Assembly: GCA_002104905.1 (NCBI GenBank)
Contig: MCFE01000191.1
Span: 1-64,000 of the forward strand
Length of the DNA stretch: 64,000 bases
Source: Basidiobolus meristosporus CBS 931.73
Lineage: Eukaryota; Fungi; Basidiobolomycota
Reading direction: 5' to 3'
In this document: positions 1 through 64,000 of the stretch, piece by piece
Layout of the letters: every line of letters starts with the position of its first letter
Numbering within the stretch: the stretch's first letter is position 1
Notes under the pieces: generated by a model
The model's input: only the letters and a program-made list of their open reading frames with translations
Told to the model about the DNA's origin: nothing
Database searches by the model: none
Position numbers and translations under genes: made by a program

Positions 1-259
1 TTGCCTATTTGGGATTGTTTGAAAGCACCAGTGGCTGAACACCAGTGGCTGAATAAATTGCTGCCGGTTGGCCATTCTTCTGGTAGTCATATCAGATCTC
101 GTCGTTATACTCAACTTAGCTTGTCCATCTTGTTCCCGCGACTTGACCTCATAGCATACTCGAACTCACCCCTAACTCATACATATCCATCCTGATTCCG
201 ATTTTGGTTGGCTGCATTTAATTCTTTGATAACTCATCTTTCAATAGCCCGTGGGGAAC

Positions 260-3200
260 ATGGCGCAATCCATTCCCCAGATATGCCACCCCTTATCTGC
301 TGCCCAGACAGAGATTTGGGTAGCGCAACAGTTGAACCCTGAAAGTGCTGTCTACAATATAGCCCAGTTCATTGAAATCCCGGGCACCATTGATGCTGTG
401 TTATTCGAGGAGGCATTGCGGCAAGTACTAATGGAGGCTGAGGCTATGCGACTCCAGTTCATTGAAGATGAAGCTGGTGTTAGACAGTTTGTTGGTCCAT
501 TGAACTGGTCATTACCCCTGATTGATACCAGCGCCGACCCCAATCCTCAAGCAGCTGCTGAAGCCTGGATGAGGGCTGATTGTCAAAGGCCACTGAATCT
601 TCGACAAGGCCATAAGTTTAGATATGCTTTGCTGAAGGTCGACACCTGTCGATATATTTGGTATCAATGTGTTCATCATATCTTGATAGATGGTTATAGC
701 GGTGCACTAATTGCACAACGTGCTGCTCAAGTATACAGTGCACTGGTGAGTCACACTACAACAGAATGCCTTATGAGACCGTTCGCACATCTCCTACAAA
801 GCGATACGAACTATCGAGCTTCGGCTCAATTTACCGAAGACCAAGAGTACTGGCTTAGTCACTGCAAAGATTGGCCTGAGGCAGTGACACTATCAGGAAA
901 AACTGCCCTAGCTTTACATCAGCCAATACGCCAGACAACCGTATTTTCCTCTCAGCTCGTTCCTACCTATGCTTCGGACCCTCGTCACTTCACGTACGTT
1001 GTGATAGCCGCTATAGCGACATATCTTCACCGTTGGACAGGTGCTCAAGAGGTATCCTTAGGCTTCCCAGCTAAAGCCCGATTTGGTGAGGACCGCCGCA
1101 TCCCTGGCATGGCAGCCAATGTGTTGCCTATTCGAGTTATCATACAGCCAGACACCACCTTTTCGCAATTAGCTGATCAGGTAGCATACGAGATTCGGGG
1201 CGGATTGAGACATCAGCGCTACCGGTGTGAGGAGTTAAAGCGAGAACCTCGATTTGGGCGAAGCCAACCCTTATTTGGACCCACGATCAATTTTATGCCG
1301 TTCGATTATAACTTGGCATTTGGTCAATATTTGTCCACAAACCACAACCTCCTTAACGGACCTATTGATGATCTGGCGATCAGTGTGTATACAGGATCTA
1401 ATGACTCTCCTTTACGAATCGATTTCGACGCCAACCCGATACTGTATACAAGTGCTGACCTGATGGCACATCAACGGCGTATTCTGGACCTACTGGATAT
1501 CCTTGTCTCAAACCCTTCTCAGCCAGTAGCCAGCATGAACATTATCAGCGCCTGTGAGAAAAGACAACTAATGGATTGGAATGATACCGCTATGCCATAT
1601 CCTGAACATCTATGTATCCACCAGCTTTTCGAAGAGCAGGTTGCACGCGCTCCCGATGCCACTGCCCTCGTGTATGCAGATCAGGTCTTAAGCTATGCTG
1701 CATTGAACGCGCGCGCCAATTGTCTCGCGCATCAACTCATCGAGCTGGGTGTTCGACCCGATCAACGTGTGGCAATCTGTGTGGAACGCTCGCCAGCGCT
1801 GATTGTGGGCCTGCTGGCCATTCTGAAGGCTGGCGGTGCCTACGTGCCTCTCGACCCAACCTACCCGACGGAGAGGCTAATGCACATTCTTACCGATGCG
1901 GCACCATCTATCCTGTTGGCTGATGAATGTGGACGCAACGCTCTGGGCGAGTCGGCACTCTCCTTCTTGACAGTGCTGGACCCAAACACCCCATCTGGGT
2001 TGGTTACCAGTAATCCATGTATCAATGGATTGACCTCCCACCACCTCGTCTATGTGATTTACACCTCTGGATCTACTGGTACTCCGAAGGGTGTGATGAT
2101 TGAGCATCATGGTTTGTCCAGTCTGTGCACATGGCACAACAGCACCTTTGATGTTCACATTGGTTCTAAGACCACCCTGAATGCCGGAGTGGCATTTGAT
2201 GCCAGTGCATGGGAGATTTGGCCTACTTTGATTAGCGGTGCCACACTTGTTATCCCTGACCCTTCAATTGCTCATAATATACCCGCTCTACTGAAATGGT
2301 GGAGTGATCAGAATTGTGATGTATCCTTTCTGGTCACACCTCTTGCTGTTATGGCTCTATGGGAGAATCAAACTCCCACAAGCTTGCGCTTTTTGTTGAC
2401 TGGTGGAGATCGCCTACCGCGTTTACCGGAATCACTAACCTCTGGACTGGCGATCGTGAACAATTATGGTCCTACCGAGACTACTATTGTCGCCACATCT
2501 GGAATAGTAAAACTCGACGGTGGCCCATCTCATATTGGTAGACCAATCGCCAATACACGTATTTATCTACTAGATATCAACGGTCATCCCGTCCCATTAG
2601 GAGCGATGGGTGAAATACACATCGGCGGAGTAGGCGTAGCTCGTGGTTACCTGAACCGCCCAGAGTTGACAGCAGAACGCTTCTTACCAGATCCATTTAG
2701 TAGGGCCGAAGGTGCTCGCATGTACAAGACTGGTGACATGGCGCGCTACCTACCAGATGGCAATCTTGAGTTCGTAGGTCGTAATGACTTCCAGGTCAAG
2801 ATCCGCGGATATCGAATCGAAGTGACCGAGATCGAGGCACATCTTGTTGAACATCCCATGGTAAAAGAGGCGGTGGTTCTGGCCCTAGGTGAAGAGAGCA
2901 ACAAGCGACTGGTTGCATACGTTGTTGCTGATCCTGTTGAACACCTCGCCAACTCCCTGCGCTCATACTTGGCACCAAGATTACCCGATTATATGCTGCC
3001 TGCCGCCTTTGTGCGTCTGGATACTTTTCCGCTTTCCTTCAATGGTAAGCTGGATCGCCGAGCACTCCCGGCTCCCGGAACAGAAGCATTTGTTCATCAA
3101 GCTTACGAAGCCCCACGAGGTGAGGTCGAAATAATACTCGCAACAATATGGGCTGAATTGTTAGGCTTAGAACGCGTCAGTCGCCATGACAACTTCTTTG

Positions 3201-6200
3201 AGCTTGGCGGCCATTCACTGCTTGCTGTACAGATGGTTGAGCGGCTATGTCGCCATGGTCTTACGGCCTCTATTCGTGTGCTGTTTGAGAGTCCGACGCT
3301 TAGTACATTGGCGCAATCACTGGATCAGTTCCGAGAGATAGCGATCCCACCTAACCTAATATCAGTCAACACCACCACATTGACACCAGACCTGCTACCG
3401 CTCATCAACCTCACACAAGCAGATATCGATCAAATTTTATCAGAAGTCCCCGGTGGGGTATCCAATATCCAGGATATCTATTCTTTATCTCCACTTCAGG
3501 ATGGAATCCTATTTCATCATTTGTTAACTACCGTGGGTGACCCCTATTTACTTGTAGCTCAAATGGCATTTGAGAGCAGCACCGTACTTGATCGCTACCT
3601 GGATGCGGCCCAACAGGTTGTCAATCGCCACGATATCTTGCGCACAGCATTCATCTGGGAGAACTTGTCAACACCAGCCCAGGTAGTCCTGCGCCATGCT
3701 CCCATATCCATCACCGAGCTATCACTGAATCCAAAGAATGGGCCTATCATCAAGCAACTCACCGATCGTTTCAACCCAAGTCAACATCGTATTAATCTGA
3801 GTCAGGCACCATTGCTGCGATTGATGATTGCTCAGGACACTGACGACCGTTGGATAGCTATATGCTTGATGCACCACCTCATTGGCGATCATTCAACACT
3901 AGATGTGATGCATTCTGAGATCCAGGCCTTCATCGAAGGCCGAGGTGATACTCTGCCAGCCCCGCAGCCATTCCGTAACCTAGTGGCACAAACACGAATG
4001 GATACTAACCAAGAGTCACACAAGCAATTTTTCACTGATATGTTGGCTGATATCGATGAGCCTACACTTCCTTTCGGGCTAGCCGAGGTTCATCGAGATG
4101 GTGCCAATATTACCAACTCTCAATGTATTCTGCCACAAGACTTAAATGATCGTCTGCGAACCCAAGCTAGGCGATTGGGTGTAAGTCTGGCCGGACTATG
4201 TCATCTGGCATGGGCCCGGGTACTTGCATGCACGAGTGGCCAACAGCAGGTAGTATTTGGCACAGTACTTATCGGAAGAACGCAGGCGGGTGAGGGAGTA
4301 GGCAGAGCGATGGGGCTTTTTATTAACACACTTCCACTGTGTGTTGACCTGGACTCTTGTAATGTTGTGGACAGCGTACGTCAGACTCATACTCGCTTAG
4401 CCACACTGCTACAACACGAGCATGCTTCGCTAGCCTTGGCCCAACGATGTAGTGGTGTATCAGCTGAAACACCATTATTTAGCGCTCTACTGAACTACAG
4501 GCATAGCACTATGCAGTCCAACCAAAATCTAGTATCTTCCGGGTTTGAGTTCTCAATCTCTCAAGAGCGAACTAGCTATCCGTTCACAATGAATGTAGAG
4601 GATTTTGGATCAGCACTTGGTCTGACCGCACAGATAGTAGAGCCGTTTGATTCGGTGCGTGTTTGCAACTACATGCAACAAACACTGCACAATTTGGTGG
4701 AGGCGCTGGAGAAGGATCCCCACATGCCGATTCGTAAGCTGGGGATTCTGCCAAGTGACGAACAGGAGCTATTGCTCCATGCTTGGAATGCCACATCTGC
4801 ACCTTACTCGGATTATCTATGTATCCACCAGCTTTTCGAAGAGCAGGTTGCACGCGCTCCGGATGCCACTGCCCTCGTGTATGCAGATCAGGTCTTAAGC
4901 TATGCTGCACTGAACGCGCGCGCCAATTGTCTCGCGCATCAACTCATCGAGCTGGGTGTTCGACCCGATCAACGTGTGGCAATCTGTGTGGAACGCTCGC
5001 CAGCGCTGATTGTGGGCCTGCTGGCCATTCTGAAGGCTGGCGGTGCCTACGTGCCTCTCGACCCAACCTACCCGACGGAGAGGCTAATGCACATTCTTAC
5101 CGATGCGGCGCCATCTATCCTGTTGGCTGATGAATGTGGACGCAACGCTCTGGGCGAGTCGGCACTCTCCTTCTTGACAGTGCTGGACCCAAACACCCCA
5201 TCTGGGTTGGTTACCAGTAATCCATGTATCAATGGATTGACCTCCCATCACCTAGCTTATGTGATCTATACCTCTGGCTCTACCGGCATTCCAAAAGGTG
5301 TGATGGTCGAGCACAGTGGTGTCGTGAATCTCATCCAGGATCAAATTGCCTGTACTGCGCTACGCCCATCAAGCCGGTTCTTGCATTTTACTACGTTCAG
5401 TTTCGACGTCAGCGTCTCGGAAATTTTTACTGCGCTTGGGTGTGGTGCAAGCTTACATCTGCCCTCTGATACTGTCCGTCGCAATCGGTATGAACTATGG
5501 AATTTCATGGAGGCCAACGCTATCACCCATGCGGTATTTCCCCCGGCCCTCCTCCAAAATGGCAATGATTTACCACTTTTGAGTAATCCTCTGACATTGG
5601 TACTGATAGGTGAGGCACCAAAGGCTGCATTGCTTGAATCCATGCTCCAGCAGGGCATTGTCATCAATGCTTACGGACCGACGGAGACAAGTGTTTGGTC
5701 TACCATATGGCGCTGCACCAATGAAGTCAGCAATGGGATGGTCTCCATTGGTCGACCAATCGCAAACACACGCATTTACCTATTGGATGCTACAGGCCAT
5801 CCTGTCCCGTTGGGTGCGATGGGTGAACTATACATAGGTGGCGCTGGTGTTGCTCGAGGCTACCTGAACCGCCCAGAGCTGACAGCTGAACGCTTCCTAT
5901 CTGATCCATTCAGTGGGACCGAAGGCGCTCGCATGTACAGGACTGGTGACATGGCGCGCTACCTGCCAGATGGCAGACTGGAGTTTGTGGGTCGTAATGA
6001 CTTCCAGGTCAAGATCCGCGGATATCGAATTGAACTAGACGAGATCGAGGCACATCTTGTTGAACATCCCATGGTAAAAGAGGCGGTGGTTCTGGCCCTA
6101 GGTGAAGAGAGCAACAAGCGACTGGTTGCATACGTTGTTGCTGATCCTGTTGAACACCTCGCCAACTCACTGCGCTCATACTTGGCACCAAGATTACCCG

Positions 6201-7318
6201 ACTATATGTTGCCTGCCGCCTTTGTGCGTCTGGATGCCTTGCCATTGTCGCCCAACGGTAAGCTGGATCGCCGAGCACTCCCGGTTCCCGGAACAGAAGC
6301 CTTTGCTCATCAAACTTACGAAGCCCCGCGTGGTGAAGCGGAGACAGCACTAGCAGAGATATGGACTGAGCTACTAGGCCTAGAACGTATCAGTCGCCAT
6401 GACAACTTCTTCGAGCTTGGTGGTCATTCTATACTGGCAGTACGCATGATTAGCCGTATTCGCACAAAACTAGGCGTCGAGATTGCCCTGAGAGTACTCT
6501 TTGAATCACCATCCATCGAAAAACTTGCGAATCAGTTACACACGGAAGGTACTTGCCAAAGTGGATCATTTGATGTATTGCTTCCCATTCAACTCAAAGG
6601 CAGCCTCCCTCCATTGTACTGTATTCATCCTGTTGTTGGCCTGAGCTGGAGTTACATCGGTCTGTCGAAACATTTAAGCCCAGAACAACCTATCTATGGT
6701 CTGCAAGCCCGTGGACTTGATGGAGAAGCACCGCTTGCAGAAACGATTGAAGCTATGGCATTAGACTATCTCAATCAGATTCGCAGTGTTCAGCCTAAAG
6801 GACCTTACCATTTGCTCGGCTGGTCATTTGGGGGAAGCGTTGCCCATAGTATTGCGACACTTTTGCAGCAACAAAACGAAACAGTTGCATTATTGGCTCT
6901 AATGGATAGCTCTCTAACGTACTCCCACCTAGATAATCAATGGGACATGGATCAAGTGAATACATACATAAAACTTCCTCACTACAGTGTTGACGACACC
7001 AAAGACCAAAGCGACTTCTTATGGACTAAGGTTCGACATATTGTCGAAAACAATTGTAATATCGCGAAGGCCTATACTCCACTTGTTTACTATGGCAATG
7101 TGCTGTTTTTTAGCGCCACCATACCGGAGGATGAAAGCTGTCCGCTAATCACACCTGATATGGTGAAGCCTTACATTCTCGGAGCTATCGAGACTTACCG
7201 CATTCCCTGTAAACACAGCGATATGGATAAACCAGTCCCAATTGGTGCAATTGGACGTATCCTAGCAAGAAGCTTGGAGCAATTGTCGCCTCCAGAGTCG
7301 TTGAGGGCTCGACTTTAA
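260..7318 (+). CDS. Intronless bimodular nonribosomal peptide synthetase, Cstarter-A-T-dual E/C-A-T-TE (about 2352 aa), bacterial lipopeptide type
   Basis: C1 HHILIDG (about 674); A3 loops YTSGSTGTPKG and YTSGSTGIPKG; YGPTE, YKTGD and NGKLDR cores twice; PCP FFELGGHSLLA and FFELGGHSILA; C2 GILFHHLLTTVGDPY plus HHLIGDHS; TE GWSFGG and CKHSDM. First ATG at 260. Confidence 0.97.
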   Translation: MAQSIPQICHPLSAAQTEIWVAQQLNPESAVYNIAQFIEIPGTIDAVLFEEALRQVLMEAEAMRLQFIEDEAGVRQFVGPLNWSLPLIDTSADPNPQAAAEAWMRADCQRPLNLRQGHKFRYALLKVDTCRYIWYQCVHHILIDGYSGALIAQRAAQVYSALVSHTTTECLMRPFAHLLQSDTNYRASAQFTEDQEYWLSHCKDWPEAVTLSGKTALALHQPIRQTTVFSSQLVPTYASDPRHFTYVVIAAIATYLHRWTGAQEVSLGFPAKARFGEDRRIPGMAANVLPIRVIIQPDTTFSQLADQVAYEIRGGLRHQRYRCEELKREPRFGRSQPLFGPTINFMPFDYNLAFGQYLSTNHNLLNGPIDDLAISVYTGSNDSPLRIDFDANPILYTSADLMAHQRRILDLLDILVSNPSQPVASMNIISACEKRQLMDWNDTAMPYPEHLCIHQLFEEQVARAPDATALVYADQVLSYAALNARANCLAHQLIELGVRPDQRVAICVERSPALIVGLLAILKAGGAYVPLDPTYPTERLMHILTDAAPSILLADECGRNALGESALSFLTVLDPNTPSGLVTSNPCINGLTSHHLVYVIYTSGSTGTPKGVMIEHHGLSSLCTWHNSTFDVHIGSKTTLNAGVAFDASAWEIWPTLISGATLVIPDPSIAHNIPALLKWWSDQNCDVSFLVTPLAVMALWENQTPTSLRFLLTGGDRLPRLPESLTSGLAIVNNYGPTETTIVATSGIVKLDGGPSHIGRPIANTRIYLLDINGHPVPLGAMGEIHIGGVGVARGYLNRPELTAERFLPDPFSRAEGARMYKTGDMARYLPDGNLEFVGRNDFQVKIRGYRIEVTEIEAHLVEHPMVKEAVVLALGEESNKRLVAYVVADPVEHLANSLRSYLAPRLPDYMLPAAFVRLDTFPLSFNGKLDRRALPAPGTEAFVHQAYEAPRGEVEIILATIWAELLGLERVSRHDNFFELGGHSLLAVQMVERLCRHGLTASIRVLFESPTLSTLAQSLDQFREIAIPPNLISVNTTTLTPDLLPLINLTQADIDQILSEVPGGVSNIQDIYSLSPLQDGILFHHLLTTVGDPYLLVAQMAFESSTVLDRYLDAAQQVVNRHDILRTAFIWENLSTPAQVVLRHAPISITELSLNPKNGPIIKQLTDRFNPSQHRINLSQAPLLRLMIAQDTDDRWIAICLMHHLIGDHSTLDVMHSEIQAFIEGRGDTLPAPQPFRNLVAQTRMDTNQESHKQFFTDMLADIDEPTLPFGLAEVHRDGANITNSQCILPQDLNDRLRTQARRLGVSLAGLCHLAWARVLACTSGQQQVVFGTVLIGRTQAGEGVGRAMGLFINTLPLCVDLDSCNVVDSVRQTHTRLATLLQHEHASLALAQRCSGVSAETPLFSALLNYRHSTMQSNQNLVSSGFEFSISQERTSYPFTMNVEDFGSALGLTAQIVEPFDSVRVCNYMQQTLHNLVEALEKDPHMPIRKLGILPSDEQELLLHAWNATSAPYSDYLCIHQLFEEQVARAPDATALVYADQVLSYAALNARANCLAHQLIELGVRPDQRVAICVERSPALIVGLLAILKAGGAYVPLDPTYPTERLMHILTDAAPSILLADECGRNALGESALSFLTVLDPNTPSGLVTSNPCINGLTSHHLAYVIYTSGSTGIPKGVMVEHSGVVNLIQDQIACTALRPSSRFLHFTTFSFDVSVSEIFTALGCGASLHLPSDTVRRNRYELWNFMEANAITHAVFPPALLQNGNDLPLLSNPLTLVLIGEAPKAALLESMLQQGIVINAYGPTETSVWSTIWRCTNEVSNGMVSIGRPIANTRIYLLDATGHPVPLGAMGELYIGGAGVARGYLNRPELTAERFLSDPFSGTEGARMYRTGDMARYLPDGRLEFVGRNDFQVKIRGYRIELDEIEAHLVEHPMVKEAVVLALGEESNKRLVAYVVADPVEHLANSLRSYLAPRLPDYMLPAAFVRLDALPLSPNGKLDRRALPVPGTEAFAHQTYEAPRGEAETALAEIWTELLGLERISRHDNFFELGGHSILAVRMISRIRTKLGVEIALRVLFESPSIEKLANQLHTEGTCQSGSFDVLLPIQLKGSLPPLYCIHPVVGLSWSYIGLSKHLSPEQPIYGLQARGLDGEAPLAETIEAMALDYLNQIRSVQPKGPYHLLGWSFGGSVAHSIATLLQQQNETVALLALMDSSLTYSHLDNQWDMDQVNTYIKLPHYSVDDTKDQSDFLWTKVRHIVENNCNIAKAYTPLVYYGNVLFFSATIPEDESCPLITPDMVKPYILGAIETYRIPCKHSDMDKPVPIGAIGRILARSLEQLSPPESLRARL
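1608..5247 (+). repeat. Internal NRPS duplication: 1608-2040 vs 4815-5247 (433 bp, near identical, offset 3207); second block about 2729-3200 vs 5941-6420 (offset 3213)
   Basis: Base-by-base comparison shows about 3 mismatches in the first block; the intervening A-domain core is strongly divergent. Confidence 0.93.
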
Positions 7319-7500
7319 CTGGATTGACTACGCTCGTGGTTAATCTTTGCAAATCTTCAAAATGTCCATAATCTTATGCAACAAAAGAACGGTTCTTTAA
7401 CTCTAGAACATCCTTTAATATTTAGAAATCCTTGTTTTTGACTCAATAAATTTAGAATTTGCAGAAGATTGCTATGGGTATAGTGACTAGAGAAGTGTGT

Positions 7501-8364
7501 TTAGCAGGGTCCCATATCAGTCCAGACTCCGTTTTTGCCTGGAATCTCGTTTTGAGTCCACCACTTGGCTTGCCAAAGGTGCCCGTCATAAGTCACTTTT
7601 TGATCACCATTGTATGCAGCACTAGCATCCCAGGCTGGAACTCCGACACATGAACCAGTGGTTGGGGTTGGTTTGGTCGAGGTTGTAGTGGAAGTTGAAG
7701 GCTTCACTGTGGTGGTAGGAGCAGGAGTTGCGCCATCGTCCGTGGCCCCCACAGTAATAATCGGACGGTTATCCAGCAGCTCCTGGCCATCTCCTTGACC
7801 AATATCAAACTCAGGTATAGTGGGATAGCCAGGAAGGTTGGCGACCATTAGCTTAGGGCCTGTGACTTTTCCGCCGGGGATCCCTCCGTTGATAGTGATG
7901 TCAATACAATTCATGTAGTACTCCCGATTCCCTGAAGCGTTGACCCAGGTCCAGGCCAAAGTAGCACGTTTACTAGGGGGAGCGGTCGCGGGAATCGGTA
8001 CATCAAAACTGAGGCTGTCTTTAAAGCAGTTACGGACAACCGTTTTCAAGACGACAAAGGTCTGGTCGTTATCATAGGAGAGTGCAAATTGGCAATGGCC
8101 TCCGTCGTGGGTGTTCCCTGGTGCGAATTGGACTTTCACAGTATCCCCGGCATTGTAGGTGTATTCGACCTTCCCTGGCTTATAACCTTTGCAAGGAAAT
8201 ACTCCCAATGGACTGTTCATATCATAATCAACGTCTCCAACGGACTGATAGTACTCGCTAAAGGTGGACTTCCGAGGCGCGGGCGATTGAATTTCCATAT
8301 GGCCAGATACGGAGCTCAAGGCACATAGCGAGGCAGCAGCAAGTAGATAGGAAGGAACTCTCAT
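7501..8364 (-). CDS. Secreted AA11-type lytic polysaccharide monooxygenase with Thr/Pro linker and C-terminal CBM5/12 chitin-binding module
   Basis: Signal peptide ending SSVSG then His1 (HMEIQSP); FPCKG, THDGGHCQFAL, TLAWTWVN, NREYYMNC; C-terminal AWDASAAYNGDQKVTYDGHLWQAKWWTQ. Intronless. Confidence 0.9.
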   Translation of the reverse strand: MRVPSYLLAAASLCALSSVSGHMEIQSPAPRKSTFSEYYQSVGDVDYDMNSPLGVFPCKGYKPGKVEYTYNAGDTVKVQFAPGNTHDGGHCQFALSYDNDQTFVVLKTVVRNCFKDSLSFDVPIPATAPPSKRATLAWTWVNASGNREYYMNCIDITINGGIPGGKVTGPKLMVANLPGYPTIPEFDIGQGDGQELLDNRPIITVGATDDGATPAPTTTVKPSTSTTTSTKPTPTTGSCVGVPAWDASAAYNGDQKVTYDGHLWQAKWWTQNEIPGKNGVWTDMGPC

Positions 8365-8466
8365 GTCTTACTAGAGGGGTTGGTTGAATGATTGTATAGA
8401 GACCAAGGATCTGAGGCTCTTTATATTTCAAAGTTCGGATGTGTGGCTCGGAAAAATGGCAATAAC

Positions 8467-8606
8467 TGATTTACTAACTGAATGGAAGGAATGTCAATAG
8501 TTGATTTATTAACTGGATGACAGAAATGGTTATAGTTGACTTACCAACTAGATTACTGATTTAATAAGTAGATTATAGTAACTGTTATGGCCGATTTATT
8601 AATTTA
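8467..8606. repeat. Degenerate ~35-bp tandem array with core TGATTTAYTAACT upstream of LPMO1
   Basis: Cores start at 8467, 8502, 8537, 8557 and 8592 (spacing 35, 35, 20, 35); the first two units match at 27/35. Confidence 0.6.
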
Positions 8607-9200
8607 GAGGGAATCATAAATAGATACATATATTACCTCAACTTGGTCAACAATGGTACAAGCACAAAGTGGCAGCAATCAATTTGAACTTTTCGATTAC
8701 CGAACAAATGGCTCCTATGCGTGGCTGTCAGCATTTCCATCGCTCAAGGCCATAACACATGCGTGTGGTACGGTGGCGAATTCAGTGGCTGCTATCACAA
8801 TAGCATACAAACCTCTACACCGTATAATGCAATTGACAATATAATCCTAATTTAACATGAATTCGTGGGAAACTCCGACATAGTTGGCAGGGATTTACGT
8901 TAAACTCATAAGCCGACATTCCAACGTATCTTCTATTTCTACTTCACCTTTAAATGCCAAATCTCTGTCAGCACAATCCATGCAACCTATGACGAGATTG
9001 ATGTGTCTCCCATATTTGATGGTCGGTTGAAGAGTAGCAACATCAGCACTAGTTTTTTGAGTAAATACGTTATAAAATTTGCTTTCCCCTCAACAACAAT
9101 TACCTATAGTATTCTTTGTAGCAGATCAATCAAATTCAAACGGGTTTATTCGATTGAGGTAACACAAGATTCCTAACAATCTCCTGGCAGCACAAGATTC

Positions 9201-10106
9201 CTAACAAGCCCCTAGATCAGTCCATACTCCTTGCTTGCCCGGAGTTTCATTCTGGGTCCACCATTTGGCCTGCCAGAGGTGACCATTGTAAGTCACCTTT
9301 TGAGATCCATTGTAGCTAGTACCAGCATTCCATGCCGTGATTCCAGCACATTTACCACTTCCTGGGTCATTAGATTCGGTTGGCTTGGTAGAAGTCGTGC
9401 CAGATGGTTTAGAGGTAGAGGTAGATGTAGCAGTAGTGGTAGGCGCTGTTGTGGAAGTAGGATCTGGGGTTGAGCCATCGTCCGAAGAGCCAACAGTAAT
9501 TATGGGTCTTTTATCAAGTAAATCACGGCCATCGCCTTGGCCAAGGTTCATCTCGGGAATAGTGGGGTATCCAGGAAGATTGGCAACCATTAGTTTGGGA
9601 CCAGTAATTGTCCCCCCAGGCACTCCACCCTTGATAGTGATATCAATACAGTTCATATAATACTCCCGGTTGCCCACCGCATTCACCCAGGTCCATGCCA
9701 AGGTCGCCCTCTTGCTGGGAGGAGCAGTTGCAGGGATCGGGACATCAAAGGAGAGACCTTTCATGAAGCAATCACGAACAACAGTCTTCAAGACCACAAA
9801 CGTTTTGTCATTGTCGTATGAAAGGGCAAATTGGCAATGGCCGCCACTATGGGTATTTCCGTTGTCAAATTGAACCTGAACAGTATCACCAGCGTTGTAA
9901 GAGTATTCAACATATCCCGCCTTATAGCCTTTACAAGGGAAGATCCCCAACGGTCCGTTCATATCATAGTCAATATCGCCAATTGACCGATAATATTTAC
10001 TGAAAGTGGATTTGCGTGGAGCAGGGGATTTGATCTCCATGTGTCCAGACACGGAGCCAAGCAGGCAAAGAGATACAGTGGCTAAAAGGTAGAATTGACC
10101 GCGCAT
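9201..10106 (-). CDS. Second tandem AA11-type LPMO with linker and CBM5/12
   Basis: GSVSG then HMEIKSP; THSGGHCQFAL; NREYYMNC; AWNAGTSYNGSQKVTYNGHLWQAKWWTQ. Clear paralog of 7501-8364. Intronless. Confidence 0.9.
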   Translation of the reverse strand: MRGQFYLLATVSLCLLGSVSGHMEIKSPAPRKSTFSKYYRSIGDIDYDMNGPLGIFPCKGYKAGYVEYSYNAGDTVQVQFDNGNTHSGGHCQFALSYDNDKTFVVLKTVVRDCFMKGLSFDVPIPATAPPSKRATLAWTWVNAVGNREYYMNCIDITIKGGVPGGTITGPKLMVANLPGYPTIPEMNLGQGDGRDLLDKRPIITVGSSDDGSTPDPTSTTAPTTTATSTSTSKPSGTTSTKPTESNDPGSGKCAGITAWNAGTSYNGSQKVTYNGHLWQAKWWTQNETPGKQGVWTDLGAC

Positions 10107-11086
10107 TTCTGAGTTGATGTTGTTGTAGAACCGGCCACTTCACCCCTTTATATCTTATGAAAGCGGATTGGTACTACTTCACTGCTGCTCCGGAAACACT
10201 ATGCCCAGCAACTTTCACTCTTCCAGCGTTTCTTATGTTACTCCGACAACGGGATCCCGTTTTAAGACCGGCAAATGAGCGAAGGAATTAACCAAGAAAT
10301 CTGCCTAATAAAGATAAACTGGCAATTATAACTCGCAAGATTCAACCATAACTCAATGCGCACGAAAGAGATGTACGTAATATAAACATATATGTGTGCT
10401 TTTTCTTGTTACCAATCCTGAATGCTCGTCAAGTACTATTATTAAACGATGCATAAACTCTATCCGAAATAAAGCTTGATTCCCTGGGACCTTACACGAA
10501 GTAGCTCTATTAAGATAAATTGATGGGAGCGGTCGCAATAGCTGGGAACGCTCAGCCACCAGTCTTGTTCAACAAACCGGAATAGACCTGAAATTGAAGC
10601 TGAGCCGCGTGCTAGGATGTGCTAGACCTTAACCCTCCTTTACTCATACGAAACTCCCTATAAAACTGACCTGGTAACTCGACCATTTGAAGTTAGAGCA
10701 AATGCACCCAGGGCCTATAGTACGGTCTATTATAAACCGCCAATAGGTCACCACCATGTTAATTGGTCATTTGAAACATCAAGGCCACGCGGGCAATGAT
10801 CTTCGCTCACCTGTACGTATGCTGTATTAAGAAGAGGGATTTTCCAATAAAAGTCATGAGAATTGCCAAATTTATGTGAATCGGGGCCTGACAAAACAAG
10901 GCCATTTGGGTGGTGAATAAGAATTATCCGTATTTTTAAGGTTCGAGCCAAATTGCCATAAGCGAACCATAAAAACCAAGCATTTCTAAAGAATTGCCAT
11001 AAATGAAACAAGAAAGAAGCATTTATTGTTCGCAAAAACTGAGAGGTATATATATACACTAGTATAATTCAGGATACATTGCTTAA

Positions 11087-12609
11087 CTAACCACCAATTC
11101 GAATCATAGGTCTATTTTTTGTGTTGGAGAGCTCAAACATATCAGCATGCTCCTTCTTCTTGTTCTTCACTGCCAAGCTGATAATGGACAGCAACTCTTC
11201 ATCGGAAGCATTCCGGCGCATCATATCACGCAGGCTGACCTCCTCATTGTCAAAGAGACAAACCTAGGTTCGGGTTTAAATTATTTTCGGTTCTAAATCA
11301 TATATATATCTATCGGTGTAATACCTTTATGTTCCCGTCGGCTGTAAGGCGCAGTCTGTTGCAAGTGGCACAAAAATGATCAGTCATCGACGAGATGAAC
11401 CCGAATTGCCCGCGGAACCCTGGAATTCTAAATCCTTTGGAGGTGGGATTGGGATCGTCTTCCACTTTGACGACGCTTTTGAATTCCGCCTCGATCGAAT
11501 CCAGCAGCTCTTTGTAGGGAACCAGCTTGTTGTCCTTCCACTTGTTACCTAGAAATCGGCTCAATTTAGCAACCATTTTGCTCCGGGTCTTGTACAGTGC
11601 CGTGCAACTAACCGTCAAATGGCATGTATTCGATGAAACGAACATCGATCGGACTGTTCTCGGTCATTCTTATAAAATCAAGCACCTCTTGGTCGTTGAC
11701 TCCACGCATGACCACGTTGTTTACTTTGACTGGGTGGACGCCTAGGTCAATCGCTTGCTGGATGCTCTCCAACACTCTTTCGTGCCCTCTTCGGCGAGTC
11801 ATGATCTCGAACTTGAACTTATCCAAGGTATCCAGACTGAAATTCAATGCGTTTAACCCGTGCTTCACCATGTCAGGTAGCTTTCGCTTGATGGCGATTC
11901 CGTTGGTGGTCATTGCTATGGTGCGAAGGCCCTTTTCTCTTAATTTTCCAAGCTCCTCTAAAGAAACAATCAGTATTGGTGGACTCGGCAGTGAAAGCAC
12001 CTTCATGTAAGACACGTACCAACTAGTTCAACTATGTCCTTCCTAACCGTGGGCTCGCCACCAGTTAGCCGGATTTTCGTCACGCCCTGTTCTACAAACA
12101 GCCTAGCCAGGCGTAAGATTTCTTCTGTAGATAACATTTTTTCAGTAGGCTGCAAGTCAATTCCTTCTGCAGGCATACAGTACAAGCCTTTACGAGAGGA
12201 AAAAAGGTTCAGTACATTTCTCCACTGGGAGGTTAGAAGTTCTAACAACAGTTGGCACTTACAGCGCAGGTTACATTTCTCTGTGACGGAAATACGTAGG
12301 TAGTCATGATTACGTTCATAATTATCCCTCAACACTGGTGAATATGGTCTCTCGGCATCGATAGCAGCAATCTTAGACTGAAGCATAATGCAAATACGGT
12401 TAGCGTCGTGGCCCCTTATCAGCAAGGCAATCGGTGAACACAAAAATAAGCACCTGGACTCTTAAGCGGATGGCATCTGAACCGGTCAAAACGACAGCAC
12501 TTTGGACCTTATTTCTAAGTTGGGACGACGTGTGTAGGCGGCTTCGTTGAGAGAGTAGCGTGGGAGAGCCGGATTTGTGGAATATGTTAGAGCGGAGAAA
12601 AACCCTCAT
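11087..12609 (-). CDS. moaA: GTP 3',8-cyclase (MoaA/MOCS1A, radical SAM; molybdenum cofactor biosynthesis), spliced, with a putative mitochondrial presequence
   Basis: [14 protein letters not shown] then YCMP across an intron; KIRLTGGEP; MTTNG; FIEYMP; [14 protein letters not shown]; C-terminus PMIRIGG* with stop at 11087-11089. Confidence 0.93.
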
Positions 12610-13419
12610 TCTGACCCTTGAAGGTAGAGTATGTATTATATATAGGTCAATGAACCGCTAAGAAAATAGCAGCGATTAAGTGTTTACAGAGAAGATAAAA
12701 ACTGGACAGGTTTGGGCAGGAACTGTGTAGGATATACAGTATACGTATGCTAAAGCCAGCAAGTTGACTTTATCTACTTTGGAGAAAATGGCTGAAGATC
12801 AGGATCACCATCAAAAAGTGGCAACCGAGTGGATATTTATTCAACAAAGTGATATCGTTTGAACCAGAGAAGGATGATTTTTTTACCGGTCCTGCGAGAT
12901 GAGCCTCATTATTACAGTAATGATAAAAGATAGACAACCCTGGGATTCCGAGTGGTATTTGTCAGAGTGCGATCATTTCGCATGATTCCCACCATAATCA
13001 TTGGAGCCACACGCCAGGAGATTGAACACCAAGTGCAAACACAAACACCACACGGCTTGAGATTATCGGCGGAAATGAAATTGCCATGAATACAAGGATT
13101 CGGAGGAAAACAGAGGTACATATAAGGAGCAGATTAACTATTTGGAAAATGATTACAATTCCATGGCGCCCATATATGGTTGGATAAGAGGTGAGGTCCC
13201 TATTATGGAAGCATTGTGCCAAACTGGGCGTGGGACCAGAGCTTCGTAAGATCTAGTCATGGCCATTCATCAGGGCTGTGGTGCTTTGGTTCCAGACAAG
13301 CGTTTCACACATACTTCTCTCCGGGCATTTTCCAATTGACCACAATTGGTGTTCGGTTAGTTATATTTGGTCATCCCTTTAATGTAAATTTTGGAAAACA
13401 ATGGGCTGTGACTGCTGGG

Positions 13420-14754
13420 CTAAGATGTGCGGCTCAAATATTTCTGAAGCTCCTCGTCCATTTCGAACACTCTCATATGCTCAGCAAGTAAGCCGACGCA
13501 CATCTCCACACCGTCGCCGTCGTATCGGGGCAATGAAATGGCAAGCCCATCGAATTTACCAGCCGGCAATCTGGCTCTTACTGGCGTGCCATATCCGAAG
13601 TCCACTTCGTAAATGGGAAACTGATGCCAGCTCGTGAATGCGAAGTCCTTCCCGAGGAAGGAAGAGAAGCCGGGTTGAATGTTGGTCTTGATTTCTTTGG
13701 AATCGACCCAGCTCAGCGCATCCCGAATCCTTTCCGAGGTCATTTGGTTGACACTTGCTCGAATGCTTAATCCAGCGGTTCGCAAAGGCTGGGAGATCAG
13801 CTGATTTGCCGTCATCTGGGAGCATGGGTAGAAATTGGCATTTCCAAAATATCCCAACGGCAGCGGTGGACATAATCGGCGACGCCCATCGCAAGCAAAC
13901 CCGCACTTTAACTTCATCTCCCCGGAGAGCCCTCTGGCCCTAGTCACTGCTCTCCAGACAAGAGCTATCAGGGCATCATTGGTCGATACTTGCACATCGC
14001 CAGGGTCTCCTTGGGCAGCTTCCTTCAGCTCAGCTAGTTTCTCCTTTCGTATATGAAATAGCTTCACTTCCATAGGTGGTAGGGTCGGCGGAGTCTTTTT
14101 CTCTTTCGTTTCTTCCGCAGCAGTGGTCGTGGCGGGTGCTGGTTCAACATAGAGGTATTCTGGGTGCTCTTGCAACGGCTCTCCTGTAGTATTCAGCAAT
14201 TCCCGATCGTGAGACACCGGTTCGCAGGCTAACCCACGACACATCTTGGACCAATTAAGCAAGAGAGAGAAAAATGCATTGCCATCTCCAACACTATGGT
14301 GTAAGGCAGTTCCGAGAATCACTGACCCACAGGGCAGTCTGGTGATCTGGACGGCGAAGATGTATGGTTGGCTGGGGAGTAAGAAGATCCCGCAAGGGAA
14401 ATATTCGTCGGATAAGTTTTGAAAGTCTTGATCGAAAAACCAGCCCGCCTCTTGATCGGTCTTCGCCTCCACGAAGAGTATTCCTTGGTTGTTCAGTAGG
14501 ATCTCAAGGTTCCCATCCGCCAGGTTGTTCAAGGTCCCAGTGAGAATGGGGTAATGCTTCAACAACGCTACCAGACCTAATTTCAGGCTTTCGGTGGGCA
14601 TAAAGTCCGTCGCTTGGCCAGAATTCTCAAAGAATAGTGCGATTCTGGTGAAGCATCGAGGCATAACCACATCATTGTTGGACAGGCGGATTGCTTTGGA
14701 AGGGGGTGAGGGTTCGGCTTGAAGTACGGTGCGGCTCTCGATTGACAGGGTCAT
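13420..14754 (-). CDS. BAHD/transferase-family CoA-dependent acyltransferase, intronless
   Basis: HHSVGDG (HxxxD), VDFGYG (DFGWG-like), YFGNA, STNDALIALVW. Confidence 0.88.
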   Translation of the reverse strand: MTLSIESRTVLQAEPSPPSKAIRLSNNDVVMPRCFTRIALFFENSGQATDFMPTESLKLGLVALLKHYPILTGTLNNLADGNLEILLNNQGILFVEAKTDQEAGWFFDQDFQNLSDEYFPCGIFLLPSQPYIFAVQITRLPCGSVILGTALHHSVGDGNAFFSLLLNWSKMCRGLACEPVSHDRELLNTTGEPLQEHPEYLYVEPAPATTTAAEETKEKKTPPTLPPMEVKLFHIRKEKLAELKEAAQGDPGDVQVSTNDALIALVWRAVTRARGLSGEMKLKCGFACDGRRRLCPPLPLGYFGNANFYPCSQMTANQLISQPLRTAGLSIRASVNQMTSERIRDALSWVDSKEIKTNIQPGFSSFLGKDFAFTSWHQFPIYEVDFGYGTPVRARLPAGKFDGLAISLPRYDGDGVEMCVGLLAEHMRVFEMDEELQKYLSRTS

Positions 14755-14773
14755 GGTGCAACTGGATAGTCAT

Positions 14774-14831
14774 TTGATTCGTAATCATTTATTCATTTCA
14801 TATTGATTCGTAACCATTTATTCATTTCATA
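14774..14831. repeat. 29-bp tandem duplication just upstream of the BAHD start codon
   Basis: ttgattcgtaatcatttattcatttcata (14774) and ttgattcgtaaccatttattcatttcata (14803), 1 mismatch. Confidence 0.85.
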
Positions 14832-14986
14832 CTGATATATTACTAGACAATTACACATGAATCTAGACAGATGAATTCCTTAACGCCGGTAGTGTGTAGA
14901 TTTAAATACGAGGAAAAGGAGCGGGATAAAGTAAGAAAAGTATTAACTAGAAAAGGGGCGATGAAAAAGTAGAGTATGGCATGCGT

Positions 14987-16869
<1,883 letters not shown>

Positions 16870-17898
16870 CTTTCGTTCACTCAATCAAAGCTATTCAATA
16901 AAGCGTGTTGGCCTGAGTTTCTGATTGTTCTTCCTGAGGTGGGTGGGGTAGAAATGGTCGGTGAATACAAGTACAAGATGTTGCGGTGGGAGCGATGATG
17001 CTGTATGCGTATGACTTGAGCGAGAGAAAGAATATTGCTGTGGGTAAAGTATGATCTAAGGTATCAATTTCGCTTTAACGTCTATTTTGACAACTAGGAG
17101 TCTTCACAATGGGACATGATGACAGTTACAGAAAGGTTGAGTTAGTGGAAAATTTTGTAGAGTTGGGGACTAACAAGTGTATCTAGTTTACCAGCAAGAG
17201 GATAGACAGCAACGGAGGCGAGGAGATATTATACCAAGAGGATATGGAGTACTGAGGGCCTTGGTAGAATTCAAGAGAGTGGCAAAGCAAAAGGCTTAGT
17301 AAACAAACATTAAACTACAATTTCAGCTGAGAAGCCTCACCCAACAGCAAGGGAGTTTGTACGAATTCGTAAACTACTTGGCACACGATGAATTAATTTG
17401 GGCATATCTCAACTGGATTATATTGAATACTAAAATCTCGATGATTTCGGAAAAAACCACCACATTGTGCCCGCATTGACTAGGATTGCCCACCACACAT
17501 CAATGGGCCAATCGCAGACGTGCTGAAATACCAAATCCCGAAACTTGGTTGAGTCGAGGGCACTACAAACATAGATAATCAGGTTGCAGCAGGATGGTTG
17601 TGAGTGGTATTTATAGATAGCATCAAGGGAGCATCAAGAGAGCATAATGGAATCCACTGTTCAACAATGTCATTGATTATTGAGCGCGGAGAAAAGGAAG
17701 ATTATATCTTGGGATGGGCTAGAAATTCCATGGTGTTCTCAGAAGTTACCGGCAATTGTAACCACAACACGACATAATGGTACAACATCCTTTAACGGAT
17801 ATCGGGGATTACTTCCAAATCCATAAAATGGGCCATGCCAACGTTGATCATCCCGCGTTAACCTAGCCCTCCCAACGCTTCCCTTTAATCCCCCTAAG

Positions 17899-19939
17899 AT
17901 GAATACTTCCAAGTTAAAATTAACCTTGCTAGCTAGCCTAATATGTAGTCTGATCCACGTAAACCCCACACTACAAGCTCGACAGCTCGATCCATGTGCC
18001 ACTCTAGCACGTAGCATAGAGGATTTCCTAACCCACGACACAGTTTTAGCATGCTATAAGAACATCCCATTTGTGAACAGTGTAAGAGAGCAGACAGTGG
18101 CGAATCTAGCGAAGGCCCTTCAATTCTACGTCTTTAAGGATGTTGCCAAGGAGGGTGCACAGGGGGTGGATCTGAAGAAGGAATTAGAGGATATAGCCAT
18201 GGCAGAGTTCCTGAATGATTTCCAGTTCCAACAGAGAGTTCAGAAAATCTTCACACCATTGAACGACGGTCATGTGTGGTATCAGCCAAAGTGCTATCGT
18301 AGCATGAACTTTATCCAGGCCTTTCCGTTAACCTCGTATGTGGATTCTGCTGGTGACCAGCGGGTCTACATACTAGATCAGCCTGTATTCCGACAGGGCC
18401 TATACAACAAAGTCAGGGAGGTCACGGGGGTCAACGTTCAGAATTTTCTGGGAATGGAGGTGACGGAGATCGATGGAGTACCTGTTCTAGAGGCGTTGCA
18501 GCGATTTGCCGATGAGGAGCTGGGAAAAACAAAAGATCCCCAGCAGCGATTTGAAATGCTACTTGCCAATCACGCCTTGACCTCGTACGGACAGTGGAGA
18601 AGTTTCTTTGGATACTGGGCCTCACCAGGCATAGTCCCAGATAAGTCCAATGTCACCTACACACTCCAGTCTCCTCGCCATGGCTCCCTCAAAGTAACCA
18701 TCCCCTGGATTGCCATCCCACAAATTTCGCTAAAGAGTTTCTGGAGCACATTTGGGTACAAAAGGCTGTATTGCGATCCGGATCCTACCAGCCCATACGG
18801 GATGGAGTTTTTGAACCCCTCCACCTTGGGCCTCCTACCGGAACCAGGGCCTGGTCAATCCGATACGGAGAGCCTGTCGACTACCTACAGTAGCTATCCG
18901 ACTTTGTTAAACAATCCGCTAGTCAATACCAACCCATTGAAGTTCTACCAGCTTGATGGGAACACCGGGGTCTTGGTATTGCCAACATTTTCGCTTGGGG
19001 ACCAGTTCACCTACGATAGCTTTGATTCCGCCATGGACCAGGGGCTTGAAAAATTTAGACGACTTGGAATACGAAAGCTAATCCTGGTAAGTGTGATACG
19101 GCGAGCCGTTGGACAAATGATGGGTTCTAACCGTTATCTAGGACTTCACAAATAATCCTGGTGGATCGATCTGCCTTGGCTACAAGCTGCTGAACCATCT
19201 ATTCCCTCAGATCCCTCGCCAGCAACTTTATTATCACTCAGACTTGGTCCGCTCCCCACTGTCGATGGAGCTCGCGAAACGCAATTCCCTCTGGCAATGT
19301 TCTAATTACTACAATCCTGACGAAAACAGCCTGCACAAAGGGCTCTCTTGTATGTTCCCTGGCACCACGTATATCAGAGGCGGCGAGCAAGCCAACTTCA
19401 CCCAGAAATTGCAATACAATTGTGATTTCCAAGTTAACCGAAGGATCAACCGCAAGCCATGGTTTCAGACAAAAGATGTGGCGATCGTAACCAACGGAAG
19501 ATGTGCGTCAACATGCTCCTCAGTCTCCAAGTAGGTCATTTCTGGTGATTCGGACGGTCATCGCCTAACCACCAATCTCCTCGTTTCCAGCTTCCTACAA
19601 CGGGTCATGAAAGTTCGCACGTTTGTGACTTCACCGTTCCCCAAAGGCACCAATCCGCCCATCAGCACAGCACCAGGCGGGATGGTATTTTCCTACGACA
19701 ATCTGTTATGGCAGATCACTGAAGCCGGACTCAGCAGCAGAGAGGATGCGCCTAAGAATTTTCCACAGAAAGCGGATTTTTATTTCACCGTCATGGAGAA
19801 CTATGGCTGGAATACCAGCTTACCCGACGAGTACGCTCAAAGGCCCGCCACGGACAGGATAGTTTTGGACGAAAGCAATTTCTTTAGTCCAGTCGAGGTA
19901 TGGACGGAGATTTCGCAAAAGCTGAACTACAGCAAATAA
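17899..19939 (+). CDS. Secreted S41-family (tail-specific/CPAF-like) serine peptidase, 2 introns
   Basis: Signal peptide; LNDGHVWY; VTEIDGVP; GVLVLPTF; spliced ILDFTNNPGGSICLG; VAIVTNGRCASTCS. Confidence 0.75.
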
Positions 19940-20130
19940 TGAGCAACTGTGCTGTGGGTAAGCAAATAACAAGTAACCGCGCTGTGTGAAAGAATACCAT
20001 TATTTAGTTAACCGCTTCGCTATCTGTATATACGAAACCATGTAAATAAACCAATCATCGTTCATTGATATGCTGGCTATTCAGTATTGTTTAGTGTGAT
20101 CATTGCTGTTGAACAGAAGAGACATATACA

Positions 20131-21554
20131 TCAGGTTGAGCTGCCGTCCAGATACTGGACCGCTGTAGCGGCTCGGGATAGAACAGCAAGCATCCAATTG
20201 GGAAGGGGCATTACATTATGGTACTGCTTATACGCCTCGGTGAAATGATTAGTATCAAACCGTAGAGTTGCCTCCACCAAACTCTGTGCATGCTCGTTAG
20301 AAAAGAGGACGAGAACGTGAAGCGTACGTACAACTTACATTGATCAGCCGGTACTCATCAGAGTCGAGAAAGCTTGGATATGTGAGGCCATACTCTTTGT
20401 AGGCTATGCTAACTCGCGTCCATTCTTCCAGGGCTACCATACATATACATGCCTGGAACAAGAAGCCTCGGACTTTATACGTTAGCATTGGATCATCTAC
20501 CGACAACTTGCACAGCTCTTCGAACCACGGGATTGCTTCGTCGTAATGACCTATCTGCGCCGCTAGCTCAGCCTGGTGAATTAATGAATACTTGAAGAAG
20601 CTAACAAATTCAATTTGCTCTTAGTACGCTTCATGCTGTCAATGCAGTACATGATCTGCCCATTACCCACTGTTTGCCGTTCGAAACAACTCGGTAGCTT
20701 TCTTGTAGGCATCCAAATGCCATTACAAGCTCGGTCTTCTTCTGCTTTCCGGCGTTTGCTTTTTCGTAATACTCCCCGATTTTTTCATAAAGCTTCCCGG
20801 TACGATTAGGATCTTTTTTGGTAGAATCGAACACAGTGGCTGCATCTTTCAAGGCCTGTAACGCCTTGTCTGTTTAGGGAGGGTGAGTGTCTATCCTGTG
20901 AAAAATCCATACTGCGAATCAACCAACCTGAATATTTGGTGTGTTTGTAAGCGTTGTATGCTTCTTCGAAACAAATGGCTGCCTCCCGGGTGCTAAGATC
21001 ATCCCCTATTTTCATGAAAGCTTCGCCAGCTTCCTGAAACCGGGACCCCGCCTCTTTGTCTGGAAAGCAGGAGACTGAGTCAGAAACGTCTGCGCACAAT
21101 TGAGTTTAAGTGAATGAGTACATTTCTTCTTCGATAGGGCATCTTTGGCCTTGTCTCTAGCGTCACTTCCAAGCCTACTATAATCCAAACCGTCATTTCG
21201 CGAGGAGCCTGCCACAGGTGCGGGTGTGACTTTGACTTCACTGGCCTCAGATATCAAGCTCCATCTGTTTAGGTAGCCAAGATAGATCGCGCTGCCATCT
21301 TTTAGCTTCACCACACTGAAAAGTTGGTAATTTTTCCAAGTGAAATCTAAGCTAGAACGCTGCCCCCGCGCCTTAGCTTTGGCTTGGGCAGCAAAATTCT
21401 TTATCCAGATGGCACCGTATGAGGCCTTGCCGCCCTCCTCCTGGAGCTGGGAGTATCTTTGTGTAATAAATGTGCGGAATGAGTCAGGGCTAGGCTTAGT
21501 TACGTAGAATAGGTAAAATACGAGTACAAGCAGAAGGGAGATAAGTAGGAGCAT
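20131..21554 (-). CDS. N-terminal transmembrane anchor plus small domain fused to an alpha-SNAP (Sec17)-like TPR domain; one apparent +1 frameshift near 20715
   Basis: Intron 21060-21121 joins LSKKKY to KEAGSRFQEAGEAFM; later AELAAQIGHYDEAIPWFEE, LTYKVRGFLFQACIC, YPSFLDSDEYRLIN then SLVEA, LPNWMLAVL; stop at 20131-20133. Confidence 0.78.
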
Positions 21555-21916
21555 ATCAAGGACAAAATCAACTATGCGGAGTGAAGGCGGAAGGTAGTGA
21601 AGCGTCGCGAGGATTAATGGTTGCTAGAAAAAGGAGACTGGGAAATTCAGGAAGGAGTGTCATCCTGGGCATTGATTGTGCATCTACGCAGCGTTGATGC
21701 AGCACATTATACTACAGAAGATCGTTCTGATCCGTAACAACCATCAATGAGACGTCATCCAAATTTGATTACTGCTCTCTGGAATAATCAATCGTCACAA
21801 AAATGCATCGATAGAACCATCCTCATAATTCCCCCGTTCCCAGCCCCCAATTCACAATAATTATTAACTCAAACGCTACTCACCTATCCATACCTCTTGT
21901 CTCTTGAAACGTACAT

Positions 21917-24900
21917 ATGAGTGAGACTTTGAAAGACGTGCCCGAGCTATTTGAGAACGAACTCAAAGAGTCGTTGAACGCCAGAACCGATGGGTTAGGT
22001 TGGTACTGCCCATAGACTGTGTATGTATATTCCTGTCTATCCAATATCCTAACCACCTCCAATCTAGCTTCTTACAAAGAGCTTGGTCCGCCAGATCTCT
22101 GCCATTTGACCAAATCTTCCGGGAAGCAGGGCGTCAAGGAGGTAAGCAATTTGTTTATGGTTGCATGCAACGCACTGCATTCTTGACGCGTTTCGGCTGT
22201 TCACGGATTATACTGACGTTTCGATGGTTGATGTATTTTTGCATTTGCAATGGTAGATTGGATCCTATCATCACATATTAGGAATAGATGCATCCTCTTC
22301 AGCCAGTCTCGCGGCCTACATCAATTCCTTAACATACTCCATGGTAGGTGACGACTGCATGCAGTATCCCCCAATTCCATCGGCACACTGAACAACTCTT
22401 CCTTAGGATGATCCCCACGGATGGTTCAGCAAGGGGGCAGCTTGGAAGATTAGTTCCGGAGTTTATTGGTAGGGAGAAATATTCATGACGTTGTAGTGCA
22501 GTTCGTATAACTCGTGTTTTCACCTACGGCAGTTGCTATAATGCATTTTCTCGAGTGGATGTACGCGTCGAGGTGAATATTCCTGGTGGGGTGTCTAGCT
22601 ACGTAGTAAACCACAAAGGAGAAAAGTAAGAACTCGTATGATACCGGATTTTCATAGCAAGTGACTGACATCGAGCATTGTTTGGAATTCTACAGAATAG
22701 AGGCAAGGCCAGAGATTTGGCATGAGACGCATATCTCGTCGATTCTTCGGTCATTCCTTTATTCAGATGACGAAAACTACCGACTCCTAGGATTGAGGAA
22801 GATCGACCCCGTCTCGAATCTCAACGCTGAGAAGCGGTTTCTGGAATCCGCCGAACAGGTGTTTTTCAAAGGTTTGCAAGACTACAGGGCCCTCAACTGT
22901 CGAGCCATCGCCAATTGATATTTGTATGCGGAATAGGATGGCAACTTGGAAGCGACCCCATAATCCAGGTGGCTACCAATATCCACAACCACCTTGTGGA
23001 TGGCCTGATGAAATATTTCAGCCAGAGCTCTCGCTTTGAAACCGCCGCCAATTTCTTTGAAAAACATATCCTTGCAGTTATTTTTTCACTTGGCTCTCTT
23101 ACACCCAATGCTATTTGCTGGTCCTTAACTCTTCACACTCTATACAAGAGACCCTGAAGTGACCGCCCTTCTAGCCCGCGCATACTTTGGAATGGGTAAA
23201 TGATTCGATTCGTGGAACGTATACCTCAACAACTTTGCTAAATGCGCCACCATTCTGCAGACGAGGAAATCAAAGGTGTAAAGGCTCTTCACCAAGCTCT
23301 GAAGAAGAACAGCATGAGCTACCCACTCCTGCACGTGCAGGCGGATTTCTTGCTGAAAAAGGTAAGACAAGGATGCCAGTCTTCCGAGTCATTCTCCTGC
23401 TAATATGCGGAATTCAGAAAAAAATGGAGACTGCCTTGCAGTTGGCGAAACAAGCGGTGAATAGCGCGCCCTCCGAATTCATCACCTGGGCCAAGTTAAC
23501 GGAGATTTATATCGATATGGACGACTTCAAATCAGTAATGACGGTTGTATCACCAGCTCCGATATCCCCGATCTAACCGACATCCTTCTAGGCTTTGTTA
23601 ACACTGAACTCGTGTCCGATGTTTACATACACTGATCGGGATTTCCCTCGTATGCCGCAGCCAATGAAAGTTCATCTGCCTGCTAGATTCGAAGGGAACT
23701 TTGGTCTTGGCCCAGAAGAGGATAGCGAGAAGGAATCAGAAGTAAGCGGTATCTGCATCTGTTGCTCACTTCGATGCACTAATTCATATGATAACTGCAG
23801 GTTCAGTCTGCCCTTGCTAGACTTCCCGCTCCTTCTTTGAGAGGCACCTTCGCCGTTGCGTACAACATCCTTACCCTTTTGGTCTCTAAAGTTGGTTGGG
23901 ATGAGCTTTTGAGATGCAGATCCAATGTATTCGTAATGGAAGAGGAATACCGTCTTCAAAAGGCCCAGGAAGAGCAGGTCCACGAACCTGAAGGTGAGGA
24001 CGAGAATGAAGATGACAATACGCCACTTGGTGTGATTCAAAAACAAAGCAGCAAGGAGGAAGAAGTTCCGGTCGAAAATGAGGAAGTAGAGGAGAAAGCC
24101 AATGTGCAGCCAACACCAGACAGCCAGTTGGAGAAACTCGATGAACAAGCGTTAGAAACTGTTCCTGAGGTGACCCCCACAAACATCACCCCGTCTGACT
24201 TAGTAACCGAAGAGGTTAGCACTCATAATGAAGAGTCAGAAGAAAAGGAGATCGACACCAAGGAAGATTCGGTTGCGGATCAAATGGAAAGCATTAGTCT
24301 CAACGATACGTTGACGGATGCGCTGCCTAATCAAAAGAAGGGCGATGAACCAGAAGTTAAGAAATCCCTCGAGACTACTTCTATTGAAAAGGAGAAGGCT
24401 GAAACTGATGGTACCACTGCCGAAGACATGGCGGTAGAGAAAAAATCAATTGAAAGCGCGACTACGCGTGTAGAGAATATCCCACCCTCGATGTCCGCTC
24501 GCAAAGACAGTAACCAATCTGAGAAGGTAGGTACGATCCATTCAATCCGGACTGAGCTGTATACTGACTCTTGCAAAAGACAGAGCAAGATAGAAGAGAA
24601 TTCATCACCAACTTTAGTAATAAGAGACTATGCGAAAGGTAATGTGGATACATATTGATCAACCCATCAGTAGTCACTAAACCCCGACTTGTGAAACGTC
24701 TAGATGGCTGGACAATCTATTTATGGTTTTGTACGAGGCAAGTGGTAATCTAATATGTAGTAGTGTGAATGCGTAACCCTAATACCTGAACAGGATTTGA
24801 GAGCGTATACGGCCTGGAGGGCAGAAGCGTCACATATCAAAGCTCAGCACTTGACCTATTCGAAGACTGGCGCTGAGTGGGAAACACTTGGTGATTTAGG

Positions 24901-25366
24901 CCTTAGACTTCATCACAAGGTATGTAGGAAAGTTGCACAGCCCGCCTCCTGCTCAGTCCACTAACTCACCTGTAGGAAGAGGCGAAAGAAGCATACCAGC
25001 GATGCTTACACAACAAGTTCTCCGCAAAGGCCTGGCTCAAACTGATGAAAATCTACGCTGATGAGGACAACCTTCAGCAAGCACTCACAGCCATAGTCCA
25101 GCTCTCCGTACACAATGACAGATGGTACAATGATGTCGTGGTAAGTTGATGCTTTATAAATCCGAGATGCCGGTTGATTCTAATCTGTATCGCTACAGTA
25201 CCCATCCCCAGTTGCAGACGTGTTGAACCACCTCATCAAGAATCATGGCCTATCGAAGGTCCAAAACGTTTTGATCTCCATGAATCTTCCTGCACCAGTC
25301 TACAAAATAGTAACCCGGTACTTTGCCCACGCTGAGCTGTTCAAAATAGACGGGTCCGAGTGGTAG
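21917..25366 (+). CDS. Exomer cargo-recognition subunit (ChAPs family; Bch1/Bud7/Chs6 like), many introns
   Basis: MSETLKDVPELFENELKESLNART; ELGPPDLC; WHETHISSILRS; LTLNSCPMFTY; WDELLRCRSNVFVMEEEY; C-terminus YFAHAELFKIDGSEW*. Confidence 0.88.
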
Positions 25367-25539
25367 GACGCAGATCACAACACTAGGCCCATCTTTAACT
25401 TAGGATAGCATGTTGAACTACGCCTGATTAAACCATCCAGTTACCAATTTTGAAAATTCCCTTGGTGAATATTTTATTTCGAGGAAACAATGTAACAAAC
25501 TATACAAACATACTACACGTCGGAGTAACCATTAAATAT

Positions 25540-25905
25540 TTAAACGTCCGGCTCGATGTTAGTGAGGTTCTCTTTGAAGTGCTTCAAATTCGCCTTGGTG
25601 AGCTTCTTCTTTCCGAACAAGAAATGGTTGTAGTTCGCCACGACGGAGCTTTTACGGATTCTGTAGGGCCCTGTCTTGAGGGCTTTTTTAATGGGGTCGG
25701 GGAGTTTGCTGTTGCTGCTCGACTCCGAACCTGTGGAGCTGAATTTGATCGTGGGTTTGGTCAGGAGCGTTTTACGGATGCGCGCAGGGCCACTCTTTAG
25801 ACCTTCTTCGATGTCAACCGGGACCGGTGGCTTTGTGCAATGCGAGAAATCGACCGATTTAGATGCGTCGTTAGCGTTGGTGGAGGGCTTTAGAGGAGAC
25901 TTCAT
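25540..25905 (-). CDS. Hypothetical small basic protein (121 aa) with a duplicated motif
   Basis: ATG-initiated ORF with LKSGPARIRK and LKTGPYRIRK; no family recognised. Confidence 0.45.
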   Translation of the reverse strand: MKSPLKPSTNANDASKSVDFSHCTKPPVPVDIEEGLKSGPARIRKTLLTKPTIKFSSTGSESSSNSKLPDPIKKALKTGPYRIRKSSVVANYNHFLFGKKKLTKANLKHFKENLTNIEPDV

Positions 25906-26481
25906 GGAAACGCACGTATGACAACGTCTTCTAGATGGGACGGCTCTGAAGAGATATTAGGAGAAAGGGTTACACCTCACGGCGAAAGTAACCAATTTAA
26001 ATACCCTTCGGGTTGTTTACTTTTTAGGAATCCAGACTGAATGCTAGCGATTGCTGAACCGAACAAGATTGGTAGAATTGGTTATTAAATTTACGATCCA
26101 TGGTACGTCACCTGGGATGATTTTAGACCTTTGAGCCTTCATATTCTATTGTTCTAGAATCCGAAATGTCGCACGTGGTCAAGGGTTGGAAATAGGTAAA
26201 AAATACCAGATAGAAGGCGATCTAGTGGGTTCCTTTTTCGAGTTGTAAGAGTCTGGTATATGCTGGAATAGGCCGCTCAGTCCGTAGAAACCGTCTTTTT
26301 TTGCATGCCAAATTGTGGACACTTCGATTTGGGTTGATTTTTTGTGCGCTGAGATGTGGGTGGTTCGCGATGCGAAGCTACATTTATTAATGATAAACGA
26401 ATGGGTGTAGTGGTATAGCCAAGGTGAATGTTCACAAAAAAGTGCTCGACAAAGTGTATGATACAAATACAGCATGGATTC

Positions 26482-27240
26482 CTACAGAGAGGGGGCGTCA
26501 TTGTGAACAAGGATGTGGTAACTCTCCGTCGTTTTCTCTTTTCCGTCGTATGTGAAGCACATCCCCTTGCCCAAGTGATACCCGACTTTTCCGATATGCT
26601 CGCCAGAACCGAATTCGGTTTTCGCAATAAAAAGCTACACGTCAAGTCAGGGGGACCATTTGATAAACTGAATCATGCTCGTTAACTAGGTGGCTTACCT
26701 CTTTCCCGTCTGCTTCACTACCTCCCTCCAATATCAACCACCCTTGAGGTATCCGTCCCCCCTCGCCTTTCAACCAGCGGACTTTCATTGCATCCCCGCA
26801 GAGAACCTCATATGTCGGCATGGTTATCTCCTTCCCTTCGTTAGGTGAATTTATCAAAACGCTGCAACACCGTTTTCCAAAAGCTAGGTGGCTTACCATC
26901 GTAGCCTATTGCAATGCCTTTGAGGTGTGGCGCTGCTTTACCCAGATGTATTCCACCACGATATTCCGCTCTGCAGGAACAGAAAGTTAAGTTTTCGGCA
27001 CTAATACGTATATATATATATATATATATATATGCACGGGGGCTATTACCTCGCTATGTACTGTGGTTTTCCGTCTTTCTCACGACCTCCTTGAACCGCT
27101 CCTTCTGGAATTAATCTGGGTTGATTAAGTTGGGTGAATGTTATACCAGGCGAAAGTAGGCGAGTGTCCAATTACCCCCCGGCAGCAGGTACCCACTTTA
27201 GGTCTGGGTGAGGCACACTGATACGTTTGGTCGCGTCCAT
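26482..27240 (-). CDS. DM9-repeat (DUF3421) protein 1, 4 introns
   Basis: Spliced MDATKRISVPHPDLKWVPAAGG / LIPEGAVQGGREKDGKPQYIAR / AEYRGGIHLGKAAPHLKGIAIGYDG / KEITMPTYEVLCGD...DGKE / LFIAKTEFGSGEHIGKVG...NDAPSL*. Confidence 0.85.
27009..27032. repeat. (TA)12 microsatellite in intron 2 of DM9 gene 1
   Basis: Direct reading. Confidence 0.9.
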
Positions 27241-27568
27241 TCTCTGTCGAAAACTGATTCGTGAGACACTTTCAAACAACACTTATGGAAACACTGGGTG
27301 TGTCACGTGATCAAACATAGAAATCACAAAATTTCCACCAGAGACACAAATAAAATAAGCAGTCAACTAACAAATGGCATTACGTAGCAAGCATGAGTCT
27401 GGGTGATGTCATTCATGGACCAATCTGACTCAGCCCAATGCATGTTGAGAGTGACGAAGGGCCTACCAAAAAGATGACGTTCGTGAGTGAAGCTATTTAT
27501 ATATGTAAGTAAAGGAAATCATAGAGTTTCCCACTTCACATCCATTTGTCAATTCTATTTTGTTCGTC

Positions 27569-28345
27569 ATGTCTGGTTACCCTCAGAATCCACCACCACC
27601 CGGAGGCTTTTACCCTCCCGGTCCTGGTGGCCAATTCATGCAACCTGCACCGCCCCAGCAACAGCAACAGCAACAGCAACAACAACAACAACAGCCCAAA
27701 TTCGAGTGGATTTACGCCACTGATGGGTAAACGCCGTTTTTCTCTTTGTTGGATATACAGTACGCTAAAGTCTTCTTTCCGTGAAAAGTTCGGTTCCTCC
27801 GAATGCCGTTCAAGGTGGCATAGAGGCGGACGGAAAGCCGTTGTATATAGCTAGGTAACCTACGCGAAGACATATACTTGTGGAGGTGGATATTGAAGTT
27901 TGAGCTTTCTATCTACTTTAGACAATATTATCAAGGTGGGCTCCACCCCGGCAAAGCTGCGCCTCATCTTAAAGGTCTTGCCATCGGTTATGGAGGTAGA
28001 TGGAGCTTCAAACAGCGAACACCTTCGACTCGACTTACTGACTCGGGATTTTTTTCTTGCGAAATAGGCAAAGAGATCACTTTGAAGGAATACTACGTGC
28101 TATGTGGGGATGCCAGACAGCTTCGTTGGATAGAATGCAAAGGTCCAGTAAACCCCGAGTCCTGGAAACCGGTCGAGGGAGGTGAAGAAAAAGATGGTAA
28201 ACAGCTGTACGTAGCCAAAGTACGAACCTCCGGAGGTGAACATCTGGGTAAGGTCGGTCCTCACTTCAAAGGTGGAATGACGTACAGCTATGGTGGAAAA
28301 GAAAAAGTCTACAACGATACATTCTATGTATTAGCATACGTTTAA
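27569..28345 (+). CDS. DM9-repeat protein 2 with Pro/Gly-rich and Q13 N-terminal extension, 3 introns
   Basis: MSGYPQNPPPPGGFYPPGPGGQFMQPAPP-Q13-PKFEWIYATDG / SVPPNAVQGGIEADGKPLYIAR / QYYQGGLHPGKAAPHLKGLAIGYGG / KEITLKEYYVLCGD...FYVLAYV*. Confidence 0.85.
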
Positions 28346-28511
28346 TTCTTGAACATGTTCCTCATTCCGCGTTTGTAGCAATAAATACGGGCTGTATATG
28401 TAGCAGCCCGATGATCGAATCCATAAACGTAGCGATCCATGTTGGTGGGAAAAGGTTTATTGGAAAGAGTTGCCTGAGGGGGGGGGGCATGACTTTTGGA
28501 AATCGAGAATA

Positions 28512-28982
28512 TTAAACAAGTGAGAGTACGTAGTAAGAATCGGCTTGCTTCTCCTTGCCACCGTAGCCGAAGTTGATTCCTTGCTTGAAGTGGGTGCCTA
28601 CTTTACCAATGTGCTCACCGCCTTCGTAACGAGTTTTTCCAATGAATAGCTCTTTGCCGTCTTGCTCATGACCACCTTCAAGGGGGATCCAGTTTTGTGG
28701 CTGCACAGGTCCCTTCGCCTCGACCCACTTCAGGCAACGGGCATCCCCGACCAACACGTAGTAATCATCGAAGTGAACTTCCTTGCCGCCGTAGCCGATG
28801 TTTAAGCCACCCAGATGGGGAGCAGCTTTTCCGACATGAAGGCCACCGTCGTGGAATTGACGAGCAACGAACAGGGGCTTACCATCAGGCTCGACACCAC
28901 CTTGGACTGCGTTAGGTGGGATCTGGCCTTTCGAGGCGAAGACCCATTCAAGTTGAGGTGAAGATCTAGCAATTTTCGACAT
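28512..28982 (-). CDS. DM9-repeat protein 3, intronless (156 aa)
   Basis: IPPNAVQGGVEPDGKPLFVARQFHDGGLHVGKAAPH and EGGHEQDGKELFIGKTRYEGGEHIGKVG in one continuous ORF. Confidence 0.92.
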   Translation of the reverse strand: MSKIARSSPQLEWVFASKGQIPPNAVQGGVEPDGKPLFVARQFHDGGLHVGKAAPHLGGLNIGYGGKEVHFDDYYVLVGDARCLKWVEAKGPVQPQNWIPLEGGHEQDGKELFIGKTRYEGGEHIGKVGTHFKQGINFGYGGKEKQADSYYVLSLV

Positions 28983-29763
28983 GGTTCAGGAGATGGAAAA
29001 TGGGGGAAGTTTAATGCTGCATGTAGTTCATTTGTTATTTATACCAGTCCCGCCCACACCAATACCTGGTAATACGTAAGTGGATGTCATGTGTGTTCGT
29101 CAGCAAACTCAGTTTGAGAGATACGAGACGAGATTCACCGAATTAATCGGAATCACCGATACTTTCATTTCCCTGCTTCAGCCGCACTTCGCAAACAAAC
29201 ATACTCTAGCTTGGTGCCACCACGGAGCCAAACCGACGGTGGTATTGGTCGACAGATAGTTGCGATAAATTCAACAATCCTACGGAATTAATTTCGTGTC
29301 ACCCTGTGATGATTCCCGCGATCATAGAACAGTGCATAATGGGATAACCTGGCCATGGGATTCCGGAACCGGTGGTACCGGAATGACCATGGTGGAACGA
29401 GGGTTGTTATGATTGAGCCACCAACCGTATTGACGTGGGAATGGATATATCAGGGAATTTCCTGATCGAGTGAATTGCGGAAAACCAGATTCTCGAAGTT
29501 TCTGGTAGCTCACAAATGCGGCCCATTTCCAGCCGGATGTTGGCATCATATCCGATTCATATGACCAATTTTGTGCTGGACACATCGAGTGTTTTGTTGA
29601 AAAAAATCCGATGCTCATGGTAATGCGCATGAATTTTAATATCGTTGGAATTGACTGTGGTCAAGGCGCCAGGATGCTTTCATCACAGTGCGAACTCCGA
29701 ATGCTATTTTCTTATGTACAGGGGGAGGTAGAGGTGGGGTCAGCAAGTTGGTTTTGGTGGGAA

Positions 29764-29802
29764 GGGAGTGGGGGTAGGAGTGGGAGTGGGAGTGGGAGTG
29801 GG
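29764..29802 (+). repeat. (GGGAGT)n G-rich tract, G-quadruplex-capable
   Basis: gggagtgggggtaggagtgggagtgggagtgggagtggg. Confidence 0.6.
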
Positions 29803-29930
29803 TTGCCATTCAAGACGCTCGCCGGGGGGTGGCAATAGAAATAAATAGGTTTTGTAGGAAATGTAGTAACTATACAATTAATGCGAGTACGCCACGTTCA
29901 TGTACATGGCTTACTCCAAGAAAAGCATCG

Positions 29931-30954
29931 TTAGTGAACGATAACTCTGCTATCTTGCCAACGTGGGGAGGCAGTAGCATTGGACGCACTGTTAGGCACA
30001 TCCTTGTTGAACGGCTCTCCATTGGACAAAGGGGCAACTCCTGACTTAACCTTGAATGTAGGCTTGAATGGGGAATCCGATCGTCGGATTGGGCTATTTT
30101 CGGTTGCCATGGGTTCTACACTGTTCTCAGTGGAAGGTTGGGTGTCACTTTCTGGTGGGGAGGCGGGTACATGGGCATCATATTTGTTGCGCATTTGCTC
30201 CAGCTCGGTGCGTAGCTTGGTGTTTTCATCCTCCACCTGGTTAAATGACTCGCGCAGGCTTTTCACCTCCGATTGATATTGCTGGACCTGTGCCTCGAGG
30301 GTGGCAATGTATTCTAAACACATCGTATTTAGTGATTTGGAAGATAATGATGTGGTCAACAACGGTTCAATTACCTTTTCTTCTGACACGGAAGTTTCTG
30401 GCCGATATTTTGTTGCGCAGCTGCCGTCTTTCTTTGGAGCTTAGTTTTTGGATATCTGGGTCATTGGGATCCAACTCCACCTCAATGGAGCTACCTCGAG
30501 TTGTTCGTGGGGTGTTCTTTGGCGAGCTCTTCTTGGTAGTGCTCTGGGGGTCAATAGCAGGAACAATAGCTTGCTTGGAAGTGAGCCTTGAAGGCTGAAC
30601 AACCTCCATAGGAGAGGTGGTGTTGCTATCATATAGCAGGCTTGGCTCAGTAGTGGCTGCCACCTGAGTGTCAACGCTATTGAGGAGAGTCTGGAGTACA
30701 AGCTCCAGGTCATTCTCCTCCATCTTGACACTGGTAAGTGGCAAATCGGCCGACGCAACTGGGGAACCAGCGCTTGCTGGCGAGGAGGGGGTTTTCTCTG
30801 AGCTCTGGTCAGCCATATCGTTTTCAAAGTAGTAGCGGAACAACTCGGAGTTGTTCAAACCATCAGGCTCCTCTACATACTTTGGATCAATAAAGGCATC
30901 AAAGGCGTCACAAACCTCGCCTTCAACAAATGTTTGTTCCATAGCACTAGACAT
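29931..30954 (-). CDS. bZIP transcription factor, one intron (30314-30374)
   Basis: KLSSKERRQLRNKISARNFRVRRK / EYIATLEAQV leucine zipper; C-terminus KDVPN...WQDSRVIVH*. Confidence 0.88.
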
Positions 30955-31663
30955 GACAGTCGGGAAAGTCAGCAATAGTAAATCAAGGGTAGGCACAGAG
31001 AATATTGAGTTGTGGGTTGTTGGCAGCTAACGATTGAATAAGGGTCAAGCAGAATGTAGAACACAAGCACAGTCTAAGTGGGTAGCAATGGCGTATAAAC
31101 AATAGAAGGTCAGACAGCAACCAGGTAACAACAAAGGTGTAGAATTAAGGGAATGCCAAGGGTAGGCTCGAGAATTTATACTGAAGATTGACCAGAATAT
31201 TCCTACCGCTAAGGACCAATCTGATTAGCCAAGTGTCAAATTGGAAACCGAGCCATAAAAACAGATAAGTAGGTGATAAGCAAGCTGCGATCTCTGTGGG
31301 CCATTTTTGAAGGTCAGATCTTTCCCATTGCTCAGGTTGAGGCCCGCTTGACGAGTTCCATTGAGACAGCGATGTCTGGAGCTTCTCTTAGCATCAACCA
31401 TGGCCTCTCTTCTCTTGACTCAACCCAACGCCCCTTTTCATTTCATTGTGGCACAACTGTGGTGAATGTCTAAAATAGCTGCCTGAATGAGTTTATTTCT
31501 GCGTCATGACCAAATTTGTTTCGCAGCCCTGTATTTGTTTCCCCCCTTCCCCTAACCCTAGCCCAGCTCCCCCATACACCAGCATTCTCACCAAATGCCA
31601 TGATAATCTTATGCCTATCACATCACTTCTGATGGGTCAATTCTATTCGATGAATCTAGATTT

Positions 31664-31792
31664 GGACGATAAATGGACGATAAATGGACGGCCGCCCCTA
31701 TTCCACACCCATCATCATACCGGTCTACATACCCTATTCCGCACCCTATTCCGCACCCTATTCCGCACCCATCACCATGTCCTATTCCACAC
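31664..31792 (+). repeat. Short tandem repeats: 11-bp GGACGATAAAT x2.5 and 12-bp CCCTATTCCGCA x3 plus degenerate copies
   Basis: 31664-31690; 31732-31767; imperfect copies at about 31696 and 31780. Confidence 0.8.
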
Positions 31793-32236
31793 GATCCCCA
31801 TTTCCCACTAATGCTCATAAGCCACCCTGCCATCCTAAATAATCATGGTTTCGAAATTGATGATGGTGTTCTGTGCGACGAGGGTGATTGTTTGAGTTCC
31901 GAACAATGAAAGGAAGGTGAAGCGTGTGGGAACTGGGATTGGTATCTCTTAAAATATGCATCAGTCATTCGATCAAGTGATACTTAATGGTCCCCTATCT
32001 AGCGTAGCACCAACCCGTCCGGCTAGGAGCTCGAACGATGGCATTTCACTCTTCGGCCCCAGAAAAGGAGGGTGGCATTTATTGAACATGCGCTGGCATG
32101 GTTATTGTACATGATACACGAGGGGATTGGAGTGTGCATTGGAGAAGCTGAACAACGAAGGGAAGGGGCTCTGGCCGTTCGAAACAAAATCCGAGCCCAT
32201 ACATTCATCGAGCTGGCGTGGACGTCCGGAAGCGAT

Positions 32237-33778
32237 CTATGGCATATCGGTAAGGATGGTGGACAGCATTTCTGAATCCATGGGGATGTAGAGGATCTCC
32301 GTTCCTTCTGAAGACCGTTTGGAGTGGATGATTTTGTGGTCGCGGAACTCGGTGAGCTGGGCGCGGAAGGCAAGGTCGCTGCTCACCAAGAACTTCTCAC
32401 GACACCTACTGTAGTATGAGGTGTACGGGAGACCCAGCTCGTGGCGATTCCCGGATGCTCCATCAGACTCCATGGATATCTGGTATTCTGCAAGCACTCG
32501 GAAGATGCCCTTGGCATTGGAGGTTAAACTGGCCAACACATAGTGGACTCCTCGCACGCTCATGTCCTTCTGTCTGACCATGAGGGAGTTTTCAAAGCTG
32601 GTCTCCACCATGTAGGACTCGTATGTGGTGACGTCGTGCCACACCCAGTTGAATCTTGCGGTCTTGACCGTGTCCCAGAGCATAGCGGCATTGATGTGAT
32701 CGACGGAGGCTATAAGATGAACGTTGGGAACGGCGGCAAGGACACTCAGAAGTGTCTGGACCCGCTCTGTGCGAAGTGAGCCGCCATCGATATTATGAAT
32801 CAATAGATACAGCCGCTCTATGGGTCTATTATCGTTGGTGAAATACTCGTAAATTGATGAGATCTGTTCTTCTGGGGATCCAAGCGATCCATTCTTCTGT
32901 ACTACGTCTTCGATGATTTTCCCTAGGATCTCTTTAATGGAGATGGTTGGGAAGTAGCCATTGACAACCAAAAGCGAGCCATCGGTGAGATAGGATTGCG
33001 CGAACTTGTTCAGCAGCTTTCTTTTTGAGCCGAAGCCGTAAAACAGGATGTTGAAGCCGGATTTCAACTCGAAGTACCACTGGAAAAACTGTTGCTCGTG
33101 AAGGCTCTGCAGCAGCTCGGCCTCCTGGACATGCTTAACTGGGACCGAGCGCAAGGCAGTTATAAAGTCCTTGTGTTCCAGCGTGGGAAGCTTTGATAAA
33201 GTGTTGTTTGATGTTTGCGAACCGCCCTTTCCATGCAAGTCTGAGAAGTAGCGCTCATACCCTTCCTGGTTGTCCATAGGGGTGGCCTCTTCCCCATCAT
33301 CACTAAGCTCAGGCTCACTATTTGACTCCGGATCGACCTCGATTGGTACGGCCGGTTTGGCTTTTCGTCCACGGGTGGTTTTTTGCTCGGGCTCTGGTTC
33401 GACGCTCGCTCTTTCCTTCCCCAAAACCCTACCCTTTTGTGTGTTGCTGAATTGAAACAGGTTCTTGCCGCTGGTCTTGCTCTCAGTAGACTCGGCCTCT
33501 TTGGAGGTGGTCAAGGGCATGTAAATCTCATCATCGTCTTCGATGGTGTGGATTTCCGATTCGGAGGGTTTCTTCTTCGGATCCACGGTCAAACTGGCAA
33601 GAAGCCCGCTTTTTGGACCCTTCAGCACCTCTTTTTCCTGAATGGAGCGACGTGACTTGGGTACTTTCGAGGCATCTTTCTTGTCGACGATATTTATGAT
33701 GTGGTTGGGGATTTCATCGTTGGTTTGGTAGAGTATCGGGAGGATACGCCCTTCCTCAAGGTCCATAGGTTCTGACAT
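32237..33778 (-). CDS. ORC2: Origin recognition complex subunit 2, intronless
   Basis: WYFELKSGFNILFYGFGSKRKLL; YLLIHNIDG; IASVDHINAAMLWD; WHDVTTYESY; QLTEFRDHKII. Confidence 0.95.
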   Translation of the reverse strand: MSEPMDLEEGRILPILYQTNDEIPNHIINIVDKKDASKVPKSRRSIQEKEVLKGPKSGLLASLTVDPKKKPSESEIHTIEDDDEIYMPLTTSKEAESTESKTSGKNLFQFSNTQKGRVLGKERASVEPEPEQKTTRGRKAKPAVPIEVDPESNSEPELSDDGEEATPMDNQEGYERYFSDLHGKGGSQTSNNTLSKLPTLEHKDFITALRSVPVKHVQEAELLQSLHEQQFFQWYFELKSGFNILFYGFGSKRKLLNKFAQSYLTDGSLLVVNGYFPTISIKEILGKIIEDVVQKNGSLGSPEEQISSIYEYFTNDNRPIERLYLLIHNIDGGSLRTERVQTLLSVLAAVPNVHLIASVDHINAAMLWDTVKTARFNWVWHDVTTYESYMVETSFENSLMVRQKDMSVRGVHYVLASLTSNAKGIFRVLAEYQISMESDGASGNRHELGLPYTSYYSRCREKFLVSSDLAFRAQLTEFRDHKIIHSKRSSEGTEILYIPMDSEMLSTILTDMP

Positions 33779-34020
33779 GCCAACTGCGAACGAAGGTGCA
33801 GGGAAACCGCTATCGAGTCTGAGAAATTTGGGAGGGATTTTTGTTTTGATTAGCGATAGATATTGATGGACAAGACAACGACAACAATCATTTGGATCGT
33901 TTGAAAAACATTGATGGGTGGGCTGATGGAGGCCTAAATAAAAAGAAACCCAAGTAAATTAATTGGCGTAAATAAAAAAATTCCCTGGCATACGTGCTTT
34001 CGGCCGGTACCTAGTGATAC

Positions 34021-35863
34021 ATGAGTTCGGATAGCGCGCAACCACCGACGGTTGACAGCCAAACCACTGCCGTTGCGGAGAACACGCCGGATGAACCGGT
34101 CGCGAAAAAGAGAAGGGGGAACAATTTAACTCACAAAGATAGACGCGAATTCTTTCAAAAACATCGCACTCGAAAACAACAGGATGGTGTACGGAACAGA
34201 GAGAGAAAGTCAAGAGACGATGACTCGGAAGAGGAGGATGAGGAGGGGGATAGTACGAAGCCAAATGCTCTGAGGAGGCCAAAGAAAAAGGTTGCCTTGC
34301 TTCTCGGTTTCTGCGGGACCGAATACCAAGGAATGCAGAGGTACTTGCTGGCCTCTCTGGGCGTGTTTCACCGAAAGCCATGATTAATCGGTTCTTTTCC
34401 CAACAAAAGCAACCCTAACGCTAAGACCATCGAGGGGGAGCTTTTCAAAGGCCTTGTGAAAGCGGGCGCTATTTCGCAAGAGAATGCAGACGATATGAAG
34501 AAGGTACCGGGTGAAGGATTGGGCGTGTTTCGTAAACGTTGATCATTTAGTTGTCGGGATAGGTCGGATTAACGCGGGCAACAAGAACAGACAAAGGCGT
34601 TCATGCTGCAGGTCAACTGGTTTCGTTGAAGCTGATCGTAGAGGATTCTGATATACTAGAGAAGATCAACGAAAGCCTACCAGAGGATATTCGCGTTTGG
34701 GGTCGGTTACAACTCACCCAAGGTTATCATGTGCAAGTGATTCTTACGTGGTTGGTATTCTAGGATATATTCCTGTGATCAAGACGTTTCATGCCAAAAC
34801 CCTTTGTGACTCGCGTGTCTACGAATATCTCCTACCGACTTATGTGCTTGCACCGCCCAACACAAGCGTTGACCTTTCTATCCCTCAGCAGCAGCGCACT
34901 GTGCAGCCTACATCCGAGGAGGAGTTTCTAGCTAAAAAGGGCTATCGGGTGTCTGCGGATCAACTAGAAAGGATCAAGGGAATGTTAAGCAGATATGTCG
35001 GCACACATAACTATCACAACTACACCGTAGGTAAATCCTACGAAGACAAAAGCGCGAATCGATACATCATCAGCTTCCAGGTAACATTGTACAGTTCGGC
35101 AACTTGTATACAATCCGCTCAGACAAAGTTAATGTCTTAGTGTGGCGAGCCAACGCTCATCAATGACATGGAATGGCTGAGTTTCAGGATTCACGGGCAA
35201 TCCTTCATGATCCATCAGATCCGAAAGATGATGGGTAGGATTGGATTATCCATTCATTCTCTGTTCAATCTCTGTTCATTCTTATTATCTGATCATACAT
35301 CAACTGACATGGTTCCACCAAGGAATGATCATTTTGACCATCCGCACAGGTAGTTCTCTCGAGTTGGTTGAGCGGAGCTTTGGCCAAGTAAAGATGAATA
35401 TCCCTAAGGCACCGGGGCTGGGCCTACTCTTGGAAGAGGTATGCAACAACCATCGCTCATCCGCACTATCCTCCATCTGACCCAGTTATTAGCCTGTGTT
35501 TGCGACCTACAACCGCAAATCCTCAGAAAAGGAACGGCCATCAATTAGTTTCGAGGCATACCGGGTAAGTAGTGCGTCCACACCAACTCTCGCTGGATGT
35601 TAACTTCTTTCTAGGAGAACATCGATGCATTCAAGAACACTCACATCTATCCCTCGATCGTTCACACGGAATGCCAGGAGAAACAGTAAGTGGTCTGTTC
35701 TGGACTCGGTAGCAACCATGGCTAATTTACGTGTGGGCTAGATTTGATCAGTGGATCGGAGCAATAGACACTTTTCCTGAGAGTTATGCTGAATATTTAA
35801 ATGTATAGCAAGCGCATACTCTTACAATCGGAGAATTGCCACTAACCATGATAGCCCGAATAA
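34021..35863 (+). CDS. PUS1: tRNA pseudouridine synthase 1 (TruA family), multi-exon
   Basis: [17 protein letters not shown]; KTIEGELF; [11 protein letters not shown]; [13 protein letters not shown]; [11 protein letters not shown]; [14 protein letters not shown]; [13 protein letters not shown]. The 3' end is 35808 or 35863. Confidence 0.9.
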
Positions 35864-36046
35864 ATTTGGTCGTCTTCTACGTCATGTTAAAGGAGAAGTA
35901 CAGGAGCATTGACGTATCCTATATTTATTGATGATGGCTTCTACAATAACCCAAGCAAATCACCGAGGATAATGCCATTTGATAATGCATGTGGTGTGCT
36001 ATAAATGATAGATGTTCGATCACCTCGAAGTTGATGATTAGTAAAC

Positions 36047-38101
36047 ATGTCAGCATCTCAGTTACACAGCAGAGTAATGTCGGCGGTGTTGATTTGCTCA
36101 TGGGCCCTAGGCACATCCTCCATAGGGTGTGACTCGCCAATTTACTGCCCCGGCCCGCTGCTGGACAGGATCCAGAAGGCCCAGCTGTTTCCTGATTCCA
36201 AGACATTTGTCGACAAGGTATCTATTCACGTAACACTGCTCTCTCATCACCCATGACCTAAGTGGATTTCCATGAGCCCACCTCGAAGCCCTTGGATCAA
36301 GTTTTGGCCGCTTACGACTCGCTCTCTGCCACGGCAGATACCAACAGCATCAGCCAATTCGTCCAGGAGAACTTCCTGGAGCCCGGGATCGAGCTGGTTC
36401 CGGCTGATTTACCTGAGTATAGAGACCAACCGGAATTCTTGAACAACATCCAAGATAAGGTTCTTCGAGGTTGGGGACAGATTGTTCATAGCTACTGGAA
36501 GAAGCTGACTAGGCGCATGGACAAGTCATTCTTGTGCAAGGGTTGTGTAACCTCATTGTTGGACATCAGCAGACCATTTGTCGTTCCAGGTGGTCGGTTC
36601 CGGGAAATCTATTACTGGTAAACCAATTACCCTACCAGATCATTGCCAGCGCATTGCTCAGTGGTTCTAAACATATGCTTCTGAAGGGATACCTACTTTG
36701 TGATGGAGGGCCTGCTACTGAGCGAGCTCCATGGGACTGCGAGAAACATGATCGAGAACTTCCTGGATATCGTCGACGTATATGGCTTTATGCGTATGTG
36801 TTCGGTTCAATGGATTTCCTTATTCGTACGAGCATTCACATTAAACTCGCACCGTCTCCTTTAGCCAACGGAGCACGCGTCTACTACCTCAACCGTTCGC
36901 AGCCTCCGATGCTAACTCAGATGGTCAAGATCTACTACGAAAAAACCCGGGATTTGGATCTGCTTAGGCGTGCGCTACCAATTCTCGATAAAGAGTATCA
37001 GTTTTGGGAGAAAAATCATACCATCCTCATAGACCGTGGGGAAGAATACCGTCTGAGCCACTACAATTCAGTCAACCAGCACCCACGCCCGGAAGCATAC
37101 ATTGAGGATCACCTTACTGTAGAAGGCTCCAACCTCACGGTGGAAGAGAGGAAGGCTCTATATTCCGATATTGCAACCGGTGCAGAGAGCGGTGAGGGAC
37201 AACCAGATTTATGCTTCCATACATATCAAGTGCTAACAGGTGCAATCCAGGCTGGGACTACAGTGTCAGGTGGTTGAGATCGTTCTCTGCGGGTACCAAG
37301 CCTGGCCCGGCGATTCTTCGCACATTGAATGCCCGCAAGATAGTTCCTGCTGACCTGAACGCCATCCTCTATCAAAACGAAATGACCCTGGCGGATTTCC
37401 ACAAGATTCTACCCAGTGGGCAACCCAACAATCGGATCCAGTACTATACCGCCGCTGCCCGGGTTCGCAGAAAGAATATGCTCAAGCTTATGTGGGACGA
37501 GACCGACCTTCAGTACTACGACTTCAACGTCACCAGCGGTTCCGTGCAGAAATTGTTTACCCCCTCAAACTACTGGCCGCTTTGGGCCGAAATCTTTCCT
37601 GACGGCTTCTTCTCCAGGCCCCACAAGGCGCTGAGAGCCTTTTCCATGGTGGAACAGTTTGCCAAGAGGTTTGCCGCAGGTATACCGGCCACCGACGTAA
37701 ATACTTCGTTGCAGTGGGATTTCCCCAATGCCTGGCCTCCACTGCAGTATGTCCTTATGAAGTCAGTGGTAACTGTGCGTGATCACGTGAAAGACAAGAC
37801 AGTCAGGAAGAAGCTGGGTGACCTGGGGCTAATGTTGGCCCAACGTATGATAGACGCTGCATTTTGTGGTTGGAGGAAGACCGGGGGATCTATTCCAGGA
37901 ATTCTAGAGAAGTTGCCCGGAAGCAACGACACCGGGCATATGTTTGAAAAGTATGATATCATGAAGCTAGGGGTGGCAGGAGGAGGTGGTGAATACGAAG
38001 TTCAGGATGGGTTCGGTTGGACAAATGGGGTTAGCCTTTGGACGCTGAACACCTGGGGAGACAGATTGAAATACCCTACAGATTGTAATGCGGGACAGTA
38101 G
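36047..38101 (+). CDS. Secreted GH37 alpha,alpha-trehalase, multi-exon
   Basis: Signal peptide then CDSPIYC; LFPDSKTFVDK; FVVPGGRFREIYYW; YYLNRSQPP; PRPEAY; GAESG / WDYSVRW; QWDFPNAWPP; FEKYD; GGGGEYEVQDGFGWTNG. Confidence 0.93.
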
Positions 38102-38348
38102 CTCACCTGAATGCCAGATAGACTTGTTTGATCATCAAAGCAGCACATAGATTGTACCTTGGCTCCATCACCAGTTCTTAGATTCACTAGTCAATTTCAG
38201 GTGGATTCCTAAGCATGATTCGATAAAATAAATAACAATTGCCTAAATTTCTATAGGCCCATTACGATGACCTCATCGAAATGCGTATGTGTGAGCTTCG
38301 TTGCTAATACAAATCTCTGAAAACCACCTGGTGCATATTGTCTAAAAT

Positions 38349-41300
38349 ATGAACAGCACTTTTCAACTCTCGGCATCCCTGCAAGGACACGAACTTGACG
38401 TACACACTTTGTCCCGTAGTAGTAACCCCTCCTATTTCCAGCTAACATCGCTCTCTGTAGGTCCGTGCTGTCTTCAGCCCGCGCGAAGACTTGGTCGTTT
38501 CAGCTTCCAGAGACAAAACCGTAAGAACCTGGTCCAGGGTGGGTGCAAATTCGTTCAATCAAGAGAAAGTCCTGTTGGGCCACCAACATTACGTGAACTC
38601 CCTAGCCTACTTCGAGCCCAGCGATGACAATCCAAACGGTAACTTTGGTATTCCCGTAGGTTGTCTTGGAACTTGACTGACTCTGTCTGGCCTCGAAAGG
38701 GTTAATAATAAGCGGAAGCAGCGACAAGTTGATAAATATCAGCGACCCTGATAAGCCCGAGGAGCCTCTATATTCGTTGATTGGACATGAGGAGAATATA
38801 TGCGCGCTTTCGACGTACAACAATAGCGTTATTGTATCTGGTTCCTGGGACAAGTGAGTTTCAAGCGACATCCTTTTCACCCAAAGTTGCCGTTTTCCAA
38901 CATTTTTGACCCGGCAGAACTGCAAAGGTATGGAAGGATTGGACCTGCGCTTACACCTTAAAGGGCCACACACAAGCGGTTTGGGCGGTTCTTGCAGTTG
39001 ACGAAGAAACGGTGATTACCGGTTAGTATAGATTCATCGAACCCTGTCCTAGATTACAATGCTGACAAAGTTGAATAGGATCTGCCGACAAAACCATCAA
39101 GATTTGGAAGTCTGGCAAATGTGTCAATACCCTCCAAGGTCATACCGACAGCGTAAGAGGGTTGGCCCTTGTACCCGGTGTCGGCTTCCTCTCCTGCAGC
39201 AATGACAGGTAACAAATCCTGCGAATCCCTGTATTCAACAACGCCATGATTCATGTGATGCTTTTTACTAGCTCACTTCGTCTTTGGTCATTTGCCGGAG
39301 AGTGCCTTCAAGAGATGAGTGGACATACCTCTTTTGTCTATTCCGTTGCTGTCCTACCATCTGGAGAGTTCGTTTCGTGCGGAGAAGATCGTTCTCTTCG
39401 TATCTGGAAAGGTACGAAAGCCTTCATAGGATCCTCACTCGCATCCACTCACACTTGAATTAGAGTTCCAATGCATCCAAACCATCATGCATCCCGCCAC
39501 CTCTGTTTGGTGCGTGGCCACTTCGCCAAACGGAGACGTCATATCTGGAAGCAGTGATGGTGTTGTCCGCGTGTTTACCCGCGCCGAGGAAAGATACGCT
39601 GAACCAGACAAGCTAAAGGTAACGTATGTTTGGTAGACATTCTGAAAAGAACAAGTCGAGTAACTGAATTTCCGGTCAAACAGAAATACAACGATCAAGT
39701 TGCCTCATTCGCTATTCCATCGTATGGTTGATTCTTCTATTAAGTGTAAGCGTTTTACCAATGCCATCCATTTGTAGAAACCAAGTCGGAGATGTGAAGA
39801 AAGATCAGCTCCCAGGACCCGAAGCGCTGCAAAACCCAGGTACATCTTCCTCTAGAGCGATGCCCGGAATCTGTGGCCAACCACCTTTTTGCAAATGACA
39901 GGGAAGAAAGATCAACAAGTGCTAATGGTCCGAGTAGGTGACAAGGTTGAAGCCCATCAGGTCAGTAGAGCAAACCAAGTGAATGTTCGCGGGAATGTTC
40001 GCGGACAAGCATGTAACCAAATACTATGCTATTAGTGGAACCAAGGGGCCAAAACTTGGGAAAAGATTGGAGAGGTTGTTGATGCCATCGGTCAAAACCG
40101 GAAGCAGTTATATGAGGGCGTTGAATATGACTACGTCTTTGATATTGACGTGGGAGATGGAATGCCTACATTGAAGCTCCCCTATAACGTTACTGGTACT
40201 CCTCAGCTGACGATGCTCTTCTTTAGATCCATTAATTTGACCTTCAACCTACTCAATCTACAGAAAATCCATACAGCGTAGCCCAGCAATTTTTGTTCAA
40301 ACACGAGCTGCCACAGTCATTCCTGGACCAGGTTGCCAACTTCATCATTCAAAATGCTGAAGGGATCAGCATAAGTAACGAAACCCCTTTATCCGACCCT
40401 TATACAGGTAACCACCATGGCCACTTTTTTGCGACCGATCTTTGATGCTAACGAGGTGTGTATAAACTAAAGGTGGCTCCAGATATATTCCCGGAAGACA
40501 ACAGGTGAGCAACCGCTGCTCTTTATGTAGTAGAGCTTTAGTAACCTTTGTTACAGGCCCAGAGCAACCCTCAGCAATTTATAAACCCCGATCCATTCAC
40601 TGGTAGATTCACTTTGTAGTTCGTACAGAAATCCACTATGTATTCACTCTTTCTGCCTAAGGTTCCGCCGCATATGTGCCTCAACAGGTATGCTAATGAA
40701 TACATGTAAACGTTCCGCTGCGGTTTCTGTACTAACCGCCATCATCTCTGAAGCCTGCCTCCACTCAACCCAGTAACAGTACCCAGATCCCCAATGCAAG
40801 TGTACTCGTATATTGAAGCCTTATCTCGGGAAACTTACTTTTTGTCTCCAGCGTGTTTATCTCTCATTGAAGCAAGCCAACCTTGGCCAAGTATTCAACA
40901 AAATCTCCAGCTTGAACGATGACCTTGTCTCCAAACAGGTAGGAATCACCCAACTCATCACCCACCCGAGTTTCTTACCTTTTTTGGCAACTTTGTAGCA
41001 GACCGACATTTCATTGAGCAATGATGAGCTGCAAGTCTTGCGCTCCGCAGTGGACCAGCTGACTAACGCCAAAGCTGTCGACCTAGCAATGCTTCAGGTG
41101 ATTTGCAAAATCTCCTCCCAATGGCCGGCCGAAATCCGATTCCCTGGTAAGTGGGCCTGGTTTCGATAACTATTCCCTTGCTGGCCACTTAGCATTCATC
41201 CATCAAAGGGCTGGACTTGCTACGCCTCTGCGTCCTTGATCCTGAGAGTCAGAAGCTGTTATCTCAGCAATGTAATCTCGTGGAATTCCTCATACAATGC

Positions 41301-42096
41301 ACTGGTGTGCAAGCATGGACAGCGGGTGCATTGAGTAAGGAGCAAGAGATCAATCTGATGTTTGGCCTTAGAACCTTGGTGAATCTATTCGCCAGCCCGG
41401 AGGGAAAGAAACTGACATTTGATCTGAGAAATCAAGTAATGCATACCCGGTTTCTCCGACCGATCCTACTTGCTGACAACGCTTTGTGCATTTCAGGTTA
41501 CCCCTTTCTTGACCGAGACTTATGCCAGACTGAACACTAACAACGCGCAACTGTCTCTATCAACGCTGTACCTCAAGTGAGAGCCTGTCATCTGGATCAG
41601 TCCTCGTGGCCACCGATCGTTAACTTCTTCCCACCCATGTAGCTATGCCACACTCATGGGCGAGCAATTCGACGAGGAGTTCGTTCTACAACTAATCTCC
41701 CCTCTACTCGAGGTCAGTGTCCGTAGAACAAAGAGGTTCCAGTGCGCCACGCTAAACCCATCATTTCTAGTATGTGCAAAGTAACATGCAGCCCGAGAGT
41801 CTTTACCGTGCTTTGGTGGCCATTGCTACCCTGGTAAGTTCCCAGTTGCACCTGTCTTCCTGCTGGATGCCTAAGTTGACCCGCTTCTCCCATAGATCAA
41901 AATCAGCCCCACCGGCAAAGAGGCAGCGACCATTATGGAAGCCCAGCGGATCCTGAAAACCATCGCTGATCATGCGAATACCAAGATTCGTAGCATCGCA
42001 AGTATGTGTATTCCTCATTATATTCCCTCCCCCTTCCGTGCTTCAAGTGCTAATCAATGCCGTTCCTGCCTAGGCCAAACCTTGGCTATGCTTTGA
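38349..42096 (+). CDS. DOA1: WD40-PFU-PUL ubiquitin homeostasis protein (Doa1/Ufd3/PLAA), many introns
   Basis: [13 protein letters not shown]; [13 protein letters not shown]; [11 protein letters not shown]; [11 protein letters not shown]; [13 protein letters not shown]; LKLPYN; FPGLDLLRL; [13 protein letters not shown]. Confidence 0.9.
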
Positions 42097-42427
42097 ATAT
42101 GAGCCCCCCCCAACGGTCCCGCATCATATTCTTAGTTCAGTGTAATATTGCTTTAATCCCAATAAAATGGCGTGACCTCTTCAGATTGTTTGTGTTCTCT
42201 CGTTTCTTGAGCGAAACATACAGTGCCTGGTGTGATCAGGTAATATGGTGTTCGTTGGGTAACTACCAGAGATGATAGACCCAAGCCACAACACGAATAT
42301 TACAATCAGGGGGACGAACCACCACACCGGCAAATCATTGGCCAGATCTCGGCGATATCCGGTTATTAGGTAGGTGGCAATCGCTGTGGATTGCTTTGTG
42401 AAGTAGTAGCAATCCACTAGACTAGTG

Positions 42428-44171
42428 ATGAATTTCGTAGGTGTTGACGTTGGCACTGGGTCGGCCCGCGCTGTGGTGGTCGACGAAAAGGGGGAGCTTC
42501 TCGGGACAGGAGTGTATGAGCTCACCACCTGGAACGCTTCGACCCACTTTTACGAGCAGTCTTCAGAGAATATCTGGGCTTCCTGCTGCAAAGCGGTGAA
42601 GAAGGCCTTAGAGGAGGCGGCAGTTTCCCCCGACACCGTCAAAGGGCTTGGCTTTGACGCCACGTGCTCTCTGGTTGTCCTGGATGCGGACGGGAACCCG
42701 GTGTCTGTGTCCCCAGACACCACGGAGAAGGGAGACGAGAGAAACATTATTCTGTGGATGGACCATAGAGCGAAGGACCAGGCACAGAGGATTACCGAGA
42801 CCAAAAGTGAGGTGCTGAAATTCCTGGGGGGAACGATGTCACTGGAGATGGAGTTACCGAAGATCTTGTGGCTCAAGGAGAACAAGCCGGAGCTTTTCAA
42901 GAGAATGTACTTCTACGACCTGCCAGACTTTCTCACTTTCAAGGCGACCGGCTCCACTACTCGTTCCACTTGCTCCTTGGTGTTCAAATGGTTGTACATA
43001 CCCCCAGAAATTGCCGCAGATACTTCTATGACGAAAGCATGGCTGGGACGACCAGCTTTTTGACTTGATTGGTCTAGCGGACTTGAAGGAGAACGACTAC
43101 ACCCGTATCGGAGGGGTGCCTCAAAGAAATGGGCAGGTCCTGATCGCTGGCCAGAGGGTGGGTGGCCTTAGCGAGCAAGCAGCGAGACAGCTCGGGCTGA
43201 ACCCAGGGACAGCGGTTGGGTCGGCGGTGATTGATGCATATGCTGGATGGGTTGGGACAGTTGGAGCACCATTCACCACAAGGCCAGGTGATGTTGCGGC
43301 TGCCACGGATATCCAGGAGGCGCCCAAACGCCTTGCCCTGATTTGCGGCACATCATCTTGTCATCTGGTCACAAGCCCAGACGCCGTATTTGCCCAAGGG
43401 ATTTGGGGACCGTTTTATTCCTCTTGTCTGCCCACGTTGTGGATGAGCGGAGGTGGGCAAAGTGCGACAGGTAAGCTGATCGACTGGGTGATCGAGAACC
43501 ACAAAGCCTCCCGGGAAGCACGCGAGGAGGCTGCCGCTCAGAGTATCAGCGTTTATCAGTTCCTGAACCAACGACTGGAGCGGTTGAAAACGAAGCGGAA
43601 TGCCTCGAATCTCCCCTCGCTCACGAAGGACTACCACATGATTGCCGACTTCCATGGGAATCGATCACCATTGGCCGACCCAGCGCTTCGTGGAATGGTG
43701 GTTGGCCTGGATCTGGACCCACTGGGCGTTGACAGTCTTGCCCTTCAGTACTATGCCACCATGGAGGCTATCGCGTACAGTACTAAGCAAATCATCGAAG
43801 CACTGAACCAGAACGGGCACTCCGTGGACACCCTATTTATGTCAGGTGGTCTCTGCAAGAATGCAGTGTTTGTTCAGCTTCACGCGGACATCACCGGATC
43901 TCCGGTAGTGCTGCCAAAGTATATCAACAGTGCGGTTGTACTTGGGGCAGCGATCCTTGGGGCTACAGCCTACGGGAGTGGTCATGATAACCTATGGGAC
44001 ACGATGGTCAGCATGAACAAAGCAGACCAAGTGATCCATCCCACCGGAGACGAAGGGGAGCTAGCCATCCACCGACGAAAGTATGAAGTAATGAAACTGA
44101 TGCAACAGCACCAAAAAACGTACCACAGGATTATGTGCGGAAACGGTGGCGGCGGCGGTATCCTACCATAA
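42428..44171 (+). pseudogene. FGGY-family pentulose/ribulokinase copy A, +1 frameshift at about 43033 (or an assembly indel)
   Basis: FVGVDVGTGSARA; GLGFDATCSLV; IILWMDHRA; MSLEMELP; DFHGNRSP. Reads atgacgaaagcat where copy B has atgacaaagcat. Confidence 0.85.
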
Positions 44172-44858
44172 CGTGTGCATTCCACCCGATTCCACTCTTG
44201 GCATCCGGGCTGTCGGGACTCCCCTCGCCAATTTGGTGTGGACCCTTCGTGCGGCCGCTGTGGGCGAATTCGTGGATATGATATTCATCAGTTCGGTCAT
44301 TGTCAGGCAGGCCTCCATTTTGATCGAACTTATAGCTTCATGGTTTACCCAAGGCCAAAGCGCCATTACTATTTTTGATCCCAGGGTTGATATGGCAAGA
44401 GGTGTGTCTTGTGTACCTACGGATAGCTTGATGCATCCCAAACCACCCCATTGTTTCTCCAATTCGAATGCATTGATCAACAGACTCGCGAGATCAATTC
44501 CTGACATATCGACAGTGTGCTAAAGCTGCTGAAAGTGACGGCGGGTGCCTGGTGGTGATTGGGAATACCTAGAAGGAAGCAAAATTTTCCCTTGTTGGCA
44601 TGCCACATTTAATCAATATGATTCCACTTTCTAGGAGAGCCTTGTTGTGTTAATGATACGGGTGTCATCCCAAGAATTGGCCAAACCCTTATTAACTAAA
44701 TCTAAAGTTTCTGGTTGAATTGCATGGGAATGTTGTGGGAATCTTGGAGTATATATTAGAAGTGTCTGGGAGAGCTGGTAAATTGCTAGATTTCCATCAA
44801 TGCTTTGTTCAATGTAAGAGTAGCACTTCAACAGCTTTGAGAAATATGATATTCTGGG

Positions 44859-45069
44859 TGTTCTAAAAGTTTTGGAGATACTGAAAGTGATTGGGAGAAT
44901 AAGCAGATCTTGTGGTTTTCACTTGATCATCTGTTGAATGTAAAAGTGGTATTTATACTTTTGCATGATCTTGAAAAAGCAAGCCCATAGCATATGCTAA
45001 GAATGATCCCAAGAACATGTGTGCAAAGCTTGGGGGCTTTTGGACAGTTTTGATTATTCTATCACAACA
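44859..45069 (-). mobile_element. Degenerate, partly deleted solo LTR of the same copia family, inverted
   Basis: Reverse complement matches LTR segments (ttggagata...gtgattgggagaa...gtggttttcactt...cccaagaacatgtgtgcaaag). Confidence 0.7.
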
Positions 45070-45095
45070 ACAGGTGCTTGGGGTATGGTAATTAG

Positions 45096-48000
45096 TGTTG
45101 TAAAAATTCGTATTTCCACCTAAATACTCACCTAACTTAGTCACTTAGATCATTACCCTCAAATCCTAGAGAGTACTGACCAAATTCCTTGTTGGGATTT
45201 ACTTAGAATATTTACCCAGAACATGAAAATTTGATAAGTTGTCCAAACAGCCCCAAACTCTGCACACATGCTCTTGGGACCTTCCTTAACCTATTCTACA
45301 TGTTTGTAATGCCAAGACCAGGCAAAAGTATAAATACTACTTTTACATTCAATAAATCATTAAGTGAAAACCACATAATCTACTTGTTCTCCAAATCACT
45401 TCCAATATCTCCAAGACTCTTACAACAGGTTATGAGTCCCAAGCTGTCACTCTCTGCAATGTCTACTACTGCTATTACTGGAATTTTTCCCTCTGCTGAA
45501 AAGTTGGATGGATCTAACTACCAAGTGTGGAAGGTGAAGATGAAGATGCTGCTACAAGAAAGAGGCCTTTGGGATATTGTCATGGGAGAAGAGTGTCCTC
45601 CTAAAAACGTGGGAGAGGAAGCCTTAAAGTACCAGAAGAAAGAACAAAGTGCCTTTAACTGCATTTGCCTTAATGTCAAGAACAAATTGCTAATTCAATG
45701 CTCAAGAGCAAAAACGGCAAAAAATGCCTGGAAAGCATTGGAAGACACCTACCAGTCATGTTCGGCTGCCAAGAAAATGTATCTGAGAAGAAAATTCTTT
45801 ACTACAAAGATGCTGCCAGGAGAAGAAATGAAAAATCTAATTAACAGAATTACCCTGCTGGTAGATGAGATGGAATCTGTGGGCATACCAACTACTGATG
45901 AGGATGTGATAGTTACCATCCTGAATAGCCTGACAGACAAGCTTCAAGGCCTTGTATCAGCCCTAGAGTCCAGAACTGAAGATTTGACCTTAAATTACAT
46001 CTATGGAAGGCTCCTGGATGAAGAATTAAGAAAATCAAGCGCCAATAAGAAGGAAGAAGAAAATGCATTAATAAGCAATGATAACCAACAAAGGAGGTAC
46101 CCAAGACCCTACAAAGGCAACAGCAACCTATTTTGCAACTACTGCAAAAGGAAAGGACACACATCAGACCAGTGTTTCAAAAAGAGAGATTATCAGCAAA
46201 AGAAGCCTGAATATGGAAATGCTGCAACAACTGAAGATAGACTATTCATATCTGCACTAAATATGACCACAAACAGGGATTCTCAGATGTGGTATATTGA
46301 CTCTGGAGCTTTTCAACACTTTACACACCAAAAAGAACTTTTTACCCAATATCAAGAAATTCCAATTAAGAAGGTTTTCATGGGTGACAATAGAACCCTT
46401 GATGCAGTGGGAGAAGGAACTATCCAAGTAAACCTTAGAAGCAGTGAAGGAAGCCATACACTGACCTTTAAAGAAGTACTCTATGTACCAGAAATAGCCA
46501 AGAACCTACTCTCTGTAAGCAAGGCCACAGCAGAAGGACTCAGTTTCAGTTTTGACAATTCTGTATGCAGGATCACTAATCAAAATGGTGCCCATATTGC
46601 TTTGGGCATCAGAGATCAAAATCTATACAAGTTGACTTATATTCCATCATATCTGGAAGCCAATATAAGTAACTTAAATGAAGAAACACCAATGCTTTGG
46701 CACAGGAGATTTGGGCACATCAATTTTGATTATTTGCGTAAAATGATCAAAGATCAGCTAATTTCTGGAGTGAAAATTGATCCCCCAGCTAATTTGGAGC
46801 ACTGTGAAGCCTGCATATATGGGAAACAAGCCAGACAACCGTTCAAGAGCTCTGGGTTAATCAAAACTAAGAAAAAATTAGATCTAATTCACTCAGATCT
46901 GTGTGGACCTATGCAAAATTTATCCTTAGGTGGGATGAAGTATTTAATCACTTTTATTGATGATTATACAAGATACACATGGGTCTACTTCATGGAGAGG
47001 AAGGAAGAAGCTCTGTCTAAGCTCAGGGAGTTTAAAGCCATGGTGGAGAGAGAAACTGGTGAAAAAATCAAGAAAATACGCTCTGACAATGGTGGAGAAT
47101 ATACCTCAAAACTCTTCATCCACTTCTGCAAAATTCATGGGATAAAGCAAGAGACTACTGTACCTTACTCCCCACAGCAAAATGGAGTAGCAGAACAAGC
47201 TAACAGATCAATAATTGATATGGCAAGATCTATGATCCATGATCAAAAATTATCCTATGATTTTTGGGCGGAATCAGTTGCCACTGCTGTATACCTTAAA
47301 AATAGGAGTTATAACAGAATACTTTGTGATTCTACTCCATTTGAAGCATGGTATGGATACAGACCAAGTGCAGAACATCTAAGAATATTTGGGTGCACAG
47401 CATATGCCAAAAAACTGGTCGGAAATCAGTCAAAATTTGAGCCAAAAAGTGTACAATGCATATTTTTGGGCTACTGCAATGAGAGTAAGGCATACAGACT
47501 CTACAATACCAAAGCAAAGAAGCTTATCAAGTCCAGGGATGTGTTGTTTGATGAAAATTCAAAATTTTCACAAAAAATGACATCAGATGATGACAAAAAT
47601 TTGATCTCAAGTCCACCAAATTGTCAGGATTGAATCAGAGCAAAACAATGAGAATTTTTTCACTCCAGAGGACTCTAAAACCGTGGTTCAGCCAGAATCA
47701 GTGCCCAGGAATATCCCAGAAGTGATCATTCCAGTATCAAATGCCCGGAGATCCAATTGGACAAGAAATAGCCCATATTACTATATTAATGAGGGTACAA
47801 ACTTAGCCTATGCCTATTCAGTCCATATTGATGAGCCCCAGACTGTAAAAGAGGCCCTGAATAGCCCTCAGACAAAGTTTTGGAGATCTGCAATGACTGA
47901 GGAATATCAGGCCCTGATGGAAAATCAAACTTGGGACTTAGTCAAATTACCAATCAACCAAAAATCAATTGGATGCAGATGGGTCTTCAAGACAAAATAC

Positions 48001-49764
48001 AAGGCTGATGGTACAATTGAAAGATACAAAGCTAGACTTGTAGCCAAAGGATACTCTCAAACAAAAGGACTTGACTATACTGAGACCTTTGCACCGGTAG
48101 CCAAGTTTAATTCCATCAGATTAATATTGGCTATTGCAGCCAAATATAAGTTTTTTATTCATCAAATGGATGTAAAAACTGCATTTTTGAATGGAGAACT
48201 TGATGAGGATGTGTATATGAACCAGCCTGATGGGTTTGTTGACCAAGATAACCCCCATTTGGTCTGCAAGCTTAAAAAGTCACTATATGGTCTCAGACAA
48301 TCACCAAGAGCCTGGAATTGCAAGATAGATTCTTATTTGGAATTTTTGAGTTTCAAAAGAAGTAATGCTGACTATAGTATATACTATAAGCCAGATAGAG
48401 CAAATCCAGTTCTATTAGCTCTATATGTGGATGATCTTATTATAGCTGCCAATAACCTAGAAACATTGGAAGAGACTAAATCCAGCCTATCTAAGGAGTT
48501 TCAGATGTCCGATCTAGGAGAACTTAGTTACTACTTAGGGATTAAGTTCTCCATAGATAGAAGTACCCAGACCATCACCCTAAGCCAATCCAAGTATATT
48601 CAAGATATACTAAAGAAGTACAAAATGGAAGACTGTCAACCGGCAGCTACCCCAATGGAGACAAACCTTAACTTGGTCAAAACTCAACCAAATCAAGAGA
48701 GCTTGGTGCCATCTGAAAGCCCTGACTTTCCTTATCAATCTATAGTCGGCAGTCTGATGTATATCATGCTTGGAACACGTCCAGATATTGCATATTCAGT
48801 GGGAGTTGTCAGCCAACATAATCAGAACTATAGATCTGATCATATTGCAGCAGTTAAGTGGATTTTTAGATACCTAAAAGGAACTGCTGATATTTGCTTA
48901 AGATACACTTATAATGATTCAGAACAGGATCTTGTGGGATACTCTGATGCAGATTGGGGATGAAATTTGGAAGACAGAAGATCCACCACAGGATACACCT
49001 TTCTTTACTGTAAAGGAGCAATATCATGGAATTCAAGAAAGCAACCAACTGTAGCACTTTCTACTACAGAGGCAGAGTATATGGCAGCCTGTGAAGCTAC
49101 AAAAGAAGCAATGTGGTTAAGAAAGCTCTTTGCAGATTTAGGCCTATGTCAAAAAACGCCTATTACTTTATTTCAAGATAATCAAGGATGTATACAATTA
49201 GGTAGAAATCCAACTTTTCATGCTAGAACCAAGCACATAGATATTAGACATCATTTCATACGTGAAGCTATAGAGAATAACTTAGTTAGCTTAGTTTACT
49301 GTCCTACAGATGAAATGATTGCAGACATGTTTACCAAACCATTAGCTAGAGACAAGTTTGAATATCTTAGGTCAAAATTAGGACTAGTCAGTATGAACAT
49401 TTAGCTGAGTGGGAGTGTTGTAAAAATTTGTATTTCCACCTAAATATTCACCTAACTTAGTCACTTAGATCATTACCTTCAAATCCTAGAGAATACTGAC
49501 CAAATTCCTTGTCGGGATTTAATTAGAATATTTTCACCAAAATACCAGGTACCCAGAACATGAAAATTCTCAAAGTTGTCCAAACAGCCCCAAACTTTGC
49601 ACACATGTTCTTGGGACCTTCTTTAACCTATTCTATGTGTTTGTAATGCCAAGACCAGGCAAAAGTATAAATACTACTTTTACATTCAATAAATCATTAA
49701 GTGAAAACCACATAATCTACTTGTTCTCCAAATCACTTCCAATATCTCCAAGACTCTTACAACA
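45096..49764 (+). mobile_element. Full-length Ty1/copia LTR retrotransposon E1 (4669 bp): LTRs 45096-45427 and 49416-49764, TSD ATTAG
   Basis: TGTTG...CAACA termini; ATTAG at 45091-45095 and 49765-49769; PBS GGTTATGAGTCCC at 45428; PPT GAGTGGGAG at 49407-49415; gag-PR-IN-RT-RH order. Confidence 0.97.
45432..49404 (+). pseudogene. Copia gag-pol with two lesions: +1 A at about 47618 and in-frame TGA at 48961
   Basis: CNYCKRKGHTSDQC knuckle; WYIDSGA protease; HRRFGH...CEAC and IHSDLCGP, RSDNGGEY, QNGVAE integrase; LYVDDL RT; YSDADWG and [13 protein letters not shown] RNase H. Confidence 0.93.
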
Positions 49765-49865
49765 ATTAGTTGAGTAGATCCCAACAAAGACCCTATGAAA
49801 AATCTCAAAGTTGGATTTCATATGCTTTTCAGCTTGTATACAGCCAGTATTTGTATGATATTCTG

Positions 49866-50213
49866 TGTTGCATGAGTTTGGAGATATTGGAGGTGATTGG
49901 GAGAACAAGCAGATTATGTGACTTTCACCTAAGGATGTATTAAATGCAAAAGGGGTATTTATCCTTTTACATGGTTTTGGCAAAACAGGCACGTAGATAA
50001 TATTTAAAAAGATCCCAGGAATATGAGTGCAAGGTTTGGGGCAGTTTGGACTGCTTTGAGAAATTTCATGTTCTGGGTACCTGATGTTATGGTGAAAATA
50101 TTCTACGCAAATCCTGACAAGGAATTTGGACAGTATTGTCTAAGATTTGTAGGTAATGATCAAAGTGACCAAGTTAGGTGTATGTTTAGGTGGAATTACA
50201 AACTTTTACAACA
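49866..50213 (-). mobile_element. Complete solo LTR (348 bp) of a related subfamily, inverted
   Basis: tgttg...ttttacaaca termini; flanks TTCTG and TTTTG form a TSD with one transition; colinear with the reverse complement of the E1 LTR. Confidence 0.8.
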
Positions 50214-51106
50214 TTTTGCTGGTATACAGCTGGTGTTTTTGCTTCAAATTTTCAATTGCAATACTTGGTGGAATTAGTGAGCAGGTGATTACCAAATTTG
50301 GTATGAGTGCAAGTTGACCTAGTCTCCTTCTAAAAAGCATGTCTGCCTGTCTGCCCAATAGTTAATACCTTAGATACTCAAAGTTATTAATTAATTTTGT
50401 TTCTTAGGGAGAGTTAAGGCAAGATATTCTAAGATTCATAGACTATATAATACATATAAGCTAATGGAATTATTAGGTGTCATTACTGAACTTACATCAA
50501 TATGTAGGTCAGCTTCATCCTAATCTGGTACAATATTGGCTTGATAGGGACTCTATGGCACTATAATCAACAGGAATGATGGAACAAGTCCAGTATAACT
50601 CAGTTCATTCATTGTATTTTATGCCACAACAGAAGTAGAGGACAAATGGTGAGGAAGCAAGGCAGATTGGGATATTGCTTCTAACCCTTTAGATGAGTGA
50701 TCTGCAATTATGAGACGTAACGTGGCTTAATCAATAAGAATTATGCGAATATCGGAGTAGGTACACACCTTGTTCCGAATGTAAGATATCTTAGTCCCAA
50801 AAAATATTAGAACTCACACCGACTATTGCGCTTTTCTTTCTGTAGTAGCATTTTGGCATCTAGCTTGGTTTGCTGTGATCAGCCAGCGTAGTTCTTATTG
50901 GGTAACAAATGGAGGTGATAGGTTCCCAGTGATTCGTCAAGTCACAGCATGAATAATAGATGGCTTGACTGACGTATGGTACAGTCAGGAGGATGAACCA
51001 CCACGCCGGCAAACCATTGGCCAGATCTCGGCGATATCCAGTTATTAGGTAGGTGGCAATCGCTGTGGATTGCTTTGTGAAGTAGTAGCAATCCACTAGA
51101 CTAGTG

Positions 51107-52849
51107 ATGAATTTCGTAGGTGTTGACGTTGGCACTGGGTCGGCCCGCGCTGTGGTGGTCGACGAAAAGGGGGAGCTTCTCGGGACAGGAGTGTATGAGC
51201 TCACCACCTGGAACGCTTCGACCCACTTTTACGAGCAGTCTTCAGAGAATATCTGGGCTTCCTGCTGCAAAGCGGTGAAGAAGGCCTTGGAGGAGGCGGC
51301 AGTTTCCCCCGACACCGTCAAAGGGCTTGGCTTTGACGCCACGTGCTCTCTGGTTGTCCTGGATGCGGACGGGAACCCGGTGTCTGTGTCCCCAGACACC
51401 ACGGAGAAGGGAGACGAGAGAAACATTATTCTGTGGATGGACCATAGAGCGAAGGACCAGGCACAGAGGATTACCGAGACCAAAAGTGAGGTGCTGAAAT
51501 TCCTGGGGGGAACGATGTCACTGGAGATGGAGTTACCGAAGATCTTGTGGCTCAAGGAGAACAAGCCGGAGCTTTTCAAGAGAATGTACTTCTACGACCT
51601 GCCAGACTTTCTCACTTTCAAGGCGACCGGCTCCACTGCTCGTTCCACCTGCTCTCTAGTATGTAAGTGGACTTATGTGCCCCCAGAGGTTGCTGCAGAT
51701 ACTTCTATGACAAAGCATGGCTGGGACGACCAGCTTTTTGACTTGATTGGTCTAGCGGACTTGAAGGAGAACGACTACACCCGTATCGGAGGGGTGCCTC
51801 AAAGAAATGGGCAGGTCCTGACCGCTGGCCAGAGGGTGGGTGGCCTTAGCGAGCAAGCAGCGAGACAGCTCGGGCTGAACCCAGGGACAGCGGTTGGGTC
51901 GGCGGTGATTGATGCATATGCTGGATGGGTTGGGACAGTTGGAGCACCATTCACCACAAGGCCAGGTGATGTTGCGGCTGCCACGGATATCCAGGAGGCG
52001 CCCAAACGCCTTGCCCTGATTTGCGGCACATCATCCTGCCATCTGGTCACAAGTCCAGACGCCATATTTGTTGAAGGTGTCTGGGGTCCGTATTATTCTG
52101 CCTGTCTCCCCTCTCTGTGGGTGGCCGAAGGTGGGCAAAGTGCGACAGGTAAGCTGATCGACTGGGTGATCGAGAACCACAAAGCCTCCTGGGAAGCACG
52201 CGAGGAGGCTGCTGCTCAGAGTATCAGCGTTTATCAGTTCCTGAACCAACGACTGGAGCGGTTGAAAACGAAGCGGAATGCCTCGAATCTCCCCTCGCTC
52301 ACGAAGGACTACCACATGATTGCCGACTTCCATGGGAATCGATCACCATTGGCCGACCCATCGCTTCGTGGAATGGTGGTTGGCCTGGATCTGGACCCAC
52401 TGGGCGTTGACAGTCTTGCCCTTCAGTACTATGCCACCATGGAGGCTATCGCGTACAGTACTAAGCAAATCATCGAAGCACTGAACCAGAACGGGCACTC
52501 CGTGGACACCCTATTTATGTCAGGTGGTCTCTGCAAGAATGCAGTGTTTGTTCAGCTTCACGCGGACATCACCGGATCTCCGGTAGTGCTGCCAAAGTAT
52601 ATCAACAGTGCGGTTGTACTTGGGGCGGCGATCCTTGGGGCTACAGCCTACGGGAGTGGTCATGATAACCTATGGGACACGATGGTCAGCATGAACAAAG
52701 CAGACCAAGTGATCCATCCCACCCGAGACGAAGGGGAGCTAGCCATCCACCGACGAAAGTATGAAGTAATGAAATTGATGCAAGTACATCAAAAGGAGTA
52801 CCAACGAATCATGAATTCAAGCGGTGGCGATGAACGTTCTCAGCAGTAA
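51107..52849 (+). CDS. FGGY-family pentulose/ribulokinase copy B (intact, intronless, 580 aa)
   Basis: Uninterrupted ORF with VDVGTGS, DATCSL, WMDHRA, CSLVCKWTY, LICGTSSCH, GVWGPYY, EGGQSATG, DFHGNRSP, MSGGLCKN. Confidence 0.93.
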   Translation: MNFVGVDVGTGSARAVVVDEKGELLGTGVYELTTWNASTHFYEQSSENIWASCCKAVKKALEEAAVSPDTVKGLGFDATCSLVVLDADGNPVSVSPDTTEKGDERNIILWMDHRAKDQAQRITETKSEVLKFLGGTMSLEMELPKILWLKENKPELFKRMYFYDLPDFLTFKATGSTARSTCSLVCKWTYVPPEVAADTSMTKHGWDDQLFDLIGLADLKENDYTRIGGVPQRNGQVLTAGQRVGGLSEQAARQLGLNPGTAVGSAVIDAYAGWVGTVGAPFTTRPGDVAAATDIQEAPKRLALICGTSSCHLVTSPDAIFVEGVWGPYYSACLPSLWVAEGGQSATGKLIDWVIENHKASWEAREEAAAQSISVYQFLNQRLERLKTKRNASNLPSLTKDYHMIADFHGNRSPLADPSLRGMVVGLDLDPLGVDSLALQYYATMEAIAYSTKQIIEALNQNGHSVDTLFMSGGLCKNAVFVQLHADITGSPVVLPKYINSAVVLGAAILGATAYGSGHDNLWDTMVSMNKADQVIHPTRDEGELAIHRRKYEVMKLMQVHQKEYQRIMNSSGGDERSQQ

Positions 52850-53647
52850 TATTCAGCAATTTTTGCTTTTTTTGTTCAATTCTTCTTATATATCAAGCTT
52901 CTGTATCAGGCTGAGCTACAGTTACATATTAAACTAAATAATACAATACCAGACTTTGGGCATGGCGTATACATTTGACCACCTTACCAATCCTCTAGTT
53001 TGTTATGTGGCTATTTCAATGCAGTGAACATGGGTAGATTGCCTTGGGAGATTTGGTATCTTGTAGCGTACTACGGTGGTCAGATGGTCTGCTGTGACCG
53101 TAGGCTCAAGAAAACTGGATTCCAACAACGATTGGGTCGCCTGCATTGAGTCAAAAAGTGCATACATTAAATGCTTCCCAATCATCGATTTGTTCGCTGT
53201 TAAACAGCAATGTAACCATAATATTTCCTTGTTATTGAAGGTGAGGAAGTGGCCCATTCATTGGATCACAGGATCCCTCATGTGGTAGAATGCCCATTCT
53301 ATTTATTGGTGAACAGTAGTCAGTTGAATACCAACATGACGCCAAGTTGCACTTTGCCGGATGCGAATAATACTCAGTTGGGGGTGTTTGTTGGGTATAA
53401 GGTCTATTTGAACAGTATACCATGGACTCAGTCCACCGTTACAGTTAATCTCCGAACACCGTATCGTTATCGGCTATGTAATCAAACAAACCAACGCGTG
53501 GTTGGTACATGAAATTCACTGACAACTCCACATAAAGCCAGTTGTTGCGCTCAGAAGAAACTTTTGTGAGTCTCAACGCTCATCGCCTCACTAACTTGGT
53601 TCGCTTCTTGGCCTTTGTTTCAGCTGATTTCAGAAGTAAACACCAAC

Positions 53648-54476
53648 ATGACAGGTAATTTAGTTGATTGATTTCGTGGAGTTGATTTGAGGCTGAGAAT
53701 CTTGTCAGACGCTAAACAGGTTGAGGAGTTGGCATGCGCCATTTGTTACGAGCTACCCACCACCTTTGGACTGATGGGTAAGTGTTCATGATGATATTTA
53801 AATAAGGGTGAATGGATACTCAAAGAATCCTCAAGTCTCGTGTGATCATGTATTTTGTATAGGTAAATGTGGTGGTGCGAGTTTTGAAGGGAGTTAAGCT
53901 AATAAGATTGCTCCCCTAGAATGCATCAAAATATGGAGACGTGAGGGGCACATACGTAGTTTGTCGGGGCTAAAAAGAAGACGATTGTGCCCAATGTGTC
54001 GAACCTATTCGGAGCTAGTGGTAGAGTCGGCAAATTACTTAACGCAAGGGAAGAAAAAGGATGATCTGATAAAGGAGTACATCCGCCGACTGGCCGAAAT
54101 CCCATGTCTATACTTTGCCAAATCTCCACCCAGCAATCGTCACTGCCCTTTTGGGGACGCATGCTACTATCAACACCTTGATGAGAATGGATCGATATAC
54201 AGCTTTACCGTGCGCGCCCGCGAACGTGCCCGAAGGCTATCTACCTACAATCGGCCATACAACACGGTTACACAGCCTTCACAGAGCCATACTCAACCAC
54301 GTCACGAAGAGAGCTCCATCTTCTCCTCATTTACAAGCTTTTTTTCCTCGCCTCAGCAACCCAGCCCAGCCCTAACCGAAACCAACGGCCCGGAAGAAGA
54401 AAGGCTCCCAGATGTGCAGAACAGGGAGCTATCCGACTCCACTATGATATTTCTAATGACCATGACGGATCTATAG
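53648..54476 (+). CDS. Short makorin-like RING (C3HC4) plus CCCH zinc-finger E3 ligase, 3 introns
   Basis: Spliced MT / DAKQVEELACAICYELPTTFGLM / VSCDHVFCI / ECIKIWR...CPMCR...IPCLYF...CPFGDACYYQH. Confidence 0.8.
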
Positions 54477-55157
54477 CTTAAACATCAACATCATTTAAAC
54501 ATTATTGTGAATCTTCTTCATGCTGCAACTTGCTCAGATACGCAATAACTAACATTTTCTATGTAAAGATTGGGTTGGATTCCTGTAATAAATCGGTTAG
54601 TCTGGCCTCACATATGCACCTCGCCAATTCTGCCCCAAAAAGGTCCGGGTCTCTTCACACTGTACCATAGATAGACCGCCGATCCGTACATTTTAATCAT
54701 CCACTACAAACATTGGCCTAAATCTCCACTGCGGATTGACTTCATTGGCTGCCGCAGCTTCTCCGATCATGAAATGGAAAGGCCATGCTTCTTGGTGTTC
54801 TAAAAGAGCTGGCACTCAGTCTAGACTAGGTACTTCGCACCCGACAGTTTGTATATAAAAAATTCAGCATGTCCTTGGACCAGGAGCACCCATTGTAGTA
54901 CTAATTGCCAACCATGCTGAGCACGTTGTCAATTCTCCCTCACGTAAGCCGTCAAGCGCTTGCCATCCCTTCCCAAGTGATATTTCGTCGGTTCGCAAGC
55001 ATCCTCACGTCCACCATGCGAGAAAAGAAAGCCCCTCAAGACCCCCTCCCAGCAGAAATGATGCCTGACGCACTTCGCTTCATACTACAACCAAAAATCC
55101 TTCCTGCTGAGGATCCAGGAGTCAGAGGGCGAGGCCGTCCCAAGCTCGGAAAAGGCC

Positions 55158-55394
55158 ATGTTGCAGCAGGTGGACGATCTGCTGGATTGTTCGTCGAAGA
55201 TTCTGTCCCGCATACAGGAGACGGCACAGAAGAACCAGGCAGAAAAGGAGACTCTGATCGCTGCGCTGAATAAGGTGGTGGAAGAATCGGAGAGCAACAA
55301 AACCCAGATAAGAGAGTTGACCCAACGCCTCCAGCAATTCGAAAACAGCAGCAGACGCAGCCTACCCCGCACCCGAAGTTCCAGCAAGAAATGA
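55158..55394 (+). CDS. Hypothetical coiled-coil protein; 5' structure unresolved (TATA-like site at about 54852, ATG at 54869)
   Basis: Heptad-rich MLQQVDDLLDCSSKILSRIQETAQKNQAEKETLIAALNKVVEE...; the frame is open back to a TGA at 55059. Confidence 0.4.
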   Translation: MLQQVDDLLDCSSKILSRIQETAQKNQAEKETLIAALNKVVEESESNKTQIRELTQRLQQFENSSRRSLPRTRSSSKK

Positions 55395-55489
55395 GCTGCT
55401 TGCCCACATCAGCCATAATCTGTAATAATTTATTCATGTATCATATTTGTGTAATGGTAATAAACATGTGAGCCCCCGGGTCTTCCGCC

Positions 55490-56350
55490 TTAATGTTTTC
55501 TTCTCCACACGCTGATCTTTTCCTTGCCCTCACGCCCTGCATGGCTCTTGCAGTCTTCCAGGGACTCTAGGTCGAAGGATTTCTCAAGCGCGGCCTTATA
55601 GGCATCCACCGAAACTGAGAATGGTGGGCCGCCTTCGTGTTGGTCTAACGGAAACATCAAGGCAATCAGGACGCCACCTGGTTGGATAATTTCCGCGTAG
55701 CGTTCACCCCACTGAGCTCGCATTTCTGGATCGATGGCGCAGAAAAACCTAGACGAAAGGTTAGTTCAAAGAAAGGGTGTATGGAGCTGATGCCTGGTGG
55801 CCACACATACGTATAGTCGTAGGCAAAGCCGAATTTCGTTGGGAACTTGTCAGTGAAGAAGTTCCCCAGTTCGAAAACCGGTTTCTTGCCTTGGGTGGCT
55901 TTCCCTTCCCAATACTGCAACCTGGTTAATCCTGAAGAAAGTTCGAGTGCTGTCCAAATCACCTACCTTGTTGGCGATCTCCACTGCGGACGGGCTGATG
56001 TCCAAGCCGACCGTCTCCCTATCAAACGAACAGAAATATGCGACGTCGTATCCCTAGAGGGCAAGGCTCTGCTTAGTTTCACCGAAGAGTATGTCCGCCT
56101 CCATTGTTTCCGTACCTTGCCACAGCCAGGAACTAACCCTTTCCCTTCGGGTAACTGAAACTTGCGTTCCTCGAGAAGCTGGACCAATGCAGGAGAGACC
56201 TTTCCAGCATCCCAACCAGTGGCTCCTTCTTTCCAACGGCGGTCCCAATCTAAGGAGGTACCGGTTACTTCAGTCAACTGCTCAAGTTCAAAGGAGAAGC
56301 AAACACTGACCTTCAAAGCGTTTGTCAGTGGTTTCGTTAGGGGCAGTCAT
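55490..56350 (-). CDS. SAM-dependent thiol/halide methyltransferase (TPMT/HOL1-like), multi-exon
   Basis: MTAPNETTDKRFE / DWDRRWKEGATGWDAGKVSP; LVPGCG; FAYDYT; LIALMFPLDQHEGGPPFSVS; REGKEKISVWRRKH*. Confidence 0.85.
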
Positions 56351-57304
56351 TTCAATCAACCAATGCCCGAAAATCTCGCCCATTAAATGGACTTTCCCCC
56401 AATTGGGCATTAGTCATCAAAGATCGGTGTGAAACATACCTTAGTAGTTCCGTAATCAATTTTCTCCGTTCGGCATTGCAGTCGTCACCAGACGCAACTC
56501 TTTGTGGCACCTCACGCTTCTCCCGTATGTCCAGGGTAGTATGCTGATTACCTATATTCAATCATGCTCAATACCTATGTATCCGCTACATGTGGCATGA
56601 CAACCATTCAATCCCTTGGAATATGGCATGCGATTTACCAAGAGTTCTCTCGAGTTCTACCCGCCTACCTTAATGTGGGAGGGGAGGAATATCTTATTTC
56701 CCAAATTGCCTTAACTGCTGCTAGCATTTCCTGGAGCGTAATTTGCCATTTGGGTGTTGCTGTTGAAAGAGCCACGTTGATTCCTTATTGGTTTTGATGA
56801 GATACATCTGTCCATTTCATCCGCAAAAGATCTAGCAATACCTATATATGTGGTACTTCAATGCATGTTTATTTGGAATGCTGGTACTGAGGTGATTTGG
56901 AAGTAATCAGGACAAGACCTATATTCATTTCCTGGCCAATAGAGTAAAAAGCAAGTGTCTGTATCTTGTGGAGATTGGAGAAATCACACAGCTCTGAAAG
57001 CATTGTCTCCTCAATAAATATCTTTTGTTGATTGCTTTGTATGCTGACTGTATTTATTGTTTTGTCAATATTACTAAGAATGTCATTTCACAAATCTATT
57101 AATCAATCCGATACTATACACAAATAGCTTGGGCAAATTACACTAAAGCCCAAAAGCTAGAACCAAAGTGACTAAGCTGAAGCAGTTTGATGGTATAAAT
57201 GTGAAGCCCACAAAACTCCCATTAGGCTTAACTTACATTTAAGCTAGGCCTACATGTTATCCAGGATATCTATTTTGTCTCCAGCTGATAGTTAGTGTGC
57301 ATAT

Positions 57305-60300
57305 TGTTATAAGAGTCTTGAAGATAATGAAAGTAAGTGGGAGGACAAGTAGATTATGTGGTTTTCACTTAATGATCAATTAAATGTAAAGGTGGTATTT
57401 ACATTTTTACATGGTCCTGGCAGAGCAAATGCATAAAGTTTGTCTAAGAAGGTCCCAGGAGCATGTGTTCAAAGCTTGGTTTGGTTTGAATAATCTTGAG
57501 AAATTTCATGCTCTTAGTACCTGATATTTTGGTGGAAATATTGAGAGTAAGTCCCCACAAAGAATTTGTTTAGAATTTTGTCCCCAATCAGCATCAGAGT
57601 ACCCCACAAGATCCTGTTCTGAATCCTTCTAAGTGTATCTTAAGCAGATATCAGCAGTTTGATTTAAGTTACTAAAAATCTGCTTAACTACTGCAATATG
57701 ATCAGATCCATAGTTCTGATTATGCTGGCTGACAACTCCCACTGAATATGAGATGTCTGAACATGTTCCAAGCATAAAATACATCAGACTGCCAACTATA
57801 TATTGATAAGGAAAGTCAGGGCTTTCAGATGGCACTAAACTCTCTTGATTTGGTTGTGTTATGACCAAGTTGAGGTTTGTGTCCATTGGGGTAGCTGCCA
57901 GTTTACAGTCTTCCATTTTGTGCTTCTTTAGTATATCTTGAATATACCTGGATTGGCTTAGGGTGATAGTCTGGGTACCTCTGTCTATGGAAAACTTTAT
58001 CCCTAAGTAGTAACTGAATTCTGCTAGATTGAACATCTTGAGCTCTTTAGATAGGCTGGATTTAGTCTCTTCCAATATTGCTAGATTACTGGTGGCTATA
58101 ATAAGATCATCCACATATAGAGCTAATAGAACTGAAATTGCTCTCTCTGGCTTATAGTAAATACTATAGTCAGCATTACTCCTTTTGAAACTCAAAGATT
58201 CCAAATATGAAGTTATCTTGCAATTCCAGGCTCTTGGTGATTGTTTGAGACCATATAAAGATTCTTTAGACTTGCAGACCAAATGCAGATTTTCTTAGTC
58301 AACAAGCCATCAGGCTGGTCCATATATACATCCTCATCAAGTTCTTCATTCAAAAATGCAGCTTTTACATCTAATTGATGTATTAAAACTTGTATTTGGC
58401 TGCAATAGCCAATATCAATCTGATGGAATTAAACTGGGCTTCTGGTGCAAAGGTCTCCGTATAGTCAGGTCCTTTTGTTGAAGAGTATTCTTTGGCCACA
58501 AGTCTTGCTTTGTATCTTTCAATTGAACCATCAGCCTTGTATTTTGTCTCAAAGACCCATCTGCATCCAACTGATTTTTGATTGATTGGTAATTTGACTA
58601 AGTCCCAGGTTTGATTTTCCATCAGGGCCTGATTTTCCTCAGTCATTGCAGATCTCCAAAACTTTGTCTGAGGGCTATTTAGGGCCTCTTTTACAGTCTG
58701 GTGCTCATCAATATGGACTGAATAGGCATAGGCTAAGTTTGAACCCTCATTGATAAAGTAATTTGGGCTATTTCTTGTCTGGTTAGATCTCCTGGCATTC
58801 AATACTGGAATGATCCATTCTGGGATATCCCTGGGCACTGATTCTGGCTGCAGCATGGTTGTAGAGTCCTCTAGAGTGAAAAAGTTTTCATTGTTTGCTC
58901 TGATTCAATCCTGACTATTAGTGGAACTTTAGATCAAATATATTTCATTATCTGATGTCATTGTTTGTGAAAATTTTGAATTTTCATCAAACAACACATC
59001 CCTGGACTTGATCAGCTACTTTGCTTTGGTACTGTAGAGTCTGTATGCCACACTCTCATTGAAGTAGCCCAAGATTATGCTTTTTATACTCTTTGGCTCA
59101 AATTTTGACTAATTTCCGGGCAGTTTTTTGGCATATGCTGTACACCCAAATATTCTTAGATGTTCTGCACTTGGTCTGTATCCACACCATGCTTCAAATG
59201 GAGTAGATTCACAAAGTAGTCCTTTATTACTCCAATATCTAAGGTATACAGCAATGGCAACTGCTTCTGCCCAAAAATCATAGAATAATTTTTGATCATG
59301 GTCATAGATCTTACCATATCAATAATTGATCTGTTTGCATGTTCAACTACTCCATTTCACTATGAGGAGTATGGTACAGTAGTCTCTTGGTTTATCCCAT
59401 GAATTTTGTAGAAGTGGATGAAGAGTTTTGAGGTATATTCTCCACTATTGTCAGAGCATATTTTCTTGATTTTTTCACCAGTTTCTCTCTCCACCATGGC
59501 TTTAAGCTCCCTGAGCTTAGACAGAGCTACTTTCTGTTCTCCCTATGAAGTAGACCCATGCGTATCTTGTATAATCATCAACAAAAGTGATTAAATACTT
59601 CATCCAGCCTAAGGATAAATTTTGCATAGGTCCACACAGATCTGAGTGAATTAGATCTAATTTATTCTTAGTTTTGACTAACCCAGTGCTCTTGAGCAGT
59701 TGTCTGGCTTGTTTCCCATATATGCAGGCTTCACAGTGTTCCAAATTAGCTAGGGGATCAATCTTTACTACAGGAATTAACTGGTCTTTGATCATTTTGC
59801 GCAAATAATCAAATTGATGTGTCCAAATCTCCTGTGCCAAAGCATTGATGTTTCTTCATTAAAGTTACTGATATTGGCTTCTTGATATGATGGAATATAA
59901 GTCAACTTGTATAGATTCTGATCTCTGATACCCAAAGCAATACAGGCACCATTTTGATCAGTGATCCTGCATCCAGAATTGTAAAAACTGGAACTGAGTC
60001 CTTCTGCTGTGGCCTTGCTTACAGATAGTAGGTTCTTAGCTATTTATGGAGCATAGAGTAATACTTTGAAGATCAGTGTATGGCTTCCTTCACTGCTTCT
60101 ATGGTTTAATTGGATAGTTCTTTCTCCCACTGCATCAAGTGGGCTATTGTCACCCATGAAAACCTTCTTAATTGGAATTTCTTGATACTGGGTAAAAGGT
60201 TCTTTTTGGTGTCCAAAGTGTTCAAATGCTCCAGAGTCAATATACAATGTCTGAGAATCCTTGTTTACGGTCATATTTAGTGCAGGTATGAATAGTATAT

Positions 60301-60448
60301 CTTCAGCTGTTGCAGCATTTCCATATTTAGGCTTCTTTTGCTGATTATCTCTCTTCTTGAAAAACCGGTCTGATGTGTGTCCTTTCCTTTTGCAGTAGTT
60401 GCAAAGCAGCTTACTGCTACCTTTGTAGGGTTTTGGGTACCTCCTTTG
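57305..60448 (-). mobile_element. Degenerate copia E2, inverted: partial LTR 57305 to about 57573 joined to broken RT-IN-PR fragments; interrupted at 60448 by E3
   Basis: Fragment ORFs with LYVDDL, RYKARLVAK, IHSDLCGP and CNYCKRKGH; many stops and frameshifts; RNase H missing at the LTR junction. Confidence 0.9.
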
Positions 60449-63400
60449 TGTTGTAAAAATTTGTATTTCCATCTAAATATTCACCTAACTTAGTCACTTA
60501 GATCATCACCTTCAAATCCTAGAGAATATTGACCAAATTCCTTGTCGGGATTTACTAGAATATTTTCACCAAAATACCAGGTACCCAGAACATGAAAATT
60601 CTCAAAGTTGTCCAAACAGCCCCAAACTTTGCACACATGTTCTTGGGACCTTTCTTATCCTATTCTACGTGTTTGTAATGCCAAGACCAGGTAAAAGTAT
60701 AAATACTACTTTTACATTCAATAAATCATTAAGTGAAAACCACATAATCTACTTGTTCTCCCAATCACTTCCAATATCTCCAAGACTCTTACAACAGGTT
60801 ATGAGCCCCAAGCTGTCACTCTCTGCAATGTCTACTACTGCTATTACTGGAATTTTTCCCTCTGCTGAAAAGTTGGATGGCTCTAACTACCAAGTGTGGA
60901 AGGTGAAGATGAAGATGCTGCTACAAGAAAGAGGCCTTTGGGATATTGTCATGGGAGAAGAATGCCCTCCTAAAAACGTGGGAGAGGAAGCCTTAAAGTA
61001 CCAGAAGAAAGAACAAAGTGCCTTTAACTGCATTTGCCTTAATGTTAAGGACAAATTGCTGGTTCAATGCTCAAGAGCAAAAACGGCAAAGAATACCTGG
61101 AAAGCATTAGAAGACACCTACCAGTCATGTTCAGCTGCTAAGAAAATGTATCTGAGACAAAAATTCTTTACTACAAAGATGCTGCCAGGAGAAGAAATGA
61201 AAATCTAATTAACAGAATTACCCTGCTGGTAGATGAGATGAAATCTGTGGGCGTACCAACTGCTTATGAGGATGTGATAGTTACCATCCTGAATAGCCTG
61301 ACAGACACGTTTCAGGGCCTTGTATCAGCTCTAGAGTCCAGAACTGAAGATTTGACCTTAAATTACGTATATGGAAGGCTCCTGGATGAAGAATTAAGAA
61401 AAACAAGCGCCAATAAGAAGGAAGAAGAAAATGCTTTAATAAGCAATGATAACCAACAAAGGAGGTACCCAAGACCCTACAAAGGTAACAGCAACCTGTT
61501 TTGTAACTACTGCAAAAGGAAAGGACACACATCAGACTGGTGTCTCAAAAAGAAAGATAATCAGCAAAAGAAGCCTGAATATGGAAATGCTGCAACAACT
61601 GAAGATAGACTATTCATATCTGCACTAAATATGACCACAAACAAGGATTCTCAGACGTGGTATATTGACTCTGGAGCTTCTCAACACTTTAGACACCAAA
61701 AAGAACTTTTTACCCAATATCAAGAAATTCCAATTAAGAAGGTTTTCATGGGTGACAATAGTACACTTGATGCAGTGGGAGAAGGAACTATCCAAGTAAA
61801 CCTTAGAAGCAGTGAAGGAAGCCATACACTGACCTTTAAAGAAGTACTCTATGTACCAGACATAGCCAAGAACCTACTCTCTGTAAGCAAGGCCACAGCA
61901 GAAGGACTCAGTTTCAGTTTTGACAATTCTGGATGCAGGATCACTGATCAAAATGGTGCTCATATTGCTTCAGGCATCAGAGATCAGAATCTATACAAGT
62001 TGACTTATATTCCATCATATTTGGAAGCCAATATAAGTAACTTAAATGAAGAAACACCAATGCTTTGGCACAGGAGATTTGGACACATCAATTTTGATTA
62101 TTTGCGTAAAATGATCAGAAATCAGCTAATTTCTGGAGTGAAAATTGATCCCCCAGCTAATTTGGAGCAATGTGAAGCCTGCATATATGGGAAACAAGCC
62201 AGACAACTGTTCAAGAGCTCTGGGTTAATCAAAACTAAGAAAAAATTAGATCTAATTCACTCAGATCTGTGTGGACCTATGCAAAATTTATCCTTAGGCG
62301 GGATGAAGTATTCAATCACTTTTATTGATGATTATACAAGATACACATGGGTCTACTTCATGGAGAGAAAGGAAGAAGCTCTGTCTAAGCTCAGGGAGTT
62401 TAAAGCCATGGTGGAGAGAGAAACTGGTAAAAAATCAAGAAAATACGCTCTGACAATGGTGGAGAATATACCTCAAAACTCTTCATCCACTTCTACATAA
62501 TTCATGGGATAAAGCAAGAGACTACTGTACCATACTCCCCACAGCAAAATGGAGTAGCAGAACCAGCTAACAGATCAATAATTGATATGGCAAGATCTAT
62601 GATCCAAGATCAAAAATTATCCTATGATTTTTGGGCGGAATCAGTTGCCACTGCTGTATATCTTAAAAATAGGAGTTATAACAGAATACTTTGTGATTCT
62701 ATCCATTTGAAGCATGTTATGGATACAGACCAAGTGCAGAACATCTAAGAATATTTGGGTGTACAGCATATGCCAAAAAACTGGCCGGAAATCAGTCAAA
62801 ATTTGAGCCAAAAAGTGTAAAATGCATATTTTTGGGCTACTGCAATGAGAGTAAGGCATACAGACTATACAATACCAAAGCAAAGAAGCTTATCAAGTCC
62901 AGGGATGTGTTGTTTTATGAAAATTCAAAATTTTCACAAAAAGTGACATCAGATGATGACAAAAATTTGATCTCAAGTCCACCAATTGTCAGGATTGAAT
63001 CAGAGCAAAACAATGAAAACTTTTTCACTCCAGAGGACTCTACAACCGTGGTTCAGCCAGAATCAGTGCCCAGGAATATCCCAGAAGTGATCATTCCAGT
63101 ATCAAATGCCTGGAGATCCAATTGGACAAGAAATAGCCCAAATTACTATATCAATGAGGGTACAAACTTAGCCTATGCCTATTCAGTCCATATTGATGAG
63201 CCCCAGACTGTAAAAGAGGCCCTAAATAGCCCTCAGACAAAGTTTTGGAGATCTGCAATGACTGAGGAATATCAGGCCCTGATGAAAAATCAAACTTGGG
63301 ACTTGGTCAAATTACCAATCAACCAAAAATCAATTGGATGCAGATGGGTCTTCAAGACAAAATACAAGGCTGATGGTACAATTGAAAGATACAAAGCAAG

Positions 63401-64000
63401 ACTTGTAGCCAAAGGATACTCTTAAACAAAAGGACTTGACTACACTGACACCTTTGCACCGGTAGCCAAGTTTAATCCCAACAGATTAATATTGGCTATT
63501 GCAGCCAAATATAAGTTATTATTCATCAAATGGATGTAAAAACTGCATTTTTGAATGAAGGACTTGATGAGGATGTGTATATGGACCAGCCTGATGGGTT
63601 TGTTGACCAAGATAACCCCCATTTGGTCTGCAAGCTTAAAAAGTCACTATATGGTATCAAACAATCACTGAGAGCCTGGAATTGCAAGATAGATTCTTAT
63701 TTGGAATCCTTGAGTTTCAAAAGAAGTAATGCTGACTATAGTATATACTATAAGCCAGATAGAGCAAATCCAGTTCTATTAGCTCTATATGTGCATGATG
63801 TTATTATAGCTGCCAATAACCTAGAAACATTGGAAGAGACTAAATTCAGCCTATCTAGGGAGTTCAAGATGTCTGATTTAGGAGAACTTAGTTACTACTT
63901 AGGGATTAAGTTCTCCATAGACAGAAGTACCCAGACTATTACCCTAAGCCAATCCAAGTATATTCAAGATATACTAAAGAAGTACAAAATGGAAGACTGT
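60449..64000 (+). mobile_element. Copia E3 nested in the gag region of E2: 5' LTR 60449-60796, PBS GGTTATGAGCCC, frameshifted gag-pol running off the window end
   Basis: TGTTG start at 60449 immediately after E2 gag sequence; colinear with E1; lesions at about 61200 and 62430, and TAA at about 63423. Confidence 0.93.

What the first reader, a model, noticed from the sequence alone, without database searches (positions are those of the whole stretch)
260..7318. Bacterial lipopeptide-type NRPS embedded in a fungal chromosome: probable HGT from an endofungal Burkholderiaceae lineage
Seen: a 7-kb intronless C-A-T-C-A-T-TE gene contiguous with fungal AA11 genes and spliced housekeeping genes, with no operon partners. 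Known: Dikarya NRPSs usually release through a terminal C-like or R domain, whereas starter C, dual E/C and type I TE together are typical of proteobacterial lipopeptide synthetases. From recall, the N-terminal domain (PLSAAQTEIWVAQQLNPES...QAAAEAWMRAD...NHNLLNGP...LRIDFDANP...AHQRR) closely resembles the acyl-loading starter C domains of Mycetohabitans/Mycoavidus NRPSs. Bacteria-derived NRPSs are reported in Mortierella and Basidiobolus. Inference: an integrated HGT gene making a small N-acyl dipeptide of unknown structure.
Basis: partly seen in the sequence, partly recalled or inferred. Interest (0 to 1): 0.85.

Follow-up and report, generated by a model that had tools for sequence, protein, structure and literature searches.

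The report
Bacterial-type lipopeptide synthetase gene in Basidiobolus
This fungus carries an intact, transcribed, intron-free two-module peptide-making enzyme whose closest relatives are in bacteria that live inside other fungi; gene transfer of this kind into this fungus was already published in 2020, so it is a well-supported example rather than a new phenomenon.

Summary
Window 260-7318(+) is one uninterrupted 2352-aa ORF with the domain order starter-C, A, T, dual E/C, A, T, TE, and every core motif is intact. It lies beside fungal AA11 LPMO genes, ORC2 and copia elements. An independent assembly of reads bridges the NRPS/AA11 junction at even depth. A transcript-like run covers only the coding parts.

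The N-terminal domain is about 57% identical to the crystallised RzmA starter C of Mycetohabitans. Its best matches among billions of proteins and 185,579 bacterial genomes are Mycoavidus endobacteria (53-60%), then Mycetohabitans. The C2 and TE trees give the same company.

Three caveats apply:
- The contig starts 259 bp upstream of the ATG, so "no partners" is untestable on that side.
- An AU test cannot say whether the fungal domain is nested in the bacterial clade or sister to it.
- Best identity is only about 60%, so this is not a recent transfer from a sampled bacterium.

The record is GCA_002104905.1. From memory, and from earlier agents' notes, that is Basidiobolus meristosporus. Tabima et al. 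2020 already reported two-A-domain, beta-proteobacteria-like, HGT-derived NRPSs in that fungus.

The predicted product is a medium- or long-chain N-acyl-D-Leu-Xaa. The scan noted this stretch before (s1-197587).

The parts
260..7318 (+). Whole NRPS gene: 2352 aa, Cs-A1-T1-E/C-A2-T2-TE, no intron.
   Evidence: The identical protein is already a called gene on the public record.
260..1579 (+). Starter condensation domain (Cs), aa 1-440, with HHILIDG at aa 139-145. At the acyl-gate positions, in RzmA numbering, it has Q36, Q136, V138, I143 and G148.
   Evidence: PDB 7C1H/7C1K/7C1P (RzmA-Cs), E 1e-139 over the full length. Gate residues were read from the alignments, using the residue roles given in PMC7804268.
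1580..3139 (+). Adenylation domain A1, with specificity code DAWFLGNIV(K), a Leu-type code.
   Evidence: The nearest A-domain cores carry DAWFLGNVV or DAWFLGQVV.
3152..3364 (+). Carrier domain T1, with GGHSL at aa 983.
3380..4729 (+). Dual epimerisation/condensation domain (E/C), with HHLLTTVGD at aa 1086 and HHLIGDH at aa 1205.
   Evidence: for the motifs, which are defined in 10.1101/2020.08.21.262279. for the tree; best PDB matches are McyB and PvdL.
4787..6274 (+). Adenylation domain A2, with code DVSVVIAVW(K), which I could not assign. Its flanks are 96-99% identical in nucleotides to those of A1, while its core is only 20-42% identical in amino acids.
6347..6532 (+). Carrier domain T2, with GGHSI at aa 2054.
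6611..7315 (+). Type I thioesterase with Ser (GWSFGG, aa 2187-2192), Asp (ALMDS) and His (CKHSDM).
   Evidence: The best PDB matches are 7CRN (NRPS TE) and the EntF TE.
7319..7500 (.). 182-bp spacer between the convergent NRPS gene and the first AA11 gene.
   Evidence: contigs of 3105 and 3099 nt from runs X1 and X2 span 6172-9276 with one mismatch. Depth is 232-234 on both sides.
7501..8364 (-). Fungal AA11 LPMO with a C-terminal CBM5/12. It is context, not part of the pathway.

Best explanation
This is a genuine, chromosomally integrated, transcribed fungal gene of bacterial ancestry. Its nearest sampled relatives are NRPSs of endofungal Burkholderiaceae, first Mycoavidus and then Mycetohabitans.

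The inferred mechanism has four steps:
1. The full-length RzmA-type starter C takes an acyl group from acyl-CoA and puts it on L-Leu held on T1. Because the gate positions are small (Gly at RzmA R148, Val at Y138), the acyl group is probably medium or long chain (about C8-C12) rather than acetyl.
2. The dual E/C domain epimerises acyl-Leu to the D form.
3. The same domain condenses it with a second, unassigned hydrophobic residue loaded by A2.
4. The type I TE releases N-acyl-D-Leu-Xaa, most simply by hydrolysis.

Shown here: the domain order, intact motifs, phylogenetic company, the junction with fungal DNA, and transcript-like coverage. Inferred: the acyl donor and chain length, the stereochemistry, the second residue, the mode of release, and the direction and date of transfer. 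The transfer is not recent, given about 60% best identity, a long branch, and in-gene conversion between A1 and A2 since.
For: - Architecture and motifs.
- Cs identity: RzmA-Cs structures at E 1e-139.
- Gate logic (PMC7804268): R148G shifts RzmA from C2 to C8-C10, and adding Y138A shifts it to C10-C12. The window protein has G148 and V138.
- Closest relatives of C1: Mycoavidus sp. HKI at 60%, Mycoavidus SF9855 at 57%, Mycoavidus BRE MAGs at 53-59% and Mycetohabitans at 45-51%. Everything else is at or below 46%.
- True Mortierellaceae NRPSs lack this Cs.
- Trees: the C1 clade has support 100, with the window in the Mycoavidus-type subclade at 93. The C2 clade has support 95. The TE clade has support 100.
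- Integration: read contigs bridge 6172-9276 at equal depth, and the flanks are eukaryotic.
- Transcription: run X3 covers 3400-7326 and an AA11 exon but no intergenic DNA, and its depth rises from 5' to 3'.
- A1 has a Leu-type code.
- The TE triad is aligned to 7CRN.
- Published precedent in the same fungus: PMC7466969.
Against: - The AU test does not reject a tree with the window's C1 outside all 40 bacterial rows (p 0.53). Nesting, and so the donor, is unresolved.
- C2 groups weakly (support 89) with a genuinely fungal Podila epicladia NRPS. A fungus-to-fungus route, or parallel transfers, stays open.
- Codon usage is neither clearly host-like nor donor-like. RSCU correlation is 0.25 with host ORFs and 0.43 with Mycoavidus NRPSs, from a small host sample.
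- The upstream side is cut off by the contig end.
- Run X3 is labelled 'DNA?' by the tool. That it is RNA is my reading of its coverage pattern.
- The A2 code matches nothing I could assign, and a full-text paper search for it found nothing.
- Starter C domains in Mortierella NRPSs are inactive remnants (PMC9365243), so activity here is unproven.
- The species name rests on my memory of the accession and on earlier agents' notes.
Confidence: 0.65

Rival explanations
1. The gene is of bacterial origin, but the donor was not an endofungal Burkholderiaceae. It could have been an unsampled free-living or gut-associated proteobacterium related to that clade, or the gene could have come by way of a Mortierellaceae fungus. 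On this view the Mycoavidus affinity only reflects which genomes have been sequenced.
For: The AU test allows the window's C1 to sit outside the whole bacterial clade. Best identity is only 60%. C2 is sister to a true fungal Podila epicladia gene. Tabima et al. favour gut bacteria as donors. The papers I searched that mention both Basidiobolus and Mycoavidus did not surface any report of endobacteria in Basidiobolus.
Against: Three domains independently land in the same Mycoavidus, Mycetohabitans and Mortierellaceae company. In the pattern-seeded scan of 185,579 bacterial species genomes, the matches above 46% identity were all Mycoavidus or Mycetohabitans. Another NRPS of this genome was noted by an earlier agent to have the same affinity (s1-233522, unchecked).
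Confidence: 0.25
2. The starter C is a structural remnant with no acyl-transfer activity, as in Mortierella MalA, MpcA and MpbA. The enzyme then makes a free D-Leu-Xaa dipeptide or a diketopiperazine, or acylation happens in trans.
For: The Cs domains in Mortierella alpina NRPSs are truncated or inactive.
Against: The domain here is full length (440 aa, aligned end to end with RzmA-Cs). It keeps HHxxxDG and is 57-60% identical to biochemically active or bacterial Cs domains. The Mortierellaceae NRPSs in my protein set have no detectable match to it.
Confidence: 0.07
3. The NRPS is bacterial DNA, from an endosymbiont or a contaminant, wrongly joined to the end of a fungal contig.
For: The gene occupies the first 7.3 kb of the contig, a typical place for chimeric joins. 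It has no introns. Its GC content (0.50) is a little above that of its neighbours (0.44-0.48).
Against: Independent read contigs from X1 and X2 cross the junction (6172-9276) with one mismatch. Depth is 203-278 on the NRPS and 232-234 on the fungal side. The transcript-like run holds the gene at high depth. GC3 is 0.47, against 0.56-0.58 in Mycoavidus NRPS genes. No bacterium in the databases is more than 60% identical. Tabima et al. screened HGT candidates by coverage z-score.
Confidence: 0.03

Closest known systems
RzmA (rhizomide) and HolA (holrhizin) synthetases of Mycetohabitans rhizoxinica, starter C domain (PDB 7C1H and related entries; PMC7804268)
   Same: An N-terminal Cs of the same fold and length, about 57% identical, with HHxxxDG and most of the acyl-tunnel residues conserved. 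It sits next to a Leu-type first A domain.
   Different: RzmA has 7 modules and uses acetyl-CoA (gate residue R148). HolA uses C8 (gate residue A149). The window enzyme has 2 modules and has G148/V138, which predicts a longer acyl chain. It is encoded in a fungus.
Mycoavidus NRPSs: Mycoavidus sp. HKI Cs-A-T-TE (P0134), and the BRE MAG genes P0135 (Cs-A-T-C-T-TE) and P0023
   Same: These are the closest Cs domains (54-60%) and close TE domains (52-58%). P0134, P0135 and P0023 share Gly at gate position 148. They are short Cs-initiated, TE-terminated assembly lines.
   Different: They sit in bacterial genomic context, have higher GC3, and differ in module number. Their products are unknown to me.
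Basidiobolus meristosporus 'surfactin-like clade' NRPSs reported as HGT candidates (Tabima et al. 2020, PMC7466969)
   Same: Same genome, if my reading of the accession is right. They are intronless and expressed, and their best hit is beta-proteobacterial. Three gene models have two A domains (337511, 372991, 298977), and this gene is very probably one of them.
   Different: That paper analysed A domains only, proposed gut bacteria as donors, and did not describe the starter C, the E/C domain or a product. I could not map the gene model number.
Mortierella alpina MpcA, MpbA and MalA (Wurlitzer et al.; PMC9365243)
   Same: Bacterial-like NRPSs in an early-diverging fungus, with dual E/C domains and a terminal TE. 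HGT from endobacteria has been proposed for them.
   Different: Those genes have about 9 introns, 5-7 modules, and truncated, inactive Cs domains derived from LCL domains. Here the Cs is full length and of the acyl-CoA type, and the gene has no intron.

Membership tests
Modular type I NRPS | C, A, T and TE domains in collinear order with intact core motifs | tested here: met
   Pfam and the motif scan.
Acyl-type starter C (Cs) domains, RzmA/HolA/CDA-C1 group | An N-terminal C domain with no upstream carrier domain in the same protein | tested here: met
   The ORF starts at aa 1 of the domain, with in-frame stops upstream. Bacterial homologues align from their residue 1.
Acyl-type starter C (Cs) domains, RzmA/HolA/CDA-C1 group | Sequence kinship with biochemically proven Cs domains rather than with LCL, DCL or E/C domains | tested here: met
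   RzmA-Cs at E 1e-139 and CDA-C1 at E 7e-65 rank above all elongation C domains. The clade has support 100.
Acyl-type starter C (Cs) domains, RzmA/HolA/CDA-C1 group | Transfers an acyl group from acyl-CoA (or acyl-ACP) to the first aminoacyl-S-T | not testable with these tools
   This needs an enzyme assay. Only the catalytic His motif and the gate residues could be read.
Dual epimerisation/condensation (E/C) domains | An N-terminal HH[I/L]xxxxGD motif plus the HHxxxD(G/H) catalytic motif | tested here: met
   HHLLTTVGD at aa 1086 and HHLIGDH at aa 1205.
Dual epimerisation/condensation (E/C) domains | A D-configured upstream residue in the product | not testable with these tools
   The product is unknown.
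HGT-derived bacterial-like NRPSs of early-diverging fungi (Tabima 2020; Wurlitzer 2021) | Physically linked to vertically inherited fungal genes, with even read depth across the junction | tested here: met
HGT-derived bacterial-like NRPSs of early-diverging fungi (Tabima 2020; Wurlitzer 2021) | Domains nest among bacterial sequences, not among Dikarya NRPS clades | tested here: met
   The exact branching inside the clade is unresolved.
Recent transfer from an extant endosymbiont | Near-identity to a donor gene and donor-like composition | tested here: not met
   Best identity is 60% (C1), 71% (C2) and 58% (TE). GC3 is 0.47, against 0.56-0.58 in the Mycoavidus NRPS genes sampled.
Biosynthetic gene cluster with tailoring or partner genes | Adjacent co-functional genes such as an acyl-CoA ligase, a transporter or a PPTase | tested here: inconclusive
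   Downstream lie two AA11 genes, a MoaA-like gene, a BAHD transferase and a kinase, with no obvious partner. The upstream side is lost at the contig end.

The most novel reading that the evidence does not exclude
Basidiobolus lies outside the Mucoromycota, the only fungi in which, to my knowledge, Burkholderia-related endobacteria are established. On this reading it took this gene, and perhaps several other NRPS genes, from a Mycoavidus-like endobacterium. That would point to a past or overlooked endosymbiosis in this lineage. The enzyme would also be the first fungal NRPS to use bacterial acyl-CoA-dependent lipoinitiation, making an undescribed N-acyl-D-Leu-Xaa lipodipeptide.
Probability: 0.25. 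Interest if true: 0.65.

Novelty: new member of a known kind. Interest (0 to 1): 0.4.

Why it matters
This is a clean case of an expressed bacterial-type assembly line fixed in a fungal chromosome, characterised domain by domain. Three points go beyond the 2020 report:
- Its kin are specifically the endofungal Burkholderiaceae, not gut bacteria.
- Its starter C is full length and of the lipoinitiating RzmA type, unlike the dead starter domains of the Mortierella enzymes.
- Published gate-residue rules give a testable prediction of chain length.

At only 7 kb and without introns, it is an easy target for heterologous expression.

Tried and rejected
- GC content as evidence against a Burkholderiaceae donor. 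I dropped this because the Mycoavidus flanks and genes are themselves only 0.49-0.55 GC.
- Codon-usage comparison. It was inconclusive, because the host sample is small and host genes correlate poorly with one another.
- Treating 'Podila verticillata' and 'Linnemannia gamsii' hits as fungal relatives. The contig carrying the P. verticillata hit P0107 has tightly packed bacterial-type genes, so at least that hit is probably endosymbiont DNA. The others were not checked. The Podila epicladia gene is truly fungal (F-box and WD40 flanks).
- Mapping the gene to a JGI model number. No supplementary files are held for PMC7466969, and a search for the accession found nothing.
- Assigning A2 from its code. 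No paper holds DVSVVIAVWK or its neighbours' codes.
- A second AU test (window plus the Mycetohabitans subclade) did not finish in time.
- Runs X4-X6, which carry the same species label, hold almost none of the stretch. This says nothing about absence, because the index finds only near-identical DNA.
- The NCBIfam top hits MxcG and EntF at first suggested an aryl-capping C domain. The PDB and clade results overruled that.

Full report
**What is there.** Window 251..7318(+) is a single 2355-codon ORF. The first ATG is at 260, giving 2352 aa, and in-frame stops lie directly upstream. Pfam finds Condensation x2, AMP-binding plus AMP-binding_C x2, PP-binding x2 and Thioesterase x1, in the order C-A-T-C-A-T-TE.

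All core motifs are intact:
- HHILIDG in C1
- HHLLTTVGD and HHLIGDH in C2
- A3, A4, A5, A7, A8 and A10 in both A domains
- GGHSL and GGHSI in the carrier domains
- GWSFGG in the TE, with Asp and His aligned to the solved NRPS thioesterase 7CRN

The same protein is already a called gene on the public record.

**Where it is.** The look-up of encoding contigs places the gene on GCA_002104905.1, record MCFE01000191.1, a 137,082-bp contig whose base 1 is window base 1. To my knowledge this is the JGI assembly of Basidiobolus meristosporus CBS 931.73. Earlier agents' notes on this genome say the same. I did not verify the name independently.

The downstream genes are:
- two convergent AA11 LPMO genes with CBM5/12 (PDB 7P3U and 4MAH)
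- a spliced MoaA-like radical-SAM gene
- an intronless eukaryote-type BAHD acyltransferase
- a kinase

ORC2, FGGY kinases and copia elements lie further on. None of these is an obvious pathway partner.

**Is it really in the fungal chromosome?** Logan contigs of two DNA-like runs from the probable source sample cross the junction. A 3105-nt contig and a 3099-nt contig span 6172-9276 with one mismatch. Depth is 232-234 on the fungal side and 203-278 on the unique parts of the NRPS. These are the same reads under a different assembler, so the support is only partly independent. The equal depth argues against a bacterial contaminant.

A third run (27 Mb of contigs) covers 3400-7326 and an AA11 exon (8060-8317) but none of the intergenic DNA. 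Its depth rises from about 30 at the 5' side to about 177 at the 3' side. I read this as a transcriptome in which the gene is well expressed, although the tool labels the run 'DNA?'. Tabima et al. likewise report high expression for some of the two- and three-A-domain beta-proteobacteria-like NRPS models of this fungus.

**What kind of domains?**
- **C1.** It matches the crystallised starter C of RzmA (rhizomide synthetase, Mycetohabitans rhizoxinica; 7C1H, 7C1K, 7C1P) at E 1e-139 over its whole length. CDA-C1, ObiF1 and EntF rank well behind. The NCBIfam hits to MxcG and EntF are therefore more distant relatives.
- **C2.** It has both dual E/C signatures defined in the Mortierella work.
- **A1.** Its code is DAWFLGNIV(K). 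Its nearest cores read DAWFLGNVV, the classic Leu code, which also validates the anchor positions.
- **A2.** Its code is DVSVVIAVW(K). Its nearest cores are aromatic-type (DAWTIAAIC, DASTIAAVC, DVSTVGAIW). The bulky Ile301 and Trp331 leave the substrate unassigned, and no paper holds the code.

**Acyl chain prediction.** Zhong et al. (PMC7804268) showed that RzmA R148 gates the acyl pocket. R148G moves the preference from C2 to C8-C10, and adding Y138A moves it to C10-C12. HolA, which uses C8, has Ala at that position. In the alignments the window enzyme has Gly at 148 and Val at 138, with Q36 and Q136 conserved. Gly148 is shared with Mycoavidus P0134, P0135 and P0023. Hence the inference of a medium- or long-chain acyl group rather than acetyl.

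**Relatives.**

| Search | Result |
|---|---|
| C1 against 5.8 billion proteins | Mycoavidus sp. HKI 60%; proteins of 'Mycoavidus cysteinexigens BRE' MAGs 54-59% (titles, bacterial gene contexts); Mycoavidus SF9855 57%; Mycetohabitans 46-50%; everything else at or below 45% |
| Pattern-seeded scan of 185,579 bacterial and archaeal species genomes | Eleven Mycoavidus loci first (53-59%), then Mycetohabitans (45-51%) and Paraburkholderia (46%), then a drop to 41% or less in actinomycetes |
| Exhaustive HMMER search of 1.84 billion representatives | No closer lineage |

'Podila verticillata' protein P0107 sits on a contig with densely packed bacterial-type genes, so it is probably endosymbiont DNA. 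The Mortierellaceae-labelled NRPSs in my protein set, including the demonstrably fungal Podila epicladia gene, have no match to this Cs. That agrees with reports that Mortierella starter domains are truncated or inactive.

**Trees** (IQ-TREE quick, LG+C20).
- C1 lies in a 41-row clade (SH-aLRT 100) of Mycoavidus-type, Mycetohabitans-type and one Paraburkholderia sequence. It falls inside the Mycoavidus-type subclade (93), on a long branch (0.58, against 0.1-0.2 for most Mycoavidus rows).
- C2 lies in a 24-row clade (95) of the same bacteria plus Mortierellaceae. It is weakly sister (89) to Podila epicladia at 71% identity, with Photorhabdus outside.
- TE lies in a 26-row clade (100) of the same taxa.
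- An AU test does not reject moving the window's C1 outside all 40 bacterial rows (p 0.53). So 'in or sister to' is all that can be claimed.

**Age.** Best identities are 58-71%, the branch is long, and GC3 is 0.47 against 0.56-0.58 in the Mycoavidus NRPS genes sampled. These speak against a recent transfer from any sampled bacterium. The RSCU comparison is otherwise inconclusive. No orthologue of 60% or more appears elsewhere in the protein collection.

Inside the gene, the A1 and A2 flanks are 96-99% identical in nucleotides, while the specificity-bearing cores are 20-42% identical in amino acids. This shows gene conversion or a subdomain exchange after the modules arose. The scan noted this separately (s1-197587).

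**Comparison with the literature.** Tabima et al. 2020 (PMC7466969) already described B. meristosporus CBS 931.73 NRPSs of a 'surfactin-like' bacterial A-domain clade. Three of these models have two A domains (337511, 372991, 298977). The paper classes such genes as HGT candidates with beta-proteobacterial best hits, mostly intronless, coverage-checked and expressed, and attributes the transfers to gut bacteria. I could not map this gene to a model number. Model 372991, which is expressed and has a beta-proteobacterial best hit, fits best.

The items new here are the domain-level typing (a full-length lipoinitiating Cs, and the E/C domain), the specific kinship with endofungal Burkholderiaceae, and the product prediction. 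In the library searched I found no description of a full-length RzmA-type Cs in a fungal NRPS.

**Verdict.** It is a further, better-dissected member of a published class, not a new phenomenon.

Noticed in passing
window 1580-3140 versus 4787-6350: A1 and A2 are a mosaic. The N-terminal 160 codons are 96-99% identical in nucleotides and the C-terminal parts are 78-96% identical. The pocket-bearing cores (aa 601-762 versus 1670-1833) are only 20-42% identical in amino acids and have different nearest relatives, Leu-type for A1 and aromatic-type for A2. This points to gene conversion of the flanks or a natural subdomain swap.
   Followed up: partly
L005 (GCA_015679645.1 JAAAVC010000320.1), 2515-14433: GenBank protein KAF9388086.1, labelled Podila verticillata, lies on a contig with tightly packed, intron-free genes for an RluD-like pseudouridine synthase, an S49 peptidase and an aromatic amino acid lyase. 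The contig is probably Mycoavidus endosymbiont DNA filed as fungal.
   Followed up: partly
L003 (Mycoavidus BRE-AD073 scaffold_1), 1-18042: The Mycoavidus Cs-initiated NRPS P0023 sits next to a formyltransferase-A-T-TE NRPS and a tryptophan-dioxygenase-like gene. More than one gene may share this source.
   Followed up: no
window 13420-14754 (-): An intronless 444-aa BAHD-type acyltransferase (PF02458) of eukaryotic type lies 6 kb downstream of the NRPS. No link to the pathway has been shown.
   Followed up: partly
window 7501-8364 (-) and 9201-10106 (-): Two tandem paralogous AA11 LPMO genes, each with a C-terminal CBM5/12 chitin-binding module.
   Followed up: partly
window 42425-44171 and 51104-52849, with 45231-48963 between them: Two FGGY carbohydrate-kinase copies flank a copia-type LTR retroelement (gag, integrase, RT). 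A second copia fragment lies at 60669-63425 in AT-rich DNA (GC 0.37-0.39).
   Followed up: no
L007 (Mycoavidus BRE-AD073 scaffold_3), 18688-22317: A large NACHT/NB-ARC/HEAT-repeat protein is encoded next to a Mycoavidus NRPS. This fits the published sharing of NOD-like receptors between Mycoavidus and Mortierellomycota.
   Followed up: no

Follow-up and report, generated by a model that had tools for sequence, protein, structure and literature searches.

A single five-exon gene occupies positions 20131-21554 on the minus strand of the window, the 64,000-nucleotide stretch of Basidiobolus meristosporus CBS 931.73 DNA that was analysed. The model is based on GT..AG splice sites and on comparison with relatives. 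All four introns (62, 58, 70 and 55 nt) have GT..AG borders and keep the reading frame. The start ATG at 21552-21554 is the first in-frame ATG past a stop located 22 codons upstream, and the stop codon is found at 20131-20133. The gene and its parts are listed below, with residue numbers referring to the encoded protein.

20131..21554, minus strand: whole coding region of the predicted membrane-anchored SNAP-like gene; 5 exons, 1179 nt of coding sequence, 392 residues
21554-21122, minus strand: exon 1; hydrophobic helix, N-domain, linker and first SNAP helix
21498..21554, minus strand: N-terminal hydrophobic helix, a predicted signal-anchor; residues 1-19, AF2 helix 2-18
21246..21497, minus strand: juxtamembrane alpha/beta domain (N-domain); residues 20-103, ~85 residues, two helices and four strands, AF2 pLDDT 69
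21183..21245, minus strand: linker; residues 104-124, pLDDT below 50, poorly conserved
21122..21182, minus strand: first SNAP helix, equivalent to helix alpha2 of alpha-SNAP; residues 125-144 plus the first base of a Tyr codon, AF2 helix 125-141 with pLDDT 87-92
21060..21121, minus strand: intron 1; 62 nt, phase 1, splits the conserved Tyr codon
20928..21059, minus strand: exon 2; SNAP helices
20870..20927, minus strand: intron 2; 58 nt, position common to metagenome contig L002 and Olpidium contig L005
20671..20869, minus strand: exon 3 as annotated; donor GTGGGT
20708..20710, minus strand: extra base compared with B. ranarum; GGATGCCTAC versus GGAT-ACTAT
20601..20670, minus strand: intron 3; 70 nt as annotated, 66 nt with the conserved donor
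20339..20600, minus strand: exon 4; best-conserved SNAP segment, PF14938 E 3.9e-13, alpha-SNAP E 5.5e-8
20284..20338, minus strand: intron 4; 55 nt, position common to L002
20131..20283, minus strand: exon 5 and stop; C-terminal SNAP bundle, tail without the acidic/Leu motif of alpha-SNAP

An earlier note on this DNA had proposed a clean 62-nt intron that connects exon 1 in frame with the SNAP-like part. Our model agrees and places this GT..AG intron at 21121-21060, ahead of exon 2. The three further introns (58, 70 and 55 nt) were absent from that note. The deposited version of the gene is GenBank ORX94946.1 (P0005), annotated as a "TPR-like protein". Its first 144 residues are 100% identical to the exon 1 translation. 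The entry is 402 residues long, and becomes the 392-residue model when a 10-residue insertion, VSDSVSCFPD, is removed. Hydropathy and this comparison were computed on the 392-residue model, whereas the homology searches and fold prediction used ORX94946.1, the B. ranarum protein and individual exons in its place. The insertion comes from an acceptor at 21090, which lies 30 nt earlier, shortens intron 1 to 32 nt and adds the ten residues. The B. ranarum ortholog has a 60-nt intron 1 and exons 1 and 2 of identical length. Neither this ortholog nor an intronless homologue (P0002, described below) contains the insertion. The 62-nt intron 1 is therefore the better model, and the acceptor choice in ORX94946.1 is probably wrong.

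Exon 3 contains one extra base compared with B. ranarum. The 13 codons past it, up to the end of the exon, are conserved (10/13) in the +1 frame only. The conserved donor GTAATG sits 4 nt past the annotated donor GTGGGT and would end exon 3 at 20667. The conserved donor would give an exon 3 of 203 nt, compared to 202 nt in B. ranarum, and would disrupt the frame. Use of GTGGGT keeps the annotated exon open, but 14 residues are then read in the non-conserved frame. On this comparison, the extra base appears to reflect an error in the assembly or, alternatively, a frameshift of recent origin, and because of it this copy of the gene may be damaged.

An S41-type peptidase gene at 17.9-19.9 kb is convergent with the SNAP-like gene. 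A gene for ChAPs, an exomer cargo adaptor, starts at ~22.2 kb and is divergent from it. Elsewhere in the window, the GC content dips to 0.37-0.42 at 44000-50000 and 56000-64000, compared to ~0.47 in the rest.

Conservation of the fusion

A phmmer search with exon 1 against 1.84 billion representatives returned four proteins (P0001-P0004). These are KAK9765434.1 from B. ranarum (P0001), a protein on a Logan contig (P0002), the partial protein KAG5460373.1 from Olpidium bornovanus (P0003) and a metagenome fragment (P0004). The gene for P0002 is a single intronless ORF of 1251 nt. Both P0001 and P0002 contain the hydrophobic helix, followed by the N-domain and a PF14938 SNAP domain (109.6 and 104.5 bits, respectively). 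A metagenome scan with P0006 identified two JGI contigs, L002 and L003, which stem from an AT-rich eukaryote (GC content 30-33%) and are related to P0004 and P0006. Both encode the N-domain followed by the SNAP part (tblastn E 2e-48 to P0001). Protein searches with P0002 or P0001 alone gave no new relatives, and no relative was found in a metagenome scan with the N-domain alignment. A protein profile search with an alignment of family members returned query members only and was swamped by low-complexity (poly-Ser) words. Across genomes, the architecture described in the earlier note was thus found in B. ranarum, Olpidium bornovanus, the Logan contig and the two metagenome contigs. At least four lineages besides B. 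meristosporus carry the fusion. It is rare: the collections searched yielded six such proteins or contigs, which represent about five lineages.

The gene structure is conserved as well. A phase-1 intron in L003 splits the same conserved Tyr codon as intron 1 in Basidiobolus, and L002 contains all four Basidiobolus intron positions and one extra. In Olpidium (L005), one exon encodes both the N-domain and the first SNAP helices, and an intron is found at the intron-2 position. The exon lengths are 433/132/202/262/153 nt in B. ranarum versus 433/132/203/262/153 nt here when the conserved intron-3 donor is used (199 nt for exon 3 as annotated). The surroundings are syntenic. Both the window at 16400-25350 and the B. 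ranarum contig JASJQH010000269.1 (L004) contain, in the same order, genes for a protein kinase, the S41 peptidase, the SNAP-like protein and ChAPs. The conservation of the fusion, of intron position and phase and of synteny in the relatives indicates a single gene rather than two.

Comparison of the two Basidiobolus species gives a dN of 0.14-0.20 and a saturated dS, for the N-domain and the SNAP part alike. Their introns align at 50-65% only. The dN/dS ratio is 0.35 in the linker and far lower elsewhere in the gene. Judged from these substitution patterns, the gene is under purifying selection.

Two further observations concern the relatives. In L003, a 105-residue ORF with hydrophobic glycine-rich stretches adjoins the SNAP-like gene (1075-1392, minus strand). 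In Olpidium, the first ~240 residues of KAG5460373.1 (L005 218-1160) have no family match and lie ahead of the Met at which the hydrophobic helix starts. On this GC-rich contig, the 5' end of the gene model is probably extended spuriously.

Domains of the protein

Residues 1-19 have a mean Kyte-Doolittle hydropathy of 2.68, and no other strongly hydrophobic segment is found in the protein. Consistent with the earlier note, exon 1 therefore encodes a hydrophobic N-terminal helix, followed by the region of ~110 residues that the note had quoted. The protein starts with Met and about 17 hydrophobic residues in five of five lineages, with P0002 taken from its internal Met31. Nothing precedes the helix. 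The flank past it carries a net charge of +2 in the B. meristosporus protein and is net positive in four of the five lineages. According to the positive-inside rule, this predicts that the C-terminal part is cytosolic, which fits a SNAP domain, whose partners are found in the cytosol. The most likely topology has the N-terminus out and the C-terminus in the cytosol.

The N-domain follows the hydrophobic helix. A conserved Y-x-T-N/K-P...F-R motif comes after the hydrophobic residues, and the two helices and four strands come next. In the family alignment, Y17, P21, F26, R27, Y76, F79, D86, G93, W98 and L100 are invariant. The earlier note had called this region DUF4359-like. Pfam gives this label no significant support here, as the protein has no match to DUF4359 (PF14271; cut-off 27 bits). 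Four weak lines of evidence do agree with it. The best-scoring member, P0002, reaches 16.2 bits (E 0.017), below the cut-off. Language-model features give DUF4359 with scores of 0.91 and 0.86 for two divergent members. In addition, the top Atlas shape match of the N-domain is a DUF4359 cluster, with TM of 0.56/0.52 over 87 residues for a model with pLDDT 69.

A similar signal is observed for Tim29 (PF10171). Three members match its Pfam profile with 12.5-14.7 bits (E 0.02-0.1), compared to a cut-off of 25 bits, and one match by language-model features falls on a Tim29 cluster. The top VIA-align match is residues 57-191 of 7cgp chain C, with a Z of 6.3 that is within the chance range of the tool; the next is 4.5. 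We take this chain to be Tim29, as the residue range fits the described transmembrane (TM) and IMS domain. The weak DUF4359/Tim29 signals span 21246-21554 in the window, P0002:31-142 and L002:54-371. A Foldseek search of the N-domain against the PDB gave no match. A sequence-profile match of the N-domain to S100-A16 in the PDB (E 0.38) was treated as noise. DUF7361, MNE1 and other sub-threshold Pfam matches were inconsistent between members and were discarded. A relationship of the N-domain to DUF4359/Tim29, being sub-threshold, is a lead only.

The SNAP similarity of the C-terminal part is far above what chance would give. Exon 4 alone matches PF14938 with an E-value of 3.9e-13 (49.9 bits, cut-off 25), and exon 5 is collinear on the profile. 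ORX94946.1 aligns to residues 61-288 of alpha-SNAP (E 3e-18) and to Sec17 (E 2e-12), and L003 matches each of the two with E about 1e-19. Gamma-SNAP was not among the sequence matches of either query. In P0001 and P0002 the PF14938 match starts at profile positions 32-47; in P0002 it begins at position 32, upstream of the intron-1 position. Residues 125-390 have a pLDDT of about 90 in the AF2 model of the B. ranarum ortholog, which shows the SNAP fold of helical hairpins in a twisted sheet with a helical bundle at the C-terminal end. The best 30 PDB matches in Foldseek are all Sec17/alpha-SNAP (E 1e-11 to 6e-8, target TM about 0.8). Gamma-SNAP (E 1e-6), HAP40 and generic TPR proteins are well behind. 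The identity to alpha-SNAP in these matches is about 20-22% only. By sequence profile and modelled fold, the C-terminal part is an alpha-type SNAP/Sec17 domain, as had been claimed from the translation. The PF14938 match and the Sec17/alpha-SNAP fold matches rule out a generic TPR protein.

Helix alpha1 and the apolar loop (F27/F28 in alpha-SNAP, F21/M22 in Sec17) have no counterpart, since the alignment starts at alpha-SNAP residue 61. The sequence ahead of the alpha2-equivalent helix consists of the linker, the N-domain and the hydrophobic helix. This bears out the earlier observation that the loop is missing and that a hydrophobic N-terminal segment and an extra domain are present instead.

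We examined the basic and aromatic residues of the concave SNARE-binding face using a residue list compiled from the literature (PMC12019078, PMC5540461). The picture is mixed. Relative to alpha-SNAP, K93, K122 and Y200 are identical in ORX94946.1, R116 is kept as K and K203 as R, and equivalents of D217 and E249 are also kept. Three positions are not conserved: K94 is H, and the two central lysines K163 and K167 are Y and H. Mutation of Sec17 K159/K163, which correspond to alpha-SNAP K163/K167, interferes with the SNARE interaction (PMC5540461). Further residues have changed as well. E252 is L, E253 is R and the tail D290-L294 is LDGS-S. The B. meristosporus protein ends with '...QYLDGSST' and lacks the acidic tail and the penultimate Leu. 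This Leu, L294 in alpha-SNAP (L291/L292 in Sec17), is needed for NSF stimulation (PMC5540461, PMC12019078). L002 and L003 end with '...EDLR', like alpha-SNAP, and P0002 ends with '...GIR'.

Because K163, K167, E252, E253 and the tail D290-L294 are not conserved, the canonical 20S function is doubtful in Basidiobolus. The residue states weaken the suggestion in the earlier note that the protein is a SNARE-disassembly adaptor there. L002 and L003 keep the EDLR tail, which suggests that the founding member of the family was probably a functional NSF adaptor, with later divergence in the Basidiobolus branch.

Proposed function and alternatives

A canonical SNAP relies on helix alpha1 and the apolar loop to keep its N-terminal end at the bilayer, beside the SNARE transmembrane anchors. 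Within the 20S complex, its N-terminus faces the membrane. We propose that the B. meristosporus protein is a single-pass, N-terminally anchored paralog of alpha-SNAP/Sec17 that resides on an organelle and binds or regulates SNAREs, a reading that we hold with moderate confidence. The TM helix and the juxtamembrane domain would replace helix alpha1 and the apolar loop, and a flexible linker of ~20 residues would connect them to the SNAP fold. An anchor at the N-terminus would preserve the usual orientation of SNAP while fixing the protein to one membrane. The anchored SNAP domain would then be locally concentrated on its home organelle, where it may bind SNARE bundles. Given the tail of L002 and L003, NSF/Sec18 was probably still recruited by the ancestral form, and the anchored SNAP would be NSF-coupled wherever that tail persists. 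The Basidiobolus form is more likely an NSF-independent binder or regulator of SNARE complexes, or one with weak coupling to Sec18.

Two alternatives concern the gene itself. Annotation could have wrongly joined adjacent genes for a small membrane protein and a truncated SNAP. We rejected this exceedingly improbable explanation on comparative evidence: the same fusion is encoded without introns in P0002, and both parts are located in one exon in Olpidium. Within the Basidiobolus gene, the first SNAP helix lies inside exon 1, the SNAP homology begins in exon 1, without a start of its own, and continues into exon 2, and the position and phase of intron 1 are conserved. The extra base in exon 3 raises a different concern. 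If it is real and the conserved donor is used, the frame is broken, and this copy would be a recently inactivated pseudogene whose function is carried by another copy. Conservation of the next 13 codons in the +1 frame only fits this possibility, as does the dependence of the annotated open frame on a donor 4 nt upstream of the conserved one. However, assembly errors can also take the form of a single-base indel, and the alternative donor GTGGGT is usable as a 5' splice site with the frame kept. The gene contains no further stops or frameshifts, and its dN/dS is far below 1 throughout. We consider inactivation unlikely.

The other two alternatives accept the gene and differ on the protein. Its hydrophobic stretch covers about 17 residues from residue 2 onwards, as expected if it were a cleaved signal peptide of a lumenal or secreted protein. 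However, no small-residue cleavage motif is found and the flank after the helix is net positive. The invariant Y17, P21, F26 and R27 just past the helix point to a structural role, and a SNAP domain with an NSF-binding tail, as in L002 and L003, has no lumenal partners. A cleaved signal peptide is very unlikely. It is also conceivable that the SNAP fold was repurposed as a membrane-anchored helical-repeat scaffold for a non-SNARE partner, outside the SNARE/NSF cycle. There is a precedent in the SNAP-like HAP40, which binds huntingtin and appears among the fold matches after the SNAPs. The low identity to alpha-SNAP and the loss of two central lysines and of the NSF-activating tail in Basidiobolus are in line with such a change. 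On the other hand, the SNARE-face positions K93, R116, K122, Y200 and K203 are kept, and attachment at the N-terminus keeps the geometry of SNAP on a cis-SNARE complex. The EDLR tail of the metagenome relatives makes sense only with NSF. We therefore regard repurposing as improbable and prefer an anchored SNARE binder or regulator.

Comparison with known SNAPs and related proteins

SNAPs are treated as soluble adaptors. Whether their loop acts as an anchor or as a bilayer-perturbing wedge has been debated from reconstitution with an artificial TM-Sec17. A natural SNAP with a predicted TM anchor in place of the loop would indicate that evolution has used the anchor-only design and kept it in several early-diverging fungal lineages. 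The family also offers variants with and without the NSF-activating tail.

The earlier note knew of no natural SNAP with this architecture. Our literature searches agree: we found no description of a natural membrane-anchored SNAP, and the only account of such a design that we found concerns a laboratory construct. GenBank nonetheless already contained this protein and its ortholog under generic names. Nothing was found in the literature on the function of DUF4359 or on PF14938 architectures.

A wider scenario is possible, though we put it forward only tentatively. Integral-membrane alpha-SNAPs may form an old family of fungi, possibly of a wider group, that has largely disappeared and in which a Tim29/DUF4359-type anchor replaced the loop. 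Each would be its organelle's own SNARE chaperone, coupled to NSF in some lineages and uncoupled in Basidiobolus. If this is true, the family is a natural test of the SNAP loop as a mere membrane anchor, and Tim29, so far regarded as restricted to Holozoa, gains relatives in fungi and bacteria.

The closest known proteins are alpha-SNAP and Sec17, whose fold is shared between helix alpha2 and the C-terminal bundle. The EDLR tail is shared with the metagenome relatives and several concave-face residues are shared with the Basidiobolus protein. Unlike these soluble proteins, the Basidiobolus protein is predicted to be integral to the membrane. It lacks helix alpha1 and the loop, and has gained a TM helix, a domain of ~85 residues and a linker. 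Gamma-SNAP shares the superfamily fold, but its match is weaker (Foldseek E 1e-6 versus 1e-11). Additional alpha-type copies with separate localisation or function are also known from Giardia (PMC6172762) and Leishmania (PMC12019078), where comparisons of the extra alpha-SNAPs used the hydrophobic loop, which is conserved, and the C-terminal Leu. According to PMC12019078, opisthokonts have just one alpha-SNAP, and fungi are counted among them. The putative paralog would contradict this statement.

The bacterial DUF4359 (PF14271) and Tim29 (PF10171), a subunit of human TIM22, resemble the N-terminal module, as predicted here, in having an N-terminal TM helix followed by a small alpha/beta domain, but no N-domain match reaches a curated threshold. 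Tim29 has been reported to have no homologues outside Holozoa (PMC7523481). The relationship, if confirmed, bears on the origin of this animal mitochondrial import subunit.

The engineered TM-Sec17 (Song et al. 2017, eLife) is similar in carrying a transmembrane anchor at the SNAP N-terminus. It stimulates proteoliposome fusion, and the apolarity of its loop is dispensable when the SNAREs zipper fully (PMC5540461). This laboratory construct retains full-length Sec17, with its loop and LL tail. In the natural protein, by contrast, the loop region is deleted, a folded domain is added and, in Basidiobolus, the tail is absent.
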